The translations under genes were made by a program, and so were the position numbers. This document shows, piece by piece, positions 1 through 32,000 of a stretch of DNA of 32,000 nt. This stretch comes from Marinomonas profundi (lineage in GTDB: Bacteria; Pseudomonadota; Gammaproteobacteria; Pseudomonadales; Marinomonadaceae): NCBI RefSeq assembly GCF_020694005.1, contig NZ_CP073013.1, positions 1,156,578-1,188,577 on the forward strand. The letters run 5' to 3'. Each line of letters opens with the position of its first letter. The first letter of the stretch is position 1. A model generated the notes under the pieces. That model did not search any database, was not told the DNA's origin, and saw nothing but the letters and a program-made list of their open reading frames with translations.

Positions 1-737
1 TCTTGGAGTATTTTAGCCGCTTCAATAATAGCGGGTAGGCCTTGCGCAAAGCCCAAGTTACCAGCAAATAAAATATTGAACCCTGGCTTGTCTGGAAAGT
101 TATCAATTTTTTGTATTGGCAAGGACAAGGCTTCTTCATCACACCAGTTGTAGATCACAGAAATCTTTTCATCGGGTACAGAGCGCTGAATCAAGCGCTT
201 ACGAAAACCTGATGATAGTACAACAATATGCGCTGCTTTCTTATAAACCAACTGACAGAGCTTACCCACTAACTTTAGCGCTTTGCTATTATTAAGCATA
301 CCAGTCGCCGCCAAGGTATCTGGCCACAGGTCTTGGATATCGATTACAAGCGGCACTCTACGAAAAAAGCTGATAATGGCAGCTGACATTGTGGTAGTTA
401 ACGGTGGATGATAAGCATAAATAACATCAGGTTTTCGAACCTTGAATAAACCACACATCAAGGAAGACATGGCAAAACTTGCATAGTTAAAGACGCGTTT
501 TATTGCCAAGCCATCATGGCTGGGGTACAAGGGGACACGGTGCACTTTGATACCTTGTATGATTTCTAAGGTATGAAAGCGCATTTTATACCCTTGGTAT
601 AACTTTCCACCTGGGTAGTTTGGGAAACCAGTAATCACCTCAACATCATGCCCTTTGGCGGCTAATGCTTTGGCAAACACTAGCCCTTTAAAAGTCGGCT
701 CAGGATCAAACCACTGAGTGACAATCAGTATTTTCAA
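1..737 (-). CDS. Glycosyltransferase family 4, WbuB-like (putative L-FucNAc transferase); C-terminal part lies beyond the window
   Basis: Not in the ORF track because it is open to the window edge. My translation from TTG at 737-735, preceded by the purine-rich AGGTGGTGGGG, reads (M)KILIVTQWFDPEPTFKGLVFAKALAAKGHDVEVITGFPNYPGGKL. This is a typical GT4 N-terminus. The gene lies directly after fnlA-B-C, as wbuB does in L-FucNAc loci. Confidence 0.7.
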   Translation of the reverse strand, partial: MKILIVTQWFDPEPTFKGLVFAKALAAKGHDVEVITGFPNYPGGKLYQGYKMRFHTLEIIQGIKVHRVPLYPSHDGLAIKRVFNYASFAMSSLMCGLFKVRKPDVIYAYHPPLTTTMSAAIISFFRRVPLVIDIQDLWPDTLAATGMLNNSKALKLVGKLCQLVYKKAAHIVVLSSGFRKRLIQRSVPDEKISVIYNWCDEEALSLPIQKIDNFPDKPGFNILFAGNLGFAQGLPAIIEAAKILQ

Positions 738-774
738 GCCCCACCACCTGTAAGCATCAAAACATGAGTAATCA

Positions 775-1905
775 TTAATATTTCTTCCACACAACTCTGT
801 TTACATAATCAGTATAAGAATGAACGATTCTGACAAGTTTATCTGAGACGTTCGGCATAGAATAATCATGAACCTGACGAATCAAGCGTTCTTTATCACG
901 TGCTTGGGTATCTAAGATAGCCAGCCCTTGCATAATACGTTGTACTCCCAAACCAACCATCATGACAGCTGCTTCTTCCATACCTTCAGGGCGTTCATGA
1001 GCTTCTCGCAAATTTAGCGCAGGAAAATTAAGGATAGAGGATTCTTCGTTAATGGTTCCGCTGTCTGACAATGCTACTTTGGCGGACAGTTGCAGCTTAT
1101 TATAATCTTTAAAACCTAACGGTTTAAGAAGCTGCACCATTGGATGAAAAGTGACCCCCATGGCATCGATACGCTTTTGTGTACGCGGATGAGTAGAAAC
1201 AATAACTGGCAAATTATAAGTGGTCGCAATAGTATTCAAAGACTCAACCAGATTTAAGAAGTTCTTCTCAGAGTCGATGTTTTCTTCACGGTGGGCACTA
1301 ATAATGAAAAACTGCCCTTTTTTTAAACCTAAGCGGTTAAGAACATCAGAGTCGTCTATGCCTTGACGGTAATAATTCAGCACTTCAAACATAGGACTAC
1401 CAGTTTTGATGATCATGTCAGCAGGCAAACCTTCACGTAATAAATAATCACGAGCGATGGTGCTATAGGTTAGGTTAATATCCGCCATGTGATCGACTAT
1501 GCGACGGTTAATCTCTTCGGGTACACGTTGATCAAAACAACGATTCCCAGCCTCCATATGAAAAGTAGGAATTTTCCGACGTTTCGCAGGTAAAACAGCC
1601 ATACAGCTGTTGGTATCACCGAGTACTAATAAAGCCTCAGGCTGAACCTCGGCCAACACTTTATCAACAACGATAATGACATTGCCTATAGTTTCAGCAC
1701 CGGACGCGCCAGCAGCGCCAAGAAAAAAGTCTGGTTTACGTATACCTAAGTCGTTAAAGAAGATTTCATTTAACTCATAATCATAGTTCTGACCAGTATG
1801 TACAATAATATGTTCACAATGCTCATCTAACTTCGCCATAACTCGCGACAAGCGAATAATTTCAGGGCGTGTGCCTACAACAGTGACTATTTTTAATTTA
1901 TTCAT
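775..1905 (-). CDS. fnlC: UDP-N-acetylglucosamine 2-epimerase family, non-hydrolysing (FnlC/Cap5G/WbjD type, last step to UDP-L-FucNAc)
   Basis: 376 aa. KIVTVVGTRPEIIRLS N-terminus and the SAHREEN motif are typical of WecB/Cap5G-type epimerases. It is the third gene of an fnlA-fnlB-fnlC run. Confidence 0.85.
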   Translation of the reverse strand: MNKLKIVTVVGTRPEIIRLSRVMAKLDEHCEHIIVHTGQNYDYELNEIFFNDLGIRKPDFFLGAAGASGAETIGNVIIVVDKVLAEVQPEALLVLGDTNSCMAVLPAKRRKIPTFHMEAGNRCFDQRVPEEINRRIVDHMADINLTYSTIARDYLLREGLPADMIIKTGSPMFEVLNYYRQGIDDSDVLNRLGLKKGQFFIISAHREENIDSEKNFLNLVESLNTIATTYNLPVIVSTHPRTQKRIDAMGVTFHPMVQLLKPLGFKDYNKLQLSAKVALSDSGTINEESSILNFPALNLREAHERPEGMEEAAVMMVGLGVQRIMQGLAILDTQARDKERLIRQVHDYSMPNVSDKLVRIVHSYTDYVNRVVWKKY

Positions 1906-1918
1906 TACAGATCTTTCC

Positions 1919-3025
1919 TTACACCTTGTATGTCACTGTATCGGGGCGCTGACGATCAAAGTTTTCATTGGCCCACAACATCACCACCATTTCATCATCA
2001 CCGATATTCGTAATATCGTGCGACCAACCAGGCACAGTCTCTACTATCTCAGGCTGATCACCACAGGTGTTTATTTCCACAAATTCATCAGTCACAATAT
2101 GGCGAAAGCCAAAGCGCGCTTTCCCCTTGATAACAAGAAATTTCTCTGTTTTCACATGGTGATAGTGTCCACCGCGTGTCACACCTGGATGCGCCGTGAA
2201 AAATGAGAACTGGCCGGAATCACGTGTTTTCAGCATTTCAACAAAAGACCCTCTGGGATCTTCATGTTTATTAAGCGGGTAATTGAAATCGTTTGGGGAT
2301 ATATAGCTAATATAAGTGGCATACAGCACACGTGTAAAACCATCACCTACCGCTTCAGTGACTAAGGTTTCACGACTATTTTTGAATTTATAAAGCTGTT
2401 CAACTAGTTCACCCAACGTCGCTGTGTATATAGGGTCAACGCTAACATACAGTTTATCGGTTGGTTGATTTATCAGCAAATCGATGAAAGAGCTGATTAC
2501 CGCGCCAATATGAACTAAGCTAAGCTCTGTCGAAGGATCATTCACCTGAATAGGTAAACCATGGCTGATATTATGGCAAAAAGTCGCCACCGCAGAATTG
2601 TAATTTGGACGACACCATTTGCCAAAAACATTCGGCAAACGATAAATATAAACCTGATTGCCCGTCTCCATATACAAGTTCATCAAATGCATTTCGGCTT
2701 GTAGCTTGCTACGGCCATAAGCATTCGTTCGTTCAGCTTGGATAGATGAGGTAATTACAATAGGAATATTTCGCCCAGACGCCACAATAGCACTGCAAAT
2801 TTCAGCCGTTAGTTCCGAGTTTCCAATAAAAAATTCGCTTTCTTCATCAGGTCGATTAATACCAGCAAGATGAAAAATGAAGTCGGCTTCAGCAACTAAA
2901 TGGGATAGTTGACCATGATCTAATTCACGAGTGAACGGAAGAACCTCATGGCCACCCATTTTATTCAGCGTGACAACTAAATTTTTACCGATAAATCCGT
3001 TAGCTCCAGTAACCAAAACCTTCAT
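1919..3025 (-). CDS. fnlB: FnlB/Cap5F/WbjC-type reductase (SDR N-domain plus cupin-like C-domain) of UDP-L-FucNAc synthesis
   Basis: MKVLVTGANGFIGKN Rossmann motif. I moved the start to ATG 3025, which has a GGAGGA SD just upstream and lies 1 nt after the fnlA stop. The ORF-track start at 3061 would overlap fnlA by 35 nt. The C-terminal GGHYHH cupin-like segment matches Cap5F-type proteins. Confidence 0.85.
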   Translation of the reverse strand: MKVLVTGANGFIGKNLVVTLNKMGGHEVLPFTRELDHGQLSHLVAEADFIFHLAGINRPDEESEFFIGNSELTAEICSAIVASGRNIPIVITSSIQAERTNAYGRSKLQAEMHLMNLYMETGNQVYIYRLPNVFGKWCRPNYNSAVATFCHNISHGLPIQVNDPSTELSLVHIGAVISSFIDLLINQPTDKLYVSVDPIYTATLGELVEQLYKFKNSRETLVTEAVGDGFTRVLYATYISYISPNDFNYPLNKHEDPRGSFVEMLKTRDSGQFSFFTAHPGVTRGGHYHHVKTEKFLVIKGKARFGFRHIVTDEFVEINTCGDQPEIVETVPGWSHDITNIGDDEMVVMLWANENFDRQRPDTVTYKV

Positions 3026-3026
3026 T

Positions 3027-4061
3027 TTATTCCTCCGCAGCGACCCATTCGCCATCAACAATAGCCTGCATAAAGCTTAACTTAAGAAGCAATGCTTGCA
3101 TACCTGCCACACCCAAACGCTCAGTGTTGTGGGAATTGTAGTCTTCGGTACGTGAAATCACTTCTTCACCCACCTCAACAAACTTCGCATAATTCAAATC
3201 ACGTAGATCTGGCGGAACGCGGAAGTAATCGCCCATGTCTTCAGCGCAGGCCATTTCTTCTCGGCTCAATAACGCTTCATACAATTTTTCACCATGGCGT
3301 GTACCAATGATATTGATCGGGTGTTCTGGCTTATTAAGTAGTTGAGTTAAAGCTTGGGCCAAAACCTCTACCGTAGCAGCGGGGGCTTTCTGCACGAAAA
3401 TATCGCCATTGTTACCATGCTCGAAGGCATACAATACTAGATCAACAGCGTCAGCCAATGTCATCATAAAGCGTGTCATGTTTGGATCAGTAATGGTAAT
3501 AGGCTGTCCAGCACGAATCTGTTCAATAAACAATGGGATCACAGAACCGCGAGAGGCCATAACATTGCCATAACGTGTGCCGCAAATGACGGTCTTGGTA
3601 TCGTCTACCGTGCGTGACTTGGCAACGATAACCTTTTCCATCATGGCTTTCGAGATGCCCATGGCATTGATCGGATACACTGCTTTATCTGTACTCAGGC
3701 AAACAACACGATTAACACCACACTGAATTGCCGCCTCTAGCACGTTTTCTGTGCCTAGAACGTTGGTCTTAACTGCTTCTAAAGGATAAAATTCGCACGA
3801 AGGCACTTGTTTAAGCGCAGCGGCATGAAATATATAATCAACACCACGAGTGGCGTTTAATACGGATTGATAATCTCGCACATCGCCAATATAAAACTTT
3901 AACTTAGGATGATTGTACTTTTTGCGCATATCATCTTGCTTTTTCTCATCGCGAGAAAAAATACGAATTTCTTTAAGATCAGAATCTAAAAAACCTTTAA
4001 GAACAGCGTTACCAAAAGAACCTGTACCGCCTGTGATCATTAATATTTTATTAGAAAACAT
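3027..4061 (-). CDS. fnlA: UDP-GlcNAc 4,6-dehydratase/5-epimerase (FnlA/Cap5E/WbjB type)
   Basis: 344 aa. ILMITGGTGSFGNAV glycine-rich motif and overall Cap5E-like sequence. It is followed by fnlB and fnlC. Confidence 0.9.
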   Translation of the reverse strand: MFSNKILMITGGTGSFGNAVLKGFLDSDLKEIRIFSRDEKKQDDMRKKYNHPKLKFYIGDVRDYQSVLNATRGVDYIFHAAALKQVPSCEFYPLEAVKTNVLGTENVLEAAIQCGVNRVVCLSTDKAVYPINAMGISKAMMEKVIVAKSRTVDDTKTVICGTRYGNVMASRGSVIPLFIEQIRAGQPITITDPNMTRFMMTLADAVDLVLYAFEHGNNGDIFVQKAPAATVEVLAQALTQLLNKPEHPINIIGTRHGEKLYEALLSREEMACAEDMGDYFRVPPDLRDLNYAKFVEVGEEVISRTEDYNSHNTERLGVAGMQALLLKLSFMQAIVDGEWVAAEE

Positions 4062-4081
4062 AATTATTCCTTAACTTGAAG

Positions 4082-5242
4082 CTAGATATTAATATCATTT
4101 ACAATGTGCTTTTTATAAGCTCTATTCATTGCAAACATAAATAAAATAAAAAGATAAGCGTTAGGTGAAAAGATCAAACCTTTGAAGTTTAACCAAAAAC
4201 CAGCAAAAACCCATACAAAGAAGAAAGCTTTATTTCCGAATGCCCTAAAGCAAAGTATAACTATAAAAAATAGAAATAAGGTTGTATAAAAAACTCCACC
4301 ATAGTTTATTAATATTATCCAACCAGGGTCAACAGTAGAATTTAAACCCGGCAAAAACATATAATTACCATTACCTAAAATAAACTCTAAAAAATCAGCA
4401 TTTGTAAAAATGAAATGATCCTCAAAAATAATATTTATAGTTCTCATTCCACCACTAGAGAGTTCTTCTTGTAGGCGCTGTGGTAGGTAATCGACATAGT
4501 ATAAATAAATAAATACTAATATAATGAAAAACCAAAATGATAAAAATAAAAACCTAAAAAAATAGCGAGACTTGAAGCGAGTTAAAAAACCAAGAATCAA
4601 TGCCACTACAACATTATTGGAATTAAATAACTGAGTAAAAACGATAAAAAAATTAAAAACCTTCACCCTAAATAATGTCAATACTGTAAGCACCATAACG
4701 AATGGTGCTGTAAAATTAATCTCTGGCGTATAACCAAAACCTCTCGTATAATAATTCCACTCATAAATGATATTAACGCTATTTGACATACCCATAATGG
4801 AATAAATAAGTTCTTTACCACCTGGGTAATAAAAAGTAAAAAACCAAAAAAAAGTCTGTAGTAAAAAAACACTAAGAATTAATTTTTTTAACTTGTCATC
4901 ATCACCTTTTAAATAGTAACAAACAAAAAACGCAGAGGGAACAACTGACATAATAAAAATAGTCAGGGCCCTAACTGTAAATGAATTAGTTAGTTTATTA
5001 GCAAGAGCGCCTGTAGTAATATCAACACAAAACGAGTAAAGAAAAATAAAAGTATAAATAAAGATAAAACTTAAGCCTAATGCATTAATTAAAACCAATC
5101 TAAATCGTAAACTAAAAAGGAAAACACACCCTAAAAGACCCAAAAAAAAAGAGAAATAAAATGTTGTAAAAAAAACCGGTATCCGAAAAAAAACAATAAA
5201 AAAAAGAATTATAAAAAAAACGACTTTCATGAAAAAACCCAA
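4082..5242 (-). CDS. Polytopic membrane protein, probable O-antigen/repeat-unit polymerase (Wzy-like)
   Basis: 386 aa, extremely Phe/Ile/Leu-rich with many predicted TM segments and very AT-rich DNA. It sits in a locus that also has wzx. The start is ambiguous: TTG at 5242 or ATG at 5230. The call rests on context only. Confidence 0.5.
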   Translation of the reverse strand: MGFFMKVVFFIILFFIVFFRIPVFFTTFYFSFFLGLLGCVFLFSLRFRLVLINALGLSFIFIYTFIFLYSFCVDITTGALANKLTNSFTVRALTIFIMSVVPSAFFVCYYLKGDDDKLKKLILSVFLLQTFFWFFTFYYPGGKELIYSIMGMSNSVNIIYEWNYYTRGFGYTPEINFTAPFVMVLTVLTLFRVKVFNFFIVFTQLFNSNNVVVALILGFLTRFKSRYFFRFLFLSFWFFIILVFIYLYYVDYLPQRLQEELSSGGMRTINIIFEDHFIFTNADFLEFILGNGNYMFLPGLNSTVDPGWIILINYGGVFYTTLFLFFIVILCFRAFGNKAFFFVWVFAGFWLNFKGLIFSPNAYLFILFMFAMNRAYKKHIVNDINI

Positions 5243-5281
5243 TGAATCACTTTAAAGAAAAAACTGGTATATAACAAAAAT

Positions 5282-6283
5282 TCAAGACTTATCCTCCATA
5301 AAATAATCTGCTCTATTCTTTAATAAACTATAATGTTCCTTATGGGAAACCAACAAAAGCTCTTTTTTAAAACTGCTATAACTTCTAAATATCGTCACTA
5401 TTTTAAGAAAAAAACCAAAAACAAAACGATAAAATGCAATGTTAAAGAAAACATTAAGGAACTTATTTTTTTTTCGAAACAACCATAGTCTATTTTCAAG
5501 AACAAACCTAGAAAAAAAATTATCAGACCTTTCTATTAAATAATTATAAACTTTAACTTTGTCGTTAAAAAAACGTCCTTCAGCAGTAATATATGAAGAA
5601 CCAGATGTCCTTCTATAATAAACAAATACCTTATTACTTAGTGTAAATATAGAATCTGGATTCTTCTCTGCAATTGCAACCTGTAAAGGCCAATCTTCTA
5701 CTACATCATAATCCTTAAGAAAAGAGATTGTATCTGGATCAGTTAGATTTTTAAAATTGTAAAACATATTTGGCGCATTATTATTGGAAAGAAAGATAAA
5801 ACGATCAATTAATTTTTTTCCTCTGTATATATGGTGGGAGGAAATCACTTCCAAAGAGGTTTTGATACTTTCGTTGATGAAATTCTCAGTAAGAATTAAT
5901 GGGATACCACTCGAAAAAGAAACATTATCACTCAACGATGAATGTTCAAATATATTTTCGTAAGAGTAAACATCATCACCTGCTGTAATCTTCAGTCTCG
6001 TTGTATCAACATTCTCTAAGATATTTAGAACAGATGCGCATGTTCCAGAATTACTAGAGTTGAATATTTTTTTCACATTATTAAAAATAGAAAAATTCTC
6101 ATTAAGCCAATAAGAAAGGTATCTGACAGTATTATCTGTAGATGCATCATCATTTACTACCAAGTCTACTTCCCAATCATCCCCATAGCTATCAATCAGA
6201 TACTTTATACTTTCTAAGTGTTCAACAATGTATTCTTGGTGATTATAACAAAGCACTGCAAATGTAAATCGCTTTCTTGACAT
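5282..6283 (-). CDS. Glycosyltransferase family 2
   Basis: The N-terminus FTFAVLCYNHQEYIVEHLESI...VVNDDASTDNT is the classical GT2 (GT-A, DxD-type) signature. The ATG at 6283 is preferred over the adjacent TTG at 6286. Confidence 0.8.
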   Translation of the reverse strand: MSRKRFTFAVLCYNHQEYIVEHLESIKYLIDSYGDDWEVDLVVNDDASTDNTVRYLSYWLNENFSIFNNVKKIFNSSNSGTCASVLNILENVDTTRLKITAGDDVYSYENIFEHSSLSDNVSFSSGIPLILTENFINESIKTSLEVISSHHIYRGKKLIDRFIFLSNNNAPNMFYNFKNLTDPDTISFLKDYDVVEDWPLQVAIAEKNPDSIFTLSNKVFVYYRRTSGSSYITAEGRFFNDKVKVYNYLIERSDNFFSRFVLENRLWLFRKKNKFLNVFFNIAFYRFVFGFFLKIVTIFRSYSSFKKELLLVSHKEHYSLLKNRADYFMEDKS

Positions 6284-6714
6284 CAAAAATATCCTAAAAT
6301 CTAAACTTGAAATAAAACCAGTTAAATATTGACCAGCTGAAATACATCTAAGCAGAATAAAACATATGCTGCCTAAAACCCTCTAACTGAGAAAAAAATA
6401 TAATAAAATAGAAATTTTCATGTAATAAAATGACACCACTAAATGAAATCGTTGAGCCTACAGCTATTTTAACAACAAGGACAAGCGTTAAACCATCATT
6501 AATTTAAACCTAGTCAAATAACGAATCAAACATTAAAGTATGGCGCTTTCTCACTTCAGAAGACTAAAAATACTTCTTTAAACAATATATGTTCATACTT
6601 TTATATTTGTTGTAAAAAAGATACTAAATCCAGCAATTGATTTCGTCTACATAATGATTAGTATTATAATATTTATTGCCCCAAGTTAGAGCTGCTAAGA
6701 TTATCATGCGTCAT

Positions 6715-8151
6715 TTAATTTTTTATTTTACTATAAATCATACCAAAACTATTCAAAAAAAATTTATCACGCAGCACAAAAAGCATTGCTATATAAATAA
6801 TCGCGCCTAATGCTATTTTAACAAGCAATGTCAGTAACAAGCTATCGTTAGCTGAAATCAGGCCAATCGCGAAATACATAAGCGCTGCAGCAATGATGTA
6901 TTTGTACGCTATTTTTAATTGTGCTATTCCACCGAAACCAAAGAGCTTGCCCGGGTAATAAGAATTTATAAAAAATGCAATAAAAGAAGTACAGACCATG
7001 GCCCATGCTAACCCCTCAATACCGTAGGGCAATGCTATAAATAAGGCCGCCACAGTCATTGGTAATTTAGAAAGGTCTACTTTCAAAAATAAATCTGAGC
7101 GACCTATTGCGTTGAGTATATTTAGGTTAATTGAGCTTATTGGGGTAATTGACCTTGCAAAACATAAGGCGATTAAAACCGGTATAACAGGCAACCAGTC
7201 TTCACCTAAAAGTAACCTAACAAATTCATTTGATACCGCTGCAAAGCCAATAAGTAGCGGTACAGAAACCAACATCGTGATGGATATTAACTGTGTGTAT
7301 ACATTAACCAACCGCTCTCTATCATCTTTTATAGAGGTCATAATAGGGTATGTTACACCTTGCAATGTTGAGTTTATAAATTGTGTAGCGTAATTACTAA
7401 GATTTGTTGCTTGTGTAAAATAACCTACCTGAGTTGCATTAAAGTAACGCCCGACTAATGCAACATAAAGATTATTAACAAAAGTGGCAACAAAACCTGC
7501 AAGCATTAAATTAGAGCCAAATTTAAACAACCTATTAAATGACTCAGCACTAAAAATGAACTTAGGTAACCATTGGCAGTAAAACCATAGCACGATTCCG
7601 TTAAAAATAGATTTAGTTATTAGTAACCACACTAATGACCAGTAGCCATAACCAGCCATAGCCAAATAAATCCCTATACATGCACTCAGCAAAGTAGAAA
7701 TTGTATTGGCTATAGCCTGGCTTTTAAAATCTATATTAATAGTAAGCTTGGCACGAACCACAACAGTTAGAGAGCTTACTAAAATAACTAAAAACAAAAC
7801 CCTAGATATTTCAACTAACTCTGGCGCATTGTAAAAAGCCGAAATAAATGGGGCACAGAAATATAATAAAAAATACATTACTATACCCCAAAAAATATTA
7901 ACATAAAATATTGTAGAAGAATCTTCCTCTGTCAAATATTGGCTTCGCTGTATAAGCGCTTGGGCGAAACCATTATTCACCACGCTTTCAGCTAACAAGG
8001 TAAAAATAGTTAGCATTCCGATCAAACCAAAACTTTCTGGACCAATGATACGTGCAATAAAAATAGTCACAGCTAAATAACCTAGCTGGTTAATTAACTT
8101 ATCAGATAAACTCCAAACAACTCCATTTAATGCTTTAGCCCTAAGTGACAT
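6715..8151 (-). CDS. wzx: Wzx-type polysaccharide flippase (MOP/PST family)
   Basis: 478 aa polytopic protein. The N-terminus KALNGVVWSLSDKLINQLGYLAVTIFIARIIGPESFGL is typical of PST-family flippases. Confidence 0.8.
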   Translation of the reverse strand: MSLRAKALNGVVWSLSDKLINQLGYLAVTIFIARIIGPESFGLIGMLTIFTLLAESVVNNGFAQALIQRSQYLTEEDSSTIFYVNIFWGIVMYFLLYFCAPFISAFYNAPELVEISRVLFLVILVSSLTVVVRAKLTINIDFKSQAIANTISTLLSACIGIYLAMAGYGYWSLVWLLITKSIFNGIVLWFYCQWLPKFIFSAESFNRLFKFGSNLMLAGFVATFVNNLYVALVGRYFNATQVGYFTQATNLSNYATQFINSTLQGVTYPIMTSIKDDRERLVNVYTQLISITMLVSVPLLIGFAAVSNEFVRLLLGEDWLPVIPVLIALCFARSITPISSINLNILNAIGRSDLFLKVDLSKLPMTVAALFIALPYGIEGLAWAMVCTSFIAFFINSYYPGKLFGFGGIAQLKIAYKYIIAAALMYFAIGLISANDSLLLTLLVKIALGAIIYIAMLFVLRDKFFLNSFGMIYSKIKN

Positions 8152-8165
8152 ATGATTTAAATGAC

Positions 8166-9251
8166 CTATATAGTGAATATTATTTTATTTAGTAAAGGCA
8201 TTGTCATATCACCACTATAATTACCTACACGATCTGGATGAAACATCTCACTCTTCAAACTTTCAATTTGTGGATTACTAACATATTTAGCTAGACGATT
8301 ATCAAGATCCATACCCTCCAACATTAATTTTATTCGAAGTAAAAGATGTTTTTCTTTACTATCGGGTTTCATCAAAACATAATTGTGTATTAATCTTGGT
8401 AATGTAAAACTACATGCAAGGCCATGCGGCACACCATAGTGGCTTGTAAGTGGATATGATATTGAGTGCGCTATAGCTGTGCGAGTTTGGCTAATCGCCA
8501 GGCCTGCCAAAACGCTGGCATTTTGCATTGCTGTGCGTGCTTTCAAGTCTGAAGGTCTATTAAGCACTTGAGGTAATGCTTTTTCAGCCAGCTCCAGAGC
8601 CTGAATAGCAAAACTGCTGCTAACAGGGCTACGGTTGACATTCCATAACGATTCCAGTGCATGCGAGACCGCATCCAAACCTGTGTAGAGGGTTTCCTGG
8701 TCAGGTAGACCCAGTGTTAACTCTGGGTCAAGAAGTACCTTTTCTGGAAAGATTTGATCACCAATCACCGAGTATTTTTTATGCTGAGTCTGATCCCAGA
8801 CGGTAGCAAAAGGTGTTACTTCTGCACCTGTGCCTGAGGTGGTCGGAATCACCACCAAAGGCAGCTTTTGTTGCCAAACGTGTTTCTTGCCCTGGCGTAA
8901 AACTTCAGTCAGTGGCTGCTGCAATGCACTGGGTAGCGCAACAGCAAGCACCTTTGCTGCATCCAGCACACTCCCACCACCAATTGCAATAATACCCTGA
9001 AATTTTTGGCTGCGATAATGCTGAATAATCGCTTCTAAATCATCCAGCTCAGGGTTGGGTGTAACTTGGTCATGGACTATCAACTGCACATCAGATAACA
9101 AATACTGAATCTTTTCTGTCAGCCCACGACGTGTAAAACCTGCCGAAGTTACCAACAACCAACGACCAGGTGTTATCAACTGTGGCAGTTTTTCTAGACT
9201 ACCCGCCCCTGCAATCAAGGTGGCCGGATTATGATAGTGCCAGTCCTTCAT
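8166..9251 (-). CDS. Group III iron-containing alcohol dehydrogenase, putative phosphonoacetaldehyde reductase (FomC/PhpC-like)
   Basis: GGGSVLDAAK motif and a His-rich metal site (AHSISYPLTSHYGVPHG). There is a 4-bp ATGA overlap with the upstream phosphonopyruvate decarboxylase gene. Confidence 0.7.
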   Translation of the reverse strand: MKDWHYHNPATLIAGAGSLEKLPQLITPGRWLLVTSAGFTRRGLTEKIQYLLSDVQLIVHDQVTPNPELDDLEAIIQHYRSQKFQGIIAIGGGSVLDAAKVLAVALPSALQQPLTEVLRQGKKHVWQQKLPLVVIPTTSGTGAEVTPFATVWDQTQHKKYSVIGDQIFPEKVLLDPELTLGLPDQETLYTGLDAVSHALESLWNVNRSPVSSSFAIQALELAEKALPQVLNRPSDLKARTAMQNASVLAGLAISQTRTAIAHSISYPLTSHYGVPHGLACSFTLPRLIHNYVLMKPDSKEKHLLLRIKLMLEGMDLDNRLAKYVSNPQIESLKSEMFHPDRVGNYSGDMTMPLLNKIIFTI

Positions 9252-10366
9252 AAACCTGCTGCCTTCATGAAAGCAAGTTTGTTTTCTTCTGGGGTGCTGG
9301 TAGGCCTAGCCAAGTCATCGCGTGAACCCGTAGTGATTTTGATCTCAAACAGCATCGGTCCTGGTTGATGTTGAATTTCCTGCCAAGCTGTTTCAATGCC
9401 AGCTTGATCACTGGCACTCCAATAGCCCTTGTAGCCACTGGCGAGAGCAAGTGCTTTGAAATCGATGTTACCAGCTACGGTCGGCTGCCCACCCACTGAC
9501 TCATGAGCGGCATTGTTCAGGAGCACATGCACCATGTTTTTTGGAGCCACATCACCTATAATCGGCAATGCGCCCAAATGCATTAAAACCGAACCATCGC
9601 CATCAATGCAGACAACCTTTTTGCCTGGATTACCCAAGGCAGCACCCAGTGCAATAGAGGCTGTATGCCCCATGCCGCCGACTGTTAGAAAATCACGCTG
9701 GATTTCGCCCCGCTCAACACGTAATTCAAACACTTCTCGCGAGGTTTTCCCAGTCGTGCTGACCACCAGGCTAGAACCGGTTAGATTGAGCAAAGAGCGC
9801 AATGCATCTTCACGCTTCATTTGTGAAGGCGAAGTCGACTTGCGCATACTTTTGTATTGTGAGAAGGTGCCTTTGCGTACAAGAAAAGCGATGGCAGAAC
9901 CTGTTTCCACTACTTTTTGAAGTGCGTCCTTTAGCGTTGCTTCCAGATCTGTATCTTGATCTAGTACCCAGTAGGGTATCCCCAAAAGGTCCAACTGCTG
10001 TGGTGTAATCGCACCCTGTTTCACATGCTGTGGTTCATCCTTGATACCAGGTTCACCACGCCAGCCGATGATCATTACCAGGGGTATTTTGTAGACATGA
10101 GGATCAGTAATTGATGTCAATGGGTTAATCGTATTACCCAACCCTGAGTTTTGCATATAAACCGCAGCTAATTTCCCTGTGGTTAGATGATAACCCGCAG
10201 CCATGGCAATCGCATTACCTTCATTAGCTGTAATAATGTGTTCCCCAGTTCGACCGTGATCATCAACATATGCACAAAAATCTTTGAGCAAAGAATCGGG
10301 AACACCTGCAAAGAGACCGATACCGGCCTCTTGCAGTTTTGTATAAAAAATTCGAGGTTCAATCAT
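9248..10366 (-). CDS. ppd: Phosphonopyruvate decarboxylase (ThDP-dependent; Ppd/AepY/Fom2 type)
   Basis: 372 aa. The N-terminus LQEAGIGLFAGVPDSLLKDFCAYV is typical of Ppd. It carries the ThDP motif GDGSVLMHLG...LLNNAAHES and lies immediately downstream of the PEP mutase. Confidence 0.85.
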   Translation of the reverse strand: MIEPRIFYTKLQEAGIGLFAGVPDSLLKDFCAYVDDHGRTGEHIITANEGNAIAMAAGYHLTTGKLAAVYMQNSGLGNTINPLTSITDPHVYKIPLVMIIGWRGEPGIKDEPQHVKQGAITPQQLDLLGIPYWVLDQDTDLEATLKDALQKVVETGSAIAFLVRKGTFSQYKSMRKSTSPSQMKREDALRSLLNLTGSSLVVSTTGKTSREVFELRVERGEIQRDFLTVGGMGHTASIALGAALGNPGKKVVCIDGDGSVLMHLGALPIIGDVAPKNMVHVLLNNAAHESVGGQPTVAGNIDFKALALASGYKGYWSASDQAGIETAWQEIQHQPGPMLFEIKITTGSRDDLARPTSTPEENKLAFMKAAGL

Positions 10367-10375
10367 AAAAATGCC

Positions 10376-11680
10376 TTATTTGGTTCCAGGAATCAACTCA
10401 AGAATATCTTTGAGTGGCAACATCTTATCGTCACATTCTTTAGATCGCTGATTCGTTAAAATAGACTTTGCAGTTTCTAACATGGCTGGGTAAGCAGAAC
10501 GTAATAATTGGTTAGCGTAAATCACAATATTAGCTCCCTTTTCTTGCAATTCAGCTTCTGTTACCGAGTTGTAGCTTGAAGGAACCACAACTAACGGCTT
10601 GCGATTTAGAAATTTATTGTAGTGATCACAGAACTCGAAAATCTCTGCGGGGTCTTTTTTCCGACTGTGAATCATAATCCCATCAGCACCAGCATTGAGA
10701 TAAGCCTGTGCACGCTTAACTGCATCATCCATACCTTGATCGAGAATCAAACTTTCAATACGGGCTATAATCATGAAATCATCGGTCGCTTGGGCTTTTT
10801 TACCCGCCATAATCTTGGCACAGAAGTTATCAATAGAATCCTGAGTCTGCGGAACATCGGTACCAAAGAGTGAGTTTTTCTTCAGACCTGTCTTATCTTC
10901 GATAATCGCAGCTGATACACCCAAGCGCTCAAGAGTACGGACAGTAAATTCAAAATGCTCTGACTGCCCACCAGTATCAGCATCATAAACAATAGGCTTG
11001 GTGGTGACTTCAAGCACCTCATTTAAGGTATTCATTCGAGCAGAAACATCTACTGCCTCGATATCTGGTTTACCTTTTGCAGTCGAATCAGTCAGTGAAC
11101 TTCCCCACATACCGTCGAATTCACGAATACCTTCGGGTGTTTCTACCTTTGTATTCTCAATAATCAAACCACTAAGTGCATTATGGATATCTATGAAACG
11201 CAACAATGGCTTAACCTGGAGCATGCGGCGTAATGACTTTAAACGTAAATCTGGTGTAGTACCAATTTCCCGTAATGCCTTATTAAGCTGTGTAGAAGAA
11301 ATTCCAGCAGTATAGGGCACCTCAATTAGTTCACCACCCCATTCAGCTAGTGTATCGATAACGCGTTGACGAGTCTCACGCTGAACGCCTTCTCGCCAAT
11401 CATCGCCATGAACAACATAATCAGGTTTAAGCTTTATCAAATTGGGTACATAATCGAGTGTATCTTGCACTACAACACGTGATACACCCTTAATATTCTC
11501 GATGATAATCTTACGCTGCTCAAACTCCATATATGGAATTCTTTTGTAACTGGCAATAGCTTTGTCTGTTAGCAACCCTACAACTACTTCACCATGCTCT
11601 GCTGCTTTTTTTAATATATTTAGATGACCAGGGTGCACTAAATCTGCACTCATTCCAACATAGACAACTTTATTGCTCAT
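10376..11680 (-). CDS. ppm: Bifunctional cytidylyltransferase / phosphoenolpyruvate phosphomutase (Fom1-like architecture)
   Basis: The N-terminal ~130 aa carry [16 protein letters not shown] (HxGH) and YTAGISST (RTxGISTT-like), the GCT/TagD-type cytidylyltransferase signatures. The C-terminal domain contains [12 protein letters not shown], the PEP-mutase-specific EDKx5NS motif. Confidence 0.85.
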
Positions 11681-12975
11681 AATAACATCCTTAGCTCATT
11701 GATTATTTTATCAGAGGGCCCCCCCCCCGAGAAAAAAGGTTTTATATTAACGTCATGAAAATTATTGATGGGTGCATTATCCACTTCCTTTCTATTATTA
11801 TCAATTACAAAATCCACAAAGTTAATAATAGAGAGTTTGTTTACACCATGTTTACAGCAAGCCAATGCAGACAAGCCAAAACCATTTAAGTTATTTCTAG
11901 TATTAGGATTCAATAAATAAAGAACAGGTTTTTTTAAATACAAATATTCCGCTAAAAAAGAACCGCAGTCATGAATAATAGCATCTGAACTTATGAATAA
12001 ATCATCATATTCACCTTCATCAAGCTGCGAGCATTCTCCATCACTCCACATTCTATAGTATTTATCTGTTTTCTCTTTACCCCAATCTGGATGGTTATAC
12101 AATTTTGATTTTAATATTGGATGGGGTTTAAAGGCCCACTGCACATTTTCTTTATAACTATCTACTAAATCCAACATCAATTCCGCATAAATTAAGAAAT
12201 TAGATAGTTGTAACTCAGCATTTTCGATAGTGTGATGTGGCGCATAAATAATTTTAAACTTATTTTGTGCCTTTTTCCATGGACAAGCAACCAGATTATT
12301 CTCAAACAATGATTCACAAGCAGGATAGCCCGTTAAAACACAATTCATACCATCATTACTCGAAACAACCCTAGCTAAATTCATTGAATCAGAATGTGGC
12401 ATAAAAATCTTCCACATCAAATTGTGAAAAAGGTGATTATAAAGCGATTGATCATTACCGTGTGATGTAACCAAGTAAAAATAAGGCACGTAACAGCTTA
12501 AATAATTTAAATACGCATCTTCGTAATATTCTTTTCTGGTTAAGTTATGTGGATTAGTAAAAAACACAATATCAGGTTTAATTTCACTTAGGCCCAGCCA
12601 TGTGCCATCACTATTTAACGACTTAAGAACGGGATAACCCTTTTCTTTAAAAAAAGTGAACGTTTTATCCATATCTTCAAGCATTCTTTCTTCTCCATAT
12701 AAGGTATATGGACACACTAAGATTTCTGGTTCAAAGTAGGGATCTTCTAGCATTTTTCTAAAAACAGGATCAACTTTCCACACACTTTTATGGATAGCCA
12801 GGAATACCACCTTAATTTTTTCCTTTCCCTTAATACTAGACAAAAGCTGTTGATGCTTATGCTGCATATGCTGAGCAAGCTTTCTTTTTCTGGGGTTATC
12901 TAACAACTTAACTTTAAGCGGATTAAATAACTGCTTAAATATGTTAATTGACGATCGAAATATTTTTCTTAGCAT
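11677..12975 (-). CDS. Putative phospho(no)transferase, TagB/TagF (CDP-glycerol glycerophosphotransferase)-like
   Basis: 432 aa. The C-terminal half has the family layout IIYAPHHT ... FKPHPILK ... [26 protein letters not shown], which parallels the YAPT.R / HP / TDYSS..fD....KP blocks of the family. The stop overlaps the ppm start (ATGA). The family assignment is by eye only. Confidence 0.5.
11719..11728 (-). repeat. Homopolymeric tract, C10 on + strand (G10 in the mRNA sense) inside the 3' end of CDS 11677-12975
   Basis: Counted directly: gagggcc cccccccc ga. It encodes S-G-G-G-P, 17 codons before the stop, in an otherwise very AT-rich gene. Confidence 0.95.
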
Positions 12976-13187
12976 TCTTACTAACTCTTAAAATTTGATT
13001 TTTTTATAACACTAGTTCATTAACAAATAAAATGGACGCTAAATGAAAAATTAACTATTATTACTCTCAATTGAAATCAAAAAATACAGCCTATTCGAAG
13101 TTTGTTACATCTATAGATGTCTTTTAGAAATCAATCTAACTATCGAAAACTAAATTTATTATTTTCGCATTACTTGATCATCAATTC

Positions 13188-14441
13188 CTATATTAAATTT
13201 AATATTTTATTTATATCAACTGTATAATCAGCCTGAATATCTTCATTATTGCTCGATTCACATTTAAAAAACTTAAGATCACATCCATAATATTTAGCAA
13301 TAGTTGAATAACATGAAAAGTCACTCGCATTATCGCTCAACCAACTCAGACCTATAGTACCTTTATTCACATAAATCAGATTAGTCCATCCTGCACCTGA
13401 TGCACCAACCAGATAGTCAACATTTTGAAATAGATATACCTGCTGAAAAAATGAGAGGTCTTCTAAAAAAACTGGAAAAAAATCTTTTTTAACTAATATT
13501 TCTAACACTTCATTTTGGTTATATTTTCTCACTGATCCTTCTTTTCGACAAAGGAATACTTTTTTATATTTTATTTTATCAGCCTCACTATCTAGGAACG
13601 ACAAATATTCTGCACTATTCAATATCGACTCTCGCAAAAAGTCTACACTTTCTCTATCTATAAAAAAAAAGTTCTTTTTAAAATCAGCACCATGCGCGAC
13701 ATTAAAAACAACATTTGAAGGTGATGTAATCGTGTACAATTCGTTAACCAAAGCTAGGCGATTTTCATTTAAATATATAATCTCATACCTTTCCTTTAAA
13801 ATAACTGAGACCATCATAGAGAAGCTTTCAATTTTCTTTGCATACTCAGGTAGAATTATTGTTATTTTTTCTTTGTTTAGAGCTGATTCAAGAAAATATT
13901 TTAACTTGGTTACTATCTCAATCGTCCAATGATAATAATTCCATGAACCGTTTCCACCTATAAATAAAGCTCTTTCAATTTCAACAACTTTAAAACCCGT
14001 TTTAATTATTGAAAAAAAACTATTATGGCAGCTTATATGACCTGTTGAATAATTGCATTGATCTACATGAATGTGAGGCAATCTCTCCAAAACTACAGCG
14101 TCTTTTAAGACAATATGAGAACTTTTAGCATGAACATAACCTGTCTTCAGCTTATATAAATTTACATCTGGCATCTCAACACTGAATTTATTTTCCACCG
14201 TATAACAAGGTTCATAAGCATCTGTTGAACTACTCTGTTTAAGCGTTTCTATTGTGCTTAGAGTATCAAGCCACACTATAGGTCTAACATTTCTTGCAAC
14301 CACTTTCCTAATGAATAAACTACTACTTTCATTAGCTTTAAAAATTAAAGCATTATATTTTCTACTCGTTTTTTTCTTAATCGAAATCAGTGAATTCCAT
14401 TTCTCTTTAGGCAAATATTTTTTTAGTATTTTTTTTATCAT
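13188..14441 (-). CDS. Glycosyltransferase family 61 / DUF563-like
   Basis: 417 aa. [19 protein letters not shown] resembles the N-x-YHW-x-xE motif of DUF563/GT61 proteins. The DNA is AT-rich. The start overlaps the stop of the aminotransferase gene (ATGA). Confidence 0.55.
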
Positions 14442-15544
14442 TGAAAAAAATTCACTATTATTTTGACCTGCTCATTACACATTACCGGACTAATCGGCAA
14501 GCTGAGTATTTTTTGATGGATACTTTCTGTTATTGGATACTCACTGCTATTCCACGCTTTATAGGCATTTTGCTTATGAGGCGGTATTGGGTAGTGTATC
14601 AGTGTTTGTATGCCTGCTTCGGTAAGCTGTTTTTGTAGCTTGTCGCGTTCTTTTGTTTGTATGACGAATAAATGAAAAGCGTGGTTGGCTAGGCTTTCTA
14701 GGGTTGAATCTGGACTTATTGGTAATTTTATCGTTGGGTTGGTGATGCCTTTTGCGTAGGCGATAGCGACTTCACGGCGACGTTGTGTTTCTGTATCTAG
14801 ATGGCGAAGCTTTACTCTCAACATGGCGGCTTGCATTTCATCTAGTCGGCTGTTTACACCTTGGTAGAGGTTTTCGTATTTTTTATGGCTGCCGTAGTTG
14901 CCTAGTGCTCGTATCGTCTGTGCGAGTTCATCGTCACTGGTCGTAATAGCACCTGCGTCACCTAACGCACCGAGGTTTTTACCTGGATAAAAACTAAAGC
15001 CACTGGCATGGCCCCAATTACCTGCTTTTATTCCATTAATACTGGCGCCATGGGCTTGCGCTGAGTCTTCTAATACTAATAAATTATGACGGCTAGCAAT
15101 GTCCATAATGGCGGGCATGTCTGCCAGCTGGCCGTACAAATGCACGGGTAAAATAACTCGTGTTTTTTCTGTAACAGCAGCTTCTGCATTAATGGGGCAA
15201 ATATTATAAGTCGCCATGTCTGGCTCAACCAATACTGGAATTAAGCGATTTTCGGTGATAGCAAGAATGCTAGCGATATAAGTATTCGCAGGTACGATGA
15301 CTTCATCACCCTCTTTTAGTTTACCCATTTCCTTCCATGCACGCAGTGTCAGAGTTAAAGCATCCAAACCGTTCGCTACACCAATACAGAGTTTAGTACC
15401 GCAATACTCTGCAAACTCTTGTTCAAAGGCTTTTACTTCTGTGCCTTGAACGTACCAGCCCGAATCAATAACACGCGTCGCCGCTTCTACCAGTTCATCT
15501 CGATACTGGGCATTAATTGCTTTAAGATCTAAAAATGGGATCAT
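14438..15544 (-). CDS. DegT/DnrJ/EryC1-type PLP sugar aminotransferase (FdtB/QdtB-like, dTDP-3-keto-6-deoxyhexose 3-aminotransferase)
   Basis: 368 aa. The [18 protein letters not shown]...GWYVQG N-terminus is typical of the family. It sits in a run with a WxcM-type isomerase and an LbH acetyltransferase. Confidence 0.85.
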
Positions 15545-16002
15545 TTCGTATACCTAATTATTTTTGCAGGGTTACCAACAACAACAGCGTAATCTGGAAC
15601 GTCTTTTGTTACTACTGAACCAGCGCCAATCATAGCTTCAATACCAATCGTAACACCTGGTAATATTGTGGCATTAGCACCAATACTTGACCCTCTTTTT
15701 AAAGTTATCCCTAGAAACTTCTCTGGATATACTTTAGAGCGCGGCATTAAATCATTCGTAAAAGTGGCATTTGGACCAATAAATACATCATCCTCTATAA
15801 GAGTCCCATCCCATAGAAATACACCTGATTTAATAGTTACGTTATTACCAATTACAACATCTCCCTCAATTAGGGCATGGGCACATACGTTACAATTTCT
15901 TCCAATTTTTGCACCTTTTAAGATGACCACAAACTGCCATATTTTTGTATTCTCACCAATGACGCTTGATGCAACATCTGCAAGTGGATGAATGTAACTC
16001 AT
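15541..16002 (-). CDS. Left-handed beta-helix N-acetyltransferase (FdtC/QdtC-like)
   Basis: 153 aa with hexapeptide repeats ([49 protein letters not shown]). It has 4-bp overlaps with both neighbours. Confidence 0.8.
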
Positions 16003-16400
16003 GATTTAGTTTTCTCTTTAAATTCGGCGTAGTCACGAATGTAGTCGCTTTCATCGTAGTGCTTGCTAGCTAACACTAAAAGCACGCAGTCTTCGCTAAA
16101 ATCATGCATTTCTCGCCATACCATGTCTTCGATTAAAATGCCTTTTGTGGCCGAATCCAACCACACTTCTTCACGATGCTTACCATCATCTAAAACCATA
16201 CGGCATCGACCTGTCACACAAACCGCTACTTGTTTTAGCTGCTTATGCGCATGAAAACCACGAGCAACACCTTGCTGAGTACCAAATATGTAGTACACGC
16301 GTTTAATATCAAATGGAATGGATTGCTGGCTCTCTAACGCGACTAATGAACCACGATCATCACCTAAAGGTGGGAAACTGATTAATTGAATTAAACTCAC
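15999..16400 (-). CDS. dTDP-4-dehydro-6-deoxyglucose 3,4-ketoisomerase (FdtA/QdtA, WxcM-like cupin)
   Basis: 133 aa. [11 protein letters not shown]...IKRVYYIFG...ARGFHAHK is the typical family core. I cannot distinguish Fdt (galacto) from Qdt (gluco) products by eye. Confidence 0.85.
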
Positions 16401-17278
16401 TCGCTTTCCTTAATAATTTCCAACAAATACTGGCCATAACTGTTTTTTTGTAGCGGTTTAGCTAGCATTTTAAGCTCTTCTTTTTTAAACCAACCTTGAT
16501 AAAAAGCGATCTCTTCTAAACAGGCGATTTTATAGCCTTGGCGCTTTTCGATGGTTTCGACAAACTGTGCCGCCTCTAATAAGCTTTCGTGGGTGCCCGT
16601 ATCTAACCAAGCAAAACCACGACCTAGCATTTCGACATTCAGCTTATTCTGCTTTAGGTACATTTCGTTCAGGCAAGTAATTTCTAGCTCACCACGTTCA
16701 GATGGCTGCACTTGTTTGGCCAACTGTACGACCGAGTTATCGTAAAAATACAACCCAGTCACTGCAAAATGCGATTTCGGTTTAGTAGGTTTCTCTTCAA
16801 TCGAAATGGCTTTTTTATTCGCATCAAACTCCACAACGCCAAAACGCTCAGGGTCTTTTACCTGATAGCCAAACACCGTCGCACCCTGACCATTTTTCGC
16901 GTTTTCAACCGCGTGTTTTAGCTTAGGGGTAAAGCCTTGGCCGTAGAAAATATTATCCCCTAAGACCAAACATACATCATCGCTGCCTATAAAGTCTTCA
17001 CCTAGAATAAAGGCTTGGGCAAGCCCGTCAGGACTGGGCTGCACCACGTAACTCAATTCAATACCAAATTTCGAGCCGTCACCTAAAAGTCGCTGAAAAC
17101 TACTTTGGTCCTCCGGTGTAGTAATGATGAGAATTTCTCGAATTCCCGCCAGCATTAAAACTGAAATGGGGTAATACACCATTGGCTTATCGTAAACAGG
17201 TAACAACTGCTTAGACACACCTATTGTAATAGGATAAAGCCGAGTACCTGAGCCACCCGCTAACACTATGCCTTTCAT
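16397..17278 (-). CDS. rmlA: Glucose-1-phosphate thymidylyltransferase
   Basis: [18 protein letters not shown] start. The ATG at 17278 overlaps the rmlB stop as ATGA. The ORF-track start at 17335 adds 19 unlikely residues. Confidence 0.92.
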
Positions 17279-18342
17279 TGGTTGTTTACCCCTAAGCGTT
17301 CCATCGAGTAAGAACCGTCTAACACACGGCTCCACCAGTTTTCATTGGCGAGATACCATTGCACGGTTTTGCGCAGCCCTGTTTCAAAGGTTTCTGCTGG
17401 TGTCCAGCCTAGTGTTTTTTCAATTTTACTGGCGTCAATGGCGTAGCGAACATCGTGGCCTGGGCGGTCTGTTACATAGGTAATCAAATCATGATATTGA
17501 GCGACACCGGCTGGTTTGTTCGGTACTAGCTCTTCTAACAAGCGGCAAATAGTCTTTACGACATCTATGTTGGCTTTTTCATTGTGGCCGCCAATGTTGT
17601 AGGTCTCACCTACTTCGCCTTCTGTGACGACTTTGTATAAGGCACGAGCGTGGTCTTCTACATACAGCCAATCGCGTATTTGCAAGCCATTGCCATAAAC
17701 TGGTAATGGCTTACCTTTTAAGGCATTTAAGATCACTAAAGGAATCAATTTTTCTGGAAAGTGATAAGGCCCGTAGTTGTTAGAGCAATTGGTCACGATT
17801 GTCGGGAAGCCATAGGTTCTCCGCCATGCCCGTACCAAATGATCTGAACTTGCCTTACTGGCTGAATATGGGGAGCTTGGCGCATAGGCAGTGTCTTCGG
17901 TAAATAAGTCTTCTGGCCCCTCTAAATCGCCATACACTTCATCGGTTGAAATATGATGAAAACGGAAAGCACTTTTACGATCTGATTCTAGTCCTAACCA
18001 AAACTGACGACTGGCTTCTAACAGTGTGTAAGTACCAATAATATTGGTTTCAATAAAGGCTGCTGGGCCGTCTATTGAACGATCAACATGACTTTCTGCC
18101 GCTAAATGCATCACAGCGTCTGGTTGGTGTGTTTCGAAAACACTATCTAGCGCTGTCCTATCGCAAATATCCACCTGCTCAAAAGCATAACGATCTGACT
18201 TGTCCACATTCGCAAGGCTTTCAAGGTTCCCCGCGTAAGTCAGCTTATCGACATTCACCACACTGTCTTGGGTGTTTTGGATAATATGGCGGATCACTGC
18301 AGAACCAATAAAACCCGCACCGCCAGTTACTAGAATTTTCAT
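17275..18342 (-). CDS. rmlB: dTDP-glucose 4,6-dehydratase
   Basis: 355 aa. [16 protein letters not shown], YxxxK (YSASK) and overall RmlB-like sequence. Confidence 0.93.
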
Positions 18343-18398
18343 TTAGTTGTTTCCATATTCTTTGAAATCTTGTGGTTTATTACTCGTTCATTTTTACC

Positions 18399-18564
18399 GT
18401 CAGACGCCTCGTGCGTCAGATAACGCCTCGTTCCTCGTCTCATCCTTCAACGCCGGATTACATCTTCGTTCCTCGATTCATCCGGCCTACGGGCTGCATT
18501 TCTATTTCAACGATAATGGCTAATCGTCAGATCACGCCTCGTTCCTCGTCTCATCTGACCTACG
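18399..18564 (-). repeat. Three REP-like elements (reverse orientation: ...CATC(CGG/TGA)CCTACG) between the regulator gene and rmlB
   Basis: The copies lie at about 18399-18446 (degenerate), 18450-18490 and 18526-18564. The last is gtcagatcacgcctcgttcctcgtctcatctgacctacg, with GTCAGAT/ATCTGAC arms. Confidence 0.8.
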
Positions 18565-18574
18565 GTTTTGTCGC

Positions 18575-18895
18575 TTACGTTTTTACTTCTTTGCGCAGTT
18601 GTTCTATTTCTTGTTCTAGAGCTTCGTATTCGGCGATTTTTCTTTGTAAAAAGCGCTGTGTTAGGGTGACTTTTTCTTCTATGCCTTTTGGGGTAAGTAG
18701 GTATAAGTAACCGGTTTTGTTGGCGCTGTTTTTAAAGTTGTCTGCTTTTATTGAGCCTTTTTCAATGAGGGCCTTTAGGCAAAAATTGGCTTTGCCTAGG
18801 CTTATGCCCAGTCGTTTGGCGAGCTCACGCTGGCTGAGGTCTGGGTCTTGTTGCAGTTCTTTTAGAATTTTGTAGCGGTATTCGTCCGTTAGCAT
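18575..18895 (-). CDS. Small MarR/wHTH-family regulator of the EPS-associated type
   Basis: 106 aa. YRYKILKELQQDPDLSQRELAKRLGISLGKANFCLKALIEKG is a wHTH, followed by a C-terminal coiled coil. This matches short regulators found at the head of polysaccharide loci. Confidence 0.7.
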   Translation of the reverse strand: MLTDEYRYKILKELQQDPDLSQRELAKRLGISLGKANFCLKALIEKGSIKADNFKNSANKTGYLYLLTPKGIEEKVTLTQRFLQRKIAEYEALEQEIEQLRKEVKT

Positions 18896-19032
18896 GTTTG
18901 CACCTTGGCGATGCGTGTTAACAAAGAGAAATAGGCACGGAAAGAAGTGGTGTTTTGTGGTGTGAGTAAGCTTTCCATGCGTTTGCCTCGTTTGATATTG
19001 ATCGTTGTGTTTATAAATAAAAGAGCTATTGA

Positions 19033-19073
19033 CCCCATCCTAACCTTCCCCTTGGAAGTGATAAGGGGAAGGG
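19033..19073 (-). repeat. Isolated inverted copy of hairpin 1 of the 115-bp repeat family
   Basis: ccccatcctaaccttcccc ttggaagtgataa ggggaaggg. It is the reverse complement of the ccttcccc...ggggaaggttaggatgggg part of the 23401-26775 units, with a variant loop. Confidence 0.8.
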
Positions 19074-19287
19074 ACAAATATATGCTCTGTTCAATTGGTG
19101 AACGATGATAATTTAAGAAGGGGAATTATGCAAATAATGTTTTTGAAAATTGTTTGTAAAGTGGACGTTTTTTACACGTTTTGGTTATATGGATAGAAAC
19201 GAAATTCGTTTTACGTTTTGGTTGATGCGGTAAATTGGGCGATGATGGTTTGTTTTCGTCGACCGTTATCCGGTGTTGGTGTATTTA

Positions 19288-20271
19288 TTATCGTAGAACG
19301 ATCCAGGTACCATTACGTTTTGATCCTTGGTATTCAAGTTTGCCTTCTTTTTTTAGCTTAGCTACGGCTCTTTCAACGGCACTCAATGAACGATCTATAT
19401 GGATTGCGACATCTGCAAGCGCAAGACTCGGCGATATTTCAAGGATATCAAGAATCTGGTCGGTTGTTTTTACCCGCGTTTTAACCTGCGTTTTTACCCG
19501 CGTTTTTTGTTCCACTGACATTGCTTCATTTAATGAATCGCTCATCGCGGTCAGAAGGAACTCTATGAATTGAGTGCTATCACACCGAGCATCGGCTTCT
19601 CTCAATGTTTGGTAGTACTTTTCTTGACGCGCTTTAATAACAGTCTCTACAGGTAAAAAGGCGAGCAAGGGGTGCCATTCAGTCAAAATAAGCGTTTGCC
19701 AGAAACGCCCCATCCGTCCATTGCCATCGCTAAACGGGTGAATAAATTCAAATTCGTAGTGAAAGGCCGCTGACGCAATGAGCGGGTGGGCATCGGTTGA
19801 TTCTAGCCAAGCCAATAGTTGTATCATTAATCGCGGAATCTGATTGGCTGGCGGGGCCATATGTACCAGTTTTTCACCGCGATATATGCCAGCGCCACCA
19901 TTTCGCCACTGTCCCGCGTCACTAATCAGCCCTTTCATCATAAGGCCATGCGCCTGAAGCAGATCATCGCCATTCGTCGATGACCACTCCCCCATAGATT
20001 CATAAACGGCAAACGCATTATGAACCTCTTGGATTTCTTTCGGCGATCCAAACACAGATTTTCCGTTTACTAATGCAGTGACTTGCTCAACGGATAAGGT
20101 ATTTTGTTCAACAGCCAAGGATGCTTGAATAGTACGTATACGGTTCGCTTTTCTAAGCTGCGGTACCAGCTCATTTTTATTCACTGCGGTCCATTTACCT
20201 ATTTTCTCTGAAATATCAGACACTAGGTTCATCATAGTGTGAGTAAGTAGAAATGGCGGCGAATACGGCAT
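19288..20271 (-). CDS. Fic-domain protein (AMPylase family) with C-terminal wHTH
   Basis: Fic motif HPFSDGNGRMGR. An N-terminal inhibitory-helix-like segment reads SLAVEQN. A VKTR/VKTQ tandem linker is followed by a wHTH-like tail. Confidence 0.9.
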   Translation of the reverse strand: MPYSPPFLLTHTMMNLVSDISEKIGKWTAVNKNELVPQLRKANRIRTIQASLAVEQNTLSVEQVTALVNGKSVFGSPKEIQEVHNAFAVYESMGEWSSTNGDDLLQAHGLMMKGLISDAGQWRNGGAGIYRGEKLVHMAPPANQIPRLMIQLLAWLESTDAHPLIASAAFHYEFEFIHPFSDGNGRMGRFWQTLILTEWHPLLAFLPVETVIKARQEKYYQTLREADARCDSTQFIEFLLTAMSDSLNEAMSVEQKTRVKTQVKTRVKTTDQILDILEISPSLALADVAIHIDRSLSAVERAVAKLKKEGKLEYQGSKRNGTWIVLR

Positions 20272-20386
20272 GAAATGTTAAAAACCTGTTTTTTGACAGC
20301 GAATGAAAAGTTCAGCCTTTGATGCTAAACCTTATTTGATTAACAAACAACGAAAGACCGGATCCTACCCTAACCTTCTTCTGAAT

Positions 20387-20485
20387 GTCAGATAAGCCTC
20401 GTGCCTCGTCTTATCTGACCTACGTGTGGTTGGTGTGGATCATATGATTGGTGATTTCGTGATGTTTTTGTAGGCCGGATGAGGG
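20387..20485. repeat. REP doublet (reverse copy 20387-20424, GT-rich spacer, truncated forward copy 20470-20485)
   Basis: gtcagataag cctcgtgcctcgt cttatctgac ctacg has a perfect 10-bp stem. The spacer tgtggttggtgtggatcatatgattggtgatttcgtgatgttttt resembles the spacer at 28437-28485. It is followed by gtaggccggatgaggg. Confidence 0.8.
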
Positions 20486-20595
20486 ATGTTGTGTAGAGTT
20501 GGTTTGTATTGTGTTTTGTAGGGCATCATGAGCGAAGTGTAATGTGCCGTTGGTGGTTTCGTTTACGTCACGTTCATCTTCTACCGTCACTTTCA

Positions 20596-20638
20596 TTTTC
20601 AAGTAAAGCGCCTCGTACCTCGCCTCATCTGACCTACG
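20596..20638 (-). repeat. REP-like element (long form, reverse orientation)
   Basis: ttttcaagtaaagcgcctcgtacctcgcctcatctgacctacg. It parallels 28383-28436 and 28575-28627. Confidence 0.8.
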
Positions 20639-20658
20639 GGTGGGTTGGTTAGGTTTTC

Positions 20659-21150
20659 TCAGCGGCCTATTCCTCTGCTGCTAAGATCGGTGTTGATAGC
20701 GTCTGCAACTCCCATTAAAAAACCTAAATTGCCATGGGCAGTTTGCAATGCGTCCACCAGTAGATTCAAATCTTCAATGTATTCATGAATCATTTGATTT
20801 CTCAACTGTCGCAGTTCTAGCCATAATTCAACTGAAGGCAATACACCAATTTTTTCTGCTTTATCTAAATTATCAATCGCGACGTTTGTCTTTTCTTCTA
20901 ATATATCTAGCCATGCTGGTAGAAATTTATCACCTAGCGTGTCCTGCAAACGGCAAAATCGACTAATGAAAGCCTCTAGCTGCTCAGCAAGCTCTTCGTT
21001 ACTGTTCAGCTGTTCGGCTAATTCAAGTGTAAACGGCTGATGAAATATTTTAGATGCCGAATAGTTTAAATGGTGAATTTCTCTGTCAACCACTCGTTGC
21101 AAAAACATTACCCTTTCTAGCTTATCAACGGCATTATTTTTTGACTTCAT
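20659..21150 (-). CDS. HEPN-type putative toxin partner of the upstream nucleotidyltransferase
   Basis: 163 aa. It carries an Rx4H motif (RQLRNQMIHEY) near the C-terminal third. The start overlaps the MNT stop (ATGA). Confidence 0.6.
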   Translation of the reverse strand: MKSKNNAVDKLERVMFLQRVVDREIHHLNYSASKIFHQPFTLELAEQLNSNEELAEQLEAFISRFCRLQDTLGDKFLPAWLDILEEKTNVAIDNLDKAEKIGVLPSVELWLELRQLRNQMIHEYIEDLNLLVDALQTAHGNLGFLMGVADAINTDLSSRGIGR

Positions 21151-21446
21151 AATAAAACCCCCTTGTTCTGCGCTATCTGGTGTATTGGTAAACTTTTTAA
21201 ATTAGGCGCAGACAATAAGACATCCACTTTACGGCCTTGAAACAATCTAATGAGACGTGCACTTATTTTTGATGACAATACAGCAGGATGTTCAATCACA
21301 TTATTTAGAGTAATCAGCAAGTCTATGTCTCCACCTTTTTTAGTATCATCAACACGAGAACCAAATAAGGTCACTTTTGCGTCTTCGCCAGCGAGCATGG
21401 CAACCACTTGCTTTATTGTTTGCACCTGATTGTCTGTTAATCTCAT
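21147..21446 (-). CDS. Minimal nucleotidyltransferase (MNT) domain protein, putative antitoxin
   Basis: 99 aa. LFGSRVDDTKKGGDIDLLI matches the GS-x(9-10)-DxD polymerase-beta-type NTase motif. A GGAG SD lies 8 nt upstream of the ATG. Confidence 0.8.
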   Translation of the reverse strand: MRLTDNQVQTIKQVVAMLAGEDAKVTLFGSRVDDTKKGGDIDLLITLNNVIEHPAVLSSKISARLIRLFQGRKVDVLLSAPNLKSLPIHQIAQNKGVLL

Positions 21447-21696
21447 TTTGACTACTCCGTCGCTGATTTTAATCGATAGTACGTCTTATTCATTGCCGAT
21501 ATTTTTATAAAGAAGCGTTTTCATGTCTTTTCAGATTACACCTCATACCTCTTCAAAACTGCGATTTTTTCGTGTCAATCAACATACCAAGCCCCTTTTC
21601 AGTTTCTTGAAAATAAGTATACCTATGTTAACAAAATAATCATTTCCTCTTTTTGACTCGGTCCTTTGCGATTTCGCTTTCGTACATGCTGTTTTC

Positions 21697-21873
21697 GTAG
21701 GCCGGATGAGGGAGGCACGACCGTTATCCGGCGATGAAGGATGAGGGAAGCACGACCGTTATCCGGCGATGAAGGATGAGGGAGGCACGACCGTTATCCG
21801 GCGATGAAGGATGAGGGAGGCACGACCGTTATCCGGCGATGAAGGATGAGGGAGGCACGACCGTTATCCGGCG
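21697..21873 (+). repeat. Five head-to-tail copies of a 35-bp REP-derived unit (forward orientation)
   Basis: ggatgaggga(g/a)gcacgaccgttatccggcgatgaa starts at 21704, 21739, 21774, 21809 and 21844, an exact 35-bp period. The first copy is preceded by cgtaggcc and the last ends ...ccggcgttgga. Confidence 0.95.
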
Positions 21874-21940
21874 TTGGATGGTTGTCGTTGGGTGTTGTTG
21901 TGGGGTAAGGTTATTTTTTGTCTGTTGCAGAGGGATTTGT

Positions 21941-23377
21941 ATGTTGGATGTTAAGCATCATGGTGCGGTGCAGGGTGTGACTGGGTCTTGCCATGAGTTG
22001 TTTGTGGATGGTGACAATTCGGTTTTGGTGGATTGCGGTTTGTTTCAGGGGGCGGAGACGTCTGGATCTGGGGCAGATTCGAATAGTTTAGAAATAGACT
22101 TTGATCTTTCTGCTGTGCAGGCGTTGGTTATTACTCACGTTCATATCGATCACGTTGGGCGTTTGCCGTATTTGTTGGCAGCGGGGGTTACTGGGCCGAT
22201 TTATTGCTCTAAGCCGAGTGCGGCTTTGTTGCCTTTGGTGATTGAAGACGCACTAAAAGTCGGAGTCACGCGCAATGCCAGTATTATTGAGGCGTGTTTA
22301 GATCGCTTGGCATCGCAATTGGTGCCGTTGGAATACAAAGAATGGACGAGTATTCCGCTTGCAGGGAAAGGTTCTAGCGTTCAGTTACGTTTGTGCCGTG
22401 CGGGGCATATTTTGGGCTCGGCGTATGTGACGTTTCGGGTGAAAAATGCCGAGATAAAATCAAAAGGCAAAGCCTATCACGATGTGGTGTTTTCTGGGGA
22501 TTTGGGGGCGCCCTATTCGCCTTTATTGCCCGCGCCACAATCTCCTTATCGAGCTGATCAATTGGTTATTGAAAGTACCTATGGTGATCGCAACCATGAA
22601 AACCGATCCACTCGACGCCAGCGTTTGCAGAGTAGCTTAGAACACGCGTTGAGCGATTCGGGCACAGTACTTATTCCAGCGTTTAGCATTGGCCGTACGC
22701 AGGAATTGCTGTATGAGTTGGAACATATAATTCATCAGAACAAGCAGAAAACCGTGAGCCAAACGCGTTCAGGTGTGCCACTAAACTGGGAAGACATTGA
22801 TATTATTATCGACTCCCCTCTCGCCAGTCGTTTTACTACTGTGTATCGATCGTTGAAAACCTATTGGGACGCAGAAGCCAAGCGTCGGGTTAATGCAGGC
22901 CGTCATCCATTGAGCTTTGAGCAAGTCACTACGATAGATGACCATGCCACCCATTTACAAACTGTCTCTTACCTACAGCGCCAAACTCGTCCTGCCATTG
23001 TTATCGCCGCTTCCGGCATGTGCGCCGGTGGGCGGATCGTAAATTATTTAAAAGCATTATTGGGCGATGAACGCAATGACGTGTTGTTTGTAGGTTATCA
23101 GGCGACAGGGACGCCAGGCCGGGACATTTTGAAGTATCACAATAAACCCAATGGGTATGTCATGTTCGATGGTGAGCGGTATGCCATTAACGCCAAGGTA
23201 CAGCAAATAAGCGGGTATTCCGCCCATGCAGGGCAACGGGATTTATTAAACTTCATCAAACGCATGCGCGTCCGTCCGGAAAAAGTCCACCTAGTACACG
23301 GCGACGACCGCGCCAAGCAGACACTGAAAAGCATGATTGAACAAGAAAACCCCACATGCCACGTCATCGTACCGTAG
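21941..23377 (+). CDS. MBL-fold metallo-hydrolase of the beta-CASP (RNA-metabolising) family
   Basis: Start moved to MLDVKHHGAVQGVTGSCHEL at ATG 21941, which has GAGGG upstream. The ORF-track start at 21839 lies inside the tandem repeat. It carries the HxHxDH motif (THVHIDHVGR) and a beta-CASP-like C-terminal part (YSAHAGQRDL, VHLVHGD). Confidence 0.85.
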   Translation: MLDVKHHGAVQGVTGSCHELFVDGDNSVLVDCGLFQGAETSGSGADSNSLEIDFDLSAVQALVITHVHIDHVGRLPYLLAAGVTGPIYCSKPSAALLPLVIEDALKVGVTRNASIIEACLDRLASQLVPLEYKEWTSIPLAGKGSSVQLRLCRAGHILGSAYVTFRVKNAEIKSKGKAYHDVVFSGDLGAPYSPLLPAPQSPYRADQLVIESTYGDRNHENRSTRRQRLQSSLEHALSDSGTVLIPAFSIGRTQELLYELEHIIHQNKQKTVSQTRSGVPLNWEDIDIIIDSPLASRFTTVYRSLKTYWDAEAKRRVNAGRHPLSFEQVTTIDDHATHLQTVSYLQRQTRPAIVIAASGMCAGGRIVNYLKALLGDERNDVLFVGYQATGTPGRDILKYHNKPNGYVMFDGERYAINAKVQQISGYSAHAGQRDLLNFIKRMRVRPEKVHLVHGDDRAKQTLKSMIEQENPTCHVIVP

Positions 23378-23932
23378 AAATGTGTGGCTCACCGGATTTG
23401 GTCTAGTCCCTTCCCCTTTTCTCTTCCAAGGGGAAGGTTAGGATGGGGTTCAGGTCTTGTAACCCCCTCCCAGCCTCCCCCTTAAAGACACAAGGGGGAG
23501 GAGCAGAGCTGAGTTGTCTAGTCCCTTCCCCTTTTCTCTTCCAAGGGGAAGGTTAGGATGGGGTTCAGGTCTTGTAACCCCCTCCCAGCCTCCCCCTTAA
23601 AGACACAAGGGGGAGGTGCAGAGCTGAGTTGTCTAGTCCCTTCCCCTTTTCTCTTCCAAGGGGAAGGTTAGGATGGGGTTCAGGTCTTGTAACCTCCTCC
23701 CAGCCTCCCCCTTAAAGACACAAGGGGGAGGAGCAGAGCTGAGTTGTCTAGTCCCTTCCCCTTTTCTCTTCCAAGGGGAAGGTTAGGATGGGGTTCAGGT
23801 CTTGTAACCCCCTCCCAGCCTCCCCCTTAAAGACACAAGGGGGAGGAGCAGAGCTGAGTTGTCTAGTCCCTGTTGTGGTTGAATTAGCCGGACACTTCAA
23901 TAAAGGATAATATCCAATTATTGAGGTGTAAA

Positions 23933-24220
23933 ATGACTAAACGTACTAACAAACAATATCCAAACGATTTTAAGCAAGAAGCGGTGGCGCTGGTGATTGA
24001 GCAAGGTTACTCCGTTGTTGAGGCTGCCGCTTCACTGAATATCACTGACAAGCTACTTTATAACTGGGTAGCGAAGTTTAAACAACAAGATGAAGATTCA
24101 GAGTTGTCGAAGGATGAGCGGGCTGAACTCGTTCAGCTCAGAAAAGACAATAAGCGCTTGCTGATGGAGCGCGAAATATTAAAAAAGGCTTCAGCGTTTT
24201 TCGCAAAAGAAATGAAATAA
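23933..24220 (+). CDS. IS3-family transposase OrfA (HTH)
   Basis: MTKRTNKQYPNDFKQEAVALVIEQGYSVVEAAASLNI... The ATG at 23933 has a GAGGTG SD. The ORF-track start at 23921 is a TTG. Confidence 0.9.
   Translation: MTKRTNKQYPNDFKQEAVALVIEQGYSVVEAAASLNITDKLLYNWVAKFKQQDEDSELSKDERAELVQLRKDNKRLLMEREILKKASAFFAKEMK
24181..24187 (+). promoter_or_regulatory. Programmed -1 ribosomal frameshift heptamer A_AAA_AAG (OrfA to OrfAB)
   Basis: The heptamer is in the zero frame of orfA (tta aaa aag). The -1 frame is open from here through orfB with no stop. The stem agaaatgaa/ttcatttct at about 24207-24232 encloses the orfA stop. Confidence 0.8.
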
Positions 24221-24276
24221 AATATTCATTTCTCAAAAGTTTAGGTAAGCAGTACCCAGTTGCCATATCGTGTAAA

Positions 24277-25089
24277 GTGATGCGCGTTAGCAAATCTGCA
24301 TACTATGCTTGGCGAAAACGTCCCGCGATAATTATCAGTGCACAAACACTGAATTTACATCGTAGGGCGAAGGCGCTTTTTGAAGATAGTCGAGGCAGTC
24401 TGGGTAGCCGAGAGCTTGCGAAAAAGCTTCGCAAAGAAGACTTTGATGTTAGCCGGCATCGTGTCATTGGCTTGATGAAACGATTGGGGTTAGTCGTTAA
24501 GCAGCGTATCGCTTACAAAGTCACCACAAAGCGCAAAGACAGTGATGCTGTAGCGGATAATTTATTGAACATGAATTTTAACCCGTTAGGCCCAAACCAG
24601 GTGTGGGCTGGGGATGTGTCATATTTAAAAACAGGCGAAGGCTGGCTATACCTTGCTATTGTAATGGATTTATTTGGTCGTCGCATAGTGGGTTGGCACA
24701 CGTCAAAACGTATGACGACAGACTTAATTGAGCATGCATTTTTAAAAGCACATCGCTTACGACAGCCGCCAAAGGGCTTAGTGTTTCATAGCGACAGAGG
24801 CTCGCAATACACGAGTAAACACTTTAGAAGCCTATTAAAACGGCTTGATTGCCGCTCTAGCATGGGTGACGTCGGTGCGTGTTGGGATAATGCCGTGGTT
24901 GAAAGGTTCTTCGGCAGTTTAAAACATGATTGGTTGTTCAAGGTAGCACAACCAACAAGAGAGCATATGAAGCAAGATGTTGCGGCGTATGTGAAATATT
25001 ACAATCTGGAGCGATTACATTCGTCGAATGGCGACCAATCACCCATTGAGTATGAAAACTCCTTTAGGAAAGTGTCCGGTTGGACTTGA
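24277..25089 (+). CDS. IS3-family transposase OrfB (DDE/RNase H-fold catalytic part; expressed as an OrfAB fusion)
   Basis: DDE candidates are WAGDVSYL, FHSDRGSQY and NAVVERFFGSLK. The frame is -1 relative to orfA. Confidence 0.9.
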   Translation: MMRVSKSAYYAWRKRPAIIISAQTLNLHRRAKALFEDSRGSLGSRELAKKLRKEDFDVSRHRVIGLMKRLGLVVKQRIAYKVTTKRKDSDAVADNLLNMNFNPLGPNQVWAGDVSYLKTGEGWLYLAIVMDLFGRRIVGWHTSKRMTTDLIEHAFLKAHRLRQPPKGLVFHSDRGSQYTSKHFRSLLKRLDCRSSMGDVGACWDNAVVERFFGSLKHDWLFKVAQPTREHMKQDVAAYVKYYNLERLHSSNGDQSPIEYENSFRKVSGWT

Positions 25090-25392
25090 CCAGAACACCC
25101 TTCCCCTTTTCTCTTCCAAGGGGAAGGTTAGGATGGGGTTCAGGTCTTGTAACCCCCACCCAGCCTCCCCCTTAAAGACACAAGGGGGAGGAGCAGAGCT
25201 GAGTTGTCTAGTCCCTTCCCCTTTTCTCTTCCAAGGGGAAGGTTAGGATGGGGTTCAGGTCTTGTAACCCCCTCCCGGCCTCCCCCTTAAAGACACAAGG
25301 GGGAGGAGCAGAGCTGAGTTGTCTAGTCCCTGTTGTGGTTGAATTAGCCGGACACTTCAATAAAGGATAATATCCAATTATTGAGGTGTAAA

Positions 25393-25680
25393 ATGACTAA
25401 ACGTACTAACAAACAATATCCAAACGATTTTAAGCAAGAAGCGGTGGCGCTGGTGATTGAGCAAGGTTACTCCGTTGTTGAGGCTGCCGCTTCACTGAAT
25501 ATCACTGACAAGCTACTTTATAACTGGGTAGCGAAGTTTAAACAACAAGATGAAGATTCAGAGTTGTCGAAGGATGAGCGGGCTGAACTCGTTCAGCTCA
25601 GAAAAGACAATAAGCGCTTGCTGATGGAGCGCGAAATATTAAAAAAGGCTTCAGCGTTTTTCGCAAAAGAAATGAAATAA
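25393..25680 (+). CDS. IS3-family transposase OrfA (copy 2)
   Basis: Identical to 23933-24220. Confidence 0.9.
   Translation: MTKRTNKQYPNDFKQEAVALVIEQGYSVVEAAASLNITDKLLYNWVAKFKQQDEDSELSKDERAELVQLRKDNKRLLMEREILKKASAFFAKEMK
25641..25647 (+). promoter_or_regulatory. Programmed -1 frameshift heptamer A_AAA_AAG (copy 2)
   Basis: Identical to 24181-24187. Confidence 0.8.
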
Positions 25681-25736
25681 AATATTCATTTCTCAAAAGT
25701 TTAGGTAAGCAGTACCCAGTTGCCATATCGTGTAAA

Positions 25737-26549
25737 GTGATGCGCGTTAGCAAATCTGCATACTATGCTTGGCGAAAACGTCCCGCGATAATTATCAGTG
25801 CACAAACACTGAATTTACATCGTAGGGCGAAGGCGCTTTTTGAAGATAGTCGAGGCAGTCTGGGTAGCCGAGAGCTTGCGAAAAAGCTTCGCAAAGAAGA
25901 CTTTGATGTTAGCCGGCATCGTGTCATTGGCTTGATGAAACGATTGGGGTTAGTCGTTAAGCAGCGTATCGCTTACAAAGTCACCACAAAGCGCAAAGAC
26001 AGTGATGCTGTAGCGGATAATTTATTGAACATGAATTTTAACCCGTTAGGCCCAAACCAGGTGTGGGCTGGGGATGTGTCATATTTAAAAACAGGCGAAG
26101 GCTGGCTATACCTTGCTATTGTAATGGATTTATTTGGTCGTCGCATAGTGGGTTGGCACACGTCAAAACGTATGACGACAGACTTAATTGAGCATGCATT
26201 TTTAAAAGCACATCGCTTACGACAGCCGCCAAAGGGCTTAGTGTTTCATAGCGACAGAGGCTCGCAATACACGAGTAAACACTTTAGAAGCCTATTAAAA
26301 CGGCTTGATTGCCGCTCTAGCATGGGTGACGTCGGTGCGTGTTGGGATAATGCCGTGGTTGAAAGGTTCTTCGGCAGTTTAAAACATGATTGGTTGTTCA
26401 AGGTAGCACAACCAACAAGAGAGCATATGAAGCAAGATGTTGCGGCGTATGTGAAATATTACAATCTGGAGCGATTACATTCGTCGAATGGCGACCAATC
26501 ACCCATTGAGTATGAAAACTCCTTTAGGAAAGTGTCCGGTTGGACTTGA
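25737..26549 (+). CDS. IS3-family transposase OrfB (copy 2)
   Basis: Identical to 24277-25089. Confidence 0.9.
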   Translation: MMRVSKSAYYAWRKRPAIIISAQTLNLHRRAKALFEDSRGSLGSRELAKKLRKEDFDVSRHRVIGLMKRLGLVVKQRIAYKVTTKRKDSDAVADNLLNMNFNPLGPNQVWAGDVSYLKTGEGWLYLAIVMDLFGRRIVGWHTSKRMTTDLIEHAFLKAHRLRQPPKGLVFHSDRGSQYTSKHFRSLLKRLDCRSSMGDVGACWDNAVVERFFGSLKHDWLFKVAQPTREHMKQDVAAYVKYYNLERLHSSNGDQSPIEYENSFRKVSGWT

Positions 26550-26810
26550 CCAGAACTCCCTTCCCCTTTTCTCTTCCAAGGGGAAGGTTAGGATGGGGTT
26601 CAGGTCTTGTAACCTCCTCCCAGCCTCCCCCTTAAAGACACAAGGGGGAGGAGCAGAGCTGAGTTGTCTAGTCCCTTCCCCTTTTCTCTTCCAAGGGGAA
26701 GGTTAGGATGGGGTTCAGGTCTTGTAACCCCCTCCCAGCCTCCCCCTTAAAGACACAAGGGGGAGGAGCAGAGCTGGGGATCTAGTGTATTTAGCATGGA
26801 GGCTAAGTTT

Positions 26811-27176
26811 ATGACTCAAAAACTATTTAATATTAAGCAAAATCGTCATTTTCGTTCAGTATTAAGAAATAACTTAACAGAACCAGAAAAAATCCTATGG
26901 CAGCGAATCAGATCAAAACAGTTAGGGGTTAAATTTCGGCGACAGCACGGTATAGGAAAATATATTGTTGATTTTTATTGCCCGGAAAAAAAACTGGTTA
27001 TAGAGTTAGATGGCGATAGCCATTACAACCACGACACTCAAGCATACGATCGAAAGCGTGACGACTTTATGAGATCCCAAGGACTGCAAGTAATACGCTT
27101 TACTAACCAAGACATAATGAAAAAACTAGACGCTGTTTTAGAAGTGATTCATCAAAGTATTCAAACCCCGAAATAA
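26811..27176 (+). CDS. DUF559 endonuclease-domain protein (Vsr/restriction-endonuclease-like fold)
   Basis: LTEPEKILWQRIRSKQLGVKFRRQHGIGKYIVDFYCPEKKLVIELDGDSH...RDDFMRSQGLQVIRFTNQDI is the canonical DUF559 pattern. The ATG at 26811 has GGAGG 8 nt upstream. The ORF-track start is 26796. Confidence 0.85.
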   Translation: MTQKLFNIKQNRHFRSVLRNNLTEPEKILWQRIRSKQLGVKFRRQHGIGKYIVDFYCPEKKLVIELDGDSHYNHDTQAYDRKRDDFMRSQGLQVIRFTNQDIMKKLDAVLEVIHQSIQTPK

Positions 27177-27215
27177 CCCCCTCCCGGCCTCCCCCTTAAA
27201 GACACAAGGGGGAGG
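27175..27215 (+). repeat. Solo copy of the hairpin-2 segment of the 115-bp repeat, between convergent genes (possible bidirectional terminator)
   Basis: aaccccctcccggcctcccccttaaagacacaagggggagg. It begins inside the DUF559 stop codon and has a 10-bp GC-rich stem, but no clear U-tract. Confidence 0.7.
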
Positions 27216-27233
27216 GGAAATGGCGTGGGAATA

Positions 27234-28244
27234 TTAATGAAAAATGTCTTCTATTTTCTCGGCGAAGAGGAGTCGTTCAGACCATTCCAGAAGGGTTTCA
27301 GCATCGGCTTTTTCAACCTGTTCACGGTAAGCCGCCGCAACGTCTACACCGTATTTACGCGCCATCAGACGCAGCATTATAGTCGCTTCACCCTGCTGCA
27401 TACCTTGTTGCATACCCTGCTGCATTCCTTGTTGCATACCCTGCTGCATTCCTTGTTGCATGCCTTGTTGTATTCCTTGTTGCATTCCCTTTTCAATTCC
27501 AAAACGCTCTGCACTGGTTACATAAGGCATTTTTTTAGACTCCTCTAGTTGGTATACCGATTCTAAGAATTGGCGCTCCAACGCTTCTGGTAAACGTATC
27601 ATCCAATCAATCACTCGAAACAATTGTAATATAACATCGCGCTCGTAGCCCCGCTCGTACATTAGTTGCACAAGCTGGAACTTCCAAACCTGACGCTCTT
27701 CGGCTCGTTTACTGCTTTTGGCTCGAAGTTGCGCCATGACCACTAAGGCAAACACATTGTCGCTGTTTTCTAACTGCTCCCAGCGGGCTTGCCAATCCAG
27801 CAGCTTCACACTGGGAAAGCGAAAATCCAACCCACAACCCCAACGCCCCCAATGATAACTATTGGGCCGGAAGTTCCGATTGGTATCAGCGAGCACACCT
27901 AAGCTGACCACATCCATCTGATACCGGTCAAACAGCCGGTAATGATACACGTACATTCGCTCGGCAAAGTCCCGCTCTGCCTCACCCTGCACTTCCACAT
28001 GGATCAATACCCATGTTTCCGTGCCATCTCTAGCATACACCTTCACCAACTTATCGGCGTAACGTCGGCCTAGCTCGGCGTCTTGCACAACCTGTTGAAG
28101 TTCCTTATCCAAAAATTCCCGTTCCCGGCTCCAATCCACTTGCGCATAAACATCGGGAAACAGCAACGCCAAAAACTCCGGAAAACGCTGCTCCAACGCC
28201 TCTTTCCATGGGCTATCATGATCATCCATTGATCTCGTATTCAT
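27234..28244 (-). CDS. Rpn/YhgA-like PD-(D/E)XK putative recombination-promoting nuclease with DUF4351-like C-terminal domain
   Basis: DSPWKEALEQRFPEFLALLFP N-terminus. The nuclease core is D...LIHVEVQGE. MPYVTSAERFGIEKG is followed by G-x-QQ repeats, then GEATIMLRLMARKYG...LLEWSERLL. Confidence 0.7.
   Translation of the reverse strand: MNTRSMDDHDSPWKEALEQRFPEFLALLFPDVYAQVDWSREREFLDKELQQVVQDAELGRRYADKLVKVYARDGTETWVLIHVEVQGEAERDFAERMYVYHYRLFDRYQMDVVSLGVLADTNRNFRPNSYHWGRWGCGLDFRFPSVKLLDWQARWEQLENSDNVFALVVMAQLRAKSSKRAEERQVWKFQLVQLMYERGYERDVILQLFRVIDWMIRLPEALERQFLESVYQLEESKKMPYVTSAERFGIEKGMQQGIQQGMQQGMQQGMQQGMQQGMQQGMQQGEATIMLRLMARKYGVDVAAAYREQVEKADAETLLEWSERLLFAEKIEDIFH
27393..27488 (-). repeat. 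In-frame 12-bp tandem repeat x8 (GMQQ/GIQQ) within the Rpn-like CDS
   Basis: The + strand units are ctgctgcatacc, ttgttgcatacc, ctgctgcattcc, ttgttgcatacc, ctgctgcattcc, ttgttgcatgcc, ttgttgtattcc and ttgttgcattcc. Confidence 0.95.
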
Positions 28245-28332
28245 TTAAAATCCCTCTTCCATTAACGTCAACCTCATCCTGAGATTGCTGTGTATTACTA
28301 CTTTAATACTATATAAAAACCACCAAAATACC

Positions 28333-28523
28333 AACGCCGCTTTTTTTCAAGTAAGCATCTTCGCTCTTCGATTCATCCTTCAAAGCCGCTATTGTTTTCA
28401 GGTAAGCGCCTCGTGCCTCGTCTCATCCGGCCTACGGGTTGGGTTGGCGTTGGATAATGTTAGTGGTGGTTTCATGATGTTTTTTCGTAGGCCGGATGAG
28501 GAAGGCACGACCGTTATCCGGCG
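28333..28523. repeat. REP cluster: two reverse long-form copies (28333-28382 degenerate, 28383-28436), GT-rich spacer, one forward copy (28486-28523)
   Basis: ...ttttcaggtaagcgcctcgtgcctcgtctcatccggcctacg, then a 49-nt spacer, then cgtaggccggatgaggaaggcacgaccgttatccggcg. Together these form a long imperfect palindrome. Confidence 0.85.
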
Positions 28524-28574
28524 TGGATGGATAGAAGCCGTGCGTTCCCACGCCGGAGCCCGTGGAAACGAGAG

Positions 28575-28627
28575 AACGCCGCTTTTTTTCAGGTAAGCGC
28601 CTCGTGCCTCATCTCATCCGGCCTACG
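28575..28627 (-). repeat. REP-like element (long form, reverse) overlapping the 3' end of the MNT gene
   Basis: aacgccgctttttttcaggtaagcgcctcgtgcctcatctcatccggcctacg. The MNT stop codon TAG is the complement of the CTA in CCTACG. Confidence 0.85.
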
Positions 28628-28964
28628 TCTTTGGTTCGTGCACTGGCTCACTTGTTGTGCCCAATTTTCGTCCATGTTGTGCTATGTGTGCCAGCATTTC
28701 TTCGGATTTTATGGTGTTTAAATCTAAGATATCAAAGAAATAGGGGAAGGTGGTTTCTTCATTGAGCTGGTTAGATAACCGTATCACTACTGAGTGGTCT
28801 AGTTTGTTGCCAGAGATGACGATGTCTACGTCAGAGCCTGGCTTATAGGTACCTTTGGCTCTTGACCCAAAAATCATCACAGATTCAATCTCATGAAAAC
28901 TTTGAATGATGTCATTTAGCTCTTCAAGCTCTGTTGAGGTTAACCCAAAGTCGGCTTCCATCAT
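28623..28964 (-). CDS. Minimal nucleotidyltransferase (HI0073-like), putative antitoxin
   Basis: 113 aa. IFGSRAKGTYKPGSDVDIVI is the NTase motif. There is a 4-bp overlap with the upstream HEPN gene. Confidence 0.8.
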   Translation of the reverse strand: MMEADFGLTSTELEELNDIIQSFHEIESVMIFGSRAKGTYKPGSDVDIVISGNKLDHSVVIRLSNQLNEETTFPYFFDILDLNTIKSEEMLAHIAQHGRKLGTTSEPVHEPKT

Positions 28965-29308
28965 TTGGTTAGTCTCTCGGTAAAATTTCGATGAAAGTCA
29001 TTTAAAATCGGGTAATAAGTCGACTTTATTTTTAGCTCGACCAGTTGAGCGGTTTCCTCTTGATAAGTGTGTACGGTTAAATTTCTGTCGCTCAGGGCTT
29101 CTAGCCATTCTTTACCGTTTCCAATCAGCTGATATTGAAACGCGGTTTTTATTGCGTCACATGGGCTGCTTATCGAAAAGCCTTCTTCTTCTTGAAAGTC
29201 TTTCAGTACTTTCCAAGCAAGCTCAAAGGATATTTCGAAGAACTGAATCATTCCTGCACGCTCAATAACGGATAGTTTTTCCAGCTCAGTGGTGGTTTTT
29301 AGTAACAT
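28961..29308 (-). CDS. Nucleotidyltransferase substrate-binding protein, HI0074-like (HEPN superfamily)
   Basis: 115 aa. FEISFELAWKVLKDF and the Rx4H motif SDRNLTVHTY are characteristic of the HI0074 family. Confidence 0.8.
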   Translation of the reverse strand: MLLKTTTELEKLSVIERAGMIQFFEISFELAWKVLKDFQEEEGFSISSPCDAIKTAFQYQLIGNGKEWLEALSDRNLTVHTYQEETAQLVELKIKSTYYPILNDFHRNFTERLTK

Positions 29309-29502
29309 AAACTTCTGGAAAAGTTTTGAAATCGTTGCTTCCAGCGTGCTTCTTGATAGTTCATATATTCATCCCAAATACACTATAACGACGAAAATCA
29401 TACTAACAAAATGCAGTGTTGTTGACCATTCGTGACGTTATGCTGCCAGCTTAAATGCGCGACCTATTTGGTTTTGTCTGTTTTTTTGTAGGTCATGATT
29501 TA

Positions 29503-29958
29503 TCACGACGAGAGAGTTGGGGTGTTTAGAAACTTTATGGCTTTATCACTAAATGTATCTAGCTGAGTATAGTGCGATTCTTTGATGATTCGCTCTAAAA
29601 TTGAGAGGTCAATTTTTAGGTAGTCGTGTACGAGCCCGTTACGAAGACCGATGATTTTTTTCCATTCTTGTAGTTCGTCACTGTTTAAGAAGCCATGCTC
29701 CCGAAGTTGGCTGAAGGTTTGATAGGCGTCTGTAGCAGAGTGGCCTTGTAGGTTTTTCAGGCAGTGTTTGGCTAAACCAATACAAAGCTCTGTGTATACT
29801 TGCAGTAGTCTTTCTACTGCTAAGTAGTCTCTGCTACGAAAATTGTCGGCGATTAGGTCTTGCCTTAGCTCATCCAGTTCATGGCGGTATTTTTGCTTGT
29901 GCTTTTTGATTTCTGCTAGGTAGTGTTGTAGCCCTACTCTATCCGTCGATTCTGTCAT
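29503..29958 (-). CDS. hepT: DUF86/HepT-type HEPN toxin
   Basis: 151 aa. WKKIIGLRNGLVHDYLKIDL is the Rx4HxY HEPN motif of DUF86. It overlaps the upstream mntA-like gene by 20 nt. Confidence 0.85.
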   Translation of the reverse strand: MTESTDRVGLQHYLAEIKKHKQKYRHELDELRQDLIADNFRSRDYLAVERLLQVYTELCIGLAKHCLKNLQGHSATDAYQTFSQLREHGFLNSDELQEWKKIIGLRNGLVHDYLKIDLSILERIIKESHYTQLDTFSDKAIKFLNTPTLSS

Positions 29959-30349
29959 GGCGCTGGCTCTCTATTCGCTGATGCTCAAACTGGCTGTAGA
30001 TTCGGTCTTGTTCTCGCCATATTCTTGATGTGCCTTGATTATACAATAGTTTGCCCGTTTCTATTATGTTGTAGGCGAGGTAAATCGGTGCGAGGTTAAT
30101 GTCTACAATACTGAGCTTGTCACTTGGTAAGTTGAGCAATGCGCACCAGTCAATGGCCAGTTCATTGGGTCTTAAATATTTTTCTAGGCTGTCCAGTTGA
30201 AAATCGTTAAACGCAATAGCGAGGTCATAATCACTATGCGGTTGGGCTTCTCCCTTGCCCCTGGAACCGTAAAGCCAAACCGCAACAATGTCGTTGTTGC
30301 TGGCAGCAAGTTTCTTGACAGTTTCGATCACTTCTATTGGTTGCTGCAA
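29939..30349 (-). CDS. mntA: MntA-type nucleotidyltransferase antitoxin
   Basis: 136 aa. WLYGSRGKGEAQPHSDYDLAIAF. The start codon is TTG in the ORF track, so the exact start is uncertain. Confidence 0.8.
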   Translation of the reverse strand: MQQPIEVIETVKKLAASNNDIVAVWLYGSRGKGEAQPHSDYDLAIAFNDFQLDSLEKYLRPNELAIDWCALLNLPSDKLSIVDINLAPIYLAYNIIETGKLLYNQGTSRIWREQDRIYSQFEHQRIESQRHDRIDG

Positions 30350-30448
30350 GGATAAGGCCTTTTTCGTTTAGGTGTTTGCCATTGAAATATACGGTTTATT
30401 TTGAGGGTGTCAATGTTGGGCAAGCGAAGCTGGGGCGGAAGAACACAA

Positions 30449-30531
30449 CCCCATCCGAGCCTTCCCCTTGGAAGTGATAAGGGGAAGGAACAAAGTTACG
30501 CATCTTCGTGCCTCGATTCATCCGGCCTACG
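30449..30531 (-). repeat. Composite: inverted hairpin-1 fragment of the 115-bp family (30449-30488) abutting a REP-like element (30499-30531)
   Basis: ccccatccgagccttccccttggaagtgataaggggaagg ... gcatcttcgtgcctcgattcatccggcctacg. Confidence 0.8.
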
Positions 30532-30542
30532 TTTTTGTTTAT

Positions 30543-30726
30543 TTACGGGGTTTGATCTAGAGCCACTAATCCTTGGGAACAAAAATCGAAAATTACCGCG
30601 TATAGCTGCTGACGAATGACGGTATCCAGTAGCTGTTCATCAAAATTCAAATAGTCGTGTACTAACACATTGCGCATGCCGATTATTTGGCGCCAGGGAA
30701 CATTGCCTTTAAATAGCCATCATGTT
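30543..30726 (-). pseudogene. hepT: Truncated hepT (DUF86) remnant lacking its N-terminal half and start codon
   Basis: My translation of the minus strand gives ...GNVPWRQIIGMRNVLVHDYLNFDEQLLDTVIRQQLYAVIFDFCSQGLVALDQTP*. This is the C-terminal ~57 aa of a HepT, preceded in frame by TGA. In another frame ATGATGGCTATTTAA (MMAI*) overlaps the mntA stop, where the intact gene would have started. Confidence 0.7.
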
Positions 30727-31173
30727 TCATGTTATCGTCCATGTATCCTCTGCTGCTGTCGCTCTTTCTTGCTGTCGTTTTTCTTCATGTAAGTAGTCGA
30801 TTTCATATCGTGACATTATTTTACCTACGCCTTGCAGCATTAGGCCTCGCTCGCGGCAATACCAAAGCGTGTTGGCTTGTATGACTTCGATACCAAGCAG
30901 GATAGGTGCCTGCATTAGATCTATCACAGACAACTGACCATCGCCTAGCTGTAAACTTTGTTGCCAATCAAGCAGAAGCATCTCAGGGCGCATGCGCCTA
31001 GTGAAAATATCCGTCTCGTGGCTGGTAAATTGCACCGCCAAATCCAAATCACTGTACTCATGAGCTAATCCCTTGGCGTGCGATCCATATAGCCACAGGG
31101 CATTAATTTGCGGATCCGCTTCGGCCAATTTCAGCAACTGCATCTTACAACGGATAAAGTCTTGCTCAATCAT
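30727..31173 (-). CDS. mntA: MntA-type nucleotidyltransferase antitoxin (orphaned)
   Basis: 148 aa. LWLYGSHAKGLAHEYSDLDLAVQF. Confidence 0.8.
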   Translation of the reverse strand: MIEQDFIRCKMQLLKLAEADPQINALWLYGSHAKGLAHEYSDLDLAVQFTSHETDIFTRRMRPEMLLLDWQQSLQLGDGQLSVIDLMQAPILLGIEVIQANTLWYCRERGLMLQGVGKIMSRYEIDYLHEEKRQQERATAAEDTWTIT

Positions 31174-31224
31174 AGAGTCTCACTGTAAAGGTTTGCTTGA
31201 CGTTTTGATTATTCCATGGCGTTG

Positions 31225-31291
31225 AACGCCGCTTTTTTTCAAGTAAGCATCTTCAAGCCGGATGAGGAAGGCACGACCGTTATCCGGCGTT
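31225..31291. repeat. Chimeric REP: left arm of the long reverse form fused to a forward copy
   Basis: aacgccgctttttttcaagtaagcatcttc | aagccggatgaggaaggcacgaccgttatccggcgtt. The outer inverted repeat is AACGCCG/CGGCGTT. Confidence 0.8.
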
Positions 31292-31311
31292 AAATGGTGA
31301 TGTGACGTGGT

Positions 31312-31743
31312 TTAATGCTTATTGTTTTTTTCGAGTTCGGTTAGGCCTGTTTCTATGAAGTTAAATATGTCTTGGTAGTATCGATTGCTGATGACGGATC
31401 GAACGATGGCTGGGTCTATATTGAGGTAGTCGTGTACAAGGGCGTTTCTTAAACCGATGACTTTACGCCAGTTTGTGAGTTGTTCTAGCGATATAGCGCC
31501 ATGCTGGGAGAGGGTTTCGAAAGATTGGTAGGCGTCTGCAGGAGGAGCACCTTTGGTGGCTTTTACCCAGTGTTTGGCGATGCCTATGGCGACTTCTATG
31601 CTGATTTGTAGGCTACGCTCGCAGGCTCGGTATTCAAATGTGGTGAGGTTTCGAGTTTGCAGGATTTGATGCAGTTCTTCTAACTCGGCTTGGTAGACGT
31701 TGGCGTTTGTTCGTACTGAAGAGGTGTAATAGAGGTCTGCCAT
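31312..31743 (-). CDS. hepT: DUF86/HepT-type HEPN toxin
   Basis: 143 aa. WRKVIGLRNALVHDYLNIDP. Confidence 0.85.
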   Translation of the reverse strand: MADLYYTSSVRTNANVYQAELEELHQILQTRNLTTFEYRACERSLQISIEVAIGIAKHWVKATKGAPPADAYQSFETLSQHGAISLEQLTNWRKVIGLRNALVHDYLNIDPAIVRSVISNRYYQDIFNFIETGLTELEKNNKH

Positions 31744-31752
31744 TTTTGCGCC

Positions 31753-32000
31753 CTAAAAGTGTGTCAGGTGATAGTGATAGTCTATTTCGGCTTTAGACAT
31801 GATAACACCTTCGGCCACTAGTCGGGTGGAGTGGTTATTGCAACACAGTAACTGGCCGGATATGGCGTTCATGGCAAGAGGAATGGGGGCTATTTGGACG
31901 TCTATGACGCTGATCATCTTGTCTTTCACGCCGAGTAACGCCGACCAATCCAGTGCGAGCAGTTCCGGCCTGAGTCGACGTTCTAGAGGATCGCTTAGGC
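31753..32000 (-). CDS. mntA: MntA-type nucleotidyltransferase antitoxin, C-terminal part only (5' end beyond window)
   Basis: Not in the ORF track. My translation gives ...RPELLALDWSALLGVKDKMISVIDVQIAPIPLAMNAISGQLL...SKAEIDYHYHLTHF*. This aligns with the C-terminal halves of 29939-30349 and 30727-31173. The stop lies 9 nt before the hepT ATG. Confidence 0.7.
   Translation of the reverse strand, partial: LSDPLERRLRPELLALDWSALLGVKDKMISVIDVQIAPIPLAMNAISGQLLCCNNHSTRLVAEGVIMSKAEIDYHYHLTHF

Follow-up and report, generated by a model that had tools for sequence, protein, structure and literature searches.

The capsule of Campylobacter jejuni carries an O-methyl phosphoramidate, for which Cj1415-Cj1418 provide the donor and Cj1421 and Cj1422 are the transferases. 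Phosphonoglycans containing 2-hydroxyethylphosphonate (HEP) were reportedly described by Yu et al. in 2014 for Glycomyces sp. and Stackebrandtia nassauensis; in this material, which consists of actinomycete exopolysaccharides or is of unknown biological source, HEP is esterified to the polysaccharide. The teichoic acid CDP-glycerol and CDP-ribitol phosphotransferases TagF, TagB and TarL as well as TagF-like capsule polymerases belong to the family PF04464 and adopt a GT-B fold. For Fom1-Fom2-FomC, which open fosfomycin biosynthesis in Streptomyces wedmorensis and S. fradiae, the chemistry of Fom1 including its HEP cytidylyltransferase domain has been characterized (PMC6697681). In the Pnt pathway AEP is handled by Ppm, Ppd, AEPT and PntC, a LicD-like transfer has been proposed (Rice et al. 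2019, PMC6697681) and fusions of the cytidylyltransferase with Ppm are the norm (PMC6697681).

The window, which is the whole stretch of 32,000 nucleotides analysed here, derives from Marinomonas sp. M1K-6 and encodes four ORFs at 8166-12975 on the minus strand (Table 1): a TagF-like protein, a Fom1-type cytidylyltransferase-PEP mutase fusion (CyT-Ppm), a phosphonopyruvate decarboxylase and an iron-dependent alcohol dehydrogenase (Fe-ADH) of the phosphonate type. This four-gene cassette is predicted to synthesize HEP, to activate it with CMP and to attach it to a surface glycan. With a probability of roughly two thirds, we regard the region as a Wzx/Wzy-dependent O-antigen or capsule locus with a self-contained cassette that would add the phosphonate to the glycan. 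The preliminary description had recognized a four-gene phosphonate module within such a glycan locus, composed of a two-domain cytidylyltransferase-PEP mutase, a decarboxylase-like ThDP enzyme, an iron alcohol dehydrogenase in place of the AEP aminotransferase and a TagB/F-like gene coupled to the mutase; coordinates, families and flanking genes were all recovered in our analysis.

Table 1. Features of the Marinomonas sp. M1K-6 locus, with positions counted within the window.
Feature	Position	Strand	Evidence
Partial GT4 (WbuB-like), truncated at the start of the window	about 1-737	minus	259-aa open frame; GT4 by sequence appearance only
fnlC	775-1905	minus	fnlB/fnlC: NF047837 597 bits, wecB-type 2-epimerase 228 bits
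fnlB	1919-3061	minus	fnlB/fnlC: NF047837 597 bits, wecB-type 2-epimerase 228 bits
fnlA	3027-4061	minus	TIGR04130 FnlA 668 bits
Wzy candidate, polytopic membrane protein, 386 aa	4082-5242	minus	about 10 hydrophobic segments
GT2 glycosyltransferase	5282-6286	minus	PF00535 28 bits
Wzx flippase	6715-8151	minus	Polysacc_synt_3 276.7 bits
Fe-dependent alcohol dehydrogenase (PhpC/FomC-like)	8166-9251	minus	PF00465 + PF25137, GGGSVLDAAK
Phosphonopyruvate decarboxylase (Ppd/Fom2-like)	9248-10366	minus	TIGR03297, TPP_enzyme_N + TPP_enzyme_C, GDG...NN
Fom1-type bifunctional protein	10376-11680	minus	PF01467 + PF13714, TIGR02320, motifs
TagF-like (PF04464) transferase, 432 aa	11677-12975	minus	Pfam, fold, motifs, context
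AT-rich spacer, 212 bp, upstream of TagF-like gene	12976-13187		sequence reading
GT61-like glycosyltransferase	13188-14441	minus	PF04577 51.4 bits
fdtB	14438-15544	minus	DegT_DnrJ_EryC1 362 bits
fdtC	15541-16002	minus	hexapeptide acetyltransferase
fdtA	15999-16400	minus	PF05523 FdtA 176 bits
rmlA	16397-17335	minus	TIGR01207 505 bits
rmlB	17275-18342	minus	NF007582 697 bits

The fusion protein comprises a CTP_transf_like domain (PF01467, residues 11-132) and a PEP_mutase domain (PF13714, residues 151-408), scores 408.6 bits against TIGR02320 PEP_mutase (cutoff 319.55), and both YTAGISST and the PEP mutase signature motif were read directly in the translation. Its N-domain is 63% identical (87/138 residues, 205 bits) to the Fom1 CyTase structure 5x3d, whereas the match to TagD 1coz reaches 39 bits only. 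We infer a cytidylyltransferase making CMP-HEP in the N-terminal part (about residues 1-140) and a PEP mutase yielding phosphonopyruvate in the C-terminal part (about 147-434). The decarboxylase, with 453.8 bits against TIGR03297 (cutoff 312.5) and a GDG...NN ThDP motif, is predicted to convert phosphonopyruvate to phosphonoacetaldehyde, and the Fe-ADH would reduce the latter to HEP. For the Fe-ADH the best NCBIfam match is TIGR03405 Phn_Fe-ADH with 371 bits, below the cutoff of 423.7, and the runner-up family follows 183 bits lower at 188 bits. The enzyme thus falls with the Fe-ADHs of phosphonate clusters, though under the cutoff, and not with the ordinary metabolic enzymes that the preliminary description had named as evidence against its reading. 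Its gene overlaps ppd by 4 nt, and about 60 related loci share its placement after Ppd.

The three enzyme types and the PF01467-PEP mutase fusion are common to the cassette and the fosfomycin pathway, and CMP-HEP, the product of the latter, is also the one predicted for the cassette. In contrast to the fosfomycin pathway, the cassette occurs in a marine Gram-negative host, Fom3, Fom4 and FomD are missing from the window, and the genes are coupled to a transferase within a Wzx/Wzy glycan locus. This setting predicts that CMP-HEP acts as donor for a surface glycan and not as an antibiotic intermediate. ORF and profile searches of the window revealed no AEP transaminase, Fom3, Fom4, epoxidase or LicD in the cluster, whose sole aminotransferase is the sugar aminotransferase of the DegT/FdtB type; the earlier remark that a Fom3-type radical-SAM enzyme and an epoxidase are missing is in line with this. 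HEP or CMP-HEP might nevertheless be a mere intermediate on the way to methylphosphonate, hydroxymethylphosphonate or a small-molecule phosphonate, with the later genes outside the 32 kb covered here, as HEP is the methylphosphonate precursor of marine microbes (PMC9381506) and the Fom1 CyTase product is transient in Streptomyces (PMC6697681, PMC8158854). We consider this very unlikely, given that genes of the MpnS/HepD, radical-SAM or epoxidase type are absent from the cluster and its immediate neighbourhood, that such tailoring genes are likewise missing from the syntenic cassettes of relatives, and that the cassette is flanked by glycan genes and wzx.

The surrounding rml/fdt/fnl locus contains the wzx, putative wzy and glycosyltransferase genes mentioned previously, the latter being of the GT2, GT61-like and, in part, GT4 type. 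By sequence similarity, fdtABC are assigned to the synthesis of dTDP-3-acetamido-3,6-dideoxyhexose (Fuc3NAc or Qui3NAc) and fnlABC to that of UDP-L-FucNAc. The Wzx is 56-76% identical to Wzx proteins encoded after the donor module in related cassettes. Profile searches gave no family match for the Wzy candidate, and the GC content across 4082-6286 is 28-30%. While the TagF-like gene of relatives usually follows fdtB immediately, the GT61-like gene and the AT-rich spacer, possibly a junction or a promoter of the phosphonate cassette, lie between them in the window.

The TagF-like protein matches PF04464 Glyphos_transf with 27.0 bits (cutoff 22.1), so that homology to phosphotransferases, the absence of which would have spoken against the original proposal, is detectable. 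The AF2 model (pLDDT 89.4) displays a GT-B fold and retrieves TagF (3l7l/3l7j) in Foldseek with an E value of 1.5e-9 and TM scores of 0.52-0.55. In an alignment with TagF, H285 (FKPHP) corresponds to H584 and D336/S339 (HDCGS) to the TDYSS motif, and these equivalents are kept in 98-99 of the 99 relatives that make up the family set. Compared with TagF, the protein represents a very divergent subfamily, as no match was obtained in a sequence search of the PDB and the profile-profile alignment to a canonical PF04464 member was poor (E 0.014). The N-terminal domain of the polymerase is missing from the protein, which is about 430 aa long, and YAPHHT stands in place of YAPTWR. The position of the TagF catalytic base H444 is variable in the family, with His in the window protein and Tyr in 58 of the 99 relatives.

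This variable position, together with sugar-nucleotide epimerases of GT-B fold as top Foldseek matches, UDP-GlcNAc 2-epimerases ranking slightly above TagF, would also suit a glycosyltransferase or another GT-B enzyme for the dTDP-3-acetamido-3,6-dideoxyhexose made by FdtA, FdtB and FdtC, the link to the phosphonate genes being incidental. The fdtA, fdtB and fdtC genes do co-occur with the TagF-like homologs in most related loci, within 10 kb, from Proteobacteria, Bacteroidota, Clostridia and Melainabacteria to CPR, and this association is wider still than that with donor modules. Against it stand the PF04464 match with its conserved H584 and TDYSS equivalents, six loci (L009, L011, L013, L023, L038, L171) that have no fdt gene nearby and still keep a cytidylyltransferase module, and the almost invariable presence of a head-group activation module next to the transferase gene, with clades following the module. 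Such a sugar transferase is highly improbable, and we favour a proposed CMP-HEP:glycan 2-hydroxyethylphosphonyl transferase.

This assignment, suggested earlier by analogy with CDP-glycerol, is supported as a prediction by the gene neighbourhoods of the relatives. In the seven closest ones checked (L001, L007, L090, L169-L172; 55-61% identity), the TagF-like gene is always directly upstream of the triad, in the order TagF-like, CyT-Ppm, Ppd, Fe-ADH. At 54% identity or less, other nucleotide-activation modules occupy the slot of the triad: TagD for CDP-glycerol (TIGR01518, 153.7 bits; L002, L003, L008 and others), a ribitol-5-P cytidylyltransferase with an SDR (L024), the AEP module Ppm-Ppd-AEPT-PntC (L040) and a Campylobacter-like phosphoramidate module (L015 and others). 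The latter lies directly downstream of the transferase gene and comprises glutamine-kinase-like (Cj1418-like; PRK05849, 881 bits), amidate-hydrolase-like (Cj1417-like gamma-glutamyl-CDP-amidate hydrolase, 113 bits) and NTP-transferase genes; it is absent from the window and represents another cytidine-activated non-sugar head group. A head-group activation module is found within 7 kb in at least 73 of the 99 family members, and locus L146 carries two tandem pairs, a TagF-like gene with TagD followed by a TagF-like gene with the HEP triad. A neighbor-joining tree sorts the transferases into clades according to the type of donor; joint inheritance of linked genes could account for part of this pattern.

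In metagenomes the triad is found very often, with more than 591 close matches. Among 43 well-flanked metagenome loci found with the fusion protein, a PF04464 gene accompanies it in 12, often directly after the ADH gene, LicD in another 12, and neither of them in 19. TagF-like enzymes thus appear not to be the sole route for HEP transfer. Accordingly, CMP-HEP could be made in Marinomonas as predicted but be used by another enzyme, such as the GT61-like protein or a transferase encoded elsewhere, with the TagF-like protein using a donor made elsewhere in the genome. Consistent with such a division are L012 and L023, where HEP triads adjoin TagF-like proteins of the TagD or phosphoramidate clade, and L007, where LicD is directly upstream of the fusion gene. 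Yet apart from the fusion N-domain the cluster encodes no nucleotidyltransferase for a phospho-head group, and profile searches detected no TagD, IspD-type or LicC-type enzyme in the window, which also lacks LicD. Since, moreover, the stop codon of the TagF-like gene overlaps the mutase start as ATGA and the transferase stays with the triad in all seven nearest relatives, including L171 without fdt, this division of labour is unlikely.

For HEP transfer by the TagF-like protein, the following route is proposed. PEP would be converted to phosphonopyruvate by the fusion C-domain, then to phosphonoacetaldehyde by Ppd and to HEP by the Fe-ADH, and the Fom1-type N-domain would form CMP-HEP from HEP and CTP. 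The TagF-like protein may then place the hydroxyethylphosphonyl moiety on a hydroxyl of a sugar in the undecaprenyl-diphosphate-linked repeat unit at the cytoplasmic face, releasing CMP. This would parallel glycerol-phosphate transfer from CDP-glycerol, as in both enzymes an acceptor hydroxyl is predicted to attack the phosphorus beside CMP; the donor would be the phosphonate anhydride CMP-HEP and not a CDP-alditol, and probably a single side group is added to a Wzx/Wzy repeat unit. The decorated unit, probably with L-FucNAc and Fuc3NAc or Qui3NAc, would finally be flipped by Wzx and polymerized by Wzy. The logic of making a phosphonate, conjugating it to CMP and placing it on a surface glycan is common with the Pnt pathway, from which the cassette differs in its head group (HEP via the Fe-ADH branch, not AEP), its cytidylyltransferase (Fom1-type PF01467, not LicC-type PF12804) and its candidate transferase (PF04464, not LicD).

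The preliminary description had regarded the pairing of donor and transferase as a new combination. Our literature search found no publication on it; the pairing itself is recurrent in nature, in genomes as well as in metagenomes, where PF04464 accompanies the triad in the 12 loci above, and the generic idea that HEP-type ppm neighbourhoods act on cell-surface glycans is already present in surveys (PMC8942020, PMC9381506). The predicted end product resembles the phosphonoglycans of Glycomyces and Stackebrandtia; in the present case it is a culturable marine gammaproteobacterium that would carry HEP on the repeat unit of its O-antigen or capsule.

The window derives from Marinomonas sp. M1K-6, and the product of its TagF-like gene is identical to NCBI HGG82_15315. 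All sizeable ORFs between approximately positions 1 and 18342 are encoded on the minus strand and form a single glycan locus. A flippase, a Wzy candidate, glycosyltransferases and nucleotide-sugar genes (rmlAB, fdtACB and fnlABC) are all present and identify the locus as of the Wzx/Wzy-dependent O-antigen or capsule type. The window contains neither an initiating transferase nor Wzz or export genes. The GC content is 28-30% over the wzy candidate, the GT2 gene and a part of wzx (4001-7000) versus 41-48% over the phosphonate genes (8001-11000), a pattern consistent with a mosaic locus composed of parts of different origin. Downstream of the glycan locus an accessory gene patch was observed, and next to it a tandem repeat with a 115-bp unit (98-99% matches; 4.1, 2.0 and 1.9 copies), interrupted by two copies of one IS3-family element that are spaced at a period of 1460 bp. 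It seems that either the element inserted twice into an identical position within the repeat unit or element and repeat were tandemly duplicated.

Features of the window, listed for the glycan locus in the order of transcription
Feature	Position	Strand	Remark
rmlB	17275-18342	minus	first in transcription order
rmlA	16397-17335	minus	
fdtA	15999-16400	minus	
fdtC	15541-16002	minus	
fdtB	14438-15544	minus	
GT61-like glycosyltransferase gene	13188-14441	minus	
AT-rich spacer			212 bp, between GT61-like gene and four-gene cassette
TagF-like gene	11677-12975	minus	PF04464
CyT-Ppm fusion gene	10376-11680	minus	
ppd	9248-10366	minus	
Fe-ADH gene	8166-9251	minus	
wzx	6715-8151	minus	strong match; after four-gene cassette
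GT2 gene	5282-6286	minus	
Wzy candidate	4082-5242	minus	protein with ~10 TM segments, no family match
fnlA, fnlB, fnlC	775-4061	minus	
Partial GT4-like gene		minus	truncated by window start
Accessory gene patch	18575-23377 and 26796-28244		
HTH_24 regulator			accessory patch
Fic protein	19288-20271		accessory patch
99-aa NTP_transf_2 protein and 163-aa partner	20659-21446		accessory patch
beta-CASP/MBL RNase	21839-23377		accessory patch; best NCBIfam: type VII Cas14 (293 bits, cutoff 800), aCPSF1
DUF559 protein			accessory patch
115-bp tandem repeat	23401-26776		broken twice by IS3-family element
IS3-family copy 1, orfA; orfB	23921-24220; 24277-25089		
IS3-family copy 2, orfA; orfB	25381-25680; 25737-26549		

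Three genes of the four-gene cassette form a triad predicted to synthesise 2-hydroxyethylphosphonate (HEP). The preliminary description had read them as a cytidylyltransferase-PEP mutase fusion (CyT-Ppm), a ThDP enzyme whose N-terminus resembles phosphonopyruvate decarboxylase (Ppd) and an iron alcohol dehydrogenase (Fe-ADH) in place of the aminotransferase of 2-aminoethylphosphonate (AEP) synthesis, and family searches bore out all three assignments. The fusion protein scores 408.6 bits on TIGR02320 (cutoff 319.55), and its mutase domain carries the EDKxxxxxNS motif, read in translation as [10 protein letters not shown]; [12 protein letters not shown] was also read in the translation of the fusion. 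Its N-terminal domain belongs to PF01467 and is over 138 residues 63% identical to the Fom1 cytidylyltransferase domain solved as PDB 5x3d (205 bits, E 1.6e-59), while TagD (1coz) reaches only 39 bits. The ppd gene starts 9 nt downstream of ppm, and its product contains the GDG...NN motif for ThDP binding and is a phosphonopyruvate decarboxylase at equivalog level (TIGR03297, 453.8 bits, cutoff 312.5). Within the Fe-ADH the sequence GGGSVLDAAK was found. Its best family is TIGR03405, the Fe-ADH of phosphonate clusters, with 371.3 bits, which is under the cutoff of 423.7 and leads every metabolic ADH family by 183 bits, the next family being ErcA (188 bits). The Fe-ADH slot after ppd is kept in about 60 loci with a sequence identity of only 30-68%.

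PF01467-Ppm fusions occur together with AEP transaminases too (PMC8942020), and we found such a combination in L040, a Prevotellaceae locus (L numbers designate genome or metagenome loci carrying relatives of the window's proteins). In contrast to L040, the window contains no Aminotran_5 protein of the PhnW-type AEP transaminases, and its sole aminotransferase is of the DegT/FdtB type; an AEP pathway was rejected for the cassette because the AEP transaminase is absent. Among the ORFs of positions 1-18342 neither the radical-SAM methyltransferase Fom3 nor the epoxidase Fom4 was detected, in agreement with what had been noticed before, nor was FomD. Every one of these ORFs could be assigned to glycan or HEP functions, and none is a radical-SAM protein or a cupin epoxidase. 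A fosfomycin-like small-molecule cluster was therefore also rejected, given the absent tailoring genes and the glycan-synthesis context. No stand-alone TagD is encoded in the window, the sole PF01467 domain being of the Fom1 type, and a scan of the window proteins revealed no LicD (PF04991). A megablast search of the cassette (8166-12975) against complete E. coli genomes gave zero matches.

The stop codon of the TagF-like gene overlaps the start codon of the mutase gene as ATGA, and its product matches Pfam Glyphos_transf (PF04464) with 27.0 bits over residues 211-353 (gathering score 22.1), so that the description as a TagB/F-like gene coupled to the mutase holds. Precomputed PF04464 assignments exist for most homologs. 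No NCBIfam family matched the protein, and PDB sequence and profile searches gave nothing meaningful; it is a very divergent member of PF04464. An AlphaFold (AF2) model built on 26 homologs (pLDDT 89.4, pTM 0.87) predicts a GT-B fold with two Rossmann domains. In Foldseek searches with this model, UDP-GlcNAc 2-epimerases, which also adopt GT-B, came out slightly ahead (E 1e-11) of TagF entries (E 1.5e-9, TM 0.52-0.55), all matches having TM values of about 0.5-0.56. Since the PDB searches offered no direct link, the comparison with TagF residues was chained via a canonical PF04464 protein from Stutzerimonas stutzeri 24a13 (L012, 14551-15831), itself aligned to TagF and TarL. TagF H584 (LRMHY) would thereby correspond to H285 of the window protein (FKPHP; 99/99 relatives), the TDYSS motif to H335-D336-C-G-S339 (D in 99/99, S in 98/99), YAPTWR to YAPH247H248T (H247 in 97/99) and the catalytic base H444 to H143 (His in 37/99, Tyr in 58/99). 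This mapping is only suggestive because the hhalign step is weak (E 0.014).

The TagF-like family is large (2155 matches), and the neighborhoods of its members were compared. In 88 loci anchored on the family the neighbors of the transferase were classified; TagD queries were used besides the Fom1-type CyTase in order to capture divergent TagD genes. The slot adjoining the transferase turned out to be a variable module, each version of which includes a nucleotidyltransferase. Many Gammaproteobacteria and others carry a TagD-like stand-alone PF01467 protein (e.g., L002, L003 and L008; 153.7 bits on the TagD equivalog for L003), Wohlfahrtiimonas (L024) a ribitol-5-phosphate cytidylyltransferase with an SDR, and Prevotellaceae (L040) Ppm, Ppd, AEP transaminase and PntC. 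A five-gene phosphoramidate-like module occurs in Marinobacter, Pseudidiomarina, Thiomicrorhabdus, Endozoicomonas and Halomonas, an HMGL-like aldolase with CTP_transf_3 and HAD proteins in L016 (Sulfurospirillum), an NTP transferase with a HAD protein in Vibrio metschnikovii, and the Fom1-like/Ppd/Fe-ADH triad in the window and its HEP-clade relatives. In at least 73 of 99 family members the donor module lies at most 7 kb from the transferase. In a neighbor-joining tree the transferases cluster by module type, and the window protein is placed in the HEP clade. All seven nearest relatives with readable context (55-61% identity; L001 from Pseudomonas sp. C27, L007 from Aliarcobacter, L090 and L169-L172) show the order TagF-like gene, CyT-Ppm, Ppd, Fe-ADH, whereas relatives with identities of 54% or less carry other modules. 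The pairing with donor modules and the clustering by module type support in silico the previously proposed role of CMP-HEP as donor for the TagF-like enzyme. Linkage of the family with fdtA/C/B across phyla would also suit a Fuc3NAc/Qui3NAc glycosyltransferase, a role that is unlikely since several members (L009, L011, L013, L023, L038 and L171) have a donor module yet no fdt genes; the linkage may instead point to the acceptor sugar.

Several loci deserve separate mention. The metagenome contig Ga0209317_1000099 (L146, 5763-13557) contains two tandem pairs, a TagF-like gene with a TagD-like gene and an SDR followed by a TagF-like gene with the HEP triad. It has the look of a natural duplication, with a separate donor module for each transferase, and serves as a natural control. 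In a Xylanibacter ruminicola MAG (L040, 5583-11224) and in L042 the transferase directly follows CyT-Ppm, Ppd, an AEP transaminase of the Aminotran_5 type and a PntC-like NTP_transf_3 protein, and Prevotellaceae transferases of the same subfamily may therefore handle CMP-AEP as well. The five-gene module, located after a TagF-like relative in Marinobacter (L015, 10001-17078) and also in L017, L021, L023, L025, L026, L011 and L013, encodes a PRK05849 PPDK-like kinase (881 bits), a 131-aa protein, a formyltransferase-like protein, an NTP_transf_3 protein and a GATase related to gamma-glutamyl-CDP-amidate hydrolase (113 bits, under the cutoff). This module of marine Gammaproteobacteria resembles the phosphoramidate donor pathway of Campylobacter, which by analogy suggests a phosphoramidate-type glycan decoration outside this genus. 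A separate TagF-like clade in Sulfurospirillum (L016, 11248-14134) and Aliarcobacter (L007, 13953-16213) adjoins a module that combines a cytidylyltransferase of the CTP_transf_3 type with a 525-aa HMGL-like aldolase and a HAD hydrolase or methyltransferase; in L007 a LicD gene stands immediately before the fusion gene. On a metagenome contig from SRR27278187 (L171, 498-12393) a TagF-like gene and the HEP triad, with fdt genes absent, are flanked by genes for a pilin, FimB, a 588-aa Wzy_C protein and Bac_transf on one side and by Wzx and glycosyltransferase genes on the other, and the locus may serve type IV pilin glycosylation with HEP. Donor modules outnumber matching transferases in L012 (1609-15831), where a transferase of the TagD clade comes after both the HEP triad and TagD and the canonical PF04464 gene lies further on, and in Pseudidiomarina planktonica (L023, 6372-16991), where one phosphoramidate-clade transferase stands between the HEP triad and the phosphoramidate-like module. 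These two loci and the LicD gene of L007 are caveats to the pairing of transferase and donor.

The HEP triad is plentiful in metagenomes: a search with the fusion protein revealed more than 591 relatives with at least 67% identity, and the order CyT-Ppm, Ppd, Fe-ADH was constant almost everywhere. Among 43 metagenome loci flanked by 6 kb or more of sequence, 12 contained a PF04464 gene, 12 a LicD gene and 19 neither, the last number resting on six query sequences and possibly being too high. The PF04464 genes belong to the subfamily of the window or to two others and often directly follow the ADH gene. The HEP triad is thus repeatedly accompanied by TagF-like enzymes, but not by these alone. 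The combination of donor and transferase had been regarded as new in the preliminary description; since it recurs in the relatives and in metagenome loci, it is not a one-off.

Taken as a reaction sequence, the mutase domain would convert PEP to phosphonopyruvate, which Ppd would decarboxylate to phosphonoacetaldehyde and the Fe-ADH reduce to HEP. The Fom1-type domain would then form CMP-HEP, and the TagF-like enzyme would use this donor to attach a hydroxyethylphosphonyl group to a hydroxyl on the lipid-linked repeat unit and release CMP, before Wzx flips the decorated unit and Wzy polymerises it. We assign a probability of about 0.68 to the whole chain from HEP synthesis to glycan decoration. 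The analysis establishes the identities of the genes and their associations, from which we infer all the catalytic steps, the acceptor and the choice between single and repeated addition. Our confidence is higher that HEP is made and cytidylylated and lower that the TagF-like protein is the transferase. A single addition is favored because the protein, with its length of about 430 aa, has no polymerase N-domain, because of the Wzx/Wzy context and because the head groups of the sister clades are non-extendable. Repeated addition in the manner of TagF in teichoic-acid synthesis, in which the enzyme would use the free 2-hydroxyl of the HEP attached last and build an oligo- or poly(2-hydroxyethylphosphonate) chain, appears very improbable; such a polymer would be a teichoic-acid analog with C-P bonds in its backbone, and we know of no polymer of this type.

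The CyTase chemistry of Fom1 is published, and PF01467-Ppm fusions account for 23.6% of Ppm proteins (PMC6697681). Neighborhoods of the HEP type make up 8.5% of the ppm neighborhoods in complete genomes, some pathogens included (PMC8942020), and an earlier study noted glycosyltransferases and LicD-type genes in marine pepM-aepY-phpC neighborhoods (PMC9381506). As of 2026, two actinomycetes are the only organisms from which HEP glycans have been purified, the other cited source being marine dissolved organic matter (PMC13576164). Polysaccharide HEP esters represent a major, unexplained share of the high-molecular-weight dissolved organic phosphorus in the sea, where they fuel the aerobic production of methane (PMC9381506, PMC8931226). 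The route of phosphonates to the bacterial surface after CMP activation has been described as enigmatic (PMC6697681). In the open-access literature searched we found no characterised phosphonyl transferase, no PF04464 enzyme named as such and no description of the donor-swap pattern, and the Campylobacter literature examined does not state the family of the phosphoramidate transferases Cj1421/Cj1422.

The finding is real and recurs in nature; it is a variant of phosphonoglycan and teichoic-type head-group transfer systems and not categorically new. We nominate a widespread PF04464 subfamily as phosphonyl transferase for HEP, and in Prevotellaceae for AEP, because orthologous cassettes represent a natural swap and differ mainly in the donor module, the predicted donors being CDP-glycerol, CDP-ribitol, CMP-HEP, CMP-AEP and a phosphoramidate-like compound. 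The subfamily could serve to put hydrolysis-resistant phosphonate groups on engineered glycans. With this locus the phosphonyl transferase that has been missing gains a specific candidate that can be tested, and the locus makes Marinomonas a culturable marine candidate producer of HEP-decorated polysaccharide, so that with its compact four-gene cassette both the source and the enzymology are directly testable.

Follow-up and report, generated by a model that had tools for sequence, protein, structure and literature searches.

Poly-G phase variation of capsule MeOPN transferases, for example cj1421 and 06810, is established in Campylobacter jejuni, and the switching is selected by phage (PMC3417653, PMC5808241, PMC8949473). 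By analogy these genes (cj1421c and cj1422c of NCTC11168, and 06810 of NCTC12662) are the closest known counterparts of the Marinomonas locus studied here. In each, a run of about 9-10 G lies within the coding sequence for a transferase that decorates a surface polysaccharide with a small substituent containing phosphorus, and a +1 or -1 slip truncates the protein. The genes for biosynthesis of the substituent lie alongside and are themselves not switched. All of this would be matched in Marinomonas, whilst the enzyme family is different and the substituent is a P-N phosphoramidate in C. jejuni as against a predicted C-P phosphonate. The Campylobacter tracts also remove most of the protein, whereas a slip in Marinomonas removes the last helix only. 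C. jejuni lacks MutS/MutL and has about 29 such tracts. Switching has been demonstrated in Campylobacter, but the Marinomonas tract is known from consensus sequences alone.

The rates of such switches depend on the host. G10-G11 tracts of C. jejuni switch at 4e-4 to 4e-3 per division, and in meningococci G10-G12 tracts give frequencies of 1-3e-5 in mismatch-repair-proficient wild type and 2-8e-3 in mutS mutants (PMC3401435). By analogy, one may reasonably guess at a rate of about 1e-5 in a gammaproteobacterium with intact mismatch repair.

A further C. jejuni gene, 06875 of NCTC12662 (CDP-glycerol:poly(glycerophosphate) glycerophosphotransferase), shares the family annotation of PF04464 and also lies in a surface polysaccharide (capsule) locus. 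Deletion of one T in a T8 run abolished its function and led to phage resistance (PMC8949473). It differs in its poly-T run, in its CDP-glycerol donor and in that most resistance mutations fell outside homopolymers.

On the biosynthetic side, the closest systems are of the Fom1-type CyTase-Ppm/Ppd/PhpC kind. They share with Marinomonas a PF01467-Ppm fusion with the motif EDKxxxxxNS, a Ppd, an Fe-ADH and adjoining glycan genes, and the Fom1 CyTase domain produces CMP-HEP, where HEP is 2-hydroxyethylphosphonate (PMC6697681, PMC8942020). The passages retrieved from these two papers mention LicD-like transferases but neither phosphonyl transfer by a TagF-like (PF04464) enzyme nor a repeat-based switch (PMC6697681, PMC8942020). 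Our full-text literature search joining phosphonate with homopolymeric phase variation found no paper. The TagF/TagB teichoic-acid glycerophosphotransferases (PDB 3L7I-3L7M) resemble the Marinomonas enzyme in Pfam family, in GT-B-like fold and, as predicted for Marinomonas, in a donor that leaves as CMP. They differ in sequence (about 14% identity), and the Marinomonas enzyme stands in a Gram-negative O-antigen context.

The Marinomonas locus lies in a 32-kb stretch of DNA (32,000 nucleotides), referred to as the window. The beta-CASP RNase of the organism is 90% identical to that of M. rhizomae. The genus Marinomonas comprises free-living marine bacteria and, to our knowledge, is not noted for repeat-mediated phase variation, which counts against a switch. 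The genes that matter most here are all on the minus strand:

11677 to 12975, minus strand: TagF-like transferase, 432 aa, 32.9% GC, a putative CMP-(2-hydroxyethyl)phosphonate:glycan phosphonotransferase.
10376 to 11680, minus strand: cytidylyltransferase-PEP mutase fusion (CyTase-ppm, Fom1-like), PF01467 and PF13714.
9248 to 10366, minus strand: phosphonopyruvate decarboxylase (Ppd), TIGR03297 at 453.8 bits (cutoff 312.5).
8166 to 9251, minus strand: Fe-dependent alcohol dehydrogenase, PhpC-like, PF00465 and PF25137, a strong Pfam match; phosphonate-linked model TIGR03405 at 371.3 bits, below its cutoff of 423.7.
6715 to 8151, minus strand: Wzx-type flippase that closes the cassette, PF13440 and PF01943, in the same position in homologous loci L085 and L086.

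CyTase-Ppm scored 408.6 bits against TIGR02320 (cutoff 319.55) and carries EDKxxxxxNS in its translation. The Fe-ADH is predicted, from PMC8942020, to be a phosphonoacetaldehyde reductase making 2-hydroxyethylphosphonate. CyTase-Ppm, Ppd and Fe-ADH thus read as the HEP branch of phosphonate biosynthesis. Upstream of the transferase are rmlB, rmlA, fdtA, an fdtC-like gene, fdtB and a GT61 glycosyltransferase; beyond wzx follow a GT2, a provisionally Wzy-like protein of 386 aa that matches no Pfam family, and fnlA/B/C-like genes. By its gene content this is an O-antigen-type locus, in agreement with a sequence-only reading that had placed the G tract in a surface-glycan gene.

The label of phosphonate transferase, given in that same reading, gained ground from the two closest homologues. 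These are 59% and 58% identical to the transferase; one is found in Pseudomonas sp. C27(2019) and the other in metagenome contigs. Both sit in a cassette of fdtA, acetyltransferase, aminotransferase, transferase, CyTase-ppm, ppd, Fe-ADH and wzx, and in both the transferase stop overlaps the ppm start. Amongst 79 family loci in GTDB genomes, about 10 have ppm and/or ppd/adh within 4 kb, and many have a stand-alone cytidylyltransferase instead of the ppm set, which suggests CDP-glycerol users. Gene adjacency and cassette conservation support attachment of HEP to a glycan by the putative transferase. By analogy, a TagF-like enzyme, from which CMP is released, would be a chemically sensible transferase for CMP-HEP. 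The Marinomonas enzyme probably decorates by a single addition and does not polymerise.

The transferase itself matched PF04464 (CDP-glycerol glycerophosphotransferase, TagF/TagB-like) over residues 211-353 just above threshold, at 27.0 bits (cutoff 22.1), and no NCBIfam model matched. An AlphaFold2 model built with 40 homologues as input reached pLDDT 90.5 and pTM 0.88. Foldseek matched its GT-B fold to TagF structures 3L7K, 3L7M and 3L7J with E = 2e-9 to 6e-9; UDP-GlcNAc 2-epimerases were slightly better matches (E = 6e-12). A profile search of PDB sequences gave zero matches. H247, H248, H285 and H335 are invariant in the 40-homologue alignment, whose sequences are 50-59% identical to the transferase. 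In TagF the catalytic histidines are H444 and H584.

We then turned to the tract near the 3' end of this gene. The plus strand reads CCCCCCCCCC at 11719-11728, so that the C10 noticed in the earlier reading is indeed a G10 in the sense strand. The features around it are as follows:

11719 to 11728, minus strand: G10 homopolymer (C10 on plus), made of the third base of TCG (S416) and GGG GGG GGG (G417-G419).
11680 to 11718, minus strand: codons P420-L432, the last helix (420-431 in the model), from alignment and model.
11711 to 11713, minus strand: TGA stop of the G11 (and G8) frame, ending 30 nt before the ppm ATG.
11703 to 11705, minus strand: TAA stop of the G9 (and G12) frame, ending 22 nt before the ppm ATG.
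11688 to 11692, minus strand: Shine-Dalgarno-like AAGGA, spaced 7 nt from the ppm ATG on its upstream side.
11677 to 11680, minus strand: ATGA shared by the stop of the transferase and the start of ppm, read directly; the overlap is also 4 nt in the closest homologue locus, L085.

The reading frame through the tract is TCG GGG GGG GGG CCC, or S416 G G G P420, and G10 occupies nt 1248-1257 of the 1299-nt ORF (96% along the gene). The earlier count of 17 codons from SGGGP to the stop agrees with ours, the stop being the 17th codon after TCG. The ATGA overlap with the CyTase-PEP mutase gene is likewise present. The tract and the ppm ATG are 38 nt apart.

G10 is a clear local outlier, as the run census, the model expectations and the choice of codons all indicate. 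Apart from it, no G/C run in the window exceeds 5; there are 34 of exactly that length and none of 6-9. For runs of at least 10, the expectation per 32 kb is 0.008-0.014 under global composition or a first-order Markov model, and 0.057 in a block-wise Markov simulation with the tract masked. Given the peptide SGGG and local codon usage, the probability of choosing TCG GGG GGG GGG is 3e-4. The tract is thus as compositionally unexpected in this AT-rich gene as had been claimed. Simple-sequence contingency loci have a hypermutable repeat in a promoter or an ORF, a G/C homopolymer counting as such from about 7 upward, and G10 lies within an ORF and has this length; that it is long enough to be prone to slippage is supported. 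We also considered poly-A/T runs of at least 8 in the adjacent AT-rich genes as extra switches and rejected them, since the 13 seen compare with a Markov expectation of 12.3 +/- 3.3.

Both single-base slips would alter the product. The G11 allele would encode ...SGGGAL* and the G9 allele ...SGGGPLIK*, exactly the two products predicted in the sequence-only reading, and both truncate the C-terminus as it proposed, with the loss of helix 420-431. The G9 frame keeps one Pro codon (CCT) before LIK*, whilst in the G11 frame P420-L432 is wholly lost. Where that reading erred was in moving termination 40-50 nt upstream of the ATGA overlap; the premature stops lie 34 nt (G11) and 26 nt (G9) upstream of the native stop. 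We also rejected the idea that a frameshift could join the transferase to Ppm. The G11 frame is that of ppm, yet it is shut by the TGA 10 codons before the ATG, and no fusion protein can therefore be made.

What such a slip would cost the enzyme depends on the terminal helix. In the model, residues 416-419 form a loop between helices 401-415 and 420-431 with pLDDT above 90. The SGGG residues occupy four hypervariable columns of the 40-homologue alignment with zero indels, so the tract itself costs nothing at the protein level. Directly downstream, P420, S421 and I424 are each at least 90% conserved. All 40 homologues carry a terminal motif, [PSTA][STA]xx[ILVM]xxx[ILVMF], with at least 13 residues after the Pro, and most distant homologues (25-40% identity) keep related terminal motifs, such as SASENI..L or TVAENIY.EL. 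The terminal helix thus emerges as a conserved feature of the TagF-like transferase family. G10 is the functional, in-frame length, because only this length yields the conserved helix (P-S-x-x-I...) and the ATGA junction. By the topology of the model, the helix corresponds to the GT-B C-terminal helix, which typically crosses both Rossmann domains and makes contact with them (PMC5527307). Loss of function of the truncated transferase is plausible because both slips delete this conserved element.

These observations make the tract a credible but unproven candidate for slipped-strand ON/OFF control of 2-hydroxyethylphosphonate decoration. The G10 form is the in-frame 'ON' allele, and its tract falls where a loop that tolerates changes of sequence joins the last two helices of the transferase, a TagF-like cytoplasmic enzyme of GT-B fold. 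The most likely role of this enzyme is to transfer 2-hydroxyethylphosphonate to the repeat unit of the O-antigen from a CMP-activated donor, itself the predicted product of the neighbouring CyTase-Ppm, Ppd and Fe-ADH. A tract of this length is intrinsically prone to +1/-1 replication slippage, at a rate that for Marinomonas we infer from other hosts. Either slip would shut the frame within 2-4 codons and remove the conserved C-terminal helix. As the GT-B terminal helix normally packs across both Rossmann domains, the truncated transferase would probably be unstable or inactive. OFF cells would then stay without phosphonate decoration until a compensating slip brought back G10. We give slippage-driven ON/OFF switching of the transferase a probability of roughly 45%. 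That the tract is moreover an evolved contingency switch toggling a C-P O-antigen decoration in a free-living marine bacterium is a stronger claim, and we regard it as doubtful. G10 is the single such tract in 32 kb whilst organisms using contingency loci usually have many, which counts against a switch.

The tract may also be incidental. Under this explanation GGG codons arose by drift in a tolerant loop and G10 is kept by purifying selection; or else truncated forms are active and slips are silent. We consider this quite possible, if at rather less than even odds. The loop columns are indeed hypervariable, and G10 stands alone of its kind in the window. The site lies close to the 3' terminus of the gene, and with the tract 96% along the ORF and just 12-13 native residues replaced, the truncated enzyme may still work. 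When scaled to the 3.65-Mb genome, the global models predict about 1-2 runs of at least 10 by chance and the block-wise simulation about 6, so composition alone is no proof of selection. Against an incidental origin stand the lack of any G/C run of 6-9 beside 34 of length 5, which points to strong avoidance in the window, the low codon-choice probability and the family-wide conservation of the helix at risk. Glycan-decorating transferases are also the gene class most often phase-variable.

Comparisons between genomes also bear on this question. No homologue has the tract, in about 85 homologous loci, which counts against a switch and for an incidental tract; at the tract site, no G/C run of at least 7 was found in 79 GTDB loci or in the three loci of the two closest homologues. 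Homologous loci amounting to 673 kb contain only four G/C runs of at least 9 and one of at least 10. By contrast, the draft assembly GCA_012584435.1 (contig JABAEK010000024.1, L080), found via its Fic gene, is 100% identical to the window over 12,551 bp, G10 included. Elsewhere the draft has 4 copies of a 35-bp repeat where the window has 5, and a region with an IS and a 115-bp repeat is collapsed in it; the two assemblies are therefore not the same consensus. Presence of G10 in both is in line with an incidental tract. No difference in repeat number was found between isolates, a weak negative as it concerns two consensus sequences, possibly of one strain.

Searches for further alleles yielded little. 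No protein more than 59% identical to the transferase was present among 5.8 billion clusters, and no product identical to the transferase, Ppm, Ppd or GT61 is on record. Scanned metagenomes contained no sequence in which the flanks of the tract enclose an insert of 6-16 nt. The last 150 aa of the transferase, used as a protein query to bring up near-identical fragments or truncated alleles, returned 4 distant matches; as the query's own protein was missing from them, this result has no bearing on other alleles. A Ppd relative in Logan SRR24908288 (L082) has 88% DNA identity, and its contig ends inside ppm, before the junction.

The sequence-only reading had suggested that the tract toggles transferase integrity, translational coupling into the downstream genes, or both. 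The first part holds, in that both slips truncate the transferase, but the second is weak. Under it, tract length sets where ribosomes terminate and thus, via reinitiation at ATGA, the output of Ppm-Ppd-ADH, giving a graded supply of phosphonate. The overlap itself is consistent with coupling and is kept in L085 (4 nt) and in L086 and L087 (11 nt as annotated). Obligate coupling, however, would call for a ppm start without its own accessible ribosome-binding site, and ppm has its own AAGGA at 7-nt spacing. The 151-nt mRNA region at the junction folds no better than its shuffles (z = 0.23), giving no evidence of a masked ppm ribosome-binding site, and we ruled out RNA structure as such a mask. 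No intrinsic terminator was found near the tract. The OFF stops lie just 22-30 nt upstream of ppm, where ribosomes should still clear the site, and an untranslated gap of this length should be too short for Rho loading and polarity. Because ppm has its own Shine-Dalgarno and the new stops are so near, a slip is expected to change translation of ppm-ppd-adh only slightly. Control of downstream expression through tract length is thus improbable.

Poly-G and poly-C tracts can also act as promoter spacers, as in porA and opc of Neisseria. Here, tract length would tune an internal ppm-ppd-adh promoter. An extended -10-like sequence, TGATAAAAT (11713-11705, minus strand), begins 5 nt after the tract, and a leader starting from it would contain the ppm Shine-Dalgarno. 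Such a hexamer is unremarkable in AT-rich DNA, however, and no acceptable -35 (at least 4 of 6 matches) was found at 16-18 nt. No -35 and -10 thus flank the tract at a functional spacing, and a consensus scan did not report the site. Promoter-like matches in the region were at chance level (14 vs 10.5 +/- 2.5 expected). We regard a promoter spacer as very improbable.

Least probable of all is a sequencing or assembly artefact, with a true length other than 10 in a gene that is a pseudogene or lacks a long tract; homopolymers are a classic source of indel errors in long-read assemblies, but two assemblies that differ elsewhere, in the 35-bp repeat and the IS/115-bp region, agree on G10, and at no other length does the gene have both its conserved last helix and the ATGA junction.

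Phase switching of the transferase by slippage at G10 thus remains our preferred reading. As the tract is single and unvaried, its value at present is that of a cheap and well-defined experiment and not of a result. If real, the switch would be of a known kind, whilst its chemistry and its host, a free-living marine bacterium, would both be unusual; it would be the first case of a phosphonoglycan whose phase variation runs through a repeat. It would also be direct evidence of fluctuating selection on phosphonate decoration, for example by phage or grazers, and would provide natural isogenic ON/OFF alleles for studying the role of the phosphonoglycan. Beyond the tract itself, the conserved cassette adds a TagF-like (PF04464) enzyme as a candidate phosphonyl transferase.

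The G10 tract (window 11719-11728), on the sense, minus strand of the TagF-like transferase gene (11677-12975), lies ~40 nt from a compositional boundary. On one side the ppm-ppd-adh genes (window 8000-11000) have a GC content of 41-48%, similar to the remaining window, and on the other the transferase and GT61 genes (window 11700-14400) are at 29-33% GC. A/T runs of at least 8 nt occurred at the expected frequency, with 13 counted against a Markov expectation of 12.3. Five A8-A9 runs fall inside 80 nt (window 5142-5220) at the 5' end of a 386-aa gene. This gene and two further runs are:

4082-5242, minus strand: 386-aa gene, no Pfam match, provisionally Wzy-like
5466-5474: T9 run in the GT2 gene
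13662-13670: A9 run in the GT61 gene

G/C runs within the transferase gene or adjacent to it were found in a few distant homologue loci, all from gut or rumen MAGs. None of these runs, in loci L038, L041 and L043, coincides with the position of the window tract:

L038 4569-4576: C8 run within the Fibrobacter transferase gene
L041 4779-4785: G7 run within the Ca. Aphodosoma transferase gene
L041 5352-5360: G9 run ~160 nt past the Ca. Aphodosoma transferase stop
L043 8198-8209: C12 run in the Oscillospiraceae locus, ~3 kb downstream

The window also contains three 115-bp repeat arrays, with G/C palindromes within the unit, and a tandem repeat with a 35-bp unit:

23401-23871, 25098-25331 and 26557-26776: 115-bp repeat arrays
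21704-21873: 35-bp tandem repeat, 4.9 copies by TRF
21941-23377: beta-CASP/RMMBL RNase gene, with the 35-bp repeat immediately upstream

The 115-bp arrays (window 23401-26776) are split by two IS3-family copies, each carrying orfA (99 aa) and orfB (270 aa). The copies are near-identical (1225/1226 nt) and share the same insertion point within the 115-bp unit. The spacing of 1460 bp in this region suggests a tandem duplication of the IS plus two units. The draft assembly L080 stops or collapses here. By core-motif count, the 35-bp repeat has five units in the window versus four in L080, reflecting either a true VNTR or short-read assembly collapse. Its 15-nt core has one further copy at 28506 and another at 31272. 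The polysaccharide locus is flanked by toxin-antitoxin and Fic genes:

28623-31743 and 20659-21446: several toxin-antitoxin pairs made up of a nucleotidyltransferase (MNT/Polbeta) and a HepT-like RNase
19288-20271: Fic-domain gene

We also compared the window transferase (11677-12975) with its homologue P0004 (L083 189-1487, Logan ERR2843943). The two are near-identical at approximately residues 25-165, the N-domain, and divergent in the C-domain, with an overall identity of 58%. Where the window has ppm-ppd-adh, the P0004 locus has a stand-alone cytidylyltransferase and an Asn-synthase-like gene. The pattern looks like a mosaic or a donor-binding-domain swap between glycerophosphate-type and phosphonate-type enzymes.

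A conserved gene order, fdtA - acetyltransferase - aminotransferase - TagF-like transferase - CyTase-ppm - ppd - Fe-ADH - wzx, is common to Pseudomonas sp. C27(2019), metagenome contigs and the Marinomonas of the window. In the loci of the two closest homologues it spans:

L085 278-11320: fdtA-to-wzx cassette
L086 2970-11347: fdtA-to-wzx cassette

The ppm start annotated in L086 looks to be 21 nt too far downstream. Conservation of the cassette across these sources suggests that the phosphonate is linked to a repeat unit containing 3-acetamido-3,6-dideoxyhexose.
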